NCBI GenBank assembly: GCA_018920315.1
Contig: JAHLMP010000003.1
Location: 43,472-107,471 of the forward strand
Reading direction: 5' to 3'
DNA: 64,000 bases
Source: Candidatus Aenigmatarchaeota archaeon
GTDB lineage: Archaea > Aenigmatarchaeota > Aenigmatarchaeia > GW2011-AR5 > JAHLMP01
Shown: in pieces, positions 1-64,000 of the stretch
How positions within the stretch are numbered: position 1 is the first letter of the stretch
Layout: the number at the start of each line of letters is the position of its first letter
Program-made: the position numbers and the translations under genes
Notes under the pieces: model-generated
The model's database searches: none
Seen by the model: only the letters and a program-made list of their open reading frames with translations
Told to the model about the DNA's origin: nothing

Positions 1-465
1 CAATATTTTTCTACAATCTTCCATTGTTATAGTTGCATATTCCCCACAATCAAAAAGATGGAAACAAAATATCGCATCCTCGCAAACTTCCCATGGTCGT
101 AAAAGGAAGACATCAGCATTTCTAGTTGTATTTGAAGGTATTATATCTACATCTCCGGGTTTTCCTATCTTGTTTTTTGTACCTTCTGGAAACAGCCTTG
201 AAGTACAAAAAGCTACAGCTATACCTAAATTTCCTGAGCTAGAGTACTCTCTACAAAAGCTAAGACATCTTTGTTGAAATGCTTTATAATCTGCTGTTTC
301 TTTGAAGGTTTTAAGGTCTTCTATTCCTGTGATACTCGAAAGAAATGTTCTTATAACAACAGCAGCAACTATTACTAGAATCAAAAGTCCTATTATCATT
401 TCTAGACTCATCTGTGCTTTTAGCATTTTTCTATTTTTTTCAAAACCAACAAATTCGAATTTCAT
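1..465 (-). CDS. prepilin-like protein (class III signal peptide-like N-terminus), C-terminus outside window
   Basis: Own minus-strand translation from the ATG at 465-463: MKFEFVGFEKNRKMLKAQMSLEMIIGLLILVIVAAVVI... It stays open to position 1. The K-A-Q-x-S-L-E motif followed by a hydrophobic helix resembles a type IV prepilin leader. An alternative start is at 426-424. The ORF is truncated, so it is not in the ORF track. Confidence 0.5.
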   Translation of the reverse strand, partial: MKFEFVGFEKNRKMLKAQMSLEMIIGLLILVIVAAVVIRTFLSSITGIEDLKTFKETADYKAFQQRCLSFCREYSSSGNLGIAVAFCTSRLFPEGTKNKIGKPGDVDIIPSNTTRNADVFLLRPWEVCEDAIFCFHLFDCGEYATITMEDCRKIL

Positions 466-497
466 TTAAATTTCACCAATAGTTGAGCATTTGATTT

Positions 498-1577
498 TTA
501 AATTTCTTCCGAATTTCTTGATTGCGCTTCTTGCACATCAATCGGCCTACATTCTTGTCTTCCTGCTTCAAATACAGCTGTAATCACAAACTTAAGAGGT
601 TTAAGACCACGTTCGCTTGGTATATTATATTTATAATCTGTAAGTATAAAATTTATTCTTGCACTTGCTGTTTGAGCTTGCATCTCTATTCCTTGAGGCT
701 TTCTTTTGATTTCATTCTCTGCTTTCAAATTTGAAGAAGAGTAGCAAAGATTTGCTATTGGTTCTCTTTCACAAGGAGTATTCAAGCACGTTTGACCTTC
801 TCCTAAGCAAAGAATTTCATAAGTGCATTTTACATATTCGTCAAACAAAGCTTCAAAACCTTTGCAAATATCATCTAAAGAAGCTCTAAGCTTTGTTGCC
901 GTATCTTCTGGCCCGGTGCAGCGTTCGCGCATTTCTTGGTTAACTAATCTCATAAGCAAATTTCTTTCCTTTGCAGCAGTATAAAGATTCCAATATATCC
1001 AATAACCTCTATTAAGCTCGACATCTGTAGCAAGATTTCCAATATAAGATTTATAGCTTGGGGATTTTACTTCTATATTTCCTCCTCCAAATGTTGCTGT
1101 AGTAAAACTTTCGCAATTTGCAGAATTCTTTCCTATGCATTTCTCTTTTCCAGGATTATCTATAGCAACGCAGCCATATTCTTTTACACTTATATTTAGA
1201 TTTTTTATTTTCGGATCTGTATTAGTAACATTTATATAGAGATTTAGATAATTCAAAGTAAAGTTACTTAAGGCAAAAGCGAACTCTTCTGGTTCAGGTG
1301 GTTGTGGATTGCTATTGCACCACCAATATGTTACAGGATATATAGTTCCGCCTTGAGCAGCAGTAATTAGCATTGCTTGATGTCCAGAGAATTTCAAATC
1401 CTGCGTAAGCTGTGCTTTAATAGCCTCTAATCTTGATCTTGCGATATCTTCTGCTGCAGCAGAAAGTTGGGTTGAAGTATACCCAGAGTATTGCATTTGA
1501 TACACAGAGTAAGCAAGCACTCCAACAATTCCTATTAATGCTACAATTGCAAGCGCAGCGTAAGCTACTGCCTTCAT
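498..1577 (-). CDS. membrane-anchored Cys-rich protein of unknown function
   Basis: 359-aa ORF with the N-terminal hydrophobic helix MKAVAYAALAIVALIGIVGVLAY and many Cys residues. It lies 33 nt upstream of the prepilin-like ORF on the same strand. No family recognised. Confidence 0.6.
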   Translation of the reverse strand: MKAVAYAALAIVALIGIVGVLAYSVYQMQYSGYTSTQLSAAAEDIARSRLEAIKAQLTQDLKFSGHQAMLITAAQGGTIYPVTYWWCNSNPQPPEPEEFAFALSNFTLNYLNLYINVTNTDPKIKNLNISVKEYGCVAIDNPGKEKCIGKNSANCESFTTATFGGGNIEVKSPSYKSYIGNLATDVELNRGYWIYWNLYTAAKERNLLMRLVNQEMRERCTGPEDTATKLRASLDDICKGFEALFDEYVKCTYEILCLGEGQTCLNTPCEREPIANLCYSSSNLKAENEIKRKPQGIEMQAQTASARINFILTDYKYNIPSERGLKPLKFVITAVFEAGRQECRPIDVQEAQSRNSEEI

Positions 1578-1854
1578 TTCTTCACCTTAATAACTATTTC
1601 TCAAAACTTATATTTAAACTTTTTCAGATATTAAGTGTATAACATTTTTCTTTTCGAGTCAATTTTAATTAGCGATTCTTTCTTAAAATTTTGTGATAAT
1701 TAATAATGAAGCAAAAATAATATTAAGAGTCTTTTAGACAACTCTGGAGGAAAGGATAATTAAAGATAGGTAGAATTTAAGATTAAAAATAATAAAGTAG
1801 TTAGATAAAAAGTAGTTAAAATAAATAATAAAATTAGAAAACAGTGATGAAAAA

Positions 1855-2268
1855 ATGAAAATAAAAGTTCGTGACTTCATAGACTTTTTTGCTGCAATTG
1901 CTGCTGCTTTTATATTTTACAAACTTCTTACAATAGCTACTGGCAGCTCTACCCCAATAGTTTCTGTTGCAAGTAGTTCGATGATTCCTAATCTTTATCC
2001 TGGAGATTTGGTATTTGCTATAGAGGCAAAGAACTTGAAGATTGGAGATATCATCATCTATAGGGCAAATTGTTATGGACTTCCGAAAAAAGATATTATT
2101 CATCGAATAATAAAATTTGAAGATAGCAAAATAATAACTAAAGGTGATAATAATCCGATTGCTGATCCTTGCCCCATTGAAAAATCTCAGATTAAAGGAA
2201 AAGTAATTTTTGCAATTCCTCTCTTGGGTTGGCCAAGATTGTTGTTAAGTTATATTGGAATTGAATGA
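1855..2268 (+). CDS. signal peptidase I, archaeal/Sec11 type
   Basis: 137 aa with an N-terminal TM helix, the catalytic-Ser box SSSMIPNLYPGD, the His box IIHRII and the TKGDNN box typical of S26B peptidases. Confidence 0.8.
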   Translation: MKIKVRDFIDFFAAIAAAFIFYKLLTIATGSSTPIVSVASSSMIPNLYPGDLVFAIEAKNLKIGDIIIYRANCYGLPKKDIIHRIIKFEDSKIITKGDNNPIADPCPIEKSQIKGKVIFAIPLLGWPRLLLSYIGIE

Positions 2269-2419
2269 TTATTGCTTTGATAGAAGATTTCATTTTTAAA
2301 GGAATTTATATTTCAAGCAGCATAAAACTTGAAAATAAATTTTTCATAATTTCTCTTTTCTATTCCTTTTCCAAAGTCTTCGTAGAAAAATTTTAAAGCT
2401 AAATAAAAAACTTTTAATT

Positions 2420-3898
2420 ATGGTGTTAGCACCGTTTCGTAGAACAAGAGATTTGAGAGAAATAATTAAAAGACTTGAAGGAAAGGTAGCAAAACTTGAA
2501 GAAGAAAAGAAAGTTCTGAGTGAAACTTTAAATAAAGAAAGAAGAAGGCTTGAAGAAGAGACGAAAAAGCAAAGATTAGAATATGAAAGAATTGTTGAAG
2601 AACTGGAAGAGAAAATAGATAGATATGAAAATAATTTAGAAAAATGTAAAAGATTGATTGAGTGGTATGAAAAAAGTTTAAAAGAGTATGAAAGTAGAAT
2701 TGCAAGCTTAGAAGATGGTTTAAGAAGAAGGGAAAATGAATTAGAAAGACGTTTAAGGAAAGAGAGAGTATTAAAGCAAGAACTGATATCTTCAAAAAGG
2801 AGCGCCAGAAAACTTAAAGAAAGATTAGAGAGAGAAAGAGTAGAAGAAAAAGAACTTTCCACATCTTTGGAAAATATAATAAGAAAAATTTTTATGAAAC
2901 TGGTGGAAAAAGAATTCGATAATCCTATTAGAGAGTTTATAGATGAAATTATAGAAGGTTCAGAACTTTATGAAATATCATTGAAATCTAAAAGAGGAGC
3001 GATCTATCATCCAGATTTAGATGGCAGTATAGCGGCAAGCTTAATAGCCCAATACTTATTAGAGAGATATCACGATTTTCCAAAAATTTTTGGTAGCTTC
3101 TATAGAAATCTTAAAGAGAATATTCAAAGGTTTTGTAAAGAAAATGATTTAGAAGACTTGTTTCTTTTAGATTTACTTCCAATAGAATATGAAAAGATAA
3201 TTCCATTGACGCAAGGATTAAAAAGATTGACGATAATCACAGACAAGGAAAGAAATAGTTATAATACCGAAAGAATAGAAGTTATAGGAGCAAGCGATAA
3301 TAACAAATCTACAAGCGAATTAACTTATGATTACTTGAAAAAGAAAGGATTTAAAGGAAATAATGCTGAAAGGCTTGTGGAACTTGCTATCATGAGTCAT
3401 GGAAAGCAACCTGATGAAGAGGCTAAAACAATTCAATACTCTCTTGAGCTTATTCCACAACTTTCTGAACCTCTCATCTTTGAGCTTGCTGAGCATGGTA
3501 AGATTAACGATGAAAGAGTTTGGCGTCTTATGGATTGTTGTTTTTCAGTTGCTTCTCAAGCAGTAAGATTAATTTCTCGATCTTATGAAACTCTATATGA
3601 AGGGGAGAGTGGTGTTCTAATTCATTCCCCCATTTCATTCTTTTATGGTTTAAATTTATCTGATATTAGAAGAGAAAAAGGAAAAAATGCAATTGGAATT
3701 AAATTTGATGGAGATGAGATAATAGTTATAGGAAGGTGCAAAAATAAAGAAGATGCTGAAACGTTAGAAAAATATCTTCAGAAAATTACGCCAAGAATTA
3801 ATATAGTTCATCAAGATTATATCATTGCAAATTGTCCAAGAGATAGCGAGCGTGAGCTTATTCTCAATTTGAAAGAATATTGTATGAGAGAAAAATGA
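2420..3898 (+). CDS. coiled-coil protein with a C-terminal domain carrying a DHH-motif-I-like signature
   Basis: 492 aa. The first ~170 aa are charged heptad-like sequence (E/K/R/L rich). The C-terminal ~320 aa contains AIYHPDLDGSIAASLIAQYL, which resembles DHH phosphoesterase motif I. No clear DHH triad was seen. Confidence 0.6.
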   Translation: MVLAPFRRTRDLREIIKRLEGKVAKLEEEKKVLSETLNKERRRLEEETKKQRLEYERIVEELEEKIDRYENNLEKCKRLIEWYEKSLKEYESRIASLEDGLRRRENELERRLRKERVLKQELISSKRSARKLKERLERERVEEKELSTSLENIIRKIFMKLVEKEFDNPIREFIDEIIEGSELYEISLKSKRGAIYHPDLDGSIAASLIAQYLLERYHDFPKIFGSFYRNLKENIQRFCKENDLEDLFLLDLLPIEYEKIIPLTQGLKRLTIITDKERNSYNTERIEVIGASDNNKSTSELTYDYLKKKGFKGNNAERLVELAIMSHGKQPDEEAKTIQYSLELIPQLSEPLIFELAEHGKINDERVWRLMDCCFSVASQAVRLISRSYETLYEGESGVLIHSPISFFYGLNLSDIRREKGKNAIGIKFDGDEIIVIGRCKNKEDAETLEKYLQKITPRINIVHQDYIIANCPRDSERELILNLKEYCMREK

Positions 3899-3967
3899 GA
3901 AGTTAAAAAATAGTAACATGAAGGAGGATATTTTAGGGTATTAGTTTTTTAAGTTTTCTTTATCACT

Positions 3968-4279
3968 TTAGTCTTCTCTCCAAGTATAATTGCATTTTAC
4001 GCATCTGAACAGCTGTGTAATTGGCTTATCTTCCATTCCTGTCTGTTCTGTCCAATAATAAGCTTTGTTGTGCTCACAATTTGGGCAAAGCTTTGCAATC
4101 GTTGGTAATATATCTCTAGCTTCTTCTATTCTTCTTTTTTGATGTTTTATTTCTGTCTTAAGCTTGAGTGCTGCAATCTTTGCAAGTTTCTTATAATTGC
4201 ATATTCTACATTCCCAATAGTTTTTCGAACCTTTTTTTATTGGTAACATCATTGCTCCGCATCTATCGCAAAACTCCAT
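3968..4279 (-). CDS. tfs: transcription factor S (TFS / RpoM-like)
   Basis: 103 aa with an N-terminal zinc ribbon (CDRCG...CRIC) and a C-terminal TFIIS-type ribbon (CPNCEH...YWTEQT...FRCVKCNYTWRE). Confidence 0.85.
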   Translation of the reverse strand: MEFCDRCGAMMLPIKKGSKNYWECRICNYKKLAKIAALKLKTEIKHQKRRIEEARDILPTIAKLCPNCEHNKAYYWTEQTGMEDKPITQLFRCVKCNYTWRED

Positions 4280-4525
4280 ATCTTATTCTTCGCTTTATCA
4301 ACTTTAATTTTTATATTTTGATAAATGGAAAAAAATACGAAAATATTCGAATAAGCATAGATAAAATTAAAAATTTTACTCTTCATTTTCATAACTTTTT
4401 GAAATTTTTTCAAGGCAAATATAATATTTAATTGTTTTTCATTGTCAATTTTAATTAGAGTTACATTTGTAATTGCTATGTAGATTTAAAATAGATTTTC
4501 AAAAAGATGAAATATTTTAAAAAAT

Positions 4526-4966
4526 GTGAAACAAATGTTGCAAAAGCTAAAGAAATATGAAGCTATTTTAAATATTTTGAGAGAGGATGCAGATATCTCG
4601 ATGAAAGAGATAAGCAAGAAAACAGGAATTCCAATAACAACAATTCATAATAGAATAAAGGCGATGAAAAAAGAAGGAATAATAAAGTGCTATAGAGCAA
4701 TTATCGATCCTAAAAAATTAGGTTACAATGTTCAAGCGTTTGTTCAGCTTGCTGTTAAGGGATTGGATGATGAAAAAATAAAAAAGATCATCTCTCTTCC
4801 AAATGTTGTAGAGTGCTATACAGTTTCTGGTCCGCACAATGTGATTCTAAAGGTTTATGCTGAAACAATAGAAGCTTTGAATAATTTTGTTGACTCGCAG
4901 CTAAGATCAAAGGATTGGGTCGGAGAGGTTATAATAGAAATAGTTATGAATGTTATGAAAGAATAA
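4526..4966 (+). CDS. Lrp/AsnC family transcriptional regulator
   Basis: 146 aa with an N-terminal HTH (ISMKEISKKTGIPITTIHNRIKAMKKEGII) and a C-terminal RAM/AsnC_trans_reg-like fold (YNVQAFVQL...VVECYTVSGPHNVILKVYA). An ATG alternative start is at 4535. Confidence 0.85.
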   Translation: MKQMLQKLKKYEAILNILREDADISMKEISKKTGIPITTIHNRIKAMKKEGIIKCYRAIIDPKKLGYNVQAFVQLAVKGLDDEKIKKIISLPNVVECYTVSGPHNVILKVYAETIEALNNFVDSQLRSKDWVGEVIIEIVMNVMKE

Positions 4967-5098
4967 AGATGTAGCAAGAGTATGAAGAATTTATAAGAAA
5001 TTTTATAAAATTCAAAAATACCTTAAAAAATTAATTTAAAAATATTAAAAATAAAAAGTTAAAAATAAAAAGAAAAAAATGACTTTTTGATTTTCTTA

Positions 5099-6193
5099 TC
5101 ATTTTATTATTTCTATTCCCAATTGTCTTGTTAAAGTTTTCTTTTCAGCTTCTGCACTTTTAACTGAAGGTCCTAAGATGTAAGGAGACTTTACTCCTGT
5201 TATTATTGTAATTACTTGTAATTTATCTTCGTATTCTGGCAATATCCTTGCACCCCAAATTACAGGAGCCTCTGGATCCAAGTGCTTAGATACCATTTCT
5301 CCAATAACATTTACTTCTTCTAACTTTAGTGTCGGCCCACCAACGATCTGGATTAATGCTCCTGTAGCTCCTGAGTAATCTACTTCAAGCAATGGATTGT
5401 TTAAAGCCTTCATTACTGCTTCCTTTGCTCTATTTTCGCTAGTGCTTTCACCAACACCTATGGCTGCAACTCCACCACTTCTCATTATTGTTCTTACATC
5501 AGCATAGTCAAGATTTACTAGTGAAGGTTGTGAGATTGTCTCGCAAATTCCTTTTATCATTGTAGCTATGAAATCGTCTGCTACTGCAAAGGCTTCTTTT
5601 AAAGGAAGGTTGCCAGCAAGTGATAATAATCTCTGATTTTCCATTACTATTACGGTATCGCAAACCTCTCTTAGTTGTGCAAGCCCTTCTTCTGCCTTTG
5701 CTATTCTTGCACCTTCTATCTTGAATGGCAATGTAACAGCGCCTATAACTATTGCTCCTATTTCTTTAGCTATCTTTGCTATTACTGGAGCAGAACCAGT
5801 ACCAGTACCTCCTCCTAAGCCACATGTAATAAATACCATGTCAGCATTCTCGAGTGCTGCTTTTAGCTCTGCCTTGCTTTCTTCTGCTGCTTTCTTTCCA
5901 ATTTGAGGATAACCTCCTGCTCCCAAGCCCTTTGTTAGTTCCTTTCCAATAAGTATTTTCTGATCGGCCTTTGATATAGCTAAATGCCTCGCATCTGTAT
6001 TTACTGCTATCGTCTTTGCTCCCATTATTCCTTTAGTATAAAGTCTTGTAATTGTATTATTTCCTGCTCCTCCAGCACCAACTACGATTATTCTTGCTTG
6101 ATAAGCGTCAAAATTCTCTACATTGCTTTCTCTTTTTGTTGGTTCTATTATTGGTATTTCTGTTATTTTGCTTGTTTCTATACTATAATTCAT
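5099..6193 (-). CDS. ftsZ: cell division GTPase FtsZ
   Basis: 364 aa with the tubulin signature GLGGGTGTGSAPV, plus VGAGGAGNNTI and the NTDARHL motif. Confidence 0.95.
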   Translation of the reverse strand: MNYSIETSKITEIPIIEPTKRESNVENFDAYQARIIVVGAGGAGNNTITRLYTKGIMGAKTIAVNTDARHLAISKADQKILIGKELTKGLGAGGYPQIGKKAAEESKAELKAALENADMVFITCGLGGGTGTGSAPVIAKIAKEIGAIVIGAVTLPFKIEGARIAKAEEGLAQLREVCDTVIVMENQRLLSLAGNLPLKEAFAVADDFIATMIKGICETISQPSLVNLDYADVRTIMRSGGVAAIGVGESTSENRAKEAVMKALNNPLLEVDYSGATGALIQIVGGPTLKLEEVNVIGEMVSKHLDPEAPVIWGARILPEYEDKLQVITIITGVKSPYILGPSVKSAEAEKKTLTRQLGIEIIK

Positions 6194-6293
6194 TTTAAAT
6201 TCACCTCACGAAAATATATTTTGTTGCATCGAAATCAATTTAAATATAGCAACATAATTATTACTAAAGAAATCTAATATTCATTCGCCTCAA

Positions 6294-6323
6294 TTCATTC
6301 AAGTTTGCCAGAACTTGAATGAA
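6294..6323. repeat. perfect 12-bp stem / 6-nt loop hairpin
   Basis: TTCATTCAAGTT-tgccag-AACTTGAATGAA, checked base by base. It lies ~100 nt upstream of the ftsZ start and ~335 nt downstream of the stop of the 1243-aa gene. Confidence 0.7.
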
Positions 6324-6484
6324 AGTTGATTTCTTCCCGAAACCCGTAACCCTTAACCCAATTTTACTATTATTCTATGTATTAAAATATTTTTCTATTG
6401 TAGAAAAAATATTTCATAAAAGAGAAAAATTTAAAAATATATGAAGTTAACTTTGAAATTTTTTTCATCTATGCTATGAATTTC

Positions 6485-6610
6485 TTTCACGTGGTGAAAA
6501 TTTTTATAAGTGAATTTAAGTGAATGAGAAAATTCTATAAATGAATTTAAGTGAATGAAATAATTATTTCATACTTCACTTTATTTTCACTTAGTCATTT
6601 TATTTCACTC
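6485..6610. repeat. cluster of convergent AAGTGAAT / TTCACTT motifs
   Basis: Forward AAGTGAAT at 6508-6515, 6518-6525 and 6549-6556 (variant AAATGAAT at 6539-6546). Reverse TTCACTT at 6575-6581 and 6586-6592, and TTCACTC at 6604-6610. TTTCAC-gtg-GTGAAA lies at 6485-6499, and the cluster is centred on the palindrome GAAATAATTATTTC. Confidence 0.6.
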
Positions 6611-6658
6611 AAAAGATTCTACTAGGAATGAAAAATTTGTAATAGTAAAAATTTCTAA

Positions 6659-9600
6659 TTATTCCCGCAAACTATATTTTTCTTTAATATAATCTAAATA
6701 ATATAACAATTCGTTTGTAGCTTTTTCCAATTCTTTTTTCAAAACCTCACAGTTTATTTCGCAATTTGTTGTTATCATTCCTAACTCCTTTTTCTCTTCT
6801 ATCTTTCCTAGATATGCAACTAAAATTTTAGTTTTACTAGTTGCATTCTCGATTATCTCTATCGTTCTATTTGATGTTATCATTTTGTATTTTATTCCAT
6901 CGCTTGAATATTCTACTCTTATAGCCCTTTCAGGATTTTTATATTCTATTATTCTTTTTCCATCTTGAATATAATCGTAAAAGTTTTCAGAAAAGCTTTT
7001 TATCTTACTTTCTTTTCGCGTCGGAGAACTTATAAATTCTATTATTCTTTTAAAACCATCTAAAAATAACTCGAAAAAGCTTGGAGCTCTGACATAGAAT
7101 AAAGAAGCTCTTGGACCTGCTATATTTCCGTTCTCATCTTTAACAATAGCGGTAGCGATAAATTTACCTTCTTTTTTCGCATACCAAGGGATTTCTATAT
7201 CTTCGATTCCATTGACTTCTTTTATAAAGCTGAGCTCTTCATTAAAATCTTCTGAATCAATCAAAATTGTTATATTTAACTTTCCATTACCTTTCAATCT
7301 TAAAATTATTTTTTCCTCTTTACCTAGTGTTACATTTCTTGTTATAAGATCTATTATTTCTAAATTCGGCTCGTAAGTAATTCTTACTAATCCTTCATAA
7401 ATTCTTGCAGAGATATTCTCGCTATTCCTAAAATATCTTACAGGAACAAAATTAATAGAAAGCAAGTACCTATTATCAAAAAGCTTTTGTTCATCTATCC
7501 AATATAAGTGCGAAGGAAATGATGTGAAATTTTCTTGAGTAGAAGAGAATTGGTCCTCTCTCAATATTATTGGCTCTATATTCGCAATAAGATCTTTCTC
7601 TATAATTTCGAAACTTACATTCTTTATATTAGATGGCACTATTATCTCCTTTCTAAATACCGGTACAATAGGTTTGTTTACATCGTAGATAAAATATTGA
7701 GGAGTTTCAAATACTATCTCTTTGTTCTTTATTTCATATTTAGGAGAAAAATTAAATTCAATTAAAAAATCATTTCCATTGCTTATTATTTCATAGTTCA
7801 TATTTTCATAGTTTGGAGGATCTATAACTAATGATGGATCCCCATAAAGCATTTTTTGATAGAATTCTTTTTGAATAAGTTTTAATGAGCTCAAAACTGT
7901 TAATGATGTTACAATCGATCCTTGAGAATAACTTTGATTGGAATATGCAATATTCAACTTCATATTATTTACAGCTTTTCCTATTGGATAGTTTTTTAGC
8001 AAGCTGTTCAAAAATGAGATTAAAGGAGAGAAAACATAAGTATCGTGAACTATACCAGTAGAGCCAATAAAAACGAGATTGTTAATCTTTATAAAACTGC
8101 TATTTGGATGTGCAGAAAGCGAGTGCTCGTCAAAAAATATTTTTGGAGTTTTAAATTCTATTTCACTTGCTGATATATTTTTATCTCTTGGATAAGGATT
8201 AAAGTAAGATTCGTTTGAAGGAAAATAAAGATTTTTTAGATCGCCCATTCCAAAATAGAAAATAGTTGAAAAGTTTTCTATATTACTCAAAAAGCTAGAT
8301 TTGTTTAGTTCTTCTAATTTATTCAAATTTTTCAAATCTCTCCAATCTGCCTCTAGAATTTTATATTTATAGTTTGAAATCTTTTTTAGATTCAAAAAAT
8401 CAAAAGCTTTGCTTACCCATTCTTCTGGGTTTAAAGATATTGATTTCTCGATTTCTTTCTTGTCTTCTTCTGTAATATTTTCACCTCTTATCTCAATAAA
8501 TCGCGTAACGTTGAATCCTTTAACTCTTAGCGTCCATTCTGTTGCAAATCCTTCTGCCATGCCGTCAAGAAAGAATAAATCAAGATATTTTGGCATGCGA
8601 TATTCTGAAAATATTGCTACGTTTTTATTGTTCTTGTTCCATAGCTTTGAGTTCTCTATCATCAAAGATACTTGAGCTGGAGAACAACAAAATCTTCCTA
8701 TCGCTAGCTCTAGATAGCCATCATTATTTATATCAGCGTATAGATTATCTGTAAATAAAATATCTCCATCTTGTATGTCAAAGCGATCATCGCTCCAAGG
8801 ATCTTCTACGCAAGCATATGGAGCTCCAAGCAATGAAAGAAAGATTGTAGTATTAAATTGATAGTATTTTCCTAATAAGCCTTTTTGAATAATTTTTTCG
8901 ATAGTACTATTTATTTTAGATTTTGTAAGATTTATTTTATTTTTCTCATTTATTTGAGATACAGTTCCTGAATAATTTTCTATGACATCTATCACTATAG
9001 GAACTGCATCAAATCTCGTAGAAAGAGCAGCTTCGTTTTTGGCGACATTTGAGACAACAAGATAATTAACTTCTTTTCTTTTTTCTTTTGTGAGATCTAG
9101 AATATAATCTATAAGTTTTTCTTCATTATCCAAAACTATTTTGCAAGAGTTATTGAAGAATGTGCAAATTGTATCTTTTGCAAAATCACTAGAGATAGTT
9201 TGATCTTTTCTAATAAAAGTATAATTTTTTAATTTTGCAATAAAGCTTGCAAGCAAAGCTTTAGTTCTATTTTCATCAACAACAACTAAGCCATTACCTA
9301 TTTGATATCTTTCATTAATTTGATAATTTCTAATTTGCGGCAAATCTTCAGGATAATTCATACCAACAAGAAAGATAGCATCAGGCGAATACCTTTCTAT
9401 AAAATTTTTGATTTGATTTTTCATTCTTTCATTATTTTCTTCCCAAACTATTACAGGAATTACTTTCTCATTGTTTTCATAGCGACTTGCAAATGATGAA
9501 GCAAATAGAATATCGTAAAAATCATTTTTTACCATAATTATTGGCTTTCTGAAGTTTTGAATTATAGGAATTGAAGTAGTAGTTGATGTTGTTGCTACAA

Positions 9601-10390
9601 TTGTGGTTGTTGTAGTTTGTGGTATTGTAGTCGATGTGGTAGTAATAATTGTGGTTGAAGTAGTAGTTGAAGTTGTGGTTGTTGATGTGATAGGAATTGT
9701 GGTTGATATTGTGGTAGTTGTTATGGTTGTCGTAGTAGTTGTAATTGTTGTGGTTGTTAAATTATCCTCAATTTCCAGAACAAGTTTTGGATGGTAATTT
9801 GGGTTGGGATGGTCTTTTGTAGCCCAAATTGTATAGTAGTTTCCGCCATATATTCCTTGACCTAGAAAAAATGTAATTATTGTTCTATTATTAGAAGAGA
9901 TTTCCGAATTTACATATTCTGTAATATCTAAAATATATTCCGTACCTTCTTCGATGCCTGCCGGAACAAAACATTGAGGTAAATTGTTTTGGTCTAGAGG
10001 TTCCTTAATGCATATATAATTAATTTCGAATCCTATGCTAGGCTGATTGTTCCATACAATAGTATCTTCTGACCAATTCCAATTATTGTTAAGATAAAAA
10101 AGTAAGATATATGTGTACCCACTTTTCTCGCGAGATATTATATAAAGTTTTAGTAAAGCTCTTTTTATTTTGTACTGAGAAAAGTTAGAAATATCCCAAC
10201 TATATAAACTTCTTTGCTTTGCGTCATTGTCTACATATGCGTATGGATCTTTTCCATAATTTTTGTTCGGGTCTCTACTATCTATAAATGCATCATTTTT
10301 TGCAACAATTTCTAAAATTGAACAAAATCCATATGAGTTTAAAAAGAATATTATCAAAAATAAGAATACAAGAATATGGTGTAATCTCAT
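6659..10390 (-). CDS. large secreted surface protein (DNRLRE-like N-terminal domain, Thr-rich linker, possible C25-peptidase-like region)
   Basis: 1243 aa with the signal peptide MRLHHILVFLFLIIFFLNSYGF. The N-domain has ...LYSWDISNF...RALLKLYI...WSEDTIVWNNQPS, a DNRLRE-like pattern. A ~75-aa Thr/Ser/Ile tract follows. YADINNDGYLELAIGRF is reminiscent of gingipain-family peptidases. Confidence 0.85.
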   Translation of the reverse strand: MRLHHILVFLFLIIFFLNSYGFCSILEIVAKNDAFIDSRDPNKNYGKDPYAYVDNDAKQRSLYSWDISNFSQYKIKRALLKLYIISREKSGYTYILLFYLNNNWNWSEDTIVWNNQPSIGFEINYICIKEPLDQNNLPQCFVPAGIEEGTEYILDITEYVNSEISSNNRTIITFFLGQGIYGGNYYTIWATKDHPNPNYHPKLVLEIEDNLTTTTITTTTTTITTTTISTTIPITSTTTTSTTTSTTIITTTSTTIPQTTTTTIVATTSTTTSIPIIQNFRKPIIMVKNDFYDILFASSFASRYENNEKVIPVIVWEENNERMKNQIKNFIERYSPDAIFLVGMNYPEDLPQIRNYQINERYQIGNGLVVVDENRTKALLASFIAKLKNYTFIRKDQTISSDFAKDTICTFFNNSCKIVLDNEEKLIDYILDLTKEKRKEVNYLVVSNVAKNEAALSTRFDAVPIVIDVIENYSGTVSQINEKNKINLTKSKINSTIEKIIQKGLLGKYYQFNTTIFLSLLGAPYACVEDPWSDDRFDIQDGDILFTDNLYADINNDGYLELAIGRFCCSPAQVSLMIENSKLWNKNNKNVAIFSEYRMPKYLDLFFLDGMAEGFATEWTLRVKGFNVTRFIEIRGENITEEDKKEIEKSISLNPEEWVSKAFDFLNLKKISNYKYKILEADWRDLKNLNKLEELNKSSFLSNIENFSTIFYFGMGDLKNLYFPSNESYFNPYPRDKNISASEIEFKTPKIFFDEHSLSAHPNSSFIKINNLVFIGSTGIVHDTYVFSPLISFLNSLLKNYPIGKAVNNMKLNIAYSNQSYSQGSIVTSLTVLSSLKLIQKEFYQKMLYGDPSLVIDPPNYENMNYEIISNGNDFLIEFNFSPKYEIKNKEIVFETPQYFIYDVNKPIVPVFRKEIIVPSNIKNVSFEIIEKDLIANIEPIILREDQFSSTQENFTSFPSHLYWIDEQKLFDNRYLLSINFVPVRYFRNSENISARIYEGLVRITYEPNLEIIDLITRNVTLGKEEKIILRLKGNGKLNITILIDSEDFNEELSFIKEVNGIEDIEIPWYAKKEGKFIATAIVKDENGNIAGPRASLFYVRAPSFFELFLDGFKRIIEFISSPTRKESKIKSFSENFYDYIQDGKRIIEYKNPERAIRVEYSSDGIKYKMITSNRTIEIIENATSKTKILVAYLGKIEEKKELGMITTNCEINCEVLKKELEKATNELLYYLDYIKEKYSLRE

Positions 10391-10428
10391 AAACTAAATA
10401 TTAATAAAACTTAAAAATAAAAAAAAGA

Positions 10429-10878
10429 TTATGAACAAGTTACATATCTTGTGCTTGTCACTTCATCGCCAATTCCTGCACAGTTGGTTGAAACTATTGC
10501 TCGACTGAATCCGGTACAACCAGCTCCTTGTATTCCTTGACATCCGCTCAAACTCAACGCCTTCGTTTCTCCGACGTCAACAGTGGTTAGCGAAGCTGTA
10601 GTACATGCACCACCTGTTGTGTTTACTATCATTCCTGTAACATTTAAAGGAACGAAACCTATATTTCTAACAACAATAACGCCGTTTGTCCCAGAAATAT
10701 AAACATGCTCTATGCTTATTCCTGCTGAGCTACAACCAACTGCTGTTTCTCCAGTTGCACTAATATTTTCTGTTGTTCCTCTTGCAAAACTTGAGAACCA
10801 TGTCATTATTATCATTGCAACACTTACTGTAAATGCTATTAGCAATACAGAGGCTATTAATGGACTTAAACCTTTCAT
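10429..10878 (-). CDS. archaeal type IV pilin (DUF361 / Pilin_N type)
   Basis: The N-terminus MKGLSPLIASVLLIAFTVSVAMIIMTWF matches the archaeal class III signal peptide plus hydrophobic helix. The C-terminus is Gly/Thr/Cys-rich. Confidence 0.85.
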   Translation of the reverse strand: MKGLSPLIASVLLIAFTVSVAMIIMTWFSSFARGTTENISATGETAVGCSSAGISIEHVYISGTNGVIVVRNIGFVPLNVTGMIVNTTGGACTTASLTTVDVGETKALSLSGCQGIQGAGCTGFSRAIVSTNCAGIGDEVTSTRYVTCS

Positions 10879-11045
10879 TTAATTTCACTTCTTTAATAGT
10901 AAATTTTCTATTTTAAATTTATTTTTCAGAGTATTTAAAGCTTTTTATTGTAATACATAGTGATTAAATAGTAAATAATTAATTTCAATTCTTAACCTCT
11001 TTCGCCATTTTCCAAATTTCTCAAATTCACAACTTTCCTCAAATC

Positions 11046-11528
11046 TTACTCAATTGCTATGTTTGCTGATGCTATTACTGTTGGACAGCTAATAGAAGCG
11101 ACTCTAATCCTAATTGGAGATCCACTGGAATTTGTGAAGTTTATTGTGTAAATTTCCCCTGGCTTGACTGTAATATTCGCTAAGGTGTAAGAAGAATCAG
11201 AAACATAATAACATTTACTTGCATTAAGCTCTTCATCATTTGCAGGGTTCGAATAAAATAAATATGCCCTAAATCCTGTCAACGGTGTTGTCCCAACATT
11301 TTCTAATTTAAAATATCCAATGTTATTCACTATCCTAGCTTCAGAGATTCTTAGATTTGCTCCTATACAAATCTGAGTTGCGTTTTTCTCTGTCTCTTCT
11401 AATCTACCTCCTGTAAAAGTGCTTGCCCACATTGCCACTATTCCAGCGATTGTCATTGTTAGTGCTATTAGAAGAACTGTAGCTATCAATGGAGAAATTC
11501 CTTTGAGTCTCGAAAATTTACTTGACAT
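11046..11528 (-). CDS. archaeal type IV pilin (DUF361 / Pilin_N type)
   Basis: SRLKGISPLIATVLLIALTMTIAGIVAMWAS signature. It is a paralogue of the adjacent pilin gene. Confidence 0.85.
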   Translation of the reverse strand: MSSKFSRLKGISPLIATVLLIALTMTIAGIVAMWASTFTGGRLEETEKNATQICIGANLRISEARIVNNIGYFKLENVGTTPLTGFRAYLFYSNPANDEELNASKCYYVSDSSYTLANITVKPGEIYTINFTNSSGSPIRIRVASISCPTVIASANIAIE

Positions 11529-11580
11529 AAACTAAATATTTTTTTTCTATATTTAAAGTTTTCTTTTCTTATTTTTTATT

Positions 11581-11852
11581 GGAGGCCCGGGCTGGGCGGT
11601 TGCGCGTCGCCTGTAACCCGAAATCGTGCTTATGCGGGAGCCTATGACTCGAGGGCGGCATATGCTATTGCGAGGACTCCAAAGCTCTAGCGTAGAAGCC
11701 CAGTCCTTCAGGATATTTGCTGTAATGAACCAGGTCAGGTCAGGAATGAAGCAGCCTTAAGTTATAGCAAGTGTGCTTGAAGGGTTGCTGGGTGGAGCAA
11801 GGCTTTGGAACAATCCTCAAGGTAGCGTATGTCCACCAAGAGTCGGGCCTCC
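11581..11852 (+). ncRNA. signal recognition particle RNA (7S RNA)
   Basis: Visibly GC-rich island in AT-rich DNA. The termini GGAGGCCCGG...CGGGCCTCC are complementary. It contains the helix-8 signature CAGGTCAGGTCAGGAATGAAGCAGCC at 11731-11756. Confidence 0.9.
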
Positions 11853-11920
11853 ATTTAAATCTCTATTTAAATTTGAAACTAAATCATAGAAAATAAAGTT
11901 TGAAATAAAAGTGAATTCGC

Positions 11921-12673
11921 ATGGTAGAACCAAAAAGGATGACTGCAATAAAAACTGAAATTGTTAGTATAATAAATGGAAGATTTATAAAGGGTGATGG
12001 ATTAACAAGTAGCTTTGTTATAACGAAGTTTGGGCAAAAGATTTCGAGAGTTAGAATATTAGCCTCTGTTATAGACAAATTTGTTTCTAATGATAAAACG
12101 TATGCAAATCTGACTTTGGATGATGGCAGCGCAACAATAAGAGCGAAAGCTTTTCAAGATATTTCTCTTTTAGAAAATGTTGAAATTGGAGATAAGTTAG
12201 AAATGATAGGGAGACTTCGCTCTTATGCAGATGAAATTTATATTGTTCCAGAAATTGTTCAAAAAGTAGAAGATGAAGATATTTTAAAATTAAGAAAGCT
12301 TGAAATAAAAAAGCAAGAGATTGAATTAAAAAGAAAATATCAAATTATCTCTGAATTACAAAAAAGGGTTTCTGATTTAGAAGAATTGAAAAGATTGGCA
12401 AAAAGAAAATTTGAAATAAAAGAAGAAGAGGTTGAATCTATTCTTTTGTCCAAAGAGATTTTTAGTGAGCAAACAATTGAAGAAGAAGTAAAAAATAAGA
12501 AAGAAGCGATAATAAAGTTGATAGAAAAGTTAGACACTGGCATGGGTTGCGAATATTCCACATTAATTAAAGAATCTGGACTAAAAGAAGATCTTCTTGA
12601 AAGAATAATAAACGAGCTTCTTAATGAAGGCGTTTGCTTTGAACCAAGGCCTGGAATAATAAAGCTTCTTTGA
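11921..12673 (+). CDS. RPA-like single-stranded DNA-binding protein (OB fold + C-terminal winged helix)
   Basis: 250 aa with an OB-fold-like N-terminus (ISRVRILASVIDKF...ANLTLDDGSATIRAKAF...GDKLEMIGRL), a charged linker and a C-terminal wH-like GCEYSTLIKESGLKEDLLERIINELLNEGVCFEPRPG. This is an RPA32-like layout. Confidence 0.65.
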   Translation: MVEPKRMTAIKTEIVSIINGRFIKGDGLTSSFVITKFGQKISRVRILASVIDKFVSNDKTYANLTLDDGSATIRAKAFQDISLLENVEIGDKLEMIGRLRSYADEIYIVPEIVQKVEDEDILKLRKLEIKKQEIELKRKYQIISELQKRVSDLEELKRLAKRKFEIKEEEVESILLSKEIFSEQTIEEEVKNKKEAIIKLIEKLDTGMGCEYSTLIKESGLKEDLLERIINELLNEGVCFEPRPGIIKLL

Positions 12674-12842
12674 AAAATCAATGAATAATTAGCGTGGCGA
12701 TTTAAATTATCTTATAATTTTATTTAAATTCGCTTACAGATTTTATTTTATATTTGTAAAGCGCAGAAAATTTTAATTCAAAATATCGCTTTCAAAATTA
12801 GATAAAAAACTTTATTAAAAATAAAGTAGAAATAATTTTTTA

Positions 12843-14957
12843 ATGAAAGTTTCGGATCTTCTAAAAAAGATGAGGATTAGAAAAAAAGATGAGCTGAAAG
12901 AGTTTCAAAAAGAGTTTGAAATAGAGGAAGAAAAGAAAGGCTTTATTGGATTCTTTGAAAACGCTTGTAGATTCGCAGAAAGTATAATAAGAATAACTCC
13001 ACCAAATGCTAATAATATAAGAAATGCTTTATTTAATGCTGATATTAATGCCTCGCCAGAGGGCGTCTTCTCTCTTACTATTCTTACTATTTTAGCTTCT
13101 TTCTTGCTTATGCTTCTTGTTGCGTTTGTTCTTCCCACAATTGGAATATTTCTGATGATAATCCCATTTGCTTTAGGTTATCTTATCTACACTTATCCTT
13201 CATATGCTGCAACTGTAACAAAGATAAGGGCTTGTGATGAAACTGTAAAAACGATTCTTTATATGGTTATATATCTTAGGCTAACACCACAAATGGAAGG
13301 TGCTTTTAATTTTGCTTCAAAGCATTGTACTGGGCCTCTTGGCAATGACTTAAAAGAGATGCTTTGGGGACTTAGAATAGGGAAATATAAAACTCTTGAG
13401 GAGGCTATTAGTAGCAAACTTGATAAATGGTTAGCATGGGATAAGGAGTTTATTGAAAGTATAAATTTATTGTTTTCACTTGAGCATGAGTATACAGAAC
13501 AAAGAAGAAAAAATATTCTTGACAAAGCTTTAACTCATATCCTAAACTCAACATATGATAAAATGCAAGTTTATGCTAGAGAGCTTCGCATTCCTATGAC
13601 ATTTGTGCATGCAATGGGAATTACATTTCCATTAATGGGTTTAGTTATGTTTCCTATGATCTCGATATTTCTTCATGGCGAAGCCGGTGGCTATCTTTCA
13701 ACGTATCTTGCATTTGGCTATATATTCGTATTACCTTTAATATTATATTTCTATCTTAGAAGAATTGTATCCAAAAGGCCAGGGGCGTTTTCATTTCCTG
13801 ATGTTTCTCATCATCCAGAACTTCCTCCTCCAGGAAAGTTTTCAATAAAGATTGGAAAAAGAAAAGTATTTATATCTGCTCTTTTAGTTGCGATGGCATT
13901 TTTTGTAATAATCTCAATTCCTGCCTTAAATCATTATGCAAAATTGATTAGTGATTATCTTTTTATAAGTTTAGGCGCGAATAGCGAAGCTGCATGGAAA
14001 GATTATATGATAAAAATGTATGAAAAAAGTAATATATTGCCTTATACTTTACAAGCACTTACCTTAATAGTTGGTTTAGCTGTTGCTATCTCAGCTTATT
14101 GTCTCGGAAGAAGCTACCAAAGATTAAAAATAAGAAATGAAATAAAAGAACTTGAAAATAGTTTTCAGGTAGCACTATTTGATCTTTCTGAAATTCTCTC
14201 TTCAGGCGTTCCAATAGAGTTTGCTATTCAAGAGCTTTTAGAAAAATATGAAAGATCAAAGCTTGAGGCAACGCCAATGTATAAATTTTTCTCAGGAGTT
14301 TTAACTAACATGAAAAAGCTTGGAATGACTTTAAGAATTGCGATCTTTGATAATGAATATGGAATTATAAAATGGTTCCCTTCCATACTTATGAAAGATG
14401 TTTTAGAAATTCTTTTGTCTGCAGCAGGAAAATCTTCATCAATACTTGCAATGGCATCCTTCTCAATATCAAGCTTTTTAGAAAAGATGAAAAAGATTGA
14501 AGAATCTATTATAGAAATGCTAAGCGAGATTTCAGCATCGCTTCAAATGCAAGCGAGCTTTATAGCTCCTTTCATTTGTGGTGTAGTTGCTGCGATGGCC
14601 ACAGACATAATAGTTTTATTGCAAGAGATTGTAAAGATGATTAATAGAGTGGAAGAACAGTTTATGGCGGGCTTATTTGCATCTCAAACAAAGAGTTTGT
14701 CTGATATGTTAAACTTTGTTAAGATAGAAAAGGTTATGCCATTAACATTGTTCCAACTAATTGTTGGAATTTACATGATAGAGATTGTTATCATCATATC
14801 ATATTTTTTGAATGGAATAGCTAATGGGTTTGATAGTACAACGAGAAATGTTTTGATTGGAAAATCTTTAATAATAGCTCTAATAATCTATTGCTTTGTT
14901 TTAATTATCGGTATTTTACTTACAAAGGGTTTGGTACTAGGGATTTCGGGCACGTAA
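12843..14957 (+). CDS. FlaJ/PilC/TadC-like polytopic membrane platform protein (paralogue 1)
   Basis: 704 aa with many TM helices. It is clearly paralogous to 18002..19936 (LTPQMEGAFNFASKH vs ESPNLEGAVKFAAAN; RRPGAFSFPDVSHHPELPPPGKFSIKIGKRK vs RRPATISRITLAEHPRLPPRNHFSIKVGRKY). It flanks the secretion ATPase. Confidence 0.75.
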   Translation: MKVSDLLKKMRIRKKDELKEFQKEFEIEEEKKGFIGFFENACRFAESIIRITPPNANNIRNALFNADINASPEGVFSLTILTILASFLLMLLVAFVLPTIGIFLMIIPFALGYLIYTYPSYAATVTKIRACDETVKTILYMVIYLRLTPQMEGAFNFASKHCTGPLGNDLKEMLWGLRIGKYKTLEEAISSKLDKWLAWDKEFIESINLLFSLEHEYTEQRRKNILDKALTHILNSTYDKMQVYARELRIPMTFVHAMGITFPLMGLVMFPMISIFLHGEAGGYLSTYLAFGYIFVLPLILYFYLRRIVSKRPGAFSFPDVSHHPELPPPGKFSIKIGKRKVFISALLVAMAFFVIISIPALNHYAKLISDYLFISLGANSEAAWKDYMIKMYEKSNILPYTLQALTLIVGLAVAISAYCLGRSYQRLKIRNEIKELENSFQVALFDLSEILSSGVPIEFAIQELLEKYERSKLEATPMYKFFSGVLTNMKKLGMTLRIAIFDNEYGIIKWFPSILMKDVLEILLSAAGKSSSILAMASFSISSFLEKMKKIEESIIEMLSEISASLQMQASFIAPFICGVVAAMATDIIVLLQEIVKMINRVEEQFMAGLFASQTKSLSDMLNFVKIEKVMPLTLFQLIVGIYMIEIVIIISYFLNGIANGFDSTTRNVLIGKSLIIALIIYCFVLIIGILLTKGLVLGISGT

Positions 14958-15080
14958 CAATTAAAAATTATTTCATCTGGATAAAATAAGGAAGCATTTT
15001 AAAATTACAAAGTGATATTTCATGCGCGGTTAATAATAAAGAAAAATTTTATATAGAGAAGAGAATAGAGGAAGATAAAA

Positions 15081-15629
15081 ATGAAGGGTTTGGAGCTTGA
15101 GACAATTGTTGGAATAATAATAGCATTAGTAAGCATAACCCTTCTCATAATATTTGCCTCTGGCCCTTTGAGCGACTTGGGAAAAAATGTTTATTGCTTT
15201 TTTTATGAAAAGGTTTTGCATGAAACAAGAAAAGAATGTAAAGATATAGGAGTTATTGGAGAGTTTGTAAAGATTAACACAACTAGAAGTGAAGAAATTG
15301 CAAGAAGTATTGCTGCTTATTCTATATTATGCTATAATAAAGCAAAGTTTGAAAGCAAATTGCAAACAATTCCTTGTTACACTCTAGAAATAGAGAAGCC
15401 GCCAATAGGAGCTATAGCAGAGATCGATGTCGCAGAGATAATGAAAAAAGAAGATGGTTGCGATCTCCTGGAAAATTCTATAGTTAAAGATAGGAATGGA
15501 GTTGAAAATCCGTTTGATTGTGGTGATGAAGACAACTTGATTTGGAATGTAAGCGGGAATGTTATCCTTGATCAAAAAATAGTTTTGATAAAATATGATA
15601 GAACTCTAAACAAAATTATAGTAAGTTGA
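15081..15629 (+). CDS. small prepilin-like/TM-anchored protein
   Basis: The 182-aa protein starts MKGLELETIVGIIIALVSITLLIIF, a K-G followed by a hydrophobic helix as in prepilins. It lies inside the pilus locus. Confidence 0.45.
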   Translation: MKGLELETIVGIIIALVSITLLIIFASGPLSDLGKNVYCFFYEKVLHETRKECKDIGVIGEFVKINTTRSEEIARSIAAYSILCYNKAKFESKLQTIPCYTLEIEKPPIGAIAEIDVAEIMKKEDGCDLLENSIVKDRNGVENPFDCGDEDNLIWNVSGNVILDQKIVLIKYDRTLNKIIVS

Positions 15630-15705
15630 AATATTTTAGCGATGTTTCTATAACCTTTAAGCTTTATTCATAATTAATAAAATCTCTTGAATAGATATTA
15701 TTTAT

Positions 15706-17937
15706 ATGCCATGTGATTATACTGTTGAGGAAGGAAGACTAAAGGTAAATTGCATAGGTTGCATGCATGAGCTTAGTATAGAAAATTCTGAGATATGCAT
15801 GAGTAATACAATAAAAAAATTAATAGAAGCAAAGAATGTAACGAAAATAGTTCTTTCTGGCTATAGAGAATATGAATACGATTGGCCCCAAGTTAAATTA
15901 TTACTTGAAATAGCAAATGCTATTCAAACGATAGAAAGAAAAAGAATAATCTCGTTAGATAATATCTCCATTCCTGGTTGCGACAGATGCGTGGATCAGA
16001 GATTGGGAAAACTTCAGTATATATTAACTTCTTTGGCTTATGATCCTTTAGATGCTTATCGCACACTCATAAGAGAGATAAGACATGCAAGTGTAAAGAA
16101 GAATAGAACTTTAGAAAAATGTAGAAAATGCTATGAAAATTATATAAATAATGCATTGATTCCAATTAAATCTATTCTAGAAAATTGTGAATTAATAAAA
16201 ATGGGAGAAAAATATCTTAGTGTAAAAGGTCGTGAATTTTATCGAGAAGTTTTTTCTCCATCCATAAGGCCAAATTTCATGTATACTCGTTACCAGTTAT
16301 TGATTCCTAAGGATGCTGAACTTGTTTATAAGTATATGGTAGGAAACAATGAGGTAAAAATATTGAAGATTCCTAACCATACAAGATTTTTATATCATAT
16401 TACGCCGGTTGAATTTACTCTAAGCGAAGAAGAATATTTGATCTTAGACATGGCAAGAAGATATTTAGCTTCACATCGTCCAAGAAGAGCAGAACTAGCT
16501 GAGCCGGAAGAAACAAGAAATATATTTTTCTCTATTTCTCGGGATATTATAAAAGATGTTGCAGAAAGAAATAAAGTTAGTTTGTCTGGCGAGAAACTAA
16601 ACGAACTTGCTGAAATATTGGTTCGATACACAGCTGGTTTTGGAATACTAGAGCTTTTGCTTATGGATGAGCATATTCAAGACATATCAATAAATTCTCC
16701 TGTAGGAACGACGCCTATATTTGTTTATCATTCTGACTTTGAAAATTGTGAAACAAATCTTATACCTTCAATAGAAGATGCTAACATGTGGGCAACAAGA
16801 TTTAGATTAATCTCAGGTAGACCATTAGATGAAGCAAATCCTGTTTTAGATACAGAGATAATAACTCCTGGTGGAAGAGCAAGAGTTTGTGCAATAACAA
16901 GAACGCTCTCACCAACTGGCCTTGGCTTTGCACTAAGAAGACATAGAGAAAGACCATGGACCTATCCTCTCTTTATAAAAAATAGGTATATGAATGCATT
17001 ATCAGCAGGCCTTTTATGGTTTTTGATAGACAATGCAAGAACAATGCTAATAGCAGGCACTAGATCTAGTGGTAAAACATCTTTATTAGGAGCATCTATG
17101 CTTCAGATAATGCCAAGGCTGAGAATAATAACTTGCGAAGATACAATCGAACTTCCTGTAACTAAATTAAGAGAACTTGGTTATGATATAGAGCAATTAA
17201 AGTCTCGTTCGGTGATTACTCGTGTAGAAACAGAATTACCTGCGGATGATGCACTAAGAACAGCTTTAAGACTAGGAGACAGTTGCTTAATAGTTGGTGA
17301 GGTTAGATCAGTAGAAGCAAAGGCTTTGTGGGAAGCAATGCGAATAGGAGCTTTAGCAAATGTTGTTGCTGGCACTATACATGGCGATTCTCCTTATGGG
17401 GTTTTTGATCGTGTTGTCAATGATTTGGGTGTGCCACCAACATCTTTCAAAGCTACTGACATTATAGTTATTGCAAACAGATTAAGATCTCCTGATGGCC
17501 TAAGAGCATATAGAAGATTGACAACAATAACAGAAGTGAGAAAACATTGGAAGCATGATCCTTTAGATGAAGGTGGTTTCGTAACCTTAATGGAATATTC
17601 TGCAAAGGAAGATGAGATGAAACCTACGCAAACATTACTTATAGGAGAGTCTTTCATATTAAATGAGATAGCTTCTATGGTAAGAGAATGGAAAGGAAAT
17701 TGGGAGCTTGTGTGGGAAAATATAAATTTAAGAGCGAACGTGCTCGGAAAGATTGCCGAGCTATCTAACTCTATTCCAGAGATTGCAGAAGCTGAGCATG
17801 TTTTAAAATCTAATCAAGTTTTTCATATTATTTGTGATGAAGTTAATAAAGAGGTTGGAATGCTCGACTCAAAAATAATCTTTGAAAGATGGTTCGAATG
17901 GATAAAGAATTATATAAAGGAACAAATGAAAAAATAA
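15706..17937 (+). CDS. FlaI/PilB/VirB11-family secretion ATPase with Cys-rich N-terminal extension
   Basis: 743 aa with Walker A (AGTRSSGKTSLLGA), Walker B (DSCLIVGEVRSVEA) and a His box (VAGTIHGDSP). The N-terminal ~150 aa holds several Cys pairs (CIGC, PGCDRC, CRKC). Confidence 0.9.
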   Translation: MPCDYTVEEGRLKVNCIGCMHELSIENSEICMSNTIKKLIEAKNVTKIVLSGYREYEYDWPQVKLLLEIANAIQTIERKRIISLDNISIPGCDRCVDQRLGKLQYILTSLAYDPLDAYRTLIREIRHASVKKNRTLEKCRKCYENYINNALIPIKSILENCELIKMGEKYLSVKGREFYREVFSPSIRPNFMYTRYQLLIPKDAELVYKYMVGNNEVKILKIPNHTRFLYHITPVEFTLSEEEYLILDMARRYLASHRPRRAELAEPEETRNIFFSISRDIIKDVAERNKVSLSGEKLNELAEILVRYTAGFGILELLLMDEHIQDISINSPVGTTPIFVYHSDFENCETNLIPSIEDANMWATRFRLISGRPLDEANPVLDTEIITPGGRARVCAITRTLSPTGLGFALRRHRERPWTYPLFIKNRYMNALSAGLLWFLIDNARTMLIAGTRSSGKTSLLGASMLQIMPRLRIITCEDTIELPVTKLRELGYDIEQLKSRSVITRVETELPADDALRTALRLGDSCLIVGEVRSVEAKALWEAMRIGALANVVAGTIHGDSPYGVFDRVVNDLGVPPTSFKATDIIVIANRLRSPDGLRAYRRLTTITEVRKHWKHDPLDEGGFVTLMEYSAKEDEMKPTQTLLIGESFILNEIASMVREWKGNWELVWENINLRANVLGKIAELSNSIPEIAEAEHVLKSNQVFHIICDEVNKEVGMLDSKIIFERWFEWIKNYIKEQMKK

Positions 17938-18001
17938 TTTTAGATAGAATGCTAACCTTTCAGAATAATTGATAGATGAGTCGAAAAAATGATGAATTGA
18001 A

Positions 18002-19936
18002 ATGAAAGAAAGAATTCCTATTAGAAAAAAAGCTGAAATATTGGAAGAAGAGGAGGAATTAAAATTGTATGAAAAGCTATGCAACTTTGCTGAAAAGATA
18101 GTAAAAGTAGAGCCAGATAAAAATACTAAACAAAAGATGGAAAGGTCTATTGAGATTACTCATCTCAGAGTTTCTCCAACAGGCGTTGCATCATTAACAT
18201 TCTTAGCTTCTATAGCTTTGTTATTTCTTGGAGTCTTATTAATTATACTTGCTTTGAATCTAAACTTTTCATTGACGTATGGGTTTTTATTAATTATTTT
18301 TTCTTTGCCCATTGGTTATTATCTTTATAATTATCCAATATTCTACGAAAAAAAGTTTATGATATCACGTGGTTCTGAGATAACATTCTTGATTCTATAT
18401 ATGATTATATACATGCGTGAATCTCCTAACTTAGAAGGTGCTGTAAAATTTGCTGCTGCAAATCTTTCTGGAAATTTAGGAAAAGATATGAAAAGATTGA
18501 TTTGGGAAATAGAAGCTGGAAAATATACTACTGTCGATGAGGCTTTGATAGATTATCTTAGCATTTGGAAAGAGGAAAAGTATTTTATAGAGGCTATTCA
18601 AATGCTTCGTGAAAGTTTGAATTATAACGAAGAAAAAAGATTGAGAATGTTGGACGAAGCTATCCAGATTGTTCTACAGGGAAGTGAAGAAAAAACAAGA
18701 ATATATTCAAATGAGCTTAAAATGCCTGTTCTGCTTATTCATGCTTTAGGGGTTTTGCTTCCTGTGATTGGCTTGGTCATGTTTCCTATAATTGCAATCT
18801 TTATGAACATTAAATCAGAAGTTCTATTTATAGGCTATAATATTCTCCTTCCAGCTATTTTGTTATTCTTAATAACAGAGGTTTCTCAAAGAAGACCTGC
18901 GACAATATCTAGAATAACCTTAGCTGAACATCCAAGATTACCACCAAGAAATCATTTCTCAATCAAGGTTGGAAGAAAATATCTATCATTTAACTCCATT
19001 ATATTTTCATCGCTTTTCTCATTCCCAATAATAATTTTTGGTTTATATGCTTTCATAACTTCTAATGGCGATAAGCTCGTAGAATCTTTTATAATAACGC
19101 TCGGAATAATATTTTTCTTCGCTTCCTATTTCTTTCTTTCATCTTTTCAAAAAGTTGTTTTTAGAGAAAAGATAAGAAAAATAGAAGAAGAATTTACAGA
19201 AGCTTTATTCCAGCTTGGAAATAAAGTTTCAACAGGCACTCCTATAGAAGGTGCAATAGAAAGATCTATAAAAGCTATTGGAGAGCTGGAAATAAAGAAA
19301 TTTTTTGAAGTAATATTAAAAAATATAAAAAACTTGGGTATGACGCTCCATGAGGCTATTTTTAATAGAGAATATGGTGCTGCGTATCTCTACCCTTCTA
19401 CGCTTATAAGATCTATAATGAGAATAGTTGCTGATGCTTCGAGAAAAGGTGTGCAAGTTGCTTCCATTACCATGCTTACAATATCAAAATATTTGAGAAG
19501 CGTACATTTAGCTGAAGAAAAGATTAAGGACATGCTGAGTGATGTTCTATCTTCTTTGAAATTTCAAGGGTTTTTCTTAACACCACTAGTATGTGGAGTT
19601 GTAGTAAGTTTGGCAACAATAATCATTAGTATATTAAAAGAGATTATGAAGACTCAGAGTAGTATAGAAGCTGCAAAATCTTATGCAGCTGGATTACCAT
19701 TTCTATTTGGAAAGATAGGAATTACTCCTGGAGGGTTTCAGCTTATCTGCTCTTTATACTTTATAGAAGCTACTATACTTGTTGCAATGTTTACAAACTC
19801 TATTGAGAATGGAGAAGATGAAATAGGAATGCAAACATTAGCTTTTAGAATGCTTTCTATAGGAAGTGTTGTTTATTTCATAACTATTATTGCGTGCATG
19901 CTTATCTTTGGACCTATGGCAACAATAAAAGTCTAG
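18002..19936 (+). CDS. FlaJ/PilC/TadC-like polytopic membrane platform protein (paralogue 2)
   Basis: 644-aa polytopic protein, collinear similarity to 12843..14957. Confidence 0.75.
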   Translation: MKERIPIRKKAEILEEEEELKLYEKLCNFAEKIVKVEPDKNTKQKMERSIEITHLRVSPTGVASLTFLASIALLFLGVLLIILALNLNFSLTYGFLLIIFSLPIGYYLYNYPIFYEKKFMISRGSEITFLILYMIIYMRESPNLEGAVKFAAANLSGNLGKDMKRLIWEIEAGKYTTVDEALIDYLSIWKEEKYFIEAIQMLRESLNYNEEKRLRMLDEAIQIVLQGSEEKTRIYSNELKMPVLLIHALGVLLPVIGLVMFPIIAIFMNIKSEVLFIGYNILLPAILLFLITEVSQRRPATISRITLAEHPRLPPRNHFSIKVGRKYLSFNSIIFSSLFSFPIIIFGLYAFITSNGDKLVESFIITLGIIFFFASYFFLSSFQKVVFREKIRKIEEEFTEALFQLGNKVSTGTPIEGAIERSIKAIGELEIKKFFEVILKNIKNLGMTLHEAIFNREYGAAYLYPSTLIRSIMRIVADASRKGVQVASITMLTISKYLRSVHLAEEKIKDMLSDVLSSLKFQGFFLTPLVCGVVVSLATIIISILKEIMKTQSSIEAAKSYAAGLPFLFGKIGITPGGFQLICSLYFIEATILVAMFTNSIENGEDEIGMQTLAFRMLSIGSVVYFITIIACMLIFGPMATIKV

Positions 19937-20051
19937 GAGCTAAAAAACCAGATATCATTTTAAAAAAATCGATGTGAAAAAATAAATAATAGCCGAAAAT
20001 ATCAAAACCATTTTCTTGATTCTCAAATAATTCAAAATGCCCCGTCCGGGA

Positions 20052-20109
20052 TTTTCAATTTTTGGTTTTCAATAATTTTGTATATTTAGCGCGATTTCGA
20101 AAAATAATT
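20052..20109 (-). other. tRNA-Glu T-loop intron (position 59/60, 58 nt)
   Basis: BHB motif: central helix TTCA (20115-20112) / TGAA (20057-20054), with 3-nt bulges AAA (20111-20109) and AAT (20053-20051). The flanking helix is ATT.TT/AA.AAT. Confidence 0.7.
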
Positions 20110-20146
20110 TTTGAACCCGGGCCTCGGCCTTGAGAGGGCCGCATCC

Positions 20147-20172
20147 TCTCAGCTATTTTTAAATTTATAAAA
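20147..20172 (-). other. tRNA-Glu D-loop intron (about position 20b-21/22, 26 nt, boundary ambiguous by 1 nt)
   Basis: Removing it restores the D arm GTCT/GGAT. Only a relaxed BHB is present (central helix CGGT/GCTG with two G-U pairs). Confidence 0.5.
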
Positions 20173-20299
20173 TTGACCGGGCTAGACTAACGGGGCTTAC
20201 TATATAAATTTGATTCGCTATCTTTATTTATTTTTCCTTAACAATCTCTAAACCTTTTTAAATACTTCTTTCTAAATAAATTTAAAGAGGTTGAGAGAT

Positions 20300-20476
20300 A
20301 TGGCAGATTTGCTTGTTGTAAGGTCTAAGGTAAAAGAGTTTGCAAAAAAGAAGAAAATGAGAGTAAGCGAAGAAGCAATAATTGCATTAGACAAGGAGTT
20401 ACAAAGAATAATAGACAAAGCAATAGAAAGAGCAAAAGCATCTAAAAGAGGTACTGTACAAGGAAGAGACATATAA
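20300..20476 (+). CDS. histone-fold-like DUF1931 family protein
   Basis: 58 aa from the ATG at 20300: MADLLVVRSKVKEFAKKKKMRVSEEAIIALDKELQRIIDKAIERAKASKRGTVQGRDI. This pattern is recalled for the DUF1931/histone-like family. Confidence 0.65.
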   Translation: MADLLVVRSKVKEFAKKKKMRVSEEAIIALDKELQRIIDKAIERAKASKRGTVQGRDI

Positions 20477-20542
20477 GTTTGATATAAAAAATCTTTATTG
20501 TTTTTAATTTTTCAACTTTTATTTTGTTTCTATTTTTAGTTT

Positions 20543-21907
20543 TTAATTTTTCGTATATATTTTTATCACATCCAATTCTTTTGTTTCGCAATCACAATTA
20601 AGTATTTCTGAAACGCTTGGCCTCGTTCTTCCATTATCTCCTGAAACAAGCTCTTTTACATAAAGACCTGCCTCGCATCTAACTATTAGCTCAAAAGAGT
20701 TTTTAGAAAGTAATTTAGCTTTTACACTTTTTACAACTCTCTTTCTTAACTTATCTCCTCTTCTTTTTAAAACTCTCAGTGGAGTTCTCTGACTTATAAT
20801 TCCTTCAATTGATTTTAATTCCTTCAAGTCATTTTTATTTATTTCTTTATCGCAAATTACTATTACTCTATACTCCTTATCATGTCTTTCTTCCTTTAAT
20901 TCTCTTGCTTCTTTAACATTGGTAAATCTAAGTTTTCTAATTCTTATCTTTTTACTTTTATTTACTTCATTTTCAAGTTTTTTTAGATTAATATATCTTT
21001 TCTTTGGTTGGATAACCTCTATCACAAAAGGTCTCCACCCTAAACAACGAGCATCTACATCCTCTCGACCAGCTCCATGAAATTTTGTTTTAATACCTTT
21101 GGTCATTTTAAGCAATTCTTTTGCTATTATCTCTTCGACAGAATTTTCATATCTTCTCGATTTTGTTTGCGCTATTCCTCTAACAAGCTTTTGATACTCA
21201 CCATATATAAAGAGAGGGTTTATTCTTATGCTTACTTCTTCATTCTCGAGATCTAATAAAATTAAAACATCTGGATATTGTAAGTTTGCTTTTATTTTTA
21301 ACTCCTTTTCTATTTCCTTTCCAATTGTTCTATTTATTTCTGTTTTTATTGGCTCGCACAAATCAATACCTATAGCTTCCCAAAGTTCTTCCTCTTTTTT
21401 TGCTAAATCTTCTGTTAATTTTGTTCCAACAACGTAGCTTCTAAACTCAATTTTGCTACTCTTTATTTTTCTTAAAATAAGCTCTTTCCATTTCTTTAAA
21501 TTTTCATCGGTAAAAAAATTGTTGCAAACATAGCAAATATTTTTTCCAGAATTTTGTTTTATACTTTCTATTTTCGATTTTATTTTTTCGTTTCTGAAAA
21601 CAAATGTTAAGAAGTTATTTAACTCGACATTAAGAGGACAAAAATCAAGAATAAATGCAAAAAAGTTTCTTAAGGTCTTTCCTCTTTTTCTATTATCCAT
21701 ATTAGAAAGAAGTTGAGCAAACTGGCGACCTAAACAATTATCGCATATATATCCGCGCTTAAATATTTCATATATTTTTTGTATTAAGATGTTTGTTTGG
21801 CTTTCGAATTCTACAAAATCTTTTTTATTATATTCGTTTATTTCTTCTATTTTATTGAAATTCTCCAAAATTTCATCTTTTCTATTTTTTCTTTCTTTTT
21901 CTTTCAA
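20543..21907 (-). CDS. pus10: tRNA pseudouridine(54/55) synthase Pus10
   Basis: 454 aa with N-terminal Zn motifs (CDNCLGRQF, CYVCNNFF), a THUMP-like middle region and the catalytic block HGAGREDVDARCLGWRPFVIEV. Confidence 0.9.
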   Translation of the reverse strand: MKEKERKNRKDEILENFNKIEEINEYNKKDFVEFESQTNILIQKIYEIFKRGYICDNCLGRQFAQLLSNMDNRKRGKTLRNFFAFILDFCPLNVELNNFLTFVFRNEKIKSKIESIKQNSGKNICYVCNNFFTDENLKKWKELILRKIKSSKIEFRSYVVGTKLTEDLAKKEEELWEAIGIDLCEPIKTEINRTIGKEIEKELKIKANLQYPDVLILLDLENEEVSIRINPLFIYGEYQKLVRGIAQTKSRRYENSVEEIIAKELLKMTKGIKTKFHGAGREDVDARCLGWRPFVIEVIQPKKRYINLKKLENEVNKSKKIRIRKLRFTNVKEARELKEERHDKEYRVIVICDKEINKNDLKELKSIEGIISQRTPLRVLKRRGDKLRKRVVKSVKAKLLSKNSFELIVRCEAGLYVKELVSGDNGRTRPSVSEILNCDCETKELDVIKIYTKN

Positions 21908-21967
21908 TCGACATCACCACGAATTTATTAAAAGAATTTTAGCTTAATGAAATCTAATCAAATTTTC

Positions 21968-22564
21968 TTATAATCTTACCTCTATAATATTTCCATATGG
22001 CTTCTCTTCTTTGAATATTTGTACAGAAAATTTAAACAATTTCGCATTTGGATGTTTCCAGCAATTGGGAGAGAGTCCTGCTTTTAAGCATAAATTGGCT
22101 AAGAATTCCTCTTTATTACTTATTTTTTCCCAGACTTGAGGAAGGAAAAGTGCTGATGCTAAACCATATTTTATTATTATTCCGTCTTTGTATCTTTCTA
22201 TCTTCTCAAGATATTCCTCGCTTCTTTTGGCTTTTATTTCTTTTGGATCAGAAAGCACAGAAACCTCTATTACAATTTTTTCTAATTCATCTTTGCCTAA
22301 AGGCTCGAACCTTGGGTCTGAGCAAGCCTCTCGAGCTGTGATGAAGATAGCATCTATTAATGAATGTATTGGGTAAGGAATTCCTATACACCCTCTAAGT
22401 TCGTGCTCTGGATATGTTTCTATCGTAGTAAAGACGCCACGCTTTTCTAGCATCCACTCTTCAAGCTTTGGCCTTTCTATTTTTTCTTTTTTGGTTTGAG
22501 CGTCTACAATCTTTCTTGCCAGCTTTACTAGAAATTCTCCTTGACTAAAATTTAACATTTTCAT
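21968..22564 (-). CDS. AMMECR1 domain protein
   Basis: 198 aa with GVFTTIETYPEHELRGCIGIPYP and DPRF motifs. Confidence 0.9.
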   Translation of the reverse strand: MKMLNFSQGEFLVKLARKIVDAQTKKEKIERPKLEEWMLEKRGVFTTIETYPEHELRGCIGIPYPIHSLIDAIFITAREACSDPRFEPLGKDELEKIVIEVSVLSDPKEIKAKRSEEYLEKIERYKDGIIIKYGLASALFLPQVWEKISNKEEFLANLCLKAGLSPNCWKHPNAKLFKFSVQIFKEEKPYGNIIEVRL

Positions 22565-22698
22565 ATTTTTCTTTTACCTTTTAAACTATTTTATCTTTTT
22601 AGTTATTTATACTTAAATGTGGATAAAATTATTTTCAAATCTCGATAAAATTTGCAAGAGAGTAAAATATTTAATAATCAAAAATATCAAATTATTCT

Positions 22699-22995
22699 AT
22701 GCTTCTTGAAGAAAAACTAAAAAAGCTTTTAGAGTTAAAAATATCTTCTAATGGATTTGTTATAGATGATATCCAAATAGTAAGTGATAGGGAATATGGA
22801 TATATAATTGTTTTAGTAAATGAGAAAAGCATTTATAATGAAATTTTGGAAACTAAATTAGAAGCTTTAGAAGGAAGAAAAATTCTTCCGGATCTTTGGA
22901 TTTTTGGTCCATACCTTTGCAAAGTTGGAAACTCCTTGGCTGAAAATCCAAAATCAAATTCAATTTTATATAATCAAAATCAAGCTTTATCTTAG
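22699..22995 (+). CDS. hypothetical protein
   Basis: 98-aa ORF in an otherwise empty intergenic slot. No recognisable motif. Confidence 0.4.
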   Translation: MLLEEKLKKLLELKISSNGFVIDDIQIVSDREYGYIIVLVNEKSIYNEILETKLEALEGRKILPDLWIFGPYLCKVGNSLAENPKSNSILYNQNQALS

Positions 22996-23035
22996 ATATA
23001 AAATTTTCAGCTAAGAATTTTCTTAAAGATAAATT

Positions 23036-23746
23036 TTAAAAATATTTCTTTATTTCTTCTTCGCTGAATTTTTTAAATTTATTCTTTTCTACTATTGCAA
23101 CGTCTAATGAATTAATTTCTACTTTCTTTTCACACTTTTTCATTATCTTTATTCCGAAATCTATTGCTTCTTCTTTGCTCATTTTTTCCTTATATTCTTT
23201 TTCAAGAATCTGGTTCGCAAGCTTTGCACCTCTTCCTACAGCTCTTGCTAACCATTCCCTCAAAGCTCCAGAAGGATCTGTCTCAAACAAATGTTCCTTT
23301 TCATCTACGCCGGCAATAAGAAATGAAACTCCATAAGGGCGAATACCACCTATTTGGGTGTATTGTTGCTTTCTAAATGATATCATCTTTGCAAGTGATT
23401 TGACTGAAATTGGTTCATTAAATGTAATTTTGTTTACTTGTGCCTTAACTCTTGCATATTCTATCAATATATGTGCATCAGCAACAAAACCACAAAATGC
23501 CATGGCTATATGATCGTCTATCTTTAAAATCTTTTCACTTGATTCTGGAATAAGTAATCTATTAGTTGTTTTATAAGCAAATAAAGCAACGCCACCATTA
23601 TAAATTATTCCAAGTATCGTTGTTGCATTCTCAACAGCCTTATAAGCATATTCAACTTGATATAGTCTTCCCTCTGGAGAGAAAACTGCTATTGCCCTAT
23701 CATAAGCCATTTTTGGAGTTGTTTCAGGAGTTTCTATCTCAACCAT
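23036..23746 (-). CDS. psmA: proteasome subunit alpha
   Basis: The YDRAIAVFSPEGRLYQVEYA signature sits at the N-terminus of a 236-aa protein. Confidence 0.95.
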   Translation of the reverse strand: MVEIETPETTPKMAYDRAIAVFSPEGRLYQVEYAYKAVENATTILGIIYNGGVALFAYKTTNRLLIPESSEKILKIDDHIAMAFCGFVADAHILIEYARVKAQVNKITFNEPISVKSLAKMISFRKQQYTQIGGIRPYGVSFLIAGVDEKEHLFETDPSGALREWLARAVGRGAKLANQILEKEYKEKMSKEEAIDFGIKIMKKCEKKVEINSLDVAIVEKNKFKKFSEEEIKKYF

Positions 23747-23966
23747 TTAGATCATCCGTTTTAAATAAAGATATATAAAATTTTAAATTTAAATAATTTA
23801 ACATTTCTATTTCAACATTCTTAATTCGTTGACTTCTCTCTTCTATAATTTGATATCAAATTATTTTTATTTTAGGTTTTTAACAATTTTTCTTTATAAT
23901 TAATAAACAACAAGAACATTAATAAAATCTCAAAATCTTTTAATATCAATTATTTTGTGAGAATTT

Positions 23967-24941
23967 ATGAAAATTTGCAAATATTTAAAATGCAGTTGTG
24001 GAAGAGAAGCAATATATTTTAAAGAAAATGAAGGAAGAGCATACTGCAAATTTTGCTTATCTAAATATGTAGAAAAAAATTTCAAAAAAACAATTGGAAA
24101 AGAAAGATTAATAGAAAGGAATGATAAGATAGCTGTAGCTCTTTCTGGAGGTAAAGACTCTTCTCTTCTACTTTTTCTTTTGAAAAAATTTTTTAGGAAT
24201 GAACTATTTGCGATAATAATTGATGAAGGAATTGGAGAATATAGAGAAAAGAGCATAGAAAAAGCTAAAGAGCTTTGCATGAAACTGGGAGTGAATTATA
24301 AAATCGCTTCTTTTAAAAATGAGTTTGGATTTTCGATGAAAGAAATTTTTGAAGATTTAGAAATTAGAAAAAAATTATTGCCTTGTACATATTGCGGAGT
24401 TTTGAGAAGATATTTACTGAATAAAAAAGCTAGAGAAATCGATGCAAACAAGCTTGCGGTAGGAATAAACCTTGAAGATGAGGTAGAATCTATAATAATG
24501 AATATAATAAGAGATGATGTTGAAAGATTTTTAAAGCTTGGTGCTTTTCCATCTTTAATTGAAGATGAAAGATTTGTTCCACGAATAAAGCCATTAAGAA
24601 ATCTTAGCGAAAAAGAAATAATTCTTTATGATAAAATTTACAAAATTCCTTTTGAAAAGAAAAGATGTCCTTTTAGAGGAAATTCTATAAGATTTGATGT
24701 TAGAAAAATTTTACGAAATCTCGAGAAAAAATATCCGGGAACAAAATATCAGATAGTTAGATTCTATGATAAGATAAAGCCACTTCTATTAGAAAAGATT
24801 AAAGAAAATCAAGAAAAAGAAGCAAGAATAAATTATTGCAAATCATGTAAAGAACCGACTTCAAGAGAATTTTGTAAAGCTTGCGAGCTAATTAAAAAAT
24901 TAAAATCTTTGAAAGAGAAATACTCTACTCAAAACCTTTAG
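23967..24941 (+). CDS. TtuA/Ncs6-family tRNA 2-thiolation PP-loop ATPase
   Basis: 324 aa with an N-terminal Zn finger (CSCG...CKFC), the PP-loop ALSGGKDSS, and C-terminal CKSC...CKAC. Confidence 0.85.
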   Translation: MKICKYLKCSCGREAIYFKENEGRAYCKFCLSKYVEKNFKKTIGKERLIERNDKIAVALSGGKDSSLLLFLLKKFFRNELFAIIIDEGIGEYREKSIEKAKELCMKLGVNYKIASFKNEFGFSMKEIFEDLEIRKKLLPCTYCGVLRRYLLNKKAREIDANKLAVGINLEDEVESIIMNIIRDDVERFLKLGAFPSLIEDERFVPRIKPLRNLSEKEIILYDKIYKIPFEKKRCPFRGNSIRFDVRKILRNLEKKYPGTKYQIVRFYDKIKPLLLEKIKENQEKEARINYCKSCKEPTSREFCKACELIKKLKSLKEKYSTQNL

Positions 24942-25767
24942 ATAAAATATCTTCTTTTTGTTTAATCAAATTTCTTATAATGTTTTCGCTCATTCCAATT
25001 TCTCTTAACTTATCTTCTTCCAACTCTTTAACAACAATTATCCCACTTTGCATGATTTTTTCTATTATATTCTTCTTTGTTTTTAGTATATTAACTGGAT
25101 AGAGTGCCTTTTTCTGAATCAAAAATTCCAAACTTGCGTTTTCAGGATATTTCCAACCTGTTAGTATTATATCTTTTGCGTTTGCGTATTTCTTTGCATG
25201 CTCAGAAAACTTCGTATTGGTTATTATCCAAGCCTTCTTGAAATTGTAATTGTTTTTGTTATTTTTGAAACCATCTAAGATGTCTTCAAGCGTTGCATAA
25301 ACTTGAAGACATGTATCTAAGCCGCAAAAGCGGTGTGCATTTCTATGCCTCTTACACTCGACTAAAATTAACTCTTGCATCTTATTTCTTGCTATTATAT
25401 CTATTTGGTGCTCTACAGCAAGTCCTTGAATTATCTTATTATACTCGCAAATATATTCATAACTTTCTAATAATCTTTTTATGAAAATCTCAAATATGAA
25501 AGGATCTAAGCTTGCTATTGCTTCTCTTAATGTATAAATCTTTGCACTTGCTGTTTCATATTTTTCTAATAATTTTTTTATCATTTGATAAATTTCTTTA
25601 GTTGATATCTCATTGTAAGCTTTACTTTCTATTTCGTTTGCTATTTTTACAGCAATTTCTTGTGAAACTCCTGCTCTAATGCATGTATTTATTATCTTAT
25701 CTTTTTGAAACTCTTCTTTTCTTCCATCAAATTTTGTTACAAGCATTTTTATCATCTTATTTTTCAA
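24925..25767 (-). CDS. ATP-cone domain fused to Mrr-like (PD-(D/E)xK) restriction endonuclease domain
   Basis: N-terminus VTKFDGRKEEFQKDKIINTCIRAGVS...STKEIYQMI is an ATP-cone pattern. The middle region has HQIDIIARNK...LILVECKRH (a D...ExK nuclease core). Confidence 0.7.
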   Translation of the reverse strand: MKNKMIKMLVTKFDGRKEEFQKDKIINTCIRAGVSQEIAVKIANEIESKAYNEISTKEIYQMIKKLLEKYETASAKIYTLREAIASLDPFIFEIFIKRLLESYEYICEYNKIIQGLAVEHQIDIIARNKMQELILVECKRHRNAHRFCGLDTCLQVYATLEDILDGFKNNKNNYNFKKAWIITNTKFSEHAKKYANAKDIILTGWKYPENASLEFLIQKKALYPVNILKTKKNIIEKIMQSGIIVVKELEEDKLREIGMSENIIRNLIKQKEDILSKGFE

Positions 25768-25785
25768 AGTGTTTCTTGAATCTTT

Positions 25786-27045
25786 TTACTTATTATTTTT
25801 AAATATAGGGAGTGCAAACTTCATAGGATTTTTTATTATCATCGCATGCTTACATGAGATTTCATCAAATCTTTTAGCTATTTTGTATTTTTTAAATTTA
25901 TTTAAAACATTTTCTAAATCTTTCTCCGAAGAATAAAATAAAATTGGAACCTCTCCAAATTCATGCTTTCCTGATGCAACACTTGTTATATGATCGCTTG
26001 TAACTATAAGATTTATATCTCTAAATTTTCTCATTCTTGAAAAAACTACCTCATCTATCTTTTCCAAAAATCTTTTCTTAGCTTCAAAATTCTTATCATG
26101 CGCTGCAACATCACAACCATTGATATGAAGCAAAATAAAATCATATTTATCTATAGCTTTCTCTAAAGCATCTATCTTTCCTTTCAAATTTGTATTGAGC
26201 TCTGCATTCGCTCCTTTAACATTTATTATATCAATACCCAAATACCTTGAGATTCCTCTTATTACAACATGCCCAGAAATTGAGCATGCTTTAAGTTTAT
26301 ATTTCTTTACAAATTTTACAACACTTTTTATTTTTCCAGCCCCTCTCAATAATAAAAAGTTTGCTTTCATCTTTCTTTTTTTGTTTAATGGATGCTCATC
26401 TAATATTTCGAAAGCTTTTGATGAAAATATATTCAAAATTCTCGCAGTCCTTTCAGCTTTTTTCGATTTTGGAATAATATTACCAACAAAATCTCCTTCT
26501 GCATCTGAGTCTGTAATGCTTGTTGATAAACCTTTACCTTCAAGTATCAAAATGCAACGATGCCCTATAGTATGTAAACACTTTATTTTTACATCTTCTA
26601 TATTCATTTCTAATGATTTTGAAAGCTCATCCAAGTAGCTTGCATCTCTTCCTGCCCTTCTATCAATTATTTTGAACTTTTTTCCAATCTTTTCAACAGT
26701 AGCAAAATTTCCTCTTAAATAGAGCTCATCATTCTTTGGCTTTATTCCTATGCCCAAGGCTTCTATAAATCCTCTCCCTGGATTATCTTTCCAAGAATAT
26801 CCTAAAAGTTCTAATGTTGCTACATCGCTCATAGATTTTGGGTTATAATTCTTCGGAGCTTTTGCTCCTTGCCACAAGCAACAAAAGCCACGAGAAGCAA
26901 AGAAATCTAAATTTTCTTTTTTTGCTCTGCTTAAAGGAGTTTCATTTCCAATGTCAGCTAATCCATCTAGAATAACAAAAATTATCTTTCTCTTATTCTT
27001 TTTCTCAGTATTTTTCCTCTTTTTAGCTAATTTCATTTTCTTCAC
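25786..27045 (-). CDS. apgM: cofactor-independent phosphoglycerate mutase, archaeal type (ApgM family)
   Basis: 419 aa with IIFVILDGLADIG...TPLSRAKKENLDFFASRG at the N-terminus and HINGCDVAAHD / TSDHIT metal-binding blocks of the alkaline-phosphatase superfamily. Confidence 0.8.
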   Translation of the reverse strand: MKKMKLAKKRKNTEKKNKRKIIFVILDGLADIGNETPLSRAKKENLDFFASRGFCCLWQGAKAPKNYNPKSMSDVATLELLGYSWKDNPGRGFIEALGIGIKPKNDELYLRGNFATVEKIGKKFKIIDRRAGRDASYLDELSKSLEMNIEDVKIKCLHTIGHRCILILEGKGLSTSITDSDAEGDFVGNIIPKSKKAERTARILNIFSSKAFEILDEHPLNKKRKMKANFLLLRGAGKIKSVVKFVKKYKLKACSISGHVVIRGISRYLGIDIINVKGANAELNTNLKGKIDALEKAIDKYDFILLHINGCDVAAHDKNFEAKKRFLEKIDEVVFSRMRKFRDINLIVTSDHITSVASGKHEFGEVPILFYSSEKDLENVLNKFKKYKIAKRFDEISCKHAMIIKNPMKFALPIFKNNK

Positions 27046-27087
27046 TTCTTACATTTTCTCTTATAACTCTTAAACAATATGAACGCC

Positions 27088-28656
27088 TTATCTCTCCAAT
27101 ATGAATGACCTTTCAAACCCTTCTTCTTTTATTATTTTTATTAGCATATTCTTTTTCAAATCTTCCACAACTACTATTGGCTCTATCTCTTTTGCATACT
27201 TCTCTGCTTCTTGAAGCTTTATTGATTTTTCGGCATAGATCGTGAAGAGCTTATCATTCTCTTTTACTCTGTCTCCTATCTTTACATGAAGTTTTATTCC
27301 TGCGCCCCTATCTTTTGGAGCTCCAGCAATCTTTGCTAGCTCTGCAAGCTCATTATTTTTAATCCACATTACTATTCCATTCTTTCTTGAAAAAATATTA
27401 ACTTGTTTTTCTCCAATTTTTATATCTTCTGGTGAGATATTCCTTTTTCCTCCTTGCTCTTCTATTATTTCTCTAATCTTCTTTTCAGCCTTTCCGCTTT
27501 TTATCGCTTTTAATGCCAAATTTTTATTTCCTTTTCCTATCATTTCTAATAATATTCCGGCAAGAGAACATGCTTTATCTATTAGATCCTCTGGCTCTTT
27601 TCTTGTTATTAATGCTTCTAAAGCCTCTCTTGCTTCGAGCGCTGGACCTATAGTATACCCTACTGGCTGCTCTCCAAAGGTTACGGCGCAAGCAGCATTT
27701 ATTCCAAGCTTCTTAGAAACCTTAATAAATTCACTTGCAACATCAAAAGCCTCTCCAAATGTTTTTATCTTTGTTCCTCTCCCTGTTGGCAAATCTATAA
27801 CTAAATGTGTAGCTCCAACTGCCTTTTTCTTACTTAGAATTGAAGGTATGTATAATGGGTCTAAATTTAGTGGCTGCTCTATTCGTATAAATAGATCATC
27901 TGCTGGTGATATGTCTACGCTTCCTCCCCAAACAATGCAACCATTTGTCTTTTCTACAACTCTTTTCATTTCCTCCAAGCTTAAATTTACTGGTGCTAAA
28001 CATTCCATTCTATCTGCTGTTCCAGCTGCACTTGTTATTGCTCTTGAAGATGTTTTTGGGATTGTTAATCCTAAGGAAGCTATGATTGGAACAAGCAATA
28101 TTGTTGTCTTATCTCCTGGAACACCCCCTAAGCTATGCTTATCACAAACTATTTTCTTTCTTTTCAATTCTAATCTTTTTCCTACTTCTGTCATTGCTTT
28201 AACAAAAGCTACCTCTTCATCTAGAGAAAGACCATGAATTTGAAGTGCAGTAATAAATGCTGCGAGCTCTAAATCATTTAGATTATTATTTACAACATCC
28301 TTTACAATTTCTTTTATCTCCTCTTCACTTATCCTCTTGCCGTTTATCTTCTTTCTTATAAATGTTTTTGAAATAAGTTCTGGTCTTTTTTCAATTTCTA
28401 CGATATCAAAATTTTTTAATCCTAAAATATTCCATGCTTCATTATAAAGAAGTATCTCGCCCTCCTTAACAAAATTTTCACTTATGTTGACGATGCAAGT
28501 AATTATCTTTTTTTTAAATCTAACAAATATTCTATTAAGTGGTTTTATTCCAAGTTCTTCTGCATCATTTTTATTCATAACTGCAACAAGTTTTCCTCCA
28601 GCATCCATATCTAAGCGCTTTGCAACCAATTTCATTATCTCACCCTTTATTTCCAT
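27088..28656 (-). CDS. deoA: AMP phosphorylase (thymidine phosphorylase family, DeoA-like)
   Basis: 522 aa with the extra N-terminal domain typical of archaeal AMPpase (KRLDMDAGGKLVAVMNKNDAEELGI), then the glycosyltransferase family 3 core (DKHSLGGVPGDKTT, SSRAITSAAGTAD). Its start overlaps the rbcL stop by 10 nt. Confidence 0.9.
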   Translation of the reverse strand: MEIKGEIMKLVAKRLDMDAGGKLVAVMNKNDAEELGIKPLNRIFVRFKKKIITCIVNISENFVKEGEILLYNEAWNILGLKNFDIVEIEKRPELISKTFIRKKINGKRISEEEIKEIVKDVVNNNLNDLELAAFITALQIHGLSLDEEVAFVKAMTEVGKRLELKRKKIVCDKHSLGGVPGDKTTILLVPIIASLGLTIPKTSSRAITSAAGTADRMECLAPVNLSLEEMKRVVEKTNGCIVWGGSVDISPADDLFIRIEQPLNLDPLYIPSILSKKKAVGATHLVIDLPTGRGTKIKTFGEAFDVASEFIKVSKKLGINAACAVTFGEQPVGYTIGPALEAREALEALITRKEPEDLIDKACSLAGILLEMIGKGNKNLALKAIKSGKAEKKIREIIEEQGGKRNISPEDIKIGEKQVNIFSRKNGIVMWIKNNELAELAKIAGAPKDRGAGIKLHVKIGDRVKENDKLFTIYAEKSIKLQEAEKYAKEIEPIVVVEDLKKNMLIKIIKEEGFERSFILER

Positions 28657-29873
28657 GTTTTCAGCGCAATCTTAAGCTCTTTTTTATTCTTTGCGTATTC
28701 CTCCAAAGGAATTCCTTTAATCGTCGCTTCTATTGCTTGCCTAATTGCTTTTGCTCCTGCCTCTGGACCAAGAGGATGACCCCACAAACCACCGCCAAAA
28801 TTTATTATTAAATCGCTTCCAAGAATTTTTATTATTTGTGGCACTAGCTTAGGATGTAAACCGCCGGAAGCGATTGGCATAACCTTTTTTATCCCTTGCA
28901 TGCTACTTCTCAAAAAATTATTTATCTCTACTACTTCGCTCTTCTTTCCTTCCATCTTTCCAACTACTGTACCAGTATGTAATGCAGAAACCCCTGCAAG
29001 CCTAGCAAACTTTGCGATTACTAACATTGAAATTCCATGTTTTTTATTTCTTGTAAATATTGCATGACCTGCACGATGTGCATGAATTATTGGCTTCATT
29101 TTTCTCGTTTTCTCAACTATAAATTGTAAAGAAGACCAGCCACATGTTATTATGTCAATCATAATGCATTTCCCTCCTTGCTTTTTAACAAACTCAGCTC
29201 TTTCGAGCATTTTATCTGCTTGCGATGTTATGTTAGGAGAATATATTACTTGTCTTCCTTGTTCTCTTTTGATTTTATCTACAACATCCAAAATTCTAAT
29301 AACTCTTTCTTCAAATCTATTAAATTCCATAGAAGCAAGATTTTCATCATCCTTAGTGTAATCTACTCCAGCAGAATAGATTTTATACGCAAGCTTTGTC
29401 ATCTCTTTTGGAGTTAAACCAAGCTTTGGCTTAAAGATCGTTCCTATTATTGGAAAATCTTTTATCTTCATTATTCTTCTTATATCCTCTAGCCCTATAG
29501 CAGGGCCTTTAAAACTTTTTATCATAACCTTAGGAATTTCAACATCTAATAATCTCAAGTTCTTTATTGTCTTCATTCCAAATATATTGCCAGCGATGCT
29601 ACTCATTATCTGCGAAATATTTGCACGCTCGAACAAAATAATTGGGTATGCGATCTTAACTATCCTATTCTTTTTGTTAATTTCAAAAACCTTTGCGCTC
29701 ATTTTCTCTATTCTTTTATTCATCGTCTTTACTTCTGTCCAAGTACCAATAGAAGATTCTGCAGCAAGTTGTTCTGCACATTTTTCAAAAGATATTTTAT
29801 TTGGCTCTATATAGAATTTGCATATCAAATCTTCTTCTGTTGGCTTATAATATAAATTGAGATATTTTCCCAT
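28647..29873 (-). CDS. rbcL: ribulose bisphosphate carboxylase large subunit, form III-like
   Basis: Motifs GTWTEV, KPKLGL, VDYTKDDENL (carbamylated Lys box), HAHRAGHA, ASGGLHP and FGGGLWGHPLG. The start is taken at the ATG at 29873 (MGKYLNLYYKP...). The track ORF extends 20 codons further from a TTG. Confidence 0.95.
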   Translation of the reverse strand: MGKYLNLYYKPTEEDLICKFYIEPNKISFEKCAEQLAAESSIGTWTEVKTMNKRIEKMSAKVFEINKKNRIVKIAYPIILFERANISQIMSSIAGNIFGMKTIKNLRLLDVEIPKVMIKSFKGPAIGLEDIRRIMKIKDFPIIGTIFKPKLGLTPKEMTKLAYKIYSAGVDYTKDDENLASMEFNRFEERVIRILDVVDKIKREQGRQVIYSPNITSQADKMLERAEFVKKQGGKCIMIDIITCGWSSLQFIVEKTRKMKPIIHAHRAGHAIFTRNKKHGISMLVIAKFARLAGVSALHTGTVVGKMEGKKSEVVEINNFLRSSMQGIKKVMPIASGGLHPKLVPQIIKILGSDLIINFGGGLWGHPLGPEAGAKAIRQAIEATIKGIPLEEYAKNKKELKIALKTWK

Positions 29874-29947
29874 AATATACCAATAGTAGGAGGCAATAAA
29901 AAACTTTAAATAGTTTTGCTTTATTTGTATCAATCAAAGGTGATTGA

Positions 29948-30061
29948 ATGAAAATAAACTTCGAAGAGGAAGACTGGGAAGAAGAGGAAGAGAGTGAAGA
30001 AGAGGAAGACTGGGAAGAAGAGGAAGAGAGTGAAGAAGAGGAAGACTGGGAAGAAGAATAA
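29948..30061 (+). repeat. 36-nt tandem repeat (about 2.7 copies, 29963-30058) forming a 37-codon hyper-acidic micro-ORF
   Basis: ATG at 29948 and TAA at 30059-30061. The peptide is MKINFEEEDWEEEEESEEEEDWEEEEESEEEEDWEEE. The unit gaagaggaagactgggaagaagaggaagagagtgaa is repeated exactly. It lies 75 nt from the rbcL start and is divergent from it. Confidence 0.6.
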
Positions 30062-30311
30062 AATACAAGCGTTACACTTGTAGGATTATTTTATTTCTTG
30101 TTTTATTTTTCATTTGCTTTGTTTTTAATACCTTTTACTTCTTCTGTTATCAATTTACTTCTTGTTTATCAATTCTTTATAAGTATTTTGGAGGGGAATT
30201 AAAAAGCGAATAAGAGTTTTTGGTTTATAAAATTTTAGATTGCATTTAAAACAGGATGAATTTTTAAAAGATTTAAAAATTTAATTTAAAGATAAAGAAT
30301 ATGGTGATAGT

Positions 30312-30662
30312 ATGGTATTGAATGTATTTAAGAAAAAAAATGAAGGTGAAGAAGAGGAGTATGTTGAATTGAATTTAGAAGAGGGTGAAAGCAAAGAAGG
30401 GAAAATAAAAATTGTTGTAGAAAATTTAAGTAGCGTAGCAGACTCAGATAGAATTCAAGAAAAGATAAGAGAAGGTAAGATAGTATTCTTTAAGATAAAA
30501 GATCTTAAAGAAAAAGATTTGGACGAGCTTAAAAGAGCTGTGTCAAGAATAAGCAAAACTTGCTCAGCAATTGGAGGCGATATTGCTGGAGTTTCTGAAG
30601 AATGGATTGTTGCAACACCAAGCTTTGCAGTAATAGAAAGGCCAAAAGTAGTCGAGGAATAA
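30312..30662 (+). CDS. sepF: cell division protein SepF (DUF552)
   Basis: 116 aa with an acidic N-terminus, then KIKIVVENLSSVADSDRIQEKIREGKIVFFKIKDL...AVSRISKTCSAIGGDIAGVSEEWIVATP, the SepF core pattern. Confidence 0.8.
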   Translation: MVLNVFKKKNEGEEEEYVELNLEEGESKEGKIKIVVENLSSVADSDRIQEKIREGKIVFFKIKDLKEKDLDELKRAVSRISKTCSAIGGDIAGVSEEWIVATPSFAVIERPKVVEE

Positions 30663-30690
30663 AATTTGCCAAAATTAAATAATTTTTAAA

Positions 30691-30972
30691 CTATCTTTTT
30701 ATTGATTCTAATATAGAAACTATATTCCATATTTTCGTTCTTGCATAAATAGGAAGATTTATGTCAATTGAAATTTCATCCATTATAGCAACAACCTTTC
30801 CTATTCTTATCTCTTTTTCTACTTTTGTATTATTAAGCTCATTCTTCGCTTCTTCTAGCTTGAGTCTTACATTTTTTGGTATGTTTGTATCTGCTATAAG
30901 TTCATCAATTACTAGAATAGCGTCTTTTACTGTTGCCATAAACTCACCATATTTCTTGTTATTTCTCTCCAA
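30691..30972 (-). CDS. UPF0147 family protein
   Basis: NIPKNVRLKLEEAKNEL...IMDEISIDINLPIYARTKIWNIVSILESI matches the conserved archaeal UPF0147 pattern. The likely true start is MATVKD at 30939. Confidence 0.8.
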   Translation of the reverse strand: MERNNKKYGEFMATVKDAILVIDELIADTNIPKNVRLKLEEAKNELNNTKVEKEIRIGKVVAIMDEISIDINLPIYARTKIWNIVSILESIKR

Positions 30973-31031
30973 ATTTTATTAAATATTTCTCTAATATTTA
31001 AAATATATTTAAAAATCTTTTTTTCGATATT

Positions 31032-31298
31032 ATGCTTAGAGGAATAGCTATGAAATTGAGAGTAAATAGGGGGTATAGAGAATATTTAAGAGAAGAGGTT
31101 GCATCAGACACGATAACAGATGATGATATAAAAAAAGAGTATTTTGTCTCAATGTATATTGAACCGGAAAATGAAGAAGATATGGAATTAATAAAGAAGA
31201 TGCATAGACTTAAGATGTATAGAGACTTTGACACTGAATTTTTAGGTTCTACTCCAGAAGAAGCTGAAAAAAGTATGAAAAAAATAAAGAAAATTTAA
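31032..31298 (+). CDS. hypothetical acidic protein
   Basis: 88-aa ORF with no recognised motif. Confidence 0.4.
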   Translation: MLRGIAMKLRVNRGYREYLREEVASDTITDDDIKKEYFVSMYIEPENEEDMELIKKMHRLKMYRDFDTEFLGSTPEEAEKSMKKIKKI

Positions 31299-31505
31299 AA
31301 AGAAGTTATGAAGAATGGCTTAGAAAAATAAGAGATGCTAAAGAAGACGAATTTAAATTAAACATTTAGCTTTAATTTTGTATTTTTTTCTTAGATAAAA
31401 ATTTAAAAATGAAGAACAAGATTAAATTAATAAAAATTAGAGTTTTATGTAAAAGCTAAAGCGAGATGCGAGGGTAGCCAAGTGGACAAAGGCGCTAGGC
31501 TTAGG

Positions 31506-31544
31506 AGATAAGGGCGAAGTTCAGGAAAATATTGAATTTGAGAC
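31506..31544 (+). other. tRNA-Leu canonical intron (37/38)
   Basis: BHB motif: central helix CTTA (31500-31503) / TGAG (31539-31542) with one G-U pair. The 3-nt bulges are GGA (31504-31506) and ACA (31543-31545). Confidence 0.8.
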
Positions 31545-31576
31545 ACCTAGTCCCTTAGTGGGTTCGCAGGTTCGAA

Positions 31577-31838
31577 GCGGTTTTCACATCTCACAAGTTT
31601 GTAAAAATTAAATGCGAGAATCAAAGAGTGTAGAATTCGAGATAGTTGATGAAAAGCTAAAAATTTGGCAATTCGCAAGAATAGAAAAAATAATTGAACA
31701 GAGCGTCTGAAGAAAAATTGAAAAAGATGAAAAAACTCGTAATAAATGGATAAAAATAAAATTTTAAAAATCGGAATGTAAGATTGAAGATTCGCGATAA
31801 TTAAATCTAAGAAAATTTCGATGTGAACATCGCGAAAA
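31577..31838 (+). other. tRNA-Leu T-loop intron (59/60), 262 nt
   Basis: BHB motif: central helix TTCG (31571-31574) / CGAA (31833-31836), with bulges AAG (31575-31577) and AAT (31837-31839). A 13-position helix follows, CGGTTTTCACATC (31578-31590) / GATGTGAACATCG (31820-31832), with one wobble and one mismatch. Confidence 0.8.
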
Positions 31839-31856
31839 TCCTGCCCCTCGCATTAA

Positions 31857-32129
31857 TCATGCTGAATAAGATCTCTTAAAACTAATCTCAAAAAGTGCCC
31901 AAGCCCAAATTATTGCCTCAAAAGCTCTAATTAAATCGCCTTTATTATAGAAGTATTTAGAATCTTCTATGTATGCTCTTATATCTTTTAGAATTTCTTT
32001 TTTGTTTTCTTTTTGGTTTTCTTTATTCAAATTATTCAACTCCTCTTCTATCTTGTTTTTCCATTTCTCTATTTCACTTTTTAGTTTAATTTCTATATCT
32101 CTATTTTCTATTTTATCGTTGTTTTTCAT
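31857..32129 (-). CDS. DUF357-like small protein
   Basis: 90 aa. The C-terminal half IRAYIEDSKYFYNKGDLIRAFEAIIWAWALFE resembles the DUF357 pattern. It shares an ATGA overlap with serS upstream. Confidence 0.55.
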   Translation of the reverse strand: MKNNDKIENRDIEIKLKSEIEKWKNKIEEELNNLNKENQKENKKEILKDIRAYIEDSKYFYNKGDLIRAFEAIIWAWALFEISFKRSYSA

Positions 32130-33391
32130 ATTCTATCTATTCCATTCATATATTCTTGCAATACCTTTGGAATAATTATATCTCCATTTTCTCTTTGATA
32201 TTGCTCTATTATTGCTATCATAGTTCTACTTGTAGCAATGGCTGTACTATTAAGCGTGTGAACAAAACCTTTGGGGAGCTGACCTTCTTTTTCTCTATAT
32301 TTTATATTTAATCTTCTTGCCTGATAATCTGTACAATTCGAGTTAGAGCCTGCTTCTCTAAAAATTCCGTCTGACATCCAGATTTCGATATCATATTTCT
32401 TGCTTGCAAAATCCCCTAGATCTGCGGTACAAATATTAACTACGCGATAATACAAACCAAGCTCTTGATATAACTCTTCAGCATTTTTCTGAATTTCTTC
32501 AAACATTTCCCAACTCTGATTTGGCAAGCAAAAAACAAATTGCTCAACTTTATGAAATTGATGCATTCTGAAAAGTCCTTTTGTATATTTTCCATGAGCT
32601 CCGACTTCCTTTCTAAAACATGGGCTTACTGCAACGATCTTTAAAGGAAGTTGAGAAGCAAGAAATGTTTCGTTCATAAACATTGCAGCAATAGGATGTT
32701 CCGCAGTAGCTATTAAGTATAAGTCCTCGTCTTCTATCTTATAAAGTTGCTCATGAAAGAATTCAAAATCTGTTGCTCCTTTATATGCTTCTTTTCTCAT
32801 CATGTATGGAGGAATTATTAGCCTATATCCTTTTTTTATTAATCTATCAATGGCAAATCTTATTAGTGCAAGGTCTAAAAGTGCAAGATTATTATACAAA
32901 TAAAAAAATCCTCTTCCAGCTATTTTTCCAGCTCTTTCATCATCTATTAACATCTTTTCTTTTAATATCTCTAAATGATTTTTTGGCTTGAAATCAAATT
33001 TAGGAGGAGAACCCCATCTTCTTATCTCAACATTTTCATTTCCTATAGGAACTGTCTCATGAATAAGATTTGGAATTTGCAACAATATTTCTTTACATCT
33101 TTTGTTAAAAATATTCAATTCCTTTTCCTTCGATTCTATCTCTTTCGAAATTTCACTAACTTTTTCTATCAAGCTCGTTATATTCTCTCCTTTATTTTTT
33201 CTTATCGATATTTCTTTAGTTAAAAGATTTTTTTCATGTTTGAGATTCTCAACTTCTTTTTTTAATTTCATTCTTTCCCTATCTTTCTCTAAAAGCTCTT
33301 CGAAAAGCTTTATCTTTTCAAAATTTTCTCTTTTTTCCAAATTCTTTCTAACAAAATCTGGGTTTTCTCTTATTAGCTTTATATCAAGCAT
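32126..33391 (-). CDS. serS: seryl-tRNA synthetase
   Basis: 421 aa with an N-terminal coiled-coil arm and class II motifs (FRKEVGAHG..., GLFRMHQFHKVE, TLNSTAIATSRTMIAIIE). Confidence 0.95.
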   Translation of the reverse strand: MLDIKLIRENPDFVRKNLEKRENFEKIKLFEELLEKDRERMKLKKEVENLKHEKNLLTKEISIRKNKGENITSLIEKVSEISKEIESKEKELNIFNKRCKEILLQIPNLIHETVPIGNENVEIRRWGSPPKFDFKPKNHLEILKEKMLIDDERAGKIAGRGFFYLYNNLALLDLALIRFAIDRLIKKGYRLIIPPYMMRKEAYKGATDFEFFHEQLYKIEDEDLYLIATAEHPIAAMFMNETFLASQLPLKIVAVSPCFRKEVGAHGKYTKGLFRMHQFHKVEQFVFCLPNQSWEMFEEIQKNAEELYQELGLYYRVVNICTADLGDFASKKYDIEIWMSDGIFREAGSNSNCTDYQARRLNIKYREKEGQLPKGFVHTLNSTAIATSRTMIAIIEQYQRENGDIIIPKVLQEYMNGIDRI

Positions 33392-33411
33392 TAAAACACC
33401 TTATAAATATT

Positions 33412-34494
33412 TTATCTTGTTATAGTTTGCTCTCTTACAAAATCATAAAGCTCTTTTGCTTTTTTATTCTTTTCAAAATGCTCTCTAATAGGAGCTATAA
33501 TTCTGTCAAGATATTCTATAGCACTATTCTTTAAATCGAGTGGGTGAATCTCTCCACTCAAATAACTTTTTTCAAGCTCTTCATAGCTAAGGAATTCTAC
33601 GCTACCTCCATATTTTTCTTCTCTTTCTATTTTTATTTCTTTAAAACTCTTGAAGATTATATACTTAAAATACTCTAAGATAGGATTTCCTTCTATTTGC
33701 TTTGGTGGACAATATGCTGCAAGAATCTTTCTTTTTAATTCCTCTTTTGAATCATGAATAAAAATACAACTACTTGGTTTGCTCTTGCTCATCTTAGAAG
33801 AGATTTGAAGATCTATACGTTTATTTTCATCATAACCTTCTGGCGTTTTTATACCTTCTAGTCCCATTAGCATGTGATGACTTATAACAACAGGCTTTTT
33901 CCATCCTAATTTTGATGCTATATCTCTTGCAAGCATATTTGCTCTTCTCTGATCTAAACCAAGCTGGCAAATATCAACATCTAAGTGAAATATGTCAGCA
34001 CATTGCATTATTGGATAAAAGTATTGTGCTACTTCTTTTAACTCTCCTTCCTTTCTTCCCATTATTGTTAATGCTCTTGTTGCTCTCTTTATTGTTGTGT
34101 TTTTAGCAATGATGATAACTTTTTTCCAATACTCCCTATCACTAAAAAAATCTAATGCCCAACAATACTCTACGTTTTCAACACCAGCTGCCTTCCAAAC
34201 TTCAATAAAATATTCTCCAACCTTTCTAATCTTTTCTAAATCTCCTTCCATCTTATTGTTAATCCATGCAAACGAATCCGCAAGAAGAAACTTAAACCTT
34301 ATTCCAACCTTTTGAAATTCTTTTAAAAGTAATGGTCTAAAAATGCCAAAAGCTATGTGTGCTAATCCAGAAGGCTCGAAACCATCATAAGCTAATGGAG
34401 TCTTTTTTGTTTCTAAAAGTTCGCGAAGCTCTTTTTCTGTTATTATTTCTTCTGCATTGCTCTTTATGATTTCTATCTTTTCATCAACATTCAT
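33412..34494 (-). CDS. tyrS: tyrosyl-tRNA synthetase (archaeal type)
   Basis: 360 aa, collinear with the recalled M. jannaschii TyrRS (YDGFEPSGLAHIAFG, YPIMQCADIFHL, KMSKSKPSS, AYCPP...EGNPILEY, HPLDLKNS). Confidence 0.9.
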   Translation of the reverse strand: MNVDEKIEIIKSNAEEIITEKELRELLETKKTPLAYDGFEPSGLAHIAFGIFRPLLLKEFQKVGIRFKFLLADSFAWINNKMEGDLEKIRKVGEYFIEVWKAAGVENVEYCWALDFFSDREYWKKVIIIAKNTTIKRATRALTIMGRKEGELKEVAQYFYPIMQCADIFHLDVDICQLGLDQRRANMLARDIASKLGWKKPVVISHHMLMGLEGIKTPEGYDENKRIDLQISSKMSKSKPSSCIFIHDSKEELKRKILAAYCPPKQIEGNPILEYFKYIIFKSFKEIKIEREEKYGGSVEFLSYEELEKSYLSGEIHPLDLKNSAIEYLDRIIAPIREHFEKNKKAKELYDFVREQTITR

Positions 34495-34570
34495 AGATAT
34501 CGCTTAAGCTAAAAACATGTGAATAAAATAAATGAACTTTCTATGAATTAAAATTATTAAGAATGAGATT

Positions 34571-35452
34571 TTAAATTTCTATTATATCAAAATCTTCTGC
34601 ATTTCCTAACTTTCCGTTTGCATAAACTAAATATTTTATATTTTTCCAGTCATGACCAAACAATTTAGCTACATAGCTATCTATTGCTACAGGATCGTAG
34701 CTTGCAAAGATTTTGTTTATCGCTGGCGTGCAAGGTTTTCCATCAATCTCTTGGTCCCTTTGTCCTATTCTAGCGTCGCAAATTGTTAGATCTGGCTTTT
34801 TATATAAATTAATATCATATATGCTTTCGTGCACACCAAGAACGTGCAAATCACACTTACTCCAACCTCTCGAGAATATTTTTCTCGCAACTACAACGCC
34901 TATTCTTCTTAGCATATTCCACTCTGCTAAATATCCTTTAGAAAGATAGATGCCAAACATGTTTTTCAAGCTATTTGTAATGATCGCAGAACTATGCTCC
35001 TTTGGAACAGGAACATTAATAAGAAAAGAATTAATAAGTACAGAAGGAAATAACATAGACTTTAATTTTAATGCTTTTTCATTTTTGAGCTCAACTCTCT
35101 CGACTCTATTCAAATCTATTAGCTCGATGTTAAACTCCCTTCTTAATTTTTCATATCCAAGATCTTTAAAAGCTTGCAATGTATCGCAACCACCGCTTCC
35201 TTCTGCAACAATAATCTTTCTATCTTTTGCGATATTTCTTCTAAGAATCTCCTTTATAATAGCTTCTACGCATTCTACGCTTGTTGTTACCGGAGGCAAT
35301 AAATTTATAGTCAAGTTCGGCTTTATTACTATCTTTTCTTCTTTTATTCTATTTTTCAGATCTCCTAAAGCATCAAAAATCTTTCTTATTGTTTTTTCAT
35401 AACTTTCGAATTCTGCTACAATAACTTTTGAATCTTTTTTCATATCATTCAC
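34571..35452 (-). CDS. DUF362 domain protein
   Basis: 293 aa with the EKIVIKPNLTINLLPPVTTSVECVEAIIKEI pattern typical of DUF362. Confidence 0.75.
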   Translation of the reverse strand: MNDMKKDSKVIVAEFESYEKTIRKIFDALGDLKNRIKEEKIVIKPNLTINLLPPVTTSVECVEAIIKEILRRNIAKDRKIIVAEGSGGCDTLQAFKDLGYEKLRREFNIELIDLNRVERVELKNEKALKLKSMLFPSVLINSFLINVPVPKEHSSAIITNSLKNMFGIYLSKGYLAEWNMLRRIGVVVARKIFSRGWSKCDLHVLGVHESIYDINLYKKPDLTICDARIGQRDQEIDGKPCTPAINKIFASYDPVAIDSYVAKLFGHDWKNIKYLVYANGKLGNAEDFDIIEI

Positions 35453-35474
35453 AGGAAATAATTATTTACAACAG

Positions 35475-36206
35475 CTAAATATTTTTATTTGAAAATAATA
35501 GCAAAGCTTCTTCTTCCATAAAATGAAGTTTGCCTGGAATTATTATAGAATATTGATTTTCATCTTTTAGCAGATTAGAATTGGCTAGCTCTTTCGGAAA
35601 TCCATACAAAATTATTTCATCTCCTTTGTAATTAGAGTAAATGACTATCTTTTCATCCTCTTTTACTATTTCCTCTTTGCAAATTCTCTCTAATGCATCT
35701 CTTATGCTTATCTCTGGATCTATTAAAAGTAATGTATGTAATCCTCTATTTTTATTTTCATCTACTATCTCTTTTATTGATTCTGCTTTAAACTTCGGAA
35801 GCGTTACTGCTCTTCCAAATTTATATAACTGTAAACCAGTAGATGAGATTGCAGTAAAGATCGAAGAACCATGAATTGTTTTCACATCTATTCCATTCTT
35901 TTTAGCTTCTATCGCTAAAGCTATGTGTGTTGTTGCGACAAGAGCATCGCCGGGTATAAGAATTCCAACATTTTTATCTTTAGCGAGCTTTATTATTTTT
36001 TCACTACCTTCTTCTAGATCTTCTCTTTTCAATTCTATTATCTCTTTTCCTATAATATTTTTTAATTTCTTGCAATTTGTTATTATCTTGCTCGTATATC
36101 TTTCAAAAAAGAGATAATCGCAACTTTTAGCTACTTCTAACGCTCTAAGGCTCATATCTTTTTCGTCGCTAATGCCTATGGAGATTAGGAATAGCATAGC
36201 AATCAA
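35475..36206 (-). CDS. dph5: diphthine synthase
   Basis: 243 aa with LFLISIGISDEKDMSLRALEVAKSCDYLFFERYTS and the tetrapyrrole-methylase-like block GILIPGDALVATTH. Confidence 0.9.
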   Translation of the reverse strand: MIAMLFLISIGISDEKDMSLRALEVAKSCDYLFFERYTSKIITNCKKLKNIIGKEIIELKREDLEEGSEKIIKLAKDKNVGILIPGDALVATTHIALAIEAKKNGIDVKTIHGSSIFTAISSTGLQLYKFGRAVTLPKFKAESIKEIVDENKNRGLHTLLLIDPEISIRDALERICKEEIVKEDEKIVIYSNYKGDEIILYGFPKELANSNLLKDENQYSIIIPGKLHFMEEEALLLFSNKNI

Positions 36207-36362
36207 GATTTTTAAATTATTTTAATTATCGGTTTATTTATTGAAAATTTAAAATCATATAGAAAATAAGAAATGATTAATTAAATTAGAATTTGAGAAA
36301 CCGTATTTAAAAAAATAAAAATTCGAATAAAATCTTCTTCCGGCCTAGCGATAAAATCGTTG

Positions 36363-36620
36363 CTACTCTCCTAACCTAACTAAAATTCTATGTAATAACA
36401 TTATCGCTACTATGCCTTCTGCTACGATGAAAAGTAAAAGGATATCGCTGATTATATCTAAAAAGTTATACTCTGGTAGCATAAAGCCTACGCCTGCCAT
36501 CACTAAGATAAATACTGTAAGAATGAGAAGAATGAAGATTGAAATCACTTCTACATATGTATTTATTTGCTTATCCATTTGCTTCGTTTTGTCTTTTTCT
36601 TTTCTACTTTTTTCTGGCAT
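36363..36620 (-). CDS. small two-TM membrane protein
   Basis: 85 aa with a basic N-terminus and two hydrophobic helices. No family recognised. Confidence 0.4.
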   Translation of the reverse strand: MPEKSRKEKDKTKQMDKQINTYVEVISIFILLILTVFILVMAGVGFMLPEYNFLDIISDILLLFIVAEGIVAIMLLHRILVRLGE

Positions 36621-36641
36621 TTATCTCACTACTATTAATTT

Positions 36642-37037
36642 CTAACATATAACTTCATCTGTAAGACCAGGGGAAACAACTCTAACCCTTCCTCCTGCCG
36701 AGCAAGAAGTGGCTAGTGTACACGTCAATATAGTTCCTGGATTAATTGTAGTAATAGCTCCGCAATTCAAAGTAGTAATAACGCCATTTACGAAAACACT
36801 TATTTCCGTAACTCCTACCGGGTATGTTCCCACATTTCTCAATGTTATTGCATTCCCACTTACTCCATCTATTGCTATTCTTTTTCCTTGTTGCTGTCTC
36901 AATACCTCTTGCTCAGATGTTGTTTGATTCATCGCCCCTCCTGTTAATCTCATGAAAAATATATAAGCAAATGCTACAAGAGAAATTGTGATCATCAAAA
37001 GCAAAACTACTGCAATTACAGGTGATATACCTTTCAT
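36642..37037 (-). CDS. archaeal type IV pilin (DUF361 / Pilin_N type)
   Basis: MKGISPVIAVVLLLMITISLVAFAYIFF signature. This is the third pilin paralogue, 25 kb from the pilus locus. Confidence 0.85.
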   Translation of the reverse strand: MKGISPVIAVVLLLMITISLVAFAYIFFMRLTGGAMNQTTSEQEVLRQQQGKRIAIDGVSGNAITLRNVGTYPVGVTEISVFVNGVITTLNCGAITTINPGTILTCTLATSCSAGGRVRVVSPGLTDEVIC

Positions 37038-37145
37038 CTAAATCACTTAAATATAATATTACAAAAAGGCTATTTAAAGTTTTATTATTTTCATAAAGTT
37101 TCATTATAAGAAAAATATTAATATTCTCGAAGAGAAAAGAAAAGT

Positions 37146-37418
37146 ATGCATGCAGCAATAAAAATGATAATAGGAATTTTGATAGCAATAGCAGGAATCT
37201 ATTGGTATCTAGCAGATTACATCGCAACAGGGTGGAAAGCAATCGTAGGAATTAACGCTTGGGAAGCTTTTCTAACAGTATTCTTCGGCTTATTCGGAAT
37301 ATTCCTATTCTTTCTTGGATTGCTAGTAGCATGGATTGAGTATGAAGATATGAAATTTGAAAGCGAGGAGAAGAAAGAAGAAGAAAAAACTAGAGTAGCG
37401 AGAAAAAGAAAGAAGTAA
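37146..37418 (+). CDS. small membrane protein with charged C-terminal tail
   Basis: 90 aa with two to three TM helices, then EEKKEEEKTRVARKRKK. Confidence 0.5.
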   Translation: MHAAIKMIIGILIAIAGIYWYLADYIATGWKAIVGINAWEAFLTVFFGLFGIFLFFLGLLVAWIEYEDMKFESEEKKEEEKTRVARKRKK

Positions 37419-37483
37419 ACTCTAGTTGCTTAATCGCAAATTAAGGTTTTAGCTTTAATTATCTTTTATTTTAACAATTTTTG

Positions 37484-39946
37484 TTAATTAACTATCTCAA
37501 CTACATCTTCATTTTTATATTCTATTTCATCTATTTTCATCGTAGTTTTTATCTCTCTTTCAAATATAGAGAATTTTTCATTTATGATAATCTTTTTCAA
37601 AGGAGCGTTCATTGCAAGCTTATTTTCACTTTTATATTTTCTTATCTTTGCTATTATTTCTATAAGCTCGTCTCCAAGCTTTTCCTCGTCTTCTAATATC
37701 GCTATTTTAATTGGCCAAGATGACATATGAATGCTTTTTTCCTTCTCAAATCTGATAAAATATGATTGATATATCTCTTCAGTTATATGCGGAACTATAG
37801 GGGCGAAGAGCTTTATTATAGAGAGTAAAGAATTGTATAAAGTAAAGAATGCAGACAAAAGCTCGAGTTTATCGTAATTATCATAGTTATATATTCGGTC
37901 TTTTACAATCTCTAAATAGTTATCAGTAAAAATCTTCCAAAAGAATTCTTCAGCTTCTTTCTTAGCCTTAGAGTATTCGTAATTCTCAAAAGCATTTGTG
38001 CACCTTTCTATTGTTCTACTAAGCTTTGTTATTAGCCACTTGTCAATTCTCGATAATTTTTGTATATTAAAATCTTTTACTATTCTCTCGAAATTATTTC
38101 CTTCTACTAAATCTTCTATTCTTTGAAGAGAAAACAAAACAAATCGAGAAGCGTTCCAAAGCTTATTTAAAAATCTCATGCCTTCTATGAAAATCTTTTC
38201 TTGTACCCTCAAATCCTCTCCAAGCTTAGAGCTTGCTGCCCAGTAGCGAAGGCAATCTACGCAATATTTTTCTATTACTTCGCTTGGCTCTATAACATTT
38301 CCCTTTGATTTACTCATCTTTTCTCCTTTGGGATCTAGAGCCCAACCACTAATCATGACGTCTTTCCAAGGTATTTGATTTTCATGAAGATAAAACTTTA
38401 CAACAGTATTAAATAACCAGAATGAAATGATATCATGAGCTTGTGGCCTCAAGCTCATTGGAATTAACCTTTCATAGCATGGTTTATCCTTAAAAAGATC
38501 TGCAACTATTCTTGGAGTTAAAGATGATGTTGCCCAAGTATCAAGAACATCTTGTTCTGGAATAAATTCTTTAGAGCCACAAGAGCAACTGCCTTTTGGT
38601 TTATCCTTTAAAGGATCTACAGGTAATTGATCTTCTTCTGCAAGAATAACACTTTTGCAACGCTTACAATACCATAAAGGAAATGGAACTCCAAAATAAC
38701 GTTGCCTTGATATACACCAATCCCATTTTAAACCTAAAATCCAGTTTTCATATCTTGAAAACATATGCTTTGGATGCCATTTTAATCTTTTTCCATATTC
38801 AAGAAGCTTTTCTTTCAAATCAAGATATTTTATAAACCATTGCTCTGTTGTTAAAAATTCTATAGGCGTGTTGCACCTTTCATGAACATTAATAATATGC
38901 TTAATCTTTTCTATTTTTACTATTGCTCCAAGCCTTTGAAGATCATTTATTATTTCCTTTCTCGCTTCTTGAATGCTCATTCCACAATATTTACCCGCAT
39001 TTTCGTTGAGTTTTCCTTCTTTGTCAATTATCTCTATTATCTTTGTATTAAACCTTTGTGTCCATTCAACATCTTTCGCATCGCCAAAAGTACAATGATA
39101 AACCACGCCACTTCCAAAGCTCATATCAACGTCTTCATTAGCCATTATATCTACATATCTATTATAAATTGGTAATTTTGCTTTTGCCTTTTTATCTAAG
39201 AATTTTTTGTATCTCTCATCATCTGGATTAACATAAATGGCTACGCAAGCTCCCAAAAGCTCTGGCCTTGTTGTCGCGATGATTATATCCTCGTTTATAG
39301 TCGTTTCAAATTTTATATAAACAAGCTCTGCATCAACTTCTTCATCTTTCATTTCTACTTGTGCTATTGCTGTTTTGCATTTCGGGCACCATATAAAAGG
39401 AGCTTTTTTTCTATATATTCTACCTTTTTTGTAAAGCTCTATGAAAGATAATTGAGATGTTTTTCTGCAATGCTCATCAATAGTAGAGTAAAAAACATTC
39501 CAATCTGCAGAAATTCCTAACTTTTTCCAATCTTCTATGAACTTTGGCCTTATCTTCTCTAATGTTTTTAAGCAAAGCTCTATGAATTTTTCTCTTTCCA
39601 TTTCTCTTGATTTTATATTATGAATCTTTTCTATAAGCAATTCTGTTGGTAAGCCATTATCATCTGTGCCAAAAGGGCAAAGAATATTTTCTCCTTTCAT
39701 TCTATGATATCTTGCAATAAAATCCATTTGTGAATAAGAGAAAGCATGCCCAATATGCATCTTCCCAGAGACTGTAGGAGGAGGTGTGTCTATGCTATAT
39801 ATATTTTTATCTGAGTATGGATTAAAAGCGTAAATTCTTTCTCTTTCCCAAAAATCTTGCCATTTCTTTTCTATTTCGTGTGGATTATAATTTTTTGGAA
39901 GATTTATAATAAAATCATTATTCTTAGCTAAATTTGCCTTCTTCAT
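37484..39946 (-). CDS. valS: valyl-tRNA synthetase
   Basis: 820-aa class Ia enzyme with TPPPTVSGKMHIGHAFSY (HIGH), WCISRQRYFGVPFP and KMSKSKGN. The PPP-x-x-SG HIGH context argues for ValRS over Ile/Leu/MetRS. Confidence 0.85.
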   Translation of the reverse strand: MKKANLAKNNDFIINLPKNYNPHEIEKKWQDFWERERIYAFNPYSDKNIYSIDTPPPTVSGKMHIGHAFSYSQMDFIARYHRMKGENILCPFGTDDNGLPTELLIEKIHNIKSREMEREKFIELCLKTLEKIRPKFIEDWKKLGISADWNVFYSTIDEHCRKTSQLSFIELYKKGRIYRKKAPFIWCPKCKTAIAQVEMKDEEVDAELVYIKFETTINEDIIIATTRPELLGACVAIYVNPDDERYKKFLDKKAKAKLPIYNRYVDIMANEDVDMSFGSGVVYHCTFGDAKDVEWTQRFNTKIIEIIDKEGKLNENAGKYCGMSIQEARKEIINDLQRLGAIVKIEKIKHIINVHERCNTPIEFLTTEQWFIKYLDLKEKLLEYGKRLKWHPKHMFSRYENWILGLKWDWCISRQRYFGVPFPLWYCKRCKSVILAEEDQLPVDPLKDKPKGSCSCGSKEFIPEQDVLDTWATSSLTPRIVADLFKDKPCYERLIPMSLRPQAHDIISFWLFNTVVKFYLHENQIPWKDVMISGWALDPKGEKMSKSKGNVIEPSEVIEKYCVDCLRYWAASSKLGEDLRVQEKIFIEGMRFLNKLWNASRFVLFSLQRIEDLVEGNNFERIVKDFNIQKLSRIDKWLITKLSRTIERCTNAFENYEYSKAKKEAEEFFWKIFTDNYLEIVKDRIYNYDNYDKLELLSAFFTLYNSLLSIIKLFAPIVPHITEEIYQSYFIRFEKEKSIHMSSWPIKIAILEDEEKLGDELIEIIAKIRKYKSENKLAMNAPLKKIIINEKFSIFEREIKTTMKIDEIEYKNEDVVEIVN

Positions 39947-40085
39947 AGTATTTATTCAATTATTAGAATCATTTAAAATTTTATTAATAGTATTGTTATC
40001 AGAAGATTTATTTAGTTTGCTAAGAGATTTATTTAATTTGCTAAGGTTTGCTAAATTCCTAATGAAAATATCAAAAATGATTATT

Positions 40086-40655
40086 ATGATAAAAAGAGAA
40101 GTTAGAGTAATAGGTTGGGATGATACAAAGTTTGAGAGAAATCAGAAAGAGGGTATTACTCTTATAGGTGTTATTGTTCGCGGCGGAAGCTTTTTAGATG
40201 GAATGCTAACTACAAGAGTAGCTTATGATGGTTTAGATGCTACTGAAAAAATTGCAAAAGCTATAAACAATTCTCGACACAAAGATCAGCTACGCTACAT
40301 TATGACAAATGGTATATCTTTTGCTGGTTTTAACCTTGTTGACATAAAAGAGTTGTATAAACTTACTAACTTGCCTACTATTGCCATTATGAGAAAGATG
40401 CCAAATATAAAAAAATTTATAGATGCAATGAAAATATTTGATGACTTTGAAAAAAGAAAAGAGATTGTAAAAAATGCTGGAAAGATATATCTCTTCCAAA
40501 AGAAAAGGATTTATTATCAAAAAGCAGGAATTAGTAAGAAAGAAGCTGACGAATTAATAAACATTACAGCAACGCACTCTAACGTTCCTGAGCCAATAAG
40601 GCTTGCGCACATAGTAGCGACTGGACTGACAGGAGAATCAAAAGGAAGGGCGTGA
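40086..40655 (+). CDS. DUF99 / UPF0215 family protein
   Basis: MIKREVRVIGWDDTKF...LIGVIVRGGSFLDGMLTTRVAYDGLDATEKI...NGISFAGFN matches the DUF99 pattern. The track ORF starts at 39993 through AT-rich upstream sequence. Confidence 0.8.
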   Translation: MIKREVRVIGWDDTKFERNQKEGITLIGVIVRGGSFLDGMLTTRVAYDGLDATEKIAKAINNSRHKDQLRYIMTNGISFAGFNLVDIKELYKLTNLPTIAIMRKMPNIKKFIDAMKIFDDFEKRKEIVKNAGKIYLFQKKRIYYQKAGISKKEADELINITATHSNVPEPIRLAHIVATGLTGESKGRA

Positions 40656-40883
40656 AAATAATTCAAAAAAGACAATAAATTAGAATATGTTAAATTAAAA
40701 TTATTTGCAATGTAAATTAAGATTGTGATCAATGAATTTTTTGGTCAAAATAGAAAAATAATCGCAAAGATTTTTACCTTGATTTTTTCATTATTTCTTC
40801 TTAGGCTTTTTTCTCACTTATATCTCGTGCTCTCCTTTAGAAAAATCTTCTTTATATTCTTATTTAGGAAAATATTTTCTAAA

Positions 40884-41627
40884 TTACTCTTCTTCTATCC
40901 TCGGAGCAAGAATGAAAGAAAGAACGATCTCATTTCCTCTCTCAAAAGTCATTTTCATTGGATAGTTTGTATCAAACTCTATTATAACATTTTCTGATAT
41001 TTTTCTTCCTTTTATCATCTTTTTCAAATAATCAAGAGAATAGGTTGCTTTTGCATTCTTTTCTCCACTAAACTTAGCTTTATCTTTTCCAATAATCAAT
41101 TCAGAAGAACTTGAATCACCTTCTGCTTTTAATGCTAAAGCATCTTTTGTAACTTCAAATGTTAAAGCATCGCTTACTAAATCTGCATCCTCTATTCCAT
41201 CTTCTAATGCAGAAGATGGTAGTTCTAATTTTACTGGAAAAACTAACTTTTCAATTCCTTGTGGTATCTCTTCACGTATTTCTAATAAAGGTATGCTAAA
41301 CCTTCTTATAGATTCTCCTTTAAGGGTAATGACAAACTTGTTATCAGAAACTAAGAATTCTGTGATATCGCTACTTCTCGCTCTTTTGAGAATCTGCAAA
41401 AGGTTCGTTAAGTTTATGCCAATGGCTAAATCACTTTCATAATTATATTCTCTAAAGTTCTTAGAAGAAAATTTGAAATCTACAACAGCAACAACAGCTC
41501 TATCACTTGCTATAAGTTCTAATCCACTCTTTTTTATTTTAATTTGGGTCTCTTCTATAATCTCAGAAATTGTAGCTATAGAATCGCGAAATGTTGATAA
41601 ATCATCGAGCACAGCTTTAAAGCCCAC
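40884..41627 (-). CDS. pcn: DNA polymerase sliding clamp (PCNA)
   Basis: 247 aa with the typical PCNA N-terminus FKAVLDDLSTFRDSIATISEIIEE...SGLELIASDRAVVAVVDF and a two-domain length. Confidence 0.9.
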   Translation of the reverse strand: MGFKAVLDDLSTFRDSIATISEIIEETQIKIKKSGLELIASDRAVVAVVDFKFSSKNFREYNYESDLAIGINLTNLLQILKRARSSDITEFLVSDNKFVITLKGESIRRFSIPLLEIREEIPQGIEKLVFPVKLELPSSALEDGIEDADLVSDALTFEVTKDALALKAEGDSSSSELIIGKDKAKFSGEKNAKATYSLDYLKKMIKGRKISENVIIEFDTNYPMKMTFERGNEIVLSFILAPRIEEE

Positions 41628-41746
41628 TTATCTCACCAATTTTTAAAATATAACAAAGTTTTCCATTTGACTGATATCAATTTTGCATATTTATTATAAA
41701 AATTTAATTCTAACTTATTTTTAAATTTTTAATTGTTTTTTAGATA

Positions 41747-42937
41747 ATGATTAACATGCAAATTTTTATATTACAATTTTTAAGCTCTATCCCAATAGAA
41801 GCCTTGTCCTTTTTATTATTTATCTCAATACTTCTTGCTATAATATTCATAGATAAGAAGAATATTCAAATACAAGGAATTTTGATTCTAAGAAAAACAG
41901 AGAAAGGAAGAAGATTTGTGGATAATATTGCAAAGAATAAAAAAATTCTTAATCCTCTTGCAAAAATTTCTGTAATAGCTGGAATAGTATTAATGATATA
42001 TGCATCTTTTTTGATATTCTCTCTTTTCCTTGAAGTTCTGCTTGGAATTAGAAAAATTGGCGCTCTGCTACTTGCTCCTGGCCCAGTTAGTGAGGTTAAA
42101 GTATTACCTGGCGTAATGATAGTTCCGTGGTATTTTTGGGTTATAGGAATAGGAAGCGTAGTTATATTTCATGAGCTTTCGCATGCAATCTTTTCTAGAT
42201 TAGAAGGAATAAAAGTAAAATCTTTTGGGCTTCTTTTATTTCTAATATTTCCTGGAGCTTTTTGTGAGCCAGATGAAAAGCAATTAAAAAAAGCTAAAAC
42301 TCTTACAAAACTAAAAATTTATTCTGCTGGTTCTTTTAGCAATGTTACGCTTGCCATAATTACTCTTTTTGTAATCATTCTATTCTTTTCTCTTTTCTAT
42401 GAACCTTATGGCATAGGTTTTGAAAGTTATTTGAATGATTCACTGAAACCATCGCCAGCTCAAGAGGTTAATCTTAGTGGTATTATTCTATATATTAATG
42501 GAATAAGAGTTAGAACAATAGAAGAATTCTCAAGCGTTATGAGAAATGTAAAACCCGGAGAAGAAATTAAAATAGAAACTACTAAAGGAAATTTTTCAAT
42601 AGTTACTACTAGCGATGCAAATGATGAAACAAGAGCGATTATAGGAATAAGAAATGTTTATACATTTACAAAAGTCAAAGAAAAGATGCAAGCATTAGAA
42701 AATATTTTAGATTTTATAGTTGCGATTTTTATGTGGATATATTTCTTGAATTTAAATATTGGTATAATAAATCTCCTTCCAATAAAACCATTAGACGGTG
42801 GCCTTATGTTTTATGAAATAGTAAGAAAGTTTTCAAATGAAAGAATTGCAAAGAAGGTAACAAAAATCATTTCTATATTTTTTGCATTTATCTTAGCGAT
42901 CATAGTTCTATTTCCAATATTTTTAGCTTTAAAATAA
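41747..42937 (+). CDS. site-2 protease (M50 family) with PDZ domain
   Basis: HELSHAIF (HExxH) lies in a TM helix, and NLLPIKPLDGG forms the second metal-ligand motif. A PDZ-like insert (ILYINGIRVRTIEEFSSVMRNVKPGEEIKIET) is present. Confidence 0.9.
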   Translation: MINMQIFILQFLSSIPIEALSFLLFISILLAIIFIDKKNIQIQGILILRKTEKGRRFVDNIAKNKKILNPLAKISVIAGIVLMIYASFLIFSLFLEVLLGIRKIGALLLAPGPVSEVKVLPGVMIVPWYFWVIGIGSVVIFHELSHAIFSRLEGIKVKSFGLLLFLIFPGAFCEPDEKQLKKAKTLTKLKIYSAGSFSNVTLAIITLFVIILFFSLFYEPYGIGFESYLNDSLKPSPAQEVNLSGIILYINGIRVRTIEEFSSVMRNVKPGEEIKIETTKGNFSIVTTSDANDETRAIIGIRNVYTFTKVKEKMQALENILDFIVAIFMWIYFLNLNIGIINLLPIKPLDGGLMFYEIVRKFSNERIAKKVTKIISIFFAFILAIIVLFPIFLALK

Positions 42938-43129
42938 GCTTTAAAATAAAGATTTGAATTTTACTCGAGATTCTTAGAATTATCAATTTAGAATGTCGAA
43001 AAATATTGTAATATATTTAAATTTTTGAAAATTGAAACCTTGCTATAAATTGTGATTATAAATTAAAAGTTATATATGCGCTGCGAAAATTATAGATGAT
43101 GAATTATTGGATACAAATCTTCTCGCTAT

Positions 43130-43705
43130 CTAGAAAAATCTTTTTCTTGATGGTGCTACAAATATATTATATTTCTCATTTCCTTCTAATTCTTGAAGAA
43201 CGCGCTTTTTTATTATTTTTACTATATCTGAGATACCAACCTTTTTTTCTATTTCTTCAAAGGATTGATATGGCCTATTTTTTATTATAACTTGAATATA
43301 CTTTTTTCCTATTCCTGGCAAAAGTTCGAGCTTATGAAGTCTTGGCGTAATAGTAGATGCAACATTAAAAAAATCGACAAATTTTTTCTCATTCCTCTTT
43401 ATAAGATTTTCTACAACCTCTTCAAGATTTGAAAGCGCAACACCCGTAAGCTCATTCTTTCCTATTCTTCTTTTTATCAATTTTATCTTGTCTCTATTGC
43501 CGCTGCCAATATAAACCTCTTCTCCTTGCTCTAGATTAACATTCTCTTTCGCAACCAATTCAAGAAGAGAAAAGTAGTTTGTACCTATGGCTTGAGCTAT
43601 TGGTTCAGGACGCCTCATCCCAGAATAGCCACGAGGCAAGAAGTCTAAAACTATTGCATAATCTTCCTTCATAAAAATTCCAATAGCTATTGTCATGGTA
43701 ATCAT
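43130..43705 (-). CDS. DUF655 family protein (OB/HhH putative RNA-binding)
   Basis: YAIVLDFLPRGY...PIAQAIGTNYFSLLELV...FVDFFNVASTITPRLHKLELLPGIGKK matches the DUF655 pattern. It sits in the conserved position next to rpoF and L21e. Confidence 0.85.
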   Translation of the reverse strand: MITMTIAIGIFMKEDYAIVLDFLPRGYSGMRRPEPIAQAIGTNYFSLLELVAKENVNLEQGEEVYIGSGNRDKIKLIKRRIGKNELTGVALSNLEEVVENLIKRNEKKFVDFFNVASTITPRLHKLELLPGIGKKYIQVIIKNRPYQSFEEIEKKVGISDIVKIIKKRVLQELEGNEKYNIFVAPSRKRFF

Positions 43706-43786
43706 CTATCTTATAATTTTCTTTATTTTTTACACATTTTTCATATTTCATGACAATCTTTCAATTTTATAATTATCTTCTCTTCT

Positions 43787-44104
43787 TTAGCCCTTTGTAT
43801 ACTTTCTTACAATCTCTAATGTATTCTTTATCTCCTCTTTCTTATACTTCTCTTTACTAAATAACATTAGAAATTCCTCTTCTACTTCAGGCATAGTATT
43901 TATTATCGTTACTATCTGCTTTTTATTAAATATGTTTAGCTTTGATAGCTCTTCTTCTAATTTTTCTGCATCGCTTTTTGATAATATTGGAATTTTGTGG
44001 AGATATTCGCTACAAATCTTTTGCTCTGGTTTCTCCTTTTCTATTTCTGCAAATATCTTTTTTGCTTCAGTATTTGTTATAAATTCTTCTTTCAGTATTT
44101 CCAT
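43787..44104 (-). CDS. rpoF: RNA polymerase subunit F (Rpo4)
   Basis: 105-aa helical acidic protein in the conserved L21e-rpoF-DUF655 gene order. The call rests mostly on context. Confidence 0.65.
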   Translation of the reverse strand: MEILKEEFITNTEAKKIFAEIEKEKPEQKICSEYLHKIPILSKSDAEKLEEELSKLNIFNKKQIVTIINTMPEVEEEFLMLFSKEKYKKEEIKNTLEIVRKYTKG

Positions 44105-44491
44105 ATAAACACCAACTTTTCAAAATTTATTTATTGCCCTTCAGATGTAATTATTGAATATAATTTTAAAAATTATTAAAGCTTAGTTTTCTAAGTTTAG
44201 TTTTATTTCTCTTTTCTTCTATTTTCCATTTTTAGAAATTCTTAAAGGCTGTGTCTTATGTAATGTCTTATGTAAATTTGTAAAGTCATTGTTAGAAATT
44301 TGCAGCATATTTTTATTAGAGACATTTTCAAAATTTTTCTATAAAATTATCAAAAATTATTTTTCTACAAAACTCTAGAAAGTCGTTTCCAAAATATTTA
44401 AAATCTTTATATTTTGTAATAGTTTGCATAGGTAAAGAATCCTTATACATAACTTAATATCTTGCGATGTTAACATCTTGCGATGACTCTT

Positions 44492-44791
44492 TTATTTATT
44501 CTTTGTTGCTTGGCTTTTTATTATTTTTAGATGTTCTGGTCTTGCTATCACAATCTTTTTTGTTTCCATATCCTTTACTTCTATAATATAGGCCTTTCCC
44601 CTCTTTCCTATTACTTTTCCAACCCTTCCTTGAAACTTTGGATGAGGATGTTTTTTACATGCTGATTGAATATCTATAGCAACCCTATCTCCAATATTAA
44701 ACTCTTTTATAAATAAACTTGGCTTTAAAACATCTTCTTGCTTAAGTTTATATCTTGTTTTTCTTCTAAATCCCCTTGTTTTTATTGTCAT
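44492..44791 (-). CDS. rpl21e: 50S ribosomal protein L21e
   Basis: RGFRRKTRYKL...FNIGDRVAIDIQSA...HPKFQGRVGKVIGKRGKAYIIEV. Confidence 0.95.
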   Translation of the reverse strand: MTIKTRGFRRKTRYKLKQEDVLKPSLFIKEFNIGDRVAIDIQSACKKHPHPKFQGRVGKVIGKRGKAYIIEVKDMETKKIVIARPEHLKIIKSQATKNK

Positions 44792-44873
44792 TTTCTTTTC
44801 ACCATTCTTTATTTTCTTAAAATTTTATTTCCATAAATTTCCAAACAAAAATTAAGTGTTGATTGACTTTTCT

Positions 44874-45230
44874 CTAGCTCTCCTCCTTTAACTCTGGGAA
44901 CATCTTTTGTAATTTTTTGCCACTCTCTTCTAGAGATTCTCTAAGCTTTATCTCGCTTCTTTCTAATACCTTTACCTGAAGGTCGGTCTCTTCGAGAGCA
45001 TCTTTCAATTCTTTTAAAAGCTCTTCTTTGCTTTTCATTATCATAATCGTGCCAGCGATTTTATACGCTTCCTTAACTTCACTTTTCTCTAATTCATTTA
45101 TCGCTTGTTCTATCTCAACCTTTTTAAGCATTAACGCTTGCTTTTGTAATAACATACGCTCTAATTGCTCGCTCTCTTTCTGAAACTTAGCAACTAACTC
45201 TTCAGCTTGTCTTCTTTCCTCTTCATTCAT
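44874..45230 (-). CDS. pfdB: prefoldin beta subunit
   Basis: 118-aa coiled coil-hairpin-coiled coil protein (AINELEKS...EAYKIAGTIMIMKSKEELLKEL). It lies in the conserved neighbourhood with L37ae and rpoP. Confidence 0.85.
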   Translation of the reverse strand: MNEEERRQAEELVAKFQKESEQLERMLLQKQALMLKKVEIEQAINELEKSEVKEAYKIAGTIMIMKSKEELLKELKDALEETDLQVKVLERSEIKLRESLEESGKKLQKMFPELKEES

Positions 45231-45274
45231 CTAAAACACCAAAATTTTGAAGATAAAATTCAAATAAAAGTTAT

Positions 45275-45412
45275 TTAAATAGCATCTACAATCTTTCCAA
45301 CCTCTGGCCTTGGCTTTTTTACAATTCTATATCCACAATAAGGACACTGTACCTTATCCTTTATTTCAAATCTTTTCCTGCAAGACAAACATTCATATAA
45401 AACCATTTTCAT
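45275..45412 (-). CDS. rpoP: RNA polymerase subunit P (Rpo12)
   Basis: Own translation; at 45 aa it is below the track cut-off: MKMVLYECLSCRKRFEIKDKVQCPYCGYRIVKKPRPEVGKIVDAI. Zinc ribbon CxxC...CxxCGYRI. Confidence 0.85.
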   Translation of the reverse strand: MKMVLYECLSCRKRFEIKDKVQCPYCGYRIVKKPRPEVGKIVDAI

Positions 45413-45455
45413 CACCTTTTATTTCTAATAATCTTTCTATCCATATTAATTCTGT

Positions 45456-45641
45456 TTAGCTCTCAATACCTTTAAATTCATAAGCATCTGAAGCAAACTT
45501 TGTTTTACATTTCTTGCATTGCCATATGCCAGACGCTACTCTCACAACGCTATTTCTAGAGCACGCTGGACAAGGATAATTCTTTTTTGGTTTTAGCTTT
45601 TCTCTTCTTTCTCTAACGCTCTTTCCATATCTTGATACCAT
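45456..45641 (-). CDS. rpl37ae: 50S ribosomal protein L37Ae (eL43)
   Basis: RYGKSVRER...YPCPACSRNSVVRVASGIWQCKKCKTKFA zinc ribbon. Confidence 0.9.
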   Translation of the reverse strand: MVSRYGKSVRERREKLKPKKNYPCPACSRNSVVRVASGIWQCKKCKTKFASDAYEFKGIES

Positions 45642-45844
45642 AGAGAATTATTTTATAAGAAAAACTTAAAAATTAATTAAAGCTAACGAATGGCAATCTA
45701 TTCTTATTTGATTGCTCAATTCTCATTTAATTTTAAGTGAAATTTTTATTTAATATTCTACTTTAATTTCGAGATTGCTCGGCATGGATATGTAATTCTT
45801 TATAAGTGATAACTTTTTTAAATATTTAATCTCTATTTAATTTC

Positions 45845-46324
45845 ATGTTTAAAATTTTCAAGCAAAAATTCAAAGGAAAGGAGGAGAGAAAAGAAAGGGA
45901 GAAAATTGAAGTAAACGAAGAAATGAAAAAGAGGGCAAGCGAGTTTCAAAGATTCTTCGAGATTTATCATTTTAATAACGAAGAAGAAAGAAAAAATGCT
46001 TATAATGATTTTTCAGAGCTTCTTTTACTAAACCCTGAGCTTATTAAACATAGCTCTGAGGAAATAGCAAAAAGGGCCGAAGATTATGCTAAAAATAATA
46101 TAGATTTAATAATCGTTCAAGCGGAATATAGATTTGCAAGTGGCATTGCCTTGCTAGAAGGTAATGTAGATGCGCTAGTAAATTATCTTACAAGATTTAA
46201 TGAAATAAGAGAAAGGCGTGGAAATGAAAGAATGTTTGATTGGACTATAAAAAACCCAGTAAGAGCTGTAGAGGTTGCAAAAGCATTTTATGAATGGAAA
46301 AAATCAAATAGAGGGGTTAAATAA
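45845..46324 (+). CDS. hypothetical protein
   Basis: 159-aa ORF, helical and charged. No recognised motif. Confidence 0.5.
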   Translation: MFKIFKQKFKGKEERKEREKIEVNEEMKKRASEFQRFFEIYHFNNEEERKNAYNDFSELLLLNPELIKHSSEEIAKRAEDYAKNNIDLIIVQAEYRFASGIALLEGNVDALVNYLTRFNEIRERRGNERMFDWTIKNPVRAVEVAKAFYEWKKSNRGVK

Positions 46325-46542
46325 ATTGAGAATTTTAAAGAGTATCAAGAATTTTAATCATTGAATAGCTAAATCTTCAAAAACTAAAATTTTTCTTCCA
46401 ATATGAAAAATAGAGCCTTAGGCTTTAGAGGCATAGAAAAGAAGCTTTTATTATCTTTGATATTTGCATTAAGAAAATATTAAGAAGAAGATACAAGAAT
46501 AATATCTATACTAATTAAAAATTTTTAGATTGAGAATGAATT

Positions 46543-48525
46543 ATGAATAGATATGAGGAATTCTTAAGAATAGAAGAGAATCTAAAAGCATTAGTAGAAG
46601 CCTGTGAAGCAAGAAGAATTATTATTGATTTTAATAAGCTAGACCTTTTTGACCCAAGCATAGCGGATAAGCTATTAGAATCGCCAGACGAAGTAATTGC
46701 TGATTTTGAAAAAGCAATTGAAAATATAGAACTTCCAGAGCATGAGAAGATAAATGTAAGGATAAGGAATCTTCCATCACATAGAAACATAAGAATAAGA
46801 AACCTTAGAGCAAAGCATATAAATAAGCTTGTAGAGATAGAAGGCGTTGTCAAGGCTGCTTCTGAGGTAAAGCCACAGATATATGAAGCGATATTTCAAT
46901 GTCCTGAGTGTGGAAATCAAATTGCTGTAGAGCAAAAAGGCGTCACATTAAAAACTCCTGTAGCATGTGATTGTGGAAGAAGAGGGATTTTCAAGCTTAT
47001 AGACACAAAAAAATATGACATAAGATGGCTAACTTTAGAGGAACCTTATGAAATAACAACTGGAGAAAGACCTGGAAAAATTAATGTATTGCTGAAAGAA
47101 GATTTGACTACGCCTGAGATGCAAAGAAAAACAGACCCTGGAAATCAATTAAAGATTGTAGGAATACTTAGGGAGATGCAAAGAAAAGTACAAGGAAAAG
47201 TATCAACAAGACCTGATATTTATTTTGAGGCAATTTATTTAGAGCCAAAAGAAGAAGAGTTTGAAGATATTCAAATCACTGAAGAGGATAGAAAAAAGAT
47301 TGAAGAGCTTGCAAAAGATCCTAATATTTATGATATTTTAATAGATTCTCTTGCGCCAAGCATCTATGGGTGGCGTGAGATTAAGGAAGCGATATTATTA
47401 CAACTTTTTGGAGGAGTGCGTCACAAATTTGAAGATGGTACATATGTTAGAGGAAATATTCACATTTTAATTACAGGCGATCCTTCTACAGCGAAATCTG
47501 TTTTATTATCTAATGTAGTTAAAGCATTGCCTAGAGGCAGGTATGTTTCAGGAAAAGGTGTAACTGGAAGTGGACTCACTACTACAGTAATAAAAAACGA
47601 ACTACTTGGTGGCTGGGTTCTTGAAGCTGGAGCTTTAGTTCTTGCTAACAAATCAATACTTGCGATAGATGAGTTTGATAAGATGAGTAAAGATGACCAA
47701 ATAGCGATGCACGAAGCCATGAGCCTAGAAACAATTAGCATTGCTAAAGCTAGTATAGTAGCAACTTTGCCAGCACAAACCTCTGTATTAGCAGCAGCTA
47801 ATCCAAAGCTTGGAAGATTTGACCCTTTTCGCTCTATTGTTGATCAAGTAGCAATTCCTGAAACTTTATTAAGTAGATTTGACTTAAAGTTCGCTTTAAG
47901 AGATGTTCCTGCAAAAGAGCAGGATGAAGCAATGGTAGAGCATGTCACGCGTTCAAGGATGTATCCTGAAAGTGTAAAGCCAAGAATAGATTTGCAGATG
48001 CTTCGCAAGTATATAAGCTATGCAAGAAAGGTTTGCGAAGATATAAAGATGAGCGAAGAGGCTTCGGAGATGCTAAAAAGATTTTATGTTGAGATGAGAA
48101 GCGCCTACTCTTCTGAAGGAGGAAGCGTTCCTATAACATTAAGGCAATTTGAAGCTCTAATAAGGCTTGCTGAAGCTTCTGCAAAGGTTAGATTGGATAA
48201 TTATGTTAGAAAGGAAGACGCTGAGAGGGCAATAAGATTAATGAAATACTCACTTCAGCAACTTGGATATGATGTTGAGAGCGGTAGATTTGATATTGAT
48301 AAGCTTGAAAGTGGTATTACTGCAAGCCAAAGAAGTAAGATGAGAATAGTTTTGGACCTTATAGATGAATTGGAAACAAAATTAGGAGAAAAGAATATTC
48401 CGATAGAAGATGTTAAAGCTGCTGCAGAAGAGCGTGGCATAGTAGAAATTGATGAAATCTTAGAAAAACTTCAAAGCGAGGGCATAATATTTCAGCCAAA
48501 GCCAGGCTATATAAGAAAGGTTTAA
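46543..48525 (+). CDS. mcm: MCM replicative helicase
   Basis: 660 aa with a Zn finger (CPECGN...CDCG), Walker A (ILITGDPSTAKS), Walker B (AIDEFDKM), an arginine finger (SRFDL) and a C-terminal winged helix. Confidence 0.95.
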   Translation: MNRYEEFLRIEENLKALVEACEARRIIIDFNKLDLFDPSIADKLLESPDEVIADFEKAIENIELPEHEKINVRIRNLPSHRNIRIRNLRAKHINKLVEIEGVVKAASEVKPQIYEAIFQCPECGNQIAVEQKGVTLKTPVACDCGRRGIFKLIDTKKYDIRWLTLEEPYEITTGERPGKINVLLKEDLTTPEMQRKTDPGNQLKIVGILREMQRKVQGKVSTRPDIYFEAIYLEPKEEEFEDIQITEEDRKKIEELAKDPNIYDILIDSLAPSIYGWREIKEAILLQLFGGVRHKFEDGTYVRGNIHILITGDPSTAKSVLLSNVVKALPRGRYVSGKGVTGSGLTTTVIKNELLGGWVLEAGALVLANKSILAIDEFDKMSKDDQIAMHEAMSLETISIAKASIVATLPAQTSVLAAANPKLGRFDPFRSIVDQVAIPETLLSRFDLKFALRDVPAKEQDEAMVEHVTRSRMYPESVKPRIDLQMLRKYISYARKVCEDIKMSEEASEMLKRFYVEMRSAYSSEGGSVPITLRQFEALIRLAEASAKVRLDNYVRKEDAERAIRLMKYSLQQLGYDVESGRFDIDKLESGITASQRSKMRIVLDLIDELETKLGEKNIPIEDVKAAAEERGIVEIDEILEKLQSEGIIFQPKPGYIRKV

Positions 48526-48627
48526 GTTCGCATAATTAATGTTCAAATAAGGAATAAAATTTTTCTATACAAGATTTCTATCAGATTAAAGCTAAAACGT
48601 AATAAATTTAATTGAATTTATGATTTA

Positions 48628-48671
48628 TTGATTAATAGCATTTTACTTTATTACCGTTTGGCTTATAATCT
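48628..48671 (+). repeat. island repeat, copy A (distal half only)
   Basis: TTGATTAATAGCATTTTACTTTATTACCGTTTGGCTTATAATCT aligns with the distal end of copies C and G. Similarity to copy C continues weakly to about 48790. Confidence 0.6.
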
Positions 48672-49166
48672 ATTAGTGCAATAATTAATAAAAAGTAAAG
48701 CCTTTGCTCTTAATATAACTTGTATCATCATTAGTCAGATAATAGCAGTTCAGTTGCTATAGTTGCAGTGTCATTAATTAGTATGAAGTCTTGGATTGAT
48801 TTATTTCTATCTTTGTTGGTTTTAGCTAACAACAAACTTAATTCAGAAGTTTTTGCTAACCTTTTCTTTTCTATTTTTGTTATCTTCAAAGGTTAGCTTT
48901 TTATCTAATATGGTTTTAGATCTTTCTATGATATAGTAAAAATACTGTGGATTTTCTATATATTCTCTTCAGTAACTATAGCTTTTCTATTTGAAGCTGA
49001 AAAATTAAAAACTTCCTGAAGATTATTTCTTTTAAAAAAAATCAATTGCTTATTCCCTTAATCTTAGAAATCTGTATGCTTTGTTATATCTCATAACATC
49101 TATTGCATAAGGCACAAACATAAGGTCGCTTAAAAATTTAAATACTTTGTGTCATAATAGATACAT

Positions 49167-49745
49167 ATGTGTCAAAAAAGAAACAGAATTTTAATTTTAT
49201 TTTGTTCTGACTTTAGAAGGAAGCTCTATCTCAGAGAGATTTCTAAACTGTCTAAAATTCCATTAAAAACAACATCTCGTATTATGAAAGATTTGGAAGA
49301 AAAAAATATTATTAGATATAATCTTGAAGGAAAACACAAGTATTTTGAACTAAATTTAGATAACATCGAAACAAAGTTTCTCTTAATAGAGGCTGAAATT
49401 AGTAAAATGTTTTCTTTTCTTAAAAAGTATCCTATATTTAATTCGTTTTTAAAGGACATAACTCTTGTTAATGGAATTATTTGTGTATTTGGTAGTTTCT
49501 CAGAACTCAAAGCAACGAAAGATAGCGATCTTGACATTTTAATTGTGTCTGACAAAAAAATTGAGTTGCCAAAGCATTTATTGCCTTACAAAACTAATGA
49601 GATACATTTGAATAGAAAAGAGTTCCTATCAGCCTTAAGTAAAGGTGAGCCACTTGTAAGAGAGATTTTAGCAAATCATACAATCCTACACAATCATAGT
49701 AGCTTTATTGATATTCTATGGTGGTATTATGGAAAAAAGAGTTAA
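49167..49745 (+). CDS. wHTH-fused minimal nucleotidyltransferase (MNT-type)
   Basis: 192 aa with an N-terminal wHTH (YLREISKLSKIPLKTTSRIMKDLEEKNII) and the NTase motif VFGSFSELKATKDSDLDILIV. Confidence 0.85.
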   Translation: MCQKRNRILILFCSDFRRKLYLREISKLSKIPLKTTSRIMKDLEEKNIIRYNLEGKHKYFELNLDNIETKFLLIEAEISKMFSFLKKYPIFNSFLKDITLVNGIICVFGSFSELKATKDSDLDILIVSDKKIELPKHLLPYKTNEIHLNRKEFLSALSKGEPLVREILANHTILHNHSSFIDILWWYYGKKS

Positions 49746-50199
49746 ATGGTGTTTTAGAGTAAAAGATGGGGCAAAAATGACTAAACCAAGCAAGATCATT
49801 TCAGACTCATATATAGAATTAGCGAAAAATACATTAAAAAGAGTTGAAACTATGTTAAATGAGAAGGATTTCTTATGGGCTACTGTTATGATTTACTATG
49901 CTGAATATTATGCTCTTTATTCGTTTTTGAGAAGAATTGGTATAAAATGTGAAAATCATTTTTGTTCTATTTTATTAGCAACATGTTTGCTGGGAAAAGA
50001 AATAACTAAAACAATTGAAGAACATAAAGATAGAAGAATTGATGCCCAGTATTATCTGAGGATCGTTAGGGAAGATAAGATAAATGAGATGTTTAGATCT
50101 GCAAAAATCTTTGTAGCAGAATTTGAAGATATTGTTTCAAAAATAAATGAAAGGAAAATTAGATTTTTTAGAAATAAGATTAAAAGATTGCTAAGATGA
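49729..50199 (+). CDS. HEPN domain protein (partner of the preceding NTase)
   Basis: All-alpha ~155-aa protein that overlaps the NTase stop. It carries a YYAEYYALYSFL helix and a DRRIDAQYY block equivalent to the R-x-x-x-Y region of its paralogues. The track ORF starts at 49708. Confidence 0.7.
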   Translation: MEKRVKWCFRVKDGAKMTKPSKIISDSYIELAKNTLKRVETMLNEKDFLWATVMIYYAEYYALYSFLRRIGIKCENHFCSILLATCLLGKEITKTIEEHKDRRIDAQYYLRIVREDKINEMFRSAKIFVAEFEDIVSKINERKIRFFRNKIKRLLR

Positions 50200-50210
50200 T
50201 CGCTTGTTGT

Positions 50211-50280
50211 AAATAGCACGCGAAGAAAATAATTCAAAATATTTTCCTCGTTAAGCAATGCTGCTTTGAAATCCTTCATC
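50211..50280 (+). repeat. island repeat, copy B
   Basis: AAATAGCACGCGAAGAAAATAATTCAAAATATTTTCCTCGTTAAGCAATGCTGCTTTGAAATCCTTCATC, starting 11 nt after the HEPN stop. Confidence 0.8.
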
Positions 50281-50607
50281 TTTAGCTTTTATCTAGATCA
50301 ATCCATTTCTCATTTGCAAAATATCTATATGGCAAGTTAATCGTAGAGTAGTAATTCTTAAGAGAGTGGTGATTCTTAAAATTCTTCTTAGTTTTTGCTA
50401 GTTTTTGCTAGCGCAACCATAATTCTACTTTATTAGCCAAATTCATTTTTCTAGGTTTTCCTACACATATCCTAAGAAGTGCTATAAGAAGAAAATGTCA
50501 AGCAAATAGAGAAGGTTAAGTAAAACAATTATGATTAGAGTAAGTATTAAACATTAGTGGAATATAATGTACTAAAAATTTAAATATAAGTGGAATTAAT
50601 AAATATT

Positions 50608-51912
50608 ATGGAAGAAAAGGAGCTTTTAAAATATAACGAGTGGTGGGAAACAGGAAAGGTAAGCGAAAAAAATTTAGAAGCATATAAAAGATATCTTTTT
50701 TACATAATTTTGAAATTCATTCAAGATAGACAAATTATACTAATAACTGGATTGAGACGTGTTGGTAAAACGAAATTGCTCTATCAAATTATTCATAATT
50801 TGCTTGAAAATGGAGTTGATCCAAGAAAAATCCTTTATTTTTCATTTGATGAAGAAGCTTTTGATATAAAAGATGTTTTAGAAACTTATAAAAAGAGTAT
50901 TTTGAGAAAGGATTTTAAAGATGTTGATAGAATTTATGTGTTTTTTGATGAGGTTCATAAGTGTAAAGATTGGGAAAACAAGATAAAGGTTTATTATGAT
51001 TTAAATCCAAACATCAAATTCTTTCTTTCTGGCTCAGCATCTCTAATAATCTCGAAACAAGCAAAAGAAAGCTTGGCTGGAAGAATTTATGAGTTCGTTC
51101 TCAAGCCATTAACATTTAAAGAATTTTTAGAAATGAAAAATGTTGAAGTAAGTTTTGAAGATGCAAAGCTTTTCAATGAAAAGATTTTGCTTTATTTTAT
51201 TGATTTTGTTAGAAAGGCCGGATTCCCAGAAATAATTAATGAAGATGATGATGAAAAAATTAGAACATATATAAAACTATCAGTTGTTGAAAGAATAATT
51301 TACAAAGACATACCAAAACAATTTGGAAAAACTGATATAGAGCTATTGGAAAATTTAACTAACATGTTTTTCAAAAACCCTGGATTAATTCTAAATTTTG
51401 AAAATTTGTCTAAAGACTTGAGAAGGGATAAGAAAACGATAATGAATTATGTTTATTATCTCAAGTTTTCTTTATTGATAAACTTGGTTTCAAATTTTAG
51501 AATAAGTATTCTCGCAACCTCAAGAAAAAATAGAAAGGTTTATCCAGTATCATCTTCTCTAATTTTCTCATTATATGGAATGTTTGATAGAAATATTTGG
51601 GGAAAGGTTTTAGAATCAATTTTTTGCAGCGAGACTGAAGCAAAATATTATTTCAGAAAAGGTAAAAAAGAGATAGATTTCTTGATATTAAAAGACAATA
51701 AAATAATTCCAGTTGAAATTAAGTATGCAATTTCTGAAAGTGAAATAAAGGATTTTATATCTTTATTAAAAAGCTTAAACATTAACAAAGGAATTATTCT
51801 CACATTTGACAAATTCGAAAAAATTCATGAGAAAAATTTTAAAATATTAATCTATCCTCTATGGCTTTACCTCCTTTTTGAAGATAGAATTCTAGAGGAA
51901 CTTGATTTTTAA
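50608..51912 (+). CDS. AAA+ ATPase, AAA_14/DUF4143 type
   Basis: N-terminal YNEWWETGKV, Walker A ITGLRRVGKTKL and Walker B-like YVFFDEVH, with a C-terminal PD-(D/E)xK-like EIDFLILKD...PVEIKY. The ATG at 50608 is preferred to the track GTG at 50590. Confidence 0.85.
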   Translation: MEEKELLKYNEWWETGKVSEKNLEAYKRYLFYIILKFIQDRQIILITGLRRVGKTKLLYQIIHNLLENGVDPRKILYFSFDEEAFDIKDVLETYKKSILRKDFKDVDRIYVFFDEVHKCKDWENKIKVYYDLNPNIKFFLSGSASLIISKQAKESLAGRIYEFVLKPLTFKEFLEMKNVEVSFEDAKLFNEKILLYFIDFVRKAGFPEIINEDDDEKIRTYIKLSVVERIIYKDIPKQFGKTDIELLENLTNMFFKNPGLILNFENLSKDLRRDKKTIMNYVYYLKFSLLINLVSNFRISILATSRKNRKVYPVSSSLIFSLYGMFDRNIWGKVLESIFCSETEAKYYFRKGKKEIDFLILKDNKIIPVEIKYAISESEIKDFISLLKSLNINKGIILTFDKFEKIHEKNFKILIYPLWLYLLFEDRILEELDF

Positions 51913-51914
51913 GC

Positions 51915-52070
51915 AAACAGCACGCGAATAAAATAATTCAAAATAAACTTTTTCATCGAACAAGGACATTTAAAGTCTTTAGCAGCAAGCTTAGTTCTAC
52001 TTGCTAGAGCTAAAGCATAGATTGTTAACTGATTAATAGCATTCATTTTTCAGCATCTGGCTTATAATCT
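51915..52070 (+). repeat. island repeat, copy C (full length)
   Basis: AAACAGCACGCGAATAAAATAATTCAAAATAAAC...GCAAGCTTAGTTCTACTTGCTAGAGCTAAAGCATAGATTGTTAACTGATTAATAGCATTCATTTTTCAGCATCTGGCTTATAATCT, starting 2 nt after the ATPase stop. Confidence 0.8.
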
Positions 52071-52200
52071 AAAATGTGGATTAATTCATTCTTCAGTTGC
52101 AAAATGTCTATTGCTATTCTTGTGCTATCATTTATTAGCATAAAGTTTGTATGCAAGGGGTCTTTCTTGCTTTTAAATAGTAATGCTAGCTTTGGCGATG

Positions 52201-52234
52201 ATAAATTTTATATATCAAATGATATAAAATTTAT
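52201..52234. promoter_or_regulatory. 13-bp perfect inverted repeat just upstream of the NTase start (candidate operator)
   Basis: ATAAATTTTATAT (52201-52213) pairs with ATATAAAATTTAT (52222-52234). The ATG is at 52238. Confidence 0.45.
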
Positions 52235-52237
52235 ATC

Positions 52238-52819
52238 ATGAAGAAAATAGAAATTTTGGAAAAGATTTATTTGAATCCTGGAATACACTTGAGAGAAATA
52301 GCGAGAAGAACAGGGCTTAGTATACCAGCAGTAAAAAATCACATAGATAAATTTCTAAGAGAAAAGGTTATAACAAAAAAGAAAGAAGGAAGGAATGTTA
52401 AGTTTTTCATCAACTTTAAGAGCAGAAAGATCATACCATATCTATCTGAGGTAGAGACATTTAGGTTGGAAAAGTTGCCTGAAAGGGTTGGCAACGCTGT
52501 AGTAGATCTTCTCTCTATTCTAGAAAATAAACCTTTAGTTACAATAATTTTTGGGTCTTATGCAAAAGATGATTACACCAAAGAGAGCGACCTAGATATT
52601 TTACTTGTCTTTAACAAAATAGATAGGGAAATAGAAGAAAAAACTAAATTAATTTGTTCCCGTTATTACCTAAAGGTTCGGCCTGTTTATCTGTCGTGGA
52701 AAGAATTTAAAGAAAAATTCTTCGACACTAAAAACGTCTTCATGCGCGAGATAAGAGAAAATAAGCTCATTGTCAATGGTATTGAATATTGGGTGATGCT
52801 GGAAAATGAAAAGGCCTAA
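52238..52819 (+). CDS. wHTH-fused minimal nucleotidyltransferase (MNT-type)
   Basis: 193 aa with a wHTH (HLREIARRTGLSIPAVKNHIDKFLREKVI) and IFGSYAKDDYTKESDLDILLV. Confidence 0.85.
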   Translation: MKKIEILEKIYLNPGIHLREIARRTGLSIPAVKNHIDKFLREKVITKKKEGRNVKFFINFKSRKIIPYLSEVETFRLEKLPERVGNAVVDLLSILENKPLVTIIFGSYAKDDYTKESDLDILLVFNKIDREIEEKTKLICSRYYLKVRPVYLSWKEFKEKFFDTKNVFMREIRENKLIVNGIEYWVMLENEKA

Positions 52820-53360
52820 CTGGAAAGTTTGGTTAGAAAACAGAAAGGAATGTAAGAAATGGAACAATTTCTATCTACAAAAGAAAATTCTAAGAAAACA
52901 GAGTTTAAAACCTAAAGATTACTTTATAAAGGCCTTACATAATTTAGATTTTGCGAACTGGATTTATGAAAAACATAAAAATGAGATAAAGAACTTATTT
53001 GGTGAACAAAGATTTTTTGATTGGGTAATTGTGATTTACTACTATGCTATCTACCATGCTGCTCTTGCTCTAATAGCTTCTAAAAATTTGTTTTCTAAAT
53101 CTCATTTAGCTACTTTGAATGCGCTAATTCTATATTTTTACCATGAGAAAAAAATAGAGAAGGAAGATGTAGAGATTGTGATTGAATCTATTTCTAAAGT
53201 TCTTGAAAGAGAAGATATAGAAACTATAGTAGAAACAAAGGAATTAAGGGAGAGAGCTAGTTACGGAGCAAGCTACGAATTTGAAGAATCTTTAGTAGAA
53301 ACTGCAAAATCGAATGCAATAAAGTTTATAGAAAAGGTTAGAAGCATATTAGAGATATAA
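52806..53360 (+). CDS. HEPN domain protein
   Basis: 184 aa, overlapping the NTase end by 14 nt. It has IYYYAIYHAALALIASKNLFSKSH and ELRERASYGASYE blocks. Confidence 0.75.
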   Translation: MKRPNWKVWLENRKECKKWNNFYLQKKILRKQSLKPKDYFIKALHNLDFANWIYEKHKNEIKNLFGEQRFFDWVIVIYYYAIYHAALALIASKNLFSKSHLATLNALILYFYHEKKIEKEDVEIVIESISKVLEREDIETIVETKELRERASYGASYEFEESLVETAKSNAIKFIEKVRSILEI

Positions 53361-53371
53361 TTATTTCTGAG

Positions 53372-53463
53372 AAATAGCATGCTAAGAAAATAATTCAAAA
53401 TATTTTCCTCGTTAAGTAATGCTGCTTTGAAATCCTTTACTGCAAGCTCTGTTCTCAAACTAA
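53372..53463 (+). repeat. island repeat, copy D
   Basis: AAATAGCATGCTAAGAAAATAATTCAAAATATTTTCCTCGTTAAGTAATGCTGCTTTGAAATCCTTTACTGCAAGCTCTGTTCTCAAACTAAG, starting 11 nt after the HEPN stop. Confidence 0.8.
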
Positions 53464-53473
53464 GTATAAGATA

Positions 53474-53888
53474 TTATCTTGCTAGTTCTCTTTCTATAAT
53501 AGATTTTAGTTTCAAGAATAAAGTTTTACCCATTTCTACATTTCTTTCTACTGTTTCTTCACTTAGAATCTTACCATAATATTTTATCCCATGCCTCTTC
53601 TTTTTTAATTTGTGTAATAATTCTGTTTCATAATTATCAAGGTATTTTCCTCTCAAAAATTCGATTGCACATTCATGGGGAAAGAGTTTTTAACCCTTCT
53701 AAAGCCAGAAAAGCGTGGCATAATTCGATGACAGATTCATAAATACCTTCAAGCACAAATATTGAACAGCCTTTAGAAGAAAAGAAATTAAATCTACTAG
53801 AGGCCATTTTGAAGAGGGATTTTGCTAATTCTTTATCTTTAGTTCTTTTTTCTACCAAGTTTAGTCTAACACATTTTTCCCAATTCAT
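53474..53888 (-). pseudogene. HEPN gene split by a 1-nt frameshift in a C4 (plus-strand G4) run
   Basis: ORFs 53673..53888 (...ALEGLKTLSP*) and 53474..53656 (RGKYLDNYE...KKKRHGIKYYG...) are the N and C halves of one HEPN. Deleting one C from the run at 53677-53680 gives ...LEGLKTLSHECAIEFLRGKYL..., which restores the conserved S-H helix. Confidence 0.75.
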
Positions 53889-54421
53889 TACAAGACCTTG
53901 AAGTATCCTTTTATTACAAAACCATTAATGAGATTATTAAGCAATTCTGGATTTTCTTTTTTTACTATTTCTAAGTTTTTTACAAATAGCAAAGAGATAT
54001 TTCTATTCAATTCCTTCTCTATTTTTTTAAAATTAATTTCAACTTCTTTTGCACCGATAATGCACAAGTCAAAATCACTATTTTCTATATCCTCGCCTCT
54101 AGAAGCAGAACCAAAAAGTATTATTGCATCAAAGTCCTCTAGCTCTTTTTCTATGATATTACCAATCTCAAAAGCTTTTAGTAAATTGTAAATTATTTTA
54201 TATTTTTTATAGTTTTCACTTTCACAGTTTGCTTTGAAGATAGATAAATTTTTTTCCTTACTTTCGAGTATCATACCTTCTCTTTTTAGTCTACTAATTG
54301 AAAATCTAACCTTTACTGGGCTCCATTTTAGTAATCTACATATCTCTCGTAAATGAAACGAATAAAGAGGTTTTTTAATAAACAGTTCTAATAATTTCCA
54401 TTCGTTATATTTTTCTAACAT
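53888..54421 (-). CDS. wHTH-fused minimal nucleotidyltransferase (MNT-type)
   Basis: 177 aa with a wHTH (HLREICRLLKWSPVKVRFSISRLKREGMI) and ILFGSASRGEDIENSDFDLCIIG. Its stop overlaps the start of the split HEPN. Confidence 0.85.
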   Translation of the reverse strand: MLEKYNEWKLLELFIKKPLYSFHLREICRLLKWSPVKVRFSISRLKREGMILESKEKNLSIFKANCESENYKKYKIIYNLLKAFEIGNIIEKELEDFDAIILFGSASRGEDIENSDFDLCIIGAKEVEINFKKIEKELNRNISLLFVKNLEIVKKENPELLNNLINGFVIKGYFKVL

Positions 54422-54433
54422 ATGTAATATTTT

Positions 54434-54449
54434 TATATCAATTGATATA
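54434..54449. promoter_or_regulatory. perfect 16-bp palindrome upstream of the minus-strand NTase (candidate operator)
   Basis: TATATCAATTGATATA, 13 nt upstream of the start at 54421. Confidence 0.45.
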
Positions 54450-54465
54450 TAAATCTAACGTTTAT

Positions 54466-54550
54466 AAACTGCATGAAGAAGAAAAATTCATAATAAGCTT
54501 TGTCATTAAATGCTGCTTTGAAATCCTTTAATTACGAGCTTAGTTCTCTC
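54466..54550 (+). repeat. island repeat, copy E
   Basis: AAACTGCATGAAGAAGAAAAATTCATAATAAGCTTTGTCATTAAATGCTGCTTTGAAATCCTTTAATTACGAGCTTAGTTCTCTC. It has the same orientation as the other copies although both flanking genes are on the minus strand. Confidence 0.75.
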
Positions 54551-55884
54551 TAGGAAATGAGGGACAAAAACAAGCTAACAGGAAGTATTAAAATATTATT
54601 GGCTTCATCAAAGTTTAATATATCTTTAGAAAGTATAATTTTATTTTTTATATCAACTTTTGGAAAATCTTTAAAACTAACTCCTTCTTGCCATTTGACT
54701 TCAATACCGAAATCGCCAAAGCAAATGTCAATCTCCTTTTTGTTATGATAGAAGCCTATTTTTAGTTTATCCTTTATACATCTTGTTAAATTTTCAACAA
54801 CAATACCCTCAACGATCTTCTCATAGTTTTCTATCTCTTTTTTTCCGGTTAATTTTCTCTGTATTACATGATACAAGAAAGGATCTATAAAATATACTTT
54901 TCTCATCTTTCTGTAAACTACAAGTTTTTTATTTAAATCAAAAGTGTGAAAGTTTTTAATTACAAACAAATCTTCTAATATTTCTAAATATTCTCTTACT
55001 GTTACATGAGATCCTATCTCTACTTCTTTTGCAATTGAACTAAGGGAAAATTTTGTTGAATAATTTTTTAATATACCCAAAAGCAAGCCACTAACTATCT
55101 TTTCGCTTCTATTTATCTTTGCTATATCGTGGATTAGCCATTTCCAGTAAATGTCATAAGTTTCCTCTTTTATATCTCCATTTTCCATTAATTCATAAAA
55201 AGCCCTTGGAAATCCTCCGCATTTTAAATATTTAAAGAAAAGCTTGTTGAGCTCGTCGATATAGAAAAACATCTTTTTTGCTTTTCCAAAAACTTCATTT
55301 AAGTTAATAAAATTGATCTTTTCCAAATTTTTCTTTAACTCTTCACTTCCAAATATATTTATGAATGATCGAAATGAAAGAGGGAGAAATTCTTTTATTT
55401 CAATTGCTCTGCCAGGAAAGCTTTCCTTTTTAAGTGCTAGGGAAGAGGAGCCAGTTATATAAAAAATTTTTTCTTTTGATAATGGCGAATCTAGAATATA
55501 TTTTACTGCTCTTTCCCAATTCTCTACAAAACTTATTTCATCAAGAAAAACGTATTTTTCACCTTCTATAAACATATCAAGCTTTCTAACAAGCTCTATT
55601 ATTTCTTCAAAATTTCTTAACATTTCGCAGCTAAAATAGAATACCTTCTTAGGGTCTATGCCTTTGTTGAACAATAAATCATATATCAAAAGCTTAAAAT
55701 AGGTTGTTTTTCCAGTTTGTCTTGGACCAAAGAAAAGCATGTTAGATTTCCTTTCAAAACTATACAAAAGCTTGCTATTTCTTGAGAAAGCTTCTTTTAT
55801 TTTATCATCTTCTAATATTCTATCCTTAGATATCCACCAAGGATTTTGTTCTCTAATTAATGTTTCATCTACCATAATTGACAA
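54550..55884 (-). CDS. AAA+ ATPase, AAA_14/DUF4143 type
   Basis: EQNPWWISKD, Walker A FFGPRQTGKTTY, Walker B-like YVFLDEISF, and a C-terminal EIDICFGDFGIEVKW nuclease-like block. Confidence 0.85.
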   Translation of the reverse strand: MSIMVDETLIREQNPWWISKDRILEDDKIKEAFSRNSKLLYSFERKSNMLFFGPRQTGKTTYFKLLIYDLLFNKGIDPKKVFYFSCEMLRNFEEIIELVRKLDMFIEGEKYVFLDEISFVENWERAVKYILDSPLSKEKIFYITGSSSLALKKESFPGRAIEIKEFLPLSFRSFINIFGSEELKKNLEKINFINLNEVFGKAKKMFFYIDELNKLFFKYLKCGGFPRAFYELMENGDIKEETYDIYWKWLIHDIAKINRSEKIVSGLLLGILKNYSTKFSLSSIAKEVEIGSHVTVREYLEILEDLFVIKNFHTFDLNKKLVVYRKMRKVYFIDPFLYHVIQRKLTGKKEIENYEKIVEGIVVENLTRCIKDKLKIGFYHNKKEIDICFGDFGIEVKWQEGVSFKDFPKVDIKNKIILSKDILNFDEANNILILPVSLFLSLIS

Positions 55885-56019
55885 TTAAATGTCAATAATT
55901 AAATATTTTTTGATAGAAGAATGTCAATAATTTATAATCAATTATATATAACGGCAAGTTTTATAACTAAAATATTTAAGTTTTGACAGACAATTCTTAG
56001 AATTTCCGAATAGATTCGT

Positions 56020-56338
56020 TTTTAAAGGAAAATGGCTTTGATATCTCACACAAAAAATACTCTAATGCACTAATTCTAAATTTTTATCATGAGAAGAAGG
56101 ATTAAAAAAGAAGATGCAGAAACTACAGCCAAATCTATTTTCAAAGTTCTTGAAAATGGATTCGAAAAAACTAAGTTGAAACAGGAAATAAGAGAAAGAG
56201 CAGTTATGAGAGTATCTAAAATAAGCAAGGTTTAGCGAATAAAATACTTAGACAACTTGCGAGATTAGACAAGAGGTAGAGGAAGCTGTTAAAAATGCTG
56301 AATTTGTCATAAAGGAAATAGAAAAACTAATCCTCTAA
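56020..56338 (+). pseudogene. decayed HEPN gene remnant
   Basis: ...SNALILNFYHEKKD* and later ...EEAVKNAEFVIKEIEKLIL* align with the intact paralogue at 52806..53360 (LNALILYFYHEKKIEKEDVE...; ESLVETAKSNAIKFIEKVRSILEI). They are broken by stops and frameshifts, and the N-terminus is missing. Confidence 0.6.
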
Positions 56339-56445
56339 ATAAAAAATATGCAAAGAAAAAAATTCAAAATAAACTTTTATCATCAAACCAAGGAGATTTA
56401 AGATCTTTTGCCACTTGCTAGAGCTAAAGCATAGATTGGTTCATG
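56337..56445 (+). repeat. island repeat, copy F
   Basis: AAATAAAAAATATGCAAAGAAAAAAATTCAAAATAAAC...CCACTTGCTAGAGCTAAAGCATAGATTGGTTCATG. Confidence 0.75.
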
Positions 56446-56480
56446 TTCTATACCTTCGAGATCAAATAAAAGTCTTACGG

Positions 56481-56499
56481 AGTATAAAATATTTATACT
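56481..56499. promoter_or_regulatory. 8-bp-arm inverted repeat upstream of the NTase (candidate operator)
   Basis: AGTATAAA-ATA-TTTATACT, 21 nt upstream of the ATG at 56520. Confidence 0.4.
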
Positions 56500-56519
56500 T
56501 TCGTATACAAAAATTATAT

Positions 56520-57134
56520 ATGTTGAAAAGGCTCGTAATATCTAGAACAAGAGTCAAATTATTAAAACTATTTTTTTTAAATAGGGAAAGGGAATTCTAT
56601 CTAAGAGAAATAGCTAAATTAACAGGAGATAATTTAAATTCTGTGAGAAGAGAATTAAATAATCTGGTAAAAATTAAAATAATAGAAGAGAGAAAAAGAG
56701 GTAATCAAAAATTATATAAAGTCAACAAGAACTCCCCAATTCATGAAGAATTAAGAAAACTTATTTTGAAGACAGTCGGAATTGGTGATACACTTAGAGA
56801 GAACTTATTAAAATTAAATAACGTAGTATATGCTTTAATTTATGGTTCTTTTGCTACTGGAGAAGAAGTTGAAGAAAGCGATATAGATTTACTAATTGTT
56901 GGTGATTTAGATGAAGAAAAAGTTATCGAAGTAATAAGACGATTAGAATATGAACTAACAAGAGAAATCAACTATATTTTGTGGAGCACAAAAGAATTTG
57001 AAAAAAGAGTTAAGGAAAGGAACCATCTTCTTTTAGACATAGTTGAAAAACCTATAATTATGATTATAGGTGATGAAAATGAGTTTAGGAAAATTGTTAA
57101 GGGATGGATTAATAAGAAAAATAAGAGTCGATAA
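56520..57134 (+). CDS. wHTH-fused minimal nucleotidyltransferase (MNT-type)
   Basis: From the ATG at 56520: MLKRLVISRTRVKLLKLFF...YLREIAKLTGDNLNSVRRELNNLVKIKII and LIYGSFATGEEVEESDIDLLIVG. The track ORF begins at a TTG at 56415, inside repeat copy F. Confidence 0.85.
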   Translation: MLKRLVISRTRVKLLKLFFLNREREFYLREIAKLTGDNLNSVRRELNNLVKIKIIEERKRGNQKLYKVNKNSPIHEELRKLILKTVGIGDTLRENLLKLNNVVYALIYGSFATGEEVEESDIDLLIVGDLDEEKVIEVIRRLEYELTREINYILWSTKEFEKRVKERNHLLLDIVEKPIIMIIGDENEFRKIVKGWINKKNKSR

Positions 57135-57522
57135 AAGTTTAGTGAGAAAATCATTTTCCATAGCAGAAAGAGACTTAAACACAGCGAAAAAGGTTTTCGA
57201 AAGCGGAAGTTACGGTTGGTCTCTTGCTATAGCTTATAATTCAATGCTCCAAGCCGGAAGAGCTTTAATGTTTTTGAATGGGTTTAAGCCTACTAATCGA
57301 TATCAACATATAGCTGTAATTAGATTTACTCATATAGTTTTTGGTAAAGAAATTACTGATAGAATGATTAACATTTTTGATAGGTTGAGGGAAAAGAGAC
57401 ATAAGGTTGTGTATGAAGAGGTAGATATTATTTCTGAAGATGAAGCTAGGAATGCAATAGAATGGGCATGTGAATTCGTATCAAAAGTTAAAGAGATATT
57501 GAGAAAGAAAAAACTTATCTAG
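57073..57522 (+). CDS. HEPN domain protein
   Basis: ~149 aa that overlaps the NTase end. It has WSLAIAYNSMLQAGRALMFLNG...YQH and LREKRHKVVYEE, an R-x4-6-H-compatible block. Confidence 0.8.
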   Translation: MKMSLGKLLRDGLIRKIRVDKSLVRKSFSIAERDLNTAKKVFESGSYGWSLAIAYNSMLQAGRALMFLNGFKPTNRYQHIAVIRFTHIVFGKEITDRMINIFDRLREKRHKVVYEEVDIISEDEARNAIEWACEFVSKVKEILRKKKLI

Positions 57523-57532
57523 TTCTTTAAGT

Positions 57533-57675
57533 AAATAGCATGTAAAGGGAAAAATTCAAAGTAACTTTTATCATCAGACCAAGCGTACTTGAAATATTTT
57601 ACAGTAAGCTTTGTTCCGTTTGCTAAAACATAGATTGTTAACTGATTGACCACATTCACTTTTTCGGCATGTCTA
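57533..57675 (+). repeat. island repeat, copy G (full length, diverged)
   Basis: AAATAGCATGTAAAGGGAAAAATTCAAAGTAAC...CATAGATTGTTAACTGATTGACCACATTCACTTTTTCGGCATGTC, starting 10 nt after the HEPN stop. Confidence 0.75.
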
Positions 57676-57722
57676 TGGTTCGAATAGAAAGATTTAAATA
57701 GTATTATATATATTTATATAAT

Positions 57723-57986
57723 ATGCAAAGGCTACACTTGCTTCATTACCCAAGATTGGATACTGTGTTAATGGTAGAGGAAGCTATAAAAAAAGCCAAG
57801 GAATATCCATCAAAAAGACAGCTTTGGCTTTCCTTACCTAAAAAAATCATGTACCAGACATTTAATCTGATCTTAGAATATCTAGAAGAATCAGGAAAGA
57901 TTGTGATAAAGGGAGGAAAAATAATCTGGATATGGAACCCAGATTTGGTAGAGAAATATCTTAAATCAAAATTAGTGATCAAATGA
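57723..57986 (+). CDS. small hypothetical protein (possible wH / antitoxin-like)
   Basis: 87 aa. Its TGA overlaps the ATG of the following RelE-like pseudogene (ATGA at 57983-57986). Confidence 0.5.
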   Translation: MQRLHLLHYPRLDTVLMVEEAIKKAKEYPSKRQLWLSLPKKIMYQTFNLILEYLEESGKIVIKGGKIIWIWNPDLVEKYLKSKLVIK

Positions 57987-58314
57987 AAAATGAGAGGCAA
58001 GTTTTTGTTGTATTTGCCGATGAAAAGCTGAAATAAATTTTTGAAAAACTTAAAGAAAAGATCCAACTTTACATAAGTTCATCGCCAGAGCAATAAACGA
58101 TTTAAAAGAAAACCCATTTTGTGGAATAGCAATCCCAAAAAGATTGATACCAAAATTTTACATTCAAAGATACGAAATAAACAACCTTTGGAAGTATAAC
58201 TTACCTGGAGCATGGAGGCTTCTTTATTCTATTGCTGGTAATAGAGTAAGCATAATTGCAATAATTCTAGAATGGCTTTCTCATAAGGAATACGAAAGAA
58301 AATTCAAATATTAG
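57983..58314 (+). pseudogene. RelE/ParE-like toxin gene with premature stop and frameshift
   Basis: MKNERQVFVVFADEKLK* with a TAA at 58034-58036. After a frame change near 58055-58060 it reads KDPTLHKFIARAINDLKENPFCGIAIPKRLIPKFYIQRYEINNLWKYNLPGAWRLLYSIAGNRVSIIAIILEWLSHKEYERKFKY*. Confidence 0.6.
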
Positions 58315-58324
58315 TCTCTTTTAT

Positions 58325-58385
58325 AAACAGGACGTGAAGAAAATAATTCAAAATAGTTTTTCTTGTCAAACTTTGCTACTTGTCC
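58325..58385 (+). repeat. island repeat, copy H
   Basis: AAACAGGACGTGAAGAAAATAATTCAAAATAGTTTTTCTTGTCAAACTTTGCTACTTGTCC, starting 10 nt after the RelE-like stop. Confidence 0.7.
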
Positions 58386-58887
58386 GGTAATTGGTGTGTG
58401 GTAATTTTCAAAGTCAAAAGTAAAGCCCTTTTGTTTAAAGTATTTTATGTCATCTTGAGTTAAATAAACAGGAGCTTCACAAGCTATTGACCTAGTTCAG
58501 CTAACTTATTTGCTAGGTTTTGTTTTTCCAGTTTTATAATTTTTAGCAAAATCCTCTGGTTTAAAAATTTTTATCGCTTACTTCCTTAGTCTAATGAAAG
58601 TGCAAATTTTAAAATATTCTTTTATTTTGCTCTAGTGTATAGCCTTAGATCGTAGATTGATAGAGTTTTAAGGATGATATTTATCTGGTGTTACGTTTTC
58701 TTAATTTTCCTATCTTCTGGATTTTGAAATCGAAAAAGAAAAACCTTTTCAAATTAAAATTTTTCTCTTGACCTCTTTCTAATCAAGCTTTTGACAAAAA
58801 AAGCAAATTCAAAAATAATTTTTCGAAGAAATATTCTTATCTTAAAGAAAGATTCGCTCAAGTTTAAATTCCCTCAAGTTTAAAGAT

Positions 58888-61800
58888 TTATTTTATTCTC
58901 AATCCTCCACCGCTTCCGCCGGTAATTAATAAACTTCCTCCGCCTCCTGAAATTCTTATCCACGTTTCTTCAGGACCTAAAGTGACTGGTTCTTCTACTC
59001 CAACGCTTGTTGTTGGCTCTGGGGAAGCGTATTTGCGAACTAAAACCCAATCAATATATCTACTTGAGCCATTCCATTCATCTAAGTGTATATAGGTTCG
59101 AGAAGAATAAGTAGTATCCGTGGCTGATAACTTTTCTACTCCATCTCTAATTGCTTTTAAAGTACTTCCATACCAAATAAATTCTAAAGTATGATAAACA
59201 TTATTGCTATCACTATCTGAAATACTTGCTAAATCTGTTGAGGCTCCGTTTACCCATTTTCTAATTTTTGAAGTTATTCCAGACCATCCCCACCAAACAA
59301 TCTCATAACCATTATAAACATTTCCATATGTAGTAATTTGATCGTCAGAAAAAGCCATTGAAAATGCTTCATCCCAATCATCAGCAAACTCATATAACCT
59401 TATTGCATAACCAGAATTACTAGTCGAAACTGGATGAACCACTGCAGTTGCACTATCAGTTGAAGTAAGATGTAAATGTTTTCTTCCATTAGCCAATCTA
59501 ACTTTTGCTTCTCCTGTTCCTCCAACTCTTTTTGTTATCCAACCCCCTTGATTGTTAATATCAGTATCTGCTACATAAGATTCAAAATCATCAAAAAATA
59601 CAAAAGTGTTTACCCCATTGCTTGCTGAACTAGCACTTGGATTCCCATAATAAACATAAATCGTTTTCATTGAATTTGCTGGAATTAAAGGAACTTTTAC
59701 CCAGATTCTTGTAGTTATATTGAATTTTTTTCTTACAAAGAGGTCGTCAGGAGCAGTTGTTAATGCATTTGTACAACCCCAGCTAGAAGTAGGAGCAAAT
59801 GGACCGTTTCCACTGCTCCAAGAAGAATCATCAAAAGAAACATTATACCAATTAGAAGGCTGACAAGGATGAGCGCAGTAATAATACTTAAAAATAGGAT
59901 TAGCTGCGCAATTAGAATCTTTTGTAGATGTATTTGAATCATCATCAGACTGAGGGATTATTACTTGACCGTCTACAACAAGTTTTAAATCAAGTCCACC
60001 GGCTGATGTACCACTATTTTCACCACCATTTGCAACCCAACAAGCTAGCAAATTTTCTCCATCAACTAAATAGGGTGAAACATCAACTATTTTATTCCAA
60101 AAACTTACTACATGCGCTTCTGTTATGGCATCAAATACAAGGTTTCCATTCAAATAACATTTAGCACCATCATCGTAACCAACATACAAGACTCCTGTGT
60201 GATTCTCTATCCAATAATTCAAGAGAGTTGAGCCATCGGAATCTGTAAACCTTATATCACCAAAGTCGCTTCTCATCTTTCCTTGAGAAATTAAGCTTGC
60301 TGTATCTAAATTAACGAGAACTTGATAATCTGTAAGATTATTGGAATTTTGTATATTGGTTATGGTTATTGGTTTTCTATAACTAAAACCAATTATACTT
60401 GAATTTGAAATTGAAGTAACTTGCGGATTTCCATAATAAGCAAAAAAGCTCGTAACTCCAGAAGGAAGTTGGACGCTAAAGGACGTTTCGGTAGAATTTT
60501 CGGTTTCTTCACCCCAAACGCTTGTCGTTGGCTCTGGGGAAGCGTATTTTCGAACACGAATCCAATCATAACTTGTATCTTGAAGATCATATGTATCGTT
60601 TCTATTAAAAGTGCCTAGCTTTACATATCTTAAGTCCTTTGCCCAATTAATTCCTGTTCTAGTTATTATAGTGTTTCCATCTCTCCAAAGTTTAACAGTT
60701 CCTCCATTAACACTAATCCCAGTTATATACCAATTTCCTGTTGCAGCGTTCCAGCCAGTAGAGACAGCACTTGCAATATTATAAGAACCATTACTTCCAT
60801 CACCTATCCAATAGTATACAGTTTCTACACCATTATTTCTCATATAAAGTATTGTTGCATCAGCATTAGCATTGCCGCTTGCTGTATAAGGAGAAGAAGC
60901 CACCTCTGGAAGAACTCCTCCATAATTGCTAGCTAAAACTTCATGCTTTACCTTAACTTCAGCCATGTAACCATCTTGAATTCTGAAGTCAAATGCAGAA
61001 GTTCTTTCAATTCCTCCATTATTAATTCTTAAGATTGAGTTTGAAACAGAGTAATTGTTAGAATACGCTACCCATTTACTTGTATTCAAACTCGTCCCAA
61101 GAAAATCATCAAAGAAATCAAAAGTTGCATCACCATTGCTCATCGAGCTAGCACTTGGATTCCCATAATAAACATAAATCATTTTCATTGAATTTGCTGG
61201 AATTAAAGGAACTTTTACCCAGATTCTTGTAGTTATATTGAATTTTTTTCTTACAAAGAGGTCGTCAGGAGCAGTTGTTAATGCATTTGTACAACCCCAG
61301 CTAGAAGTAGGAGCAAATGGACCGTTTCCACTGCTCCAAGAAGAATCATCAAAAGAAACATTATACCAATTAGAAGGCTGACAAGGATGAGCGCAGTAAT
61401 AATACTTAAAAATAGGATTAGCTGCGCAATTAGAATCTTTTGTAGATGTATTTGAATCATCATCAGACTGAGGGATTATTACTTGACCGTCTACAACAAG
61501 TTTTAAATCAAGTCCACCGGCTGATGTACCACTATTTTCACCACCATTTGCAACCCAACAAGCTAGCAAATTTTCTCCATCAACTAAATAGGGTGAAACA
61601 TCAACTATTTTATTCCAAAAACTTACTACATGCGCTTCTGTTATGGCATCAAATACAAGGTTTCCATTCAAATAACATTTAGCACCATCATCGTAACCAA
61701 CATACAAGACTCCTGTGTGATTCTCTATCCAATAATTCAAGAGAGTTGAGCCATCGGAATCTGTAAACCTTATATCACCAAAGTCGCTTCTCATCTTTCC

Positions 61801-62574
61801 TTGAGAAATTAAGCTTGCTGTATCTAAATTAACGAGAACTTGATAATCTGTAAGATTATTGGAATTTTGTATATTGGTTATGGTTATTGGTTTTCTATAA
61901 CTAAAACCTTGAAGCCAGCAGCCTTGAATATTGTAAGAAAAATTTCTTGTCCATAGCGCGCTATCAAATGATCTGCTATCAGTAAACCTTATATCTCCGC
62001 AATCGCTTCTCATCTTACCTTGAGAGATTAAATAACTAGTATTTAAAGTAAAACTTATATAACTTGCATCATTTATTATAGGGCCCGTACCATTTATCTC
62101 CCTTCTACAACAAAAAACAGGGTCATCATGGAATTCAACTCTAACAAAACTTTCCTTTCCTTTAACATTTCTTGCGATAATAGTCGCGTTATAAGTTTTT
62201 CCTACCTCTACGCTATGAACAAACCAGGTAGCTTGATAAACTCCGTGGGTAGCGTTTCCTTCAACTAAAGAAAGATTTATGATCTCAATCCCAGCCATAT
62301 CGGCTTTAACGCTTTCAATTCCATATTCATCTTTTATCTCTGCTTTAATTATCATATAATCGCTCGGCTCAACTTTTATTGGCTCTACGCTTGCATTAAT
62401 AATTTCTGGTGATTTTGAAAATATAGAGATTATAAAGCCAGTTGGCGAAGTTAGATAAACAGAAAAGAATGCTAAGAGCATTAGAATTGCTACGAGGATT
62501 ATTAAATACTTTTTCATTTCAAACATTTTCATATTTATCATTATTTTAAAAAATAAAAATTTAATTCTTCTCAT
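58888..62574 (-). CDS. giant secreted surface protein with DUF2341-like and LamG/concanavalin-like modules
   Basis: 1228 aa with the signal anchor MKKYLIILVAILMLLAFFSVYL. It has three RKPITI.../GDIRFTD... (DUF2341-like) modules, FFDDF...W lectin-like modules and a Gly-rich C-terminus. Confidence 0.85.
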   Translation of the reverse strand: MRRIKFLFFKIMINMKMFEMKKYLIILVAILMLLAFFSVYLTSPTGFIISIFSKSPEIINASVEPIKVEPSDYMIIKAEIKDEYGIESVKADMAGIEIINLSLVEGNATHGVYQATWFVHSVEVGKTYNATIIARNVKGKESFVRVEFHDDPVFCCRREINGTGPIINDASYISFTLNTSYLISQGKMRSDCGDIRFTDSRSFDSALWTRNFSYNIQGCWLQGFSYRKPITITNIQNSNNLTDYQVLVNLDTASLISQGKMRSDFGDIRFTDSDGSTLLNYWIENHTGVLYVGYDDGAKCYLNGNLVFDAITEAHVVSFWNKIVDVSPYLVDGENLLACWVANGGENSGTSAGGLDLKLVVDGQVIIPQSDDDSNTSTKDSNCAANPIFKYYYCAHPCQPSNWYNVSFDDSSWSSGNGPFAPTSSWGCTNALTTAPDDLFVRKKFNITTRIWVKVPLIPANSMKMIYVYYGNPSASSMSNGDATFDFFDDFLGTSLNTSKWVAYSNNYSVSNSILRINNGGIERTSAFDFRIQDGYMAEVKVKHEVLASNYGGVLPEVASSPYTASGNANADATILYMRNNGVETVYYWIGDGSNGSYNIASAVSTGWNAATGNWYITGISVNGGTVKLWRDGNTIITRTGINWAKDLRYVKLGTFNRNDTYDLQDTSYDWIRVRKYASPEPTTSVWGEETENSTETSFSVQLPSGVTSFFAYYGNPQVTSISNSSIIGFSYRKPITITNIQNSNNLTDYQVLVNLDTASLISQGKMRSDFGDIRFTDSDGSTLLNYWIENHTGVLYVGYDDGAKCYLNGNLVFDAITEAHVVSFWNKIVDVSPYLVDGENLLACWVANGGENSGTSAGGLDLKLVVDGQVIIPQSDDDSNTSTKDSNCAANPIFKYYYCAHPCQPSNWYNVSFDDSSWSSGNGPFAPTSSWGCTNALTTAPDDLFVRKKFNITTRIWVKVPLIPANSMKTIYVYYGNPSASSASNGVNTFVFFDDFESYVADTDINNQGGWITKRVGGTGEAKVRLANGRKHLHLTSTDSATAVVHPVSTSNSGYAIRLYEFADDWDEAFSMAFSDDQITTYGNVYNGYEIVWWGWSGITSKIRKWVNGASTDLASISDSDSNNVYHTLEFIWYGSTLKAIRDGVEKLSATDTTYSSRTYIHLDEWNGSSRYIDWVLVRKYASPEPTTSVGVEEPVTLGPEETWIRISGGGGSLLITGGSGGGLRIK
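59630..60390. repeat. intragenic direct repeat, copy 1 (761 bp)
   Basis: Matches 61148..61908 at an offset of 1518 nt. The boundaries were read by eye. One mismatch was noted, G59663 vs A61181. The shadow ORFs 59760..59945 / 61278..61463 and 59928..60164 / 61446..61682 are identical. Confidence 0.9.
61148..61908. repeat. intragenic direct repeat, copy 2 (761 bp)
   Basis: See copy 1. Confidence 0.9.
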
Positions 62575-64000
62575 CTTTGTGCAAAGGCTCTAACCTTATG
62601 CCTTCATAGCCTTTTCTTTTACCAACAATCTGATAAACAAAGCTAGCATTACTATTTCCATTTCTCAATTCTTTAACTACAAAATACTCCTTTGTTTTTT
62701 CAGCAATGTAAACGCCATTACAATCATCTTCAAGGGTAATGAATACCATGTAATCTTCCTTATCACTTATCGCTTCAGCATAAATAGGATCTAAATAAAC
62801 TTTTGCAATACCATTTACAAGTTTGGCTTTTCCATAATCTTTAAACCAATGTTCAGTAGCTTCTTCTGAATAAAACAATACCTCTCCTTTAGATGTGTTA
62901 GCTGAAGAAGATTTGCTAGTCGCATAAAATGGTCCGTTAACATATAGCTTGTAGCTTCCTGGATTTGTCGTCCCGATGCCGACGTTGCCGTTTGAAGTTA
63001 TCGTCATATATTCAGTACTATCGTGATGCCATCTAAATCTTCCTTGGTAATTATCAATGATCCATTCTGTATAAGTGCCAGCTGGCGCTAACCTTATTTC
63101 CCCACCTTCATTTGTCGCGTCTTGTGCACGAACATTTAATCTGCCAGTCTCAGCTAAGAAAGAGTTAGCTACATCTAATTTAGCTTGCGGATTCATCGTC
63201 CCTATACCAACATTGCCTGAAGTATCGTTAACAAATAAAATTGTCGAGCCAGTAGAATTATCAACACGCAAAGAGCCATTAACATGCAATTTGGTTGTTG
63301 GGGAGGTTGTTCCTATGCCAACATTTCCCATCACATAACTATCTCCACTTCCCAAAATCCATAGATTTCCTGTTGCATTTATGCTTCCGTTTACATCAAG
63401 CACAAGATCACTTGGCTGCAATTCAAAAGGCGAAGAGGAAGCAACCAAAACGCGACCTTGGACCTCTAATTTCTCAGAAGGAGTTGTAGTTCCAATGCCA
63501 ACATTTCCATTCATAAAGCTAGCTGTCATGCTTCCATTTCCAACAACATGCAAAGTAACCTCTGGTGAAGCTGTTCCAATACCAACATTGCCAGTGTTTG
63601 TAATGAAAATTCTATCAACGTTATTTGTTCTTAAACTTAAGGCATAATTATCTAGAGTTCCAATAAATGCATTATCTCCTGCTTGAATTCCAATGTTTCC
63701 TGCAACTGTTAATTTTTGAGATGGAGAAGTGGTTCCAATGCCGACGTTGCCTGAAGTATCGTTAACAAAAAGAATTGCCGAGCCAGTAGAATTATCAACT
63801 CTTAAAGAGCCATTAACATGCAATTTGGTTGTTGGGGAAGTTGTTCCTATACCTATATTGCCATCTTCTGTTATTCTCATCCTTTCGATTATATCTCCAC
63901 CACTTGCTGGCTGGGTATAAAACACTATATATCCACCACGCTTATTATTAACATCGCTTCCTGTGTAAAATGTTATTTCTGCTATTCTATTTGCCGACTC
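62561..64000 (-). CDS. fibre-like surface protein with GNVGIGTTSP-x-x-KL-x-V repeats, N-terminus outside window
   Basis: The frame stays open from 63925 to the window edge (ESANRIAEITFYTGSDVNNKRGGYIVFYTQPASGG...). It has at least 8 GN(V/I)GIGT motifs and an internal ~36-aa duplication. It overlaps the start of the downstream giant gene by 14 nt. Confidence 0.8.
   Translation of the reverse strand, partial: ESANRIAEITFYTGSDVNNKRGGYIVFYTQPASGGDIIERMRITEDGNIGIGTTSPTTKLHVNGSLRVDNSTGSAILFVNDTSGNVGIGTTSPSQKLTVAGNIGIQAGDNAFIGTLDNYALSLRTNNVDRIFITNTGNVGIGTASPEVTLHVVGNGSMTASFMNGNVGIGTTTPSEKLEVQGRVLVASSSPFELQPSDLVLDVNGSINATGNLWILGSGDSYVMGNVGIGTTSPTTKLHVNGSLRVDNSTGSTILFVNDTSGNVGIGTMNPQAKLDVANSFLAETGRLNVRAQDATNEGGEIRLAPAGTYTEWIIDNYQGRFRWHHDSTEYMTITSNGNVGIGTTNPGSYKLYVNGPFYATSKSSSANTSKGEVLFYSEEATEHWFKDYGKAKLVNGIAKVYLDPIYAEAISDKEDYMVFITLEDDCNGVYIAEKTKEYFVVKELRNGNSNASFVYQIVGKRKGYEGIRLEPLHKDEKN

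Follow-up and report, generated by a model that had tools for sequence, protein, structure and literature searches.

Heavy disruption of tRNA genes is best known from Thermoproteales, Nanoarchaeum and ARMAN. Archaeal tRNA introns have been described with lengths of 11 to 129 nt, and position 59/60 is among the known non-canonical sites of insertion (2014 review, PMC4090602). Some genes carry several introns, as in Pyrobaculum islandicum, whose tRNA-Pro(UGG) gene is interrupted at positions 25/26, 37/38 and 56/57 (PMC4090602). A 121-nt intron in the tRNA-Asp(GUC) gene of Aeropyrum pernix, whose splicing was confirmed by cDNA, has been termed unusually long (PMC4307357), and the euryarchaeal tRNA-Trp intron carries a box C/D guide RNA (PMC4090602). 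DPANN archaea are reported to have disrupted tRNA genes and tRNA sets that are incomplete when standard tools are used, and their splicing endonucleases include the epsilon2 EndA of ARMAN-2 and alpha4 EndAs with an L3 loop (PMC3239211; PMC5829648). [quoted passage not shown]

The gene described here is located in a 64-kb stretch of DNA (the window, 64,000 nt in full) that is ~30% G+C, contains an archaeal SRP RNA at 11580-11853 and is assigned by seryl-tRNA synthetase homologues to the Aenigmatarchaeota, within DPANN. The gene is very likely a functional tRNA-Leu(UAG) gene of an uncultured archaeon of this group, expressed as a single ~385-nt precursor from which two introns would be removed by protein-dependent splicing. 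Position 59/60, multi-intron tRNA genes and splicing at bulge-helix-bulge (BHB) structures are already documented, and the remarkable part is the length of the second intron, its variation in size among close relatives and the fact that routine annotation overlooks the gene. At 262 nt, this intron is about twice the 129-nt maximum of the 2014 review. A preliminary description of this DNA had called a T-loop intron of this length exceptional, which holds against both the 11-129 nt range (PMC4090602) and the 121-nt example (PMC4307357). The literature searched, the coverage of which is incomplete and is no proof of a record, mentions no tRNA intron of an archaeon above 129 nt. The gene occupies 31468-31852 on the forward strand, and its three exons and two introns are collinear within 385 nt. 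The features of the locus are as follows.

31444..31455, + strand: putative TATA-like promoter element TTTTATGTAAAA, 13-24 nt 5ˊ of the mature 5ˊ end
31468..31505, + strand: exon 1, with the acceptor 5ˊ strand, D-arm, anticodon stem 5ˊ strand and positions 32-37, which include the anticodon UAG
31506..31544, + strand: intron 1, 39 nt, at the canonical position 37/38
31545..31576, + strand: exon 2, with A38, the anticodon stem 3ˊ strand, long variable arm, T-stem 5ˊ strand and T-loop positions 54-59
31577..31838, + strand: intron 2, 262 nt, in the T-loop at position 59/60
31612..31710, + strand: ORF of 32 codons within intron 2, judged to be a chance ORF
31839..31852, + strand: exon 3, 14 nt, with U60, the T-stem 3ˊ strand, acceptor 3ˊ strand and A73

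When the three exons are spliced in silico, they form an 84-nt class II tRNA-Leu that ARAGORN calls as tRNA-Leu(tag). This RNA has a 7-bp acceptor stem, standard D- and T-arms, a long variable arm composed of a 3-bp stem and a 5-nt loop, the anticodon UAG and the discriminator base A73. The anticodon loop reads CUUAGGA (CTTAGGA in the DNA) and the T-loop reads UUCGAAU (TTCGAAT). CCA is not encoded at the 3ˊ end of the gene. The AGTTTTAT core of the TATA-like element is kept 5ˊ of the tRNA-Leu gene in two relatives (L010 and L003, see below). An NCBI MAG contig (L019) and a Logan assembly made independently of it (L001) have exactly this locus sequence, and the agreement of two independent assemblies shows that it is not an assembly artefact. 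From the letters alone, the preliminary description had proposed a tRNA-Leu(UAG) gene with a canonical intron and a 262-nt BHB intron at 59/60, with splicing that regenerates the CTTAGGA and TTCGAAT loops and with a near-ideal order of helix, 3-nt bulge, 4-bp helix, 3-nt bulge and helix at both introns. ARAGORN and the relatives agree with this proposal, the spliced 84-mer has both loops, the structural fit is as described, and the coordinates given for the three exons and two introns are correct to the base. ARAGORN had also been suggested there as a check, and its outcome is divided in that the spliced 84-mer is called and the unspliced gene is missed.

Splice sites were assigned by the archaeal rule of a 4-bp helix between two 3-nt bulges, with cuts after the second bulge base. 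Both introns conform to the hBHBh' arrangement, with two 3-nt bulges, a 4-bp helix and flanking helices. For intron 1, the structure consists of the anticodon stem, a central helix of CUUA (31500-31503) with UGAG (31539-31542) and a 3-bp inner helix h'. For intron 2, the 5-bp T-stem is followed by a central helix of UUCG (31571-31574) with CGAA (31833-31836), in which all pairs are Watson-Crick and the UUCG strand corresponds to T-loop positions 54-57. The two bulges are AAG and AAU, and the inner helix h' joins 31578-31590 with 31820-31832 in 13 pairs, of which one is G-U and one is mismatched (U/C), so that it is slightly degraded in comparison to its counterparts in L010 and L003. The acceptor stem, T-stem and long inner helix also form when the precursor is folded without constraints. 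However, a scan that tolerates G-U pairs yields ~900 BHB-like motifs within the 64-kb window. Such motifs are common by chance in AT-rich DNA, and the motif alone is weak evidence. The weight of the evidence comes from the exact restoration of the tRNA, for which there is both the ARAGORN call and a naturally intron-less junction in a relative (L008), and from the relatives more generally.

Relatives of the locus were found by synteny (SerRS, DUF357 and an upstream small ORF) and by searching genome and metagenome collections for a DNA pattern of exon 1. At least four distinct lineages retain the 59/60 intron, the length of which is 262 nt in the window (identical to L001 and L019), 273 nt in a sister species with ~90% DNA identity (L010), 115 nt in L003 (= L016) and 72 nt in L017 (= L018). 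Two additional contigs (L002 and L004) end within the 59/60 intron, and the 3ˊ end of the intron followed by exon 3 is visible in both. Among the complete introns, the central helix and bulges are identical across the four length classes, and the interiors cannot be aligned between classes. The first pair of h' is C-G in three complete copies; in L017 it is U-A, a compensatory change. Covariation in relatives had been named beforehand as a way to check this intron, and what emerges is conservation of the splice-site helices with this one compensatory pair.

The related lineage represented by L008, L011, L013, L014 and L015 has the same exons except for one D-loop base, and it carries the 37/38 intron alone. 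Its uninterrupted T-loop reads TTCGAATCCTGC, with TTCGAA joined directly to TCCTGC, and this copy, which has no T-loop intron, scores 53.4 bits against the Rfam tRNA model RF00005 with the full model covered. The predicted exon 2/exon 3 junction is exact, because a related lineage has these exons joined directly. Intron 1 is present in all relatives with a length of 31-50 nt. The more distant L007 and L009 (= L012) have no 59/60 intron, and gain of intron 2 within a small clade therefore appears to be the simpler history, judged from presence and absence.

Several further observations concern these relatives. The assemblies L002 and L004 are independent short-read assemblies, and both break inside the 59/60 intron. 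The intron 3ˊ end of L002, GAUUGAGAAAA, would place a G57/A mismatch in the central helix unless the T-loop of L002 differs. Within intron 1, every relative with the same variable arm retains the block AAGGGCGAAGUUCAG (31510-31524), and even the more diverged L009 keeps it as AAGGGCGAUGCUCAG; the remainder of intron 1 varies. The UAAGGG of this block is complementary to CCCUUA of the variable arm. Upstream of the tRNA-Leu gene, an 88-aa ORF (31032-31298, + strand) has no family match, large deletions in L010, and two homologues of ~70% identity among 5.8 billion proteins. It is a doubtful or fast-evolving gene.

Comparison of the window with L010 reveals no substitutions in the 84 exon bases, against divergences of 7.8% for intron 2, 15.4% for intron 1, 15.7% for the upstream spacer, 10-16% for other local non-coding DNA and 21-23% for third codon positions of neighbouring genes. 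By our own arithmetic, the chance of no changes in the exons at the intron 2 rate is ~0.001. Exon 1 is identical in L010 and has a single D-loop difference in L003 and L008, and exon 3 shows no variation among six aligned relatives. That the exons are identical while third codon positions differ by ~22% points to a gene under selection, and the purifying selection indicated for the tRNA-Leu exons argues against a pseudogene.

We propose that each exon-intron boundary pair of the precursor folds into a BHB structure. At 59/60, T-loop positions 54-57 (UUCG) would pair with CGAA at the 3ˊ end of the intron to form a 4-bp helix that extends the T-stem, flanked by the two 3-nt bulges and closed by the 13-pair intron helix. 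The 14-nt 3ˊ exon would be held by the acceptor stem and T-stem during splicing. Cleavage in the four bulges would fall to the splicing endonuclease of archaea, EndA, after which an RtcB-type ligase would join the three exons and probably also circularise the introns. Addition of CCA would follow exon joining, and enzymes that act on the T-loop, such as Pus10, would do so after the T-loop is rebuilt and not before. A strict BHB in the T-loop would force this order, with splicing preceding both modification by Pus10 or other T-loop enzymes and the tertiary folding of D-loop and T-loop. The ~230-nt interior of intron 2 is most likely an A-rich spacer that is tolerated, changes fast and has no function in itself.

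Among the ~40 window ORFs scanned with Pfam, none encodes EndA (PF01974/PF02778), RtcB or another splicing enzyme. A broad-specificity endonuclease had been raised in the preliminary description, and it is not strictly required for intron 2 because the BHB of this intron is strict. Two genes for tRNA modification enzymes had also been read from the window as relevant to the T-loop. The first, for Pus10, is indeed present (20543-21907, - strand; TIGR01213, 407 bits). The second, described as a TtuA/Ncs6-type thiolase, is a PP-loop thiolase of the NcsA/TtuA family (23967-24941, + strand), but the proposed role in the T-loop is doubtful, as it matches NcsA (216 bits) better than TtuA (170 bits), with both scores under the curated cut-offs. 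NcsA acts in U34 thiolation and TtuA in T54 thiolation of the T-loop, and this protein looks more like the former. Elsewhere in the window, 49167-57522 holds a cluster of nucleotidyltransferase/HEPN pairs (toxin-antitoxin-like) together with two AAA_14/DUF4143 ATPases, and a 1228-aa ORF (58888-62574, - strand) has an internal repeat of ~1.5 kb with identical motifs 1518 nt apart.

The long intron might instead carry a functional cargo, either a stable (circular) small RNA or a 32-residue peptide, in the manner of the euryarchaeal tRNA-Trp intron with its box C/D RNA, which we regard as unlikely. The long form is common to two species (262 nt, and 273 nt in L010) at ~92% identity, and it is less diverged (7.8%) than local non-coding DNA (~15%) and third codon positions (~22%). 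This slower divergence may reflect constraint on the interior, recent transfer or, with two sequences compared, chance. In addition, the 32-codon ORF is intact in L010 without indels, while the 3ˊ third of the intron has undergone four indel events, and the UGAUGA (31647) and CUGA (31707) boxes are kept in that species. However, the interior, the ORF and the boxes are all missing from the 115-nt (L003) and 72-nt (L017) versions in close relatives. Intron 2 of the window can be aligned with the 115-nt version in the first ~40 nt and the last ~25 nt alone, and the extra ~150 nt of the long intron occur only in the window and L010. With 47% A and a G+C content of 29%, equal to the genome average, the interior is A-rich. 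The preliminary description had drawn attention to both the ORF and the boxes; they exist as stated there, and a function for either finds no support.

Specifically, a structured RNA in the interior was rejected because its folding is no better than that of shuffled sequences (z = -0.29). A box C/D guide RNA has a C box (RUGAUGA) and a D box (CUGA) that a terminal stem brings together, and internal D'/C' boxes with guides of ~12 nt. This identity was rejected because the two boxes are separated by 54 nt, UGAUGA follows a U instead of the expected purine, intron 2 was found to have neither C'/D' boxes nor a closing stem formed by flanking complementarity, and no Rfam small RNA family matches it. 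The ORF was rejected as a coding sequence on several grounds in addition to its absence from the short forms. It has no Shine-Dalgarno-like motif, where neighbouring genes have GGTGA or GAGG, and no gene call for it is on record. Its changes relative to L010 (4 nonsynonymous and 4 synonymous) are distributed 2/2/4 by codon position and amount to a rate of 8.1%, matching the rest of the intron. By our own estimate, the probability that such an ORF arises by chance in this composition is ~0.2.

Other candidate identities for intron 2 were also rejected. A homing-endonuclease intron is inconsistent with a longest sense ORF of 32 codons, compared to ~150 aa or more for LAGLIDADG-type proteins. For a group I self-splicing intron, there is no Rfam match at the gathering threshold or at E values up to 10, and folding is at the shuffle level. 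A twintron, in which a second BHB is nested in the long intron, would have to be built from weak A/T-rich chance motifs alone. For a repeated or mobile element, the interior has no second copy in the 64-kb window and no similarity to phage and plasmid records, and viral contigs contain no exact copy of a 26-nt motif from it.

The tRNA-Leu gene is not the only tRNA gene in this group with an intron at 59/60. A tRNA-Glu(CUC) gene that adjoins the Pus10 gene in the window has two introns, and ARAGORN calls it after removal of both:

20196-20038, - strand: tRNA-Glu(CUC) gene
20172-20147, - strand: intron in the D-loop, 26 nt, with a relaxed BHB containing two G-U pairs in the central helix
20109-20052, - strand: intron at 59/60, 58 nt, with the central helix UUCA/UGAA

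The relaxed D-loop motif may require a broad-specificity endonuclease. No relatives of the tRNA-Glu gene were found among the collected related loci or viral contigs, and a search of the window for G+C islands and GGTTCRAA sites revealed no tRNAs besides Leu and Glu.

A candidate circularly permuted tRNA-Ile(GAU) gene is located directly 3ˊ of tRNA-Leu in L008 (~5966-6090, + strand) and also in L011, L013, L014 and L015. Positions 31-73, the 3ˊ part, come first and are interrupted at 59/60 by an 11-nt intron; a TTAA linker and then positions 1-30, the 5ˊ part, follow. Leader and trailer fold together into a BHB at 30/31, the helix of which is 7 bp long (GCACAGC/GCUGUGC). This arrangement was derived by hand and the joined sequence is accepted by ARAGORN, the junction enumeration of which is too permissive for permuted tRNAs to inform by itself. 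To our knowledge, permuted tRNAs in archaea have been described only for Thermofilum pendens. In these genes, the intron base opposite position 57 covaries, with G57-C in tRNA-Leu and A57-U in both tRNA-Glu and the tRNA-Ile of the relative. Position 59/60 thus appears to be used repeatedly in Aenigmatarchaeota, in Leu, Glu and Ile.

These examples raise the prospect, which we consider unlikely, that BHB introns targeting the T-loop form a family that spread among Aenigmatarchaeota tRNA genes, with the 59/60 intron as a member and its long form either recently transferred or selectively maintained. The 3ˊ end of the intron, YGAAAA, pairs with the nearly universal T-loop positions 54-57, which would allow a single intron type to enter any tRNA. 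If so, one possible role of the long form would be as a stable circular RNA, and another would be to provide opposite-strand oligo-T terminators for the convergent SerRS operon.

In archaea, a run of at least 5 T nucleotides is a terminator signal. The sense strand of intron 2 has no such run and has eight runs of at least 5 A. The absence of oligo-T is consistent with read-through, and at this length it is not statistically significant. The opposite-strand oligo-T runs face the convergent SerRS-DUF357 genes (31857-33391), the stop codon of which is 4 nt from the 3ˊ end of tRNA-Leu. These runs could terminate the convergent SerRS-DUF357 transcript.

It is very unlikely that the tRNA-Leu gene is split, or is becoming so, with a 3ˊ piece, comprising the intron end and exon 3, that has its own promoter within the A/T-rich intron and is ligated in trans. 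Intron 2 does have many TATA-like A/T stretches, split or permuted tRNAs exist in DPANN and in the relative L008 (the permuted tRNA-Ile), and intron length rises from 72 to 273 nt among the relatives. However, the collinear arrangement of all parts on one strand within 385 nt is not that of a split or permuted gene, and intron 2 lacks a sense-strand oligo-T terminator. The shorter versions are clearly ordinary cis-introns, and a second promoter is not required.

Least probable of all is a tRNA pseudogene disrupted by an insertion in a cell that uses another tRNA-Leu gene, since the failure of standard tools to find the gene and the mismatch in h' are outweighed by exons that are perfectly conserved against a background divergence of 8-22%, insertion boundaries that match to the base a strict BHB restoring the T-loop, retention of the arrangement, compensatory change included, by at least four lineages, and the finding that the genome representing the sister species (L010) yields only a single locus with this exon 1.

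Neither ARAGORN nor Rfam, whether at its gathering threshold or with E values up to 10, picks up the unspliced tRNA-Leu gene. A tRNA finder run with no intron option also misses the relatives that have the canonical intron alone, so its silence says little. Both tRNA genes of the window (Leu and Glu) are invisible to ARAGORN and Rfam, and the 'missing' tRNAs of DPANN archaea may therefore be in part detection failures. Arguments about completeness or dependency that are built on such missing tRNAs may in part rest on the same failures.

Read as a functional gene that is spliced in cis, the locus has several other implications. Its long form (262-273 nt) has approximately twice the maximum length that reviews quote for archaeal tRNA introns, the 72-273 nt range among close relatives constitutes a natural series for the growth of a BHB intron, and the tRNA-Leu precursor represents a defined long substrate for DPANN splicing endonucleases. 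Together, the 59/60 introns in three tRNAs and the permuted tRNA candidate would extend heavy tRNA gene disruption to the Aenigmatarchaeota.

Among known systems, the disrupted tRNA genes of other DPANN archaea are from the same superphylum and share non-canonical and multiple introns with the genes described here. Aenigmatarchaeota were not among the genomes analysed in the DPANN endonuclease studies (PMC5829648), and the present window has no EndA. The tRNA-Ile(UAU) of C. merolae offers a parallel in a T-arm intron that must be removed before T-loop pseudouridylation, as would apply to Pus10 here, although that tRNA is eukaryotic, its introns are short and its endonuclease complex is different (PMC9602550). 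The euryarchaeal tRNA-Trp intron is likewise longer than usual, and the UGAUGA and CUGA sequences of intron 2 invite the comparison. However, intron 2 lacks the box C/D architecture and is inserted at 59/60, not at 37/38.

The multi-intron tRNAs of Thermoproteales and other Crenarchaeota are similar in having BHB introns, more than one per gene, at 37/38 and in the T-arm region. The window gene differs from these in coming from a DPANN genome of ~30% G+C rather than from a thermophilic crenarchaeon, in having an intron of 262-273 nt where 11-129 nt have been reported, and in having a strict hBHBh' motif at this intron rather than a relaxed one. [quoted passage not shown] Archaeal rRNA BHB introns are hundreds of nucleotides long and often contain a homing-endonuclease ORF. 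The rRNA introns differ from intron 2 in their host RNA and in the endonuclease ORF that is absent here, yet EndA removes such introns at lengths far greater than 262 nt. Because BHB introns of several hundred nucleotides exist in rRNA, a length of 262 nt is neither a mechanistic novelty nor a problem for the splicing of this tRNA-Leu precursor.

What the first reader, a model, noticed from the sequence alone, without database searches (positions are those of the whole stretch)
48590..58390. Seven gene cassettes downstream of mcm, each bounded by the same co-oriented 60-160 nt repeat
Eight copies of one element lie on the plus strand:
- A 48628-48671
- B 50211-50280
- C 51915-52070
- D 53372-53463
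- E 54466-54550
- F 56337-56445
- G 57533-57675
- H 58325-58385

The proximal core is AAA(T/C)AG(C/G)A(C/T)G..AAGAAAATAATTCAAAATA..TTTTC. It is followed in the longer copies by ..GCTGCTTTGAAATCCTT..GCAAGCTTAGTTCT..CTTGCTAGAGCTAAAGCATAGATTGTTAACTGATTAATAGCATTCATTTTTCAGCATCTGGCTTATAATCT.

Six copies (B, C, D, F, G, H) begin 0-11 nt after the stop codon of the preceding plus-strand gene or pseudogene. The copy next to mcm (A) retains only the distal half.

The orientation is constant even where the enclosed genes are inverted (53474-55884). This argues the repeat belongs to the array scaffold rather than to each gene's 3' UTR.

Read on the minus strand, the element has coding character. Examples are ...NQLTIYALALASRTKLAAKDFK..., ...KDFKAALLNEENILNYFLRVLF, and in copy G NQLTIYVLANGTKLTVKYFKYAWSDDKSYFEFF.

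That is what would be expected if the 3' end of a target gene were duplicated repeatedly by site-specific integration, or if a convergent gene had decayed in every unit. No integrase or recombinase is visible in the window. The layout is cassette-array-like, but I do not recognise it as a classical integron.
Basis: partly seen in the sequence, partly recalled or inferred. Interest (0 to 1): 0.8.

Follow-up and report, generated by a model that had tools for sequence, protein, structure and literature searches.

The report
Nuclease-gene tails bounding toxin-antitoxin cassettes
The repeat is the decayed 3' end of a nuclease gene, copied after each of seven toxin-antitoxin or defence gene cassettes in a tiny (DPANN) archaeon, and related genomes show the cassettes being gained, lost and reordered by recombination inside these copies, like an integron without an integrase.

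Summary
Seven co-oriented copies (B-H, nhmmer E 1e-13 to 1e-27) and one partial copy (A) lie between mcm and a DUF2341 surface-protein gene.

On the minus strand every copy is a pseudogene fragment of one gene, here called X. Intact X is about 340 aa: an IS1/InsA-like zinc-ribbon N-terminus plus a RecB/Cas4-like PD-(D/E)XK nuclease. The repeat is X's highly conserved last 25-60 codons.

The units hold wHTH-MNT/HEPN pairs, AAA_14/DUF4143 ATPases and a ParE/RelE-like pair.

In other DPANN genomes an intact X is followed by such cassettes, each with an orphan X tail. All 14 orphan tails are downstream and co-oriented.

Relatives differ by whole cassettes and in cassette order. Two polymorphisms have breakpoints inside a tail, one of them within the same species.

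No attC-like hairpin, no family-wide DNA-level site and no integrase were found.

Best reading: cassettes carrying a 5'-truncated X fragment insert and excise by Campbell-type, probably homologous, recombination at the X tail, and the relics then erode. Whether X catalyses this is open. I rate it a new variant of a known kind, and no literature search turned up a description.

The parts
48624..48904 (-). X pseudogene fragment A. It covers the middle of the nuclease (about aa 69-180 in P0016 numbering), is frameshifted and lacks the C-terminal tail. It is the terminal copy next to mcm.
   Evidence: tblastn; body-HMM hit 48746-48886; 74-84% nt identity to the L046 X gene.
49167..50199 (+). Cassette 1: wHTH-MNT nucleotidyltransferase (49167-49745) plus HEPN (49708-50199).
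   Evidence: Pfam NTP_transf_2, Polbeta and HEPN.
50205..50394 (-). X fragment B. It is a tail with a frameshift and an internal deletion, plus a short body remnant.
   Evidence: nhmmer E 7e-21; tblastn and body-HMM hits; shares a frameshift and 95% identity over 66 nt with D.
50590..51912 (+). Cassette 2: AAA_14/DUF4143 ATPase.
   Evidence: Pfam; PADLOC PDC-S01 at E 1e-67.
51904..52192 (-). X fragment C. It is the longest copy (about aa 90-227) and has two frameshifts.
   Evidence: nhmmer E 2e-26; tblastn; three-frame layout.
52238..53360 (+). Cassette 3: wHTH-MNT (52238-52819) plus HEPN (52806-53360). The same cassette, joined to the same X fragment, occurs in L001, L010, L085, L086 and L046.
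   Evidence: Pfam; 78-86% nt identity with different neighbours.
53366..53470 (-). X fragment D: tail only, frameshifted.
   Evidence: nhmmer E 3e-25; tail-HMM positions 13-40.
53474..54421 (-). Cassette 4, inverted: MNT (53888-54421) plus a split HEPN-position ORF (53474-53888).
   Evidence: Pfam for the MNT; ORF list; 79% nt identity to L046 2800-3759.
54461..54552 (-). X fragment E: tail only, decayed.
   Evidence: nhmmer E 2e-17.
54550..56330 (.). Unit 5: inverted AAA_14/DUF4143 ATPase (54550-55884, minus strand) plus a HEPN3-like pseudogene C-terminal half (about 55990-56330, plus strand).
   Evidence: Pfam; repeat D12; blastn to the L001 and L086 HEPN genes.
56335..56452 (-). X fragment F: tail with an internal deletion and a frameshift.
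   Evidence: nhmmer E 4e-22.
56520..57522 (+). Cassette 6: wHTH-MNT plus HEPN. It is also present in L085 and L046.
   Evidence: Pfam; 80-90% nt identity.
57525..57690 (-). X fragment G. It is the only copy with an uninterrupted reading frame over the whole tail. It is also the site of the strain polymorphism seen in L084.
   Evidence: nhmmer E 2e-27; tail-HMM positions 1-48; L084 diverges inside it.
57723..58314 (+). Cassette 7: small wHTH antitoxin-like gene (57723-57986) plus a frameshifted ParE/RelE-like toxin (57986-58314).
   Evidence: 42-45% aa identity to the L007 pair, which also sits between X tails; ParE_like Pfam hit for the L007 partner.
58319..58546 (-). X fragment H. It has body plus tail, with an internal deletion of about 45 codons that removes the catalytic motifs. 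It sits where the anchor X gene sits in relatives, directly downstream of the DUF2341 gene.
   Evidence: tblastn and body-HMM hits; L009 and L023 have DUF2341 followed by a full-length X gene.

Best explanation
**What it is (shown).** Each repeat is a relic of the 3' end of one gene, X, read on the minus strand.
- X encodes an IS1/InsA-like zinc-ribbon DNA-binding N-terminus fused to a RecB/Cas4-like PD-(D/E)XK nuclease.
- The copies look alike because the last roughly 50 codons of X are extremely conserved at the protein level (ILDYKP..QLTIYALALAS.TKL..KDFKCAWFDE.NYFEFFPLHAVY).
- The DNA between copies holds self-contained toxin-antitoxin or defence modules.

**How it works (inferred).** X is the anchor of a cassette array.
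- A cassette travels as [module + 5'-truncated X fragment].
- A circular copy recombines with the tail of the resident X, or of any orphan tail, in a single Campbell-type crossover.
- This places the module directly after the X stop codon and leaves a duplicated tail behind it.
- The reverse event, recombination between two tails, loops a cassette out.
- Repeated rounds give X-cassette-tail-cassette-tail with all tails co-oriented, whatever the orientation of the cargo.
- The crossovers appear to be homology-driven and fall at variable points inside the tail, rather than at a fixed core.
- The relics then erode by frameshifts and deletions.

**State in this window.** The anchor copy (H) is itself dead, so the array is a partly fossil one. 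Even so, it still differs between strains of the same species.
For: **Identity of the repeat.**
- The reconstructed peptides hit the PF12705 family at E 6e-40.
- The DNA profile built from the window's copies matches the 3' end of most X genes fetched, 74 of the 80 loci, bacterial ones included.
- Intact X carries the IS1/IS1595 zinc domain (NF050000) and the N-terminus of the IS1 transposase.
- X has a RecB/AddAB/Cas4-like fold, weakly supported.

**Not a plain segmental duplication.**
- Paralogous cargo genes are only 23-35% identical in protein.
- The tails fall into at least two sequence groups.

**Generality and polarity.**
- In L007, L010, L013, L015, L021, L045, L046 and L055 a full-length or contig-truncated X gene with its own tail is followed by TA cassettes and orphan tails.
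- All 14 orphans are downstream and co-oriented (p = 4e-9).

**Cassette turnover.**
- Cassette 3 keeps its junction to an X fragment starting near aa 85-90 in several genomes with different neighbours.
- L046 holds cassettes 4, 6, 2 and 3 in another order.
- L015 has a PIN/UPF0175 cassette inserted right after the X stop, followed by a displaced tail remnant. L018 lacks that insertion.
- L010 has one hybrid tail where the 96%-identical L085 has tail-two cassettes-tail. The switch point lies in a 10-nt run of identity.
- The same-species assembly L084 switches to a different X fragment and a different neighbour inside copy G.

**Homology rather than a fixed site.**
- Synonymous sites in the tail are unconstrained across 56 intact genes.
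- Orphan 5' ends are scattered.
- There is no hairpin.
Against: - Tail identity of 57-84% is low for efficient RadA-type homologous recombination.
- No circular cassette junction was observed. Reads could not be examined.
- In L046 and L009 the same kinds of cassettes lie side by side with tails absent or reduced to traces. Tails are therefore not needed to keep the array, and erosion has to be assumed.
- The terminal copies in the window (A) and in L001 lack the tail, which the simple model does not predict.
- The L084 junction comes from a metagenome assembly and could be chimeric.
- The two mapped breakpoints lie within about 10 codons of each other, near the NQLTIY codons. A preferred site is therefore not excluded.
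Confidence: 0.6

Rival explanations
1. X itself drives the process. Its InsA-like domain binds a site in or next to its own 3' end, and its PD-(D/E)XK domain nicks or cuts there. Repair from an ectopic tail-bearing template, or strand transfer, then captures the cassette. This would be an integrase-free gene-capture enzyme.
For: - A full-length or contig-truncated X gene with its own tail sits at the upstream end of every array that has an anchor.
- The domain pairing is transposase-type DNA-binding domain plus nuclease.
- Both mapped breakpoints fall near the NQLTIY codons.
- Many contigs break at X, which suggests it is multi-copy.
Against: - Bacterial X loci show no orphan tails (0 of 22, against 7 of 31 archaeal loci).
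- There is no DNA-level constraint in the tail across the family.
- The window's array has no intact X, yet it differs between strains.
- No biochemical data exist.
Confidence: 0.17
2. This is a site-specific recombinase system of the integron, Xer or integrase type acting in trans. The tail would contain an att-like core, and a recombinase encoded elsewhere in the genome would insert and excise the cassettes.
For: - The layout is integron-like: small promoter-bearing cassettes, co-oriented boundary elements, and cargo in either orientation.
- The proximal edge of the repeat is sharp in every copy.
Against: - There is no recombinase in the 64-kb window, and none beside X in the gene tables of L001, L090, L092 and L093; the only recombinase genes there are IS transposases in L093, 0.8-8 kb from its X gene, one of them interrupting it.
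- Neither DNA strand forms an attC-like fold (z from -2.7 to +0.9), and there is no Rfam hit.
- Synonymous sites are free.
- The sharp proximal edge is simply the end of the X coding region.
- The mapped crossovers lie mid-repeat.
Confidence: 0.13
3. There is no cassette mobility. An ancestral [X + TA] unit was tandemly duplicated in place, and all but the conserved gene ends decayed. The repeats would then be passive relics of convergent paralogues.
For: - A, B, C and H keep pieces of the gene body.
- L014 looks like a tandem or circular [X + one gene] unit.
- L006 has two X copies.
Against: - Cargo paralogues are only 23-35% identical, while tails B and D are 95% identical over 66 nt and share a frameshift.
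- Cassette order and content differ between close relatives, with breakpoints in the tails.
- Orphans are almost always 3' fragments lying downstream of the intact gene. Random decay does not predict this.
Confidence: 0.08

Closest known systems
Integrons and CALINs (clusters of attC sites lacking an integrase), including the archaeal integrons of Ghaly et al. 2022 (PMC9668308)
   Same: - Arrays of small, 0.5-2 kb cassettes.
- Cassettes rich in toxin-antitoxin genes.
- Each cassette ends in a co-oriented boundary element, whatever the orientation of its cargo.
- Growth is next to an anchor.
- Cassette order is shuffled between relatives.
   Different: - The boundary element is a fragment of a protein-coding gene, not an attC.
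- It has no R''/L''-L'/R' palindrome or folded strand.
- There is no IntI.
- Crossovers lie at variable points within about 60-300 nt of homology.
- Cassettes carry their own TATA boxes.
Orphan toxin/immunity arrays downstream of rhs and cdiA genes (the C-terminal displacement model; from my own knowledge)
   Same: - A full-length anchor gene is followed by co-oriented 5'-truncated copies that keep the 3' part.
- Each truncated copy is linked to a small conflict-system module.
- The arrays are thought to arise by recombination in a conserved stretch of the anchor gene.
   Different: - In rhs and cdiA the displaced 3' tips are the variable toxins, and the conserved part lies upstream of them.
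- Here the duplicated 3' end is the most conserved part of the protein.
- Here the variable cargo consists of separate genes.
Tandem genomic islands integrated Campbell-fashion into the 3' end of a tRNA or protein gene, with the gene end duplicated as attL/attR (from my own knowledge)
   Same: - The anchor gene is kept whole.
- A direct repeat of its 3' end marks the far side of each insert.
- Successive inserts stack up in tandem.
   Different: - Those islands carry their own integrase.
- They have a short, fixed att core.
- They are usually 10-100 kb long.
- Here the units are 1-2 kb, lack a recombinase, and their repeats have variable 5' ends.
IS1 InsA / IS1595 N-terminal zinc-binding domain, and RecB/AddAB/Cas4 PD-(D/E)XK nucleases (for protein X)
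   Same: - The N-terminus matches NF050000 and the first roughly 90 residues of the IS1 transposase model.
- The C-terminus matches PF12705 and keeps the D..(D/E)xK and QxxxY motifs.
- The fold is nearest to the RecB, AddA and Cas4 nuclease domains.
   Different: - There is no DDE catalytic domain, so X is not an IS1 transposase.
- Only one conserved cysteine is present in the C-terminal part, so a Cas4-type 4Fe-4S cluster is unlikely.
- No helicase partner is present.

Membership tests
Integron / CALIN | attC sites: imperfect palindromes (R''-L''...L'-R') whose single strand folds into a hairpin | tested here: not met
   - All seven copies were folded on both strands as DNA.
- Their z-scores run from -2.7 to +0.9 against shuffles, and no common structure appears.
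- No inverted-repeat arms lie within the copies.
Integron / CALIN | IntI tyrosine recombinase next to attI (not required for a CALIN) | tested here: not met
   Pfam scans of the array ORFs and of 37 other window ORFs gave no Phage_integrase or other recombinase hit. The rest of the genome was not available.
Gene-3'-end-targeting integrative elements | Direct repeats made of the 3' end of the target gene flank each insert, and an intact gene lies at one end | tested here: met
   - All repeats are X 3' ends.
- In 8 other loci the full-length or contig-truncated X is the upstream-most copy.
- In the window that copy (H) has decayed.
Gene-3'-end-targeting integrative elements | The element encodes its own integrase and has a fixed att core | tested here: not met
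   - Cassettes are 1-2 kb and hold only TA or defence genes.
- Orphan 5' ends are scattered.
- Crossovers lie mid-repeat.
MITE / IS-derived repeat | Terminal inverted repeats, target-site duplications and insertion in either orientation | tested here: not met
   - No terminal inverted repeats were found.
- All copies are co-oriented, 7 of 7 in the window and 14 of 14 elsewhere.
PD-(D/E)XK nuclease, PDDEXK_1 (PF12705), for X | Catalytic D...(D/E)xK core and the RecB-family QxxxY motif | tested here: met
   - Intact homologues keep GHID...ILDYKP...QLTIY.
- They match PF12705 above its cutoff in three of the four tested, L007, L010 and, at 21.8 against 22 bits, nearly L015.
- The window's own copies are broken. 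H lacks the motifs and the others are frameshifted.
IS1 family transposase, for X | InsA-type zinc ribbon/HTH plus a DDE transposase domain | tested here: not met
   - The zinc domain is present (NF050000, 28.6 bits against a cutoff of 28).
- The match to the IS1 model covers only model positions 1-92 of 199.
- The remainder of the protein is a PD-(D/E)XK domain.
MNT-HEPN toxin-antitoxin modules (cargo) | An adjacent minimal nucleotidyltransferase gene and HEPN gene | tested here: met
   Three intact pairs and one degraded pair carry NTP_transf_2/Polbeta and HEPN hits. Activity was not tested.

The most novel reading that the evidence does not exclude
X, an InsA-like zinc-ribbon/HTH domain fused to a PD-(D/E)XK nuclease, is the dedicated enzyme of a previously unrecognised gene-capture platform in DPANN archaea that needs no integrase. 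It would cut at its own 3' end and load toxin-antitoxin or defence cassettes there, using the conserved coding tail as a portable address shared across species.
Probability: 0.17. Interest if true: 0.9.

Novelty: new variant of a known kind. Interest (0 to 1): 0.64.

Why it matters
- DPANN archaea have tiny genomes, and how they acquire and turn over accessory and defence genes is poorly understood.
- Here is a recurrent, recognisable architecture: an anchor nuclease gene, then cassettes, each closed by a copy of the anchor's 3' end. It behaves like an integron but has neither attC nor IntI.
- It gives a simple sequence signature (orphan X tails) for finding hypervariable defence/TA islands in Nanoarchaeota, Woesearchaeota and Aenigmatarchaeota.
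- It explains why many 'partial PD-(D/E)XK nuclease' ORFs are annotated in these MAGs and why assemblies break there.
- It poses a testable question: is the IS1-like/PD-(D/E)XK fusion protein a new kind of recombination-initiating enzyme, or just a conserved landing pad for homologous recombination?

Tried and rejected
- **attC-like folding.** Both strands of all copies fold no better than shuffles.
- **Rfam.** A scan of 48000-59000 gave only one chance-level snoRNA hit.
- **A DNA-level recombination core in the X tail.** Codon usage at conserved residues is near maximum entropy across 56 intact genes.
- **A conserved motif just past the X stop.** Only generic archaeal TATA boxes (TTTAAATA) of the downstream cassette are seen.
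- **An integrase or recombinase in the window.** None was found.
- **X on viruses.** There was no hit in IMG/VR.
- **Circular X plasmids.**
  - L002's terminal overlap belongs to a contig carrying tatC, so it is probably chromosomal.
  - The circularly permuted MNT/HEPN contigs L087 and L088 contain no X fragment.
- **PDB sequence search with X.** Nothing was found. The structure model is only moderate (pLDDT 60) and its fold matches are weak.
- **Literature.** Five completed full-text searches and two papers were read. No description of this architecture turned up. That is not proof of absence.
- **A small functional minus-strand ORF in each repeat.** Rejected, because 6 of 7 tails are frameshifted or truncated.


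Full report
**1. The observation**

The window is AT-rich (about 30% G+C). It carries archaeal housekeeping genes: MCM, PCNA, ribosomal proteins L21e and L37ae, prefoldin, FtsZ, Pus10 and a form III RuBisCO. Its nearest relatives among the fetched loci are labelled Candidatus Aenigmatarchaeota, a DPANN lineage.

A profile built from the listed copies finds seven matches in the whole window. All lie on the + strand between 50205 and 58400, with E values of 2e-13 to 2e-27. The next hit has E 0.7. Pairwise identity is 57-84%, with exact runs of up to 33 nt. The copies begin 2-11 nt after the stop codons of the preceding + strand genes. Their orientation does not change across the two inverted units. 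The listed extents are too short for A, B, C and H.

**2. What the repeat is**

Three-frame translation of the minus strand shows one protein tail, interrupted by frameshifts in most copies. An alignment of the frame-corrected peptides hits a family of PD-(D/E)XK nucleases (PF12705) at E 6e-40. The hits come from Aenigmarchaeota, Woesearchaeota, Nanoarchaeota and some bacteria. I call this gene X.

- **Architecture.** Full-length X is about 335-385 aa.
  - Its N-terminus matches the IS1/IS1595 zinc-binding domain and the first roughly 90 positions of the IS1 transposase model, that is, InsA-like.
  - Its C-terminus carries the motifs GHID...ILDYKP...QLTIYALALAS and a very conserved end, KDFKCAWFDE.NYFEFFPLHAVY.
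  - A moderate AlphaFold model (pLDDT 60) is closest, weakly, to the RecB, AddA and Cas4 nuclease domains.
- **The repeat.** It is the last 25-60 codons of X. The window's own DNA profile recognises the 3' end of most X genes fetched, 74 of the 80 loci, bacterial ones included.
- **State of the copies.** All eight are pseudogene fragments.
  - A (48624-48904) keeps the middle and lacks the tail.
  - C (51904-52192) is the longest.
  - H (58319-58546) has lost about 45 codons, including the catalytic motifs.
  - Only G keeps an open frame across the tail.
- **Family size.** It is modest: 737 clusters at 50% identity with E <= 1e-10. There are 373 loci among species-representative genomes.

**3. 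The cargo**

| Unit | Content | Evidence |
|---|---|---|
| 1, 3, 6 | wHTH-MNT + HEPN pairs | |
| 4 (inverted) | wHTH-MNT + HEPN pair, degraded | |
| 2 and 5 | AAA_14/DUF4143 ATPases (PADLOC candidate PDC-S01) | |
| 5 (second remnant) | HEPN pseudogene | |
| 7 | small wHTH protein + frameshifted ParE/RelE-like toxin | |

The paralogues are only 23-35% identical in protein. By contrast, tails B and D are 95% identical over 66 nt and share a frameshift. The block is therefore not a simple segmental duplication that diverged as a whole.

**4. The same architecture elsewhere**

A full-length or contig-truncated X gene with its own tail is followed, 0.5-2 kb apart, by orphan X tails in L007, L010, L013, L015, L021, L045, L046 and L055. 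No intact X is seen in L001, L085 and L086, but orphan tails are present there too.

- **Cargo between the tails.** It consists of AbiEii/AbiEi, DUF3368-type PIN/UPF0175, HicB, MNT/HEPN and wHTH/ParE-like modules.
- **Polarity.** All 14 orphans in loci with an anchor X are downstream of it and co-oriented (p = 4e-9).
- **Taxonomic spread.** Orphans occur in 7 of 31 archaeal loci with at least 3 kb of downstream flank, against 0 of 22 bacterial loci (p = 0.03).
- **Synteny with the window.** In L009 and L023 a full-length X gene (frameshifted in L009) lies directly downstream of a DUF2341 gene. That is the position of H in the window. H is therefore the decayed anchor.

**5. Cassette-level change between relatives**

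- **(a) Cassette 3 in new contexts.** Cassette 3, together with the X fragment that begins near aa 85-90 just upstream of its MNT gene, recurs at 78-86% nt identity in L001, L010, L085, L086 and L046. Its neighbours differ in each.
- **(b) Different order.** L046 carries cassettes 4, 6, 2 and 3 at 79-90% nt identity, in a different order. The homology blocks end exactly where the window's tails begin. Its inter-cassette gaps hold only traces of X.
- **(c) A clean insertion.** L015 and L018 are 82-94% identical around X. L015 has a PIN/UPF0175 cassette inserted right after the X stop codon. A displaced tail remnant follows it, then the intergenic sequence that follows X directly in L018. The same cassette follows an X end in L001, L015 and L034, each time starting at its TATA box.
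- **(d) A hybrid tail.** L010 and L085 are 96% identical. Where L085 has tail G', two cassettes and tail D', L010 has a single tail. That tail matches G' upstream and D' downstream, and the switch lies in a 10-nt run of identity.
- **(e) Within one species.** Three other assemblies share an identical MCM protein and 99.8-99.9% nt identity with the window. Two of their contigs end in or just beyond a repeat. The third, L084, follows the window up to the middle of copy G and then continues into a different X fragment and different downstream DNA.

**6. Tests of a site-specific mechanism**

- Neither strand of any copy folds better than shuffled sequence in a consistent way.
- Rfam gives nothing.
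- Across 56 intact X genes, codon choice at the conserved tail residues is almost maximally varied. The conservation is therefore at the protein level, and the family shares no DNA core.
- Orphan 5' ends are scattered from body-HMM position 196 to tail-HMM position 28.
- No integrase or other recombinase is encoded in the window. None lies beside X in the annotated contexts of L001, L090 or L092; L093 carries IS transposases near X, one of which interrupts it.
- X is absent from IMG/VR.

**7. Mechanism**

The data fit single-crossover (Campbell-type) insertion and excision of circular [module + 5'-truncated X fragment] units at the tail of X, or of any orphan. This model explains five things:
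- the co-orientation of the tails regardless of cargo orientation;
- the position of the only full-length copy at the upstream end;
- the heritable junction between a module and the X fragment that follows it in X-sense orientation;
- the hybrid tails;
- the mixed sequence groups of tails within one array.

What is shown is the identity of the repeats, the recurring architecture, the cassette polymorphisms and the breakpoints inside tails. What is inferred is the circular intermediate and the enzyme.

I favour host homologous recombination, because the crossover points vary, microhomology is seen at a switch, and no DNA core exists. An initiating role for the X nuclease remains possible, and so does an unlinked recombinase.

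Several points weaken the model:
- tail identity is low;
- in some relatives the tails are eroded or absent;
- the terminal copies in the window and in L001 lack the tail;
- everything rests on metagenome assemblies.

**8. Comparison and novelty**

The array works like an integron or CALIN but fails the attC and IntI tests. It resembles the rhs/cdiA orphan arrays in polarity and the tandem islands at gene 3' ends in topology. It differs from both in the nature of the repeat and in having no element-borne recombinase.

Five completed full-text searches and two papers gave no description of it. I rate it a new variant of a known kind. It is of real interest for DPANN genome plasticity and as a lead to a possible new recombination-initiating nuclease.

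Noticed in passing
L087 1-1593 and L088 1-1589: Two JGI samples yielded circularly permuted 1.46-kb contigs, L088 with a 127-nt terminal overlap. They hold only an MNT+HEPN pair and a small antisense ORF, with no X fragment. This is either a tandem repeat or a free circular TA cassette.
   Followed up: partly
L014 1-2232: This 2.15-kb contig has a 78-nt terminal overlap. It consists of one X gene plus one MqsA-like zinc-finger/AbrB gene. It is either a circle or a collapsed tandem [X-cassette] array.
   Followed up: partly
L068, L070, L073-L075, L077, L078, L080, L081 (CPR bacteria): X is next to a conserved protein of about 150 aa that looks like a four-helix bundle, downstream of X in eight loci and upstream in L080. 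In L075 and L081 the X gene is interrupted by 200-440 nt. No orphan tails are present there.
   Followed up: no
window 58888-62574; L009 5241-9374; L023; L004, L010, L035, L070, L073, L074, L081: X often lies directly downstream of very large secreted or surface-protein genes. These are DUF2341 proteins or proteins with tail-fibre-like repeats, in both DPANN and CPR genomes.
   Followed up: partly
L086 1-7230 against window 37130-45375: In this relative the segment that corresponds to window 37.1-45.4 kb, and presumably mcm as well, is inverted. One breakpoint lies at the edge of the cassette array.
   Followed up: no
window 52207-52229 and 54431-54453: A near-perfect palindrome, TATATCAAATGATATA, lies just upstream of the MNT genes of cassettes 3 and 4. 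It is probably the operator of the wHTH-MNT protein.
   Followed up: no
window about 50245, 51950, 53405, 54498, 56375, 57567 and 58358 (+ strand): The antisense of the X codons D-(D/E)-K-x-Y-F gives runs of 3-5 T about 25-45 nt after each cassette's stop codon. These might act as archaeal terminators and help explain why the tails persist.
   Followed up: no
window 53474-53888, 55990-56330 and 57986-58314: Several toxin-side genes are broken: a split HEPN in cassette 4, a HEPN3-like half gene, and a frameshifted ParE/RelE-like toxin. Their partner genes remain open.
   Followed up: partly
L093 5967-10203: The X gene is split by an IS carrying a DDE_Tnp_1 transposase. A PIN toxin-antitoxin pair follows its tail.
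   Followed up: no
window 24925-25767: A protein that combines an ATP-cone, an Mrr-type restriction endonuclease domain and an AF1548-like C-terminal domain sits among housekeeping genes. Window 498-1577, 2420-3898, 12843-14957 and 18002-19936 encode large proteins with no Pfam match.
   Followed up: no
L001 8867-11896: The IF-2 gene next to the L001 array carries an intein with a LAGLIDADG domain.
   Followed up: no
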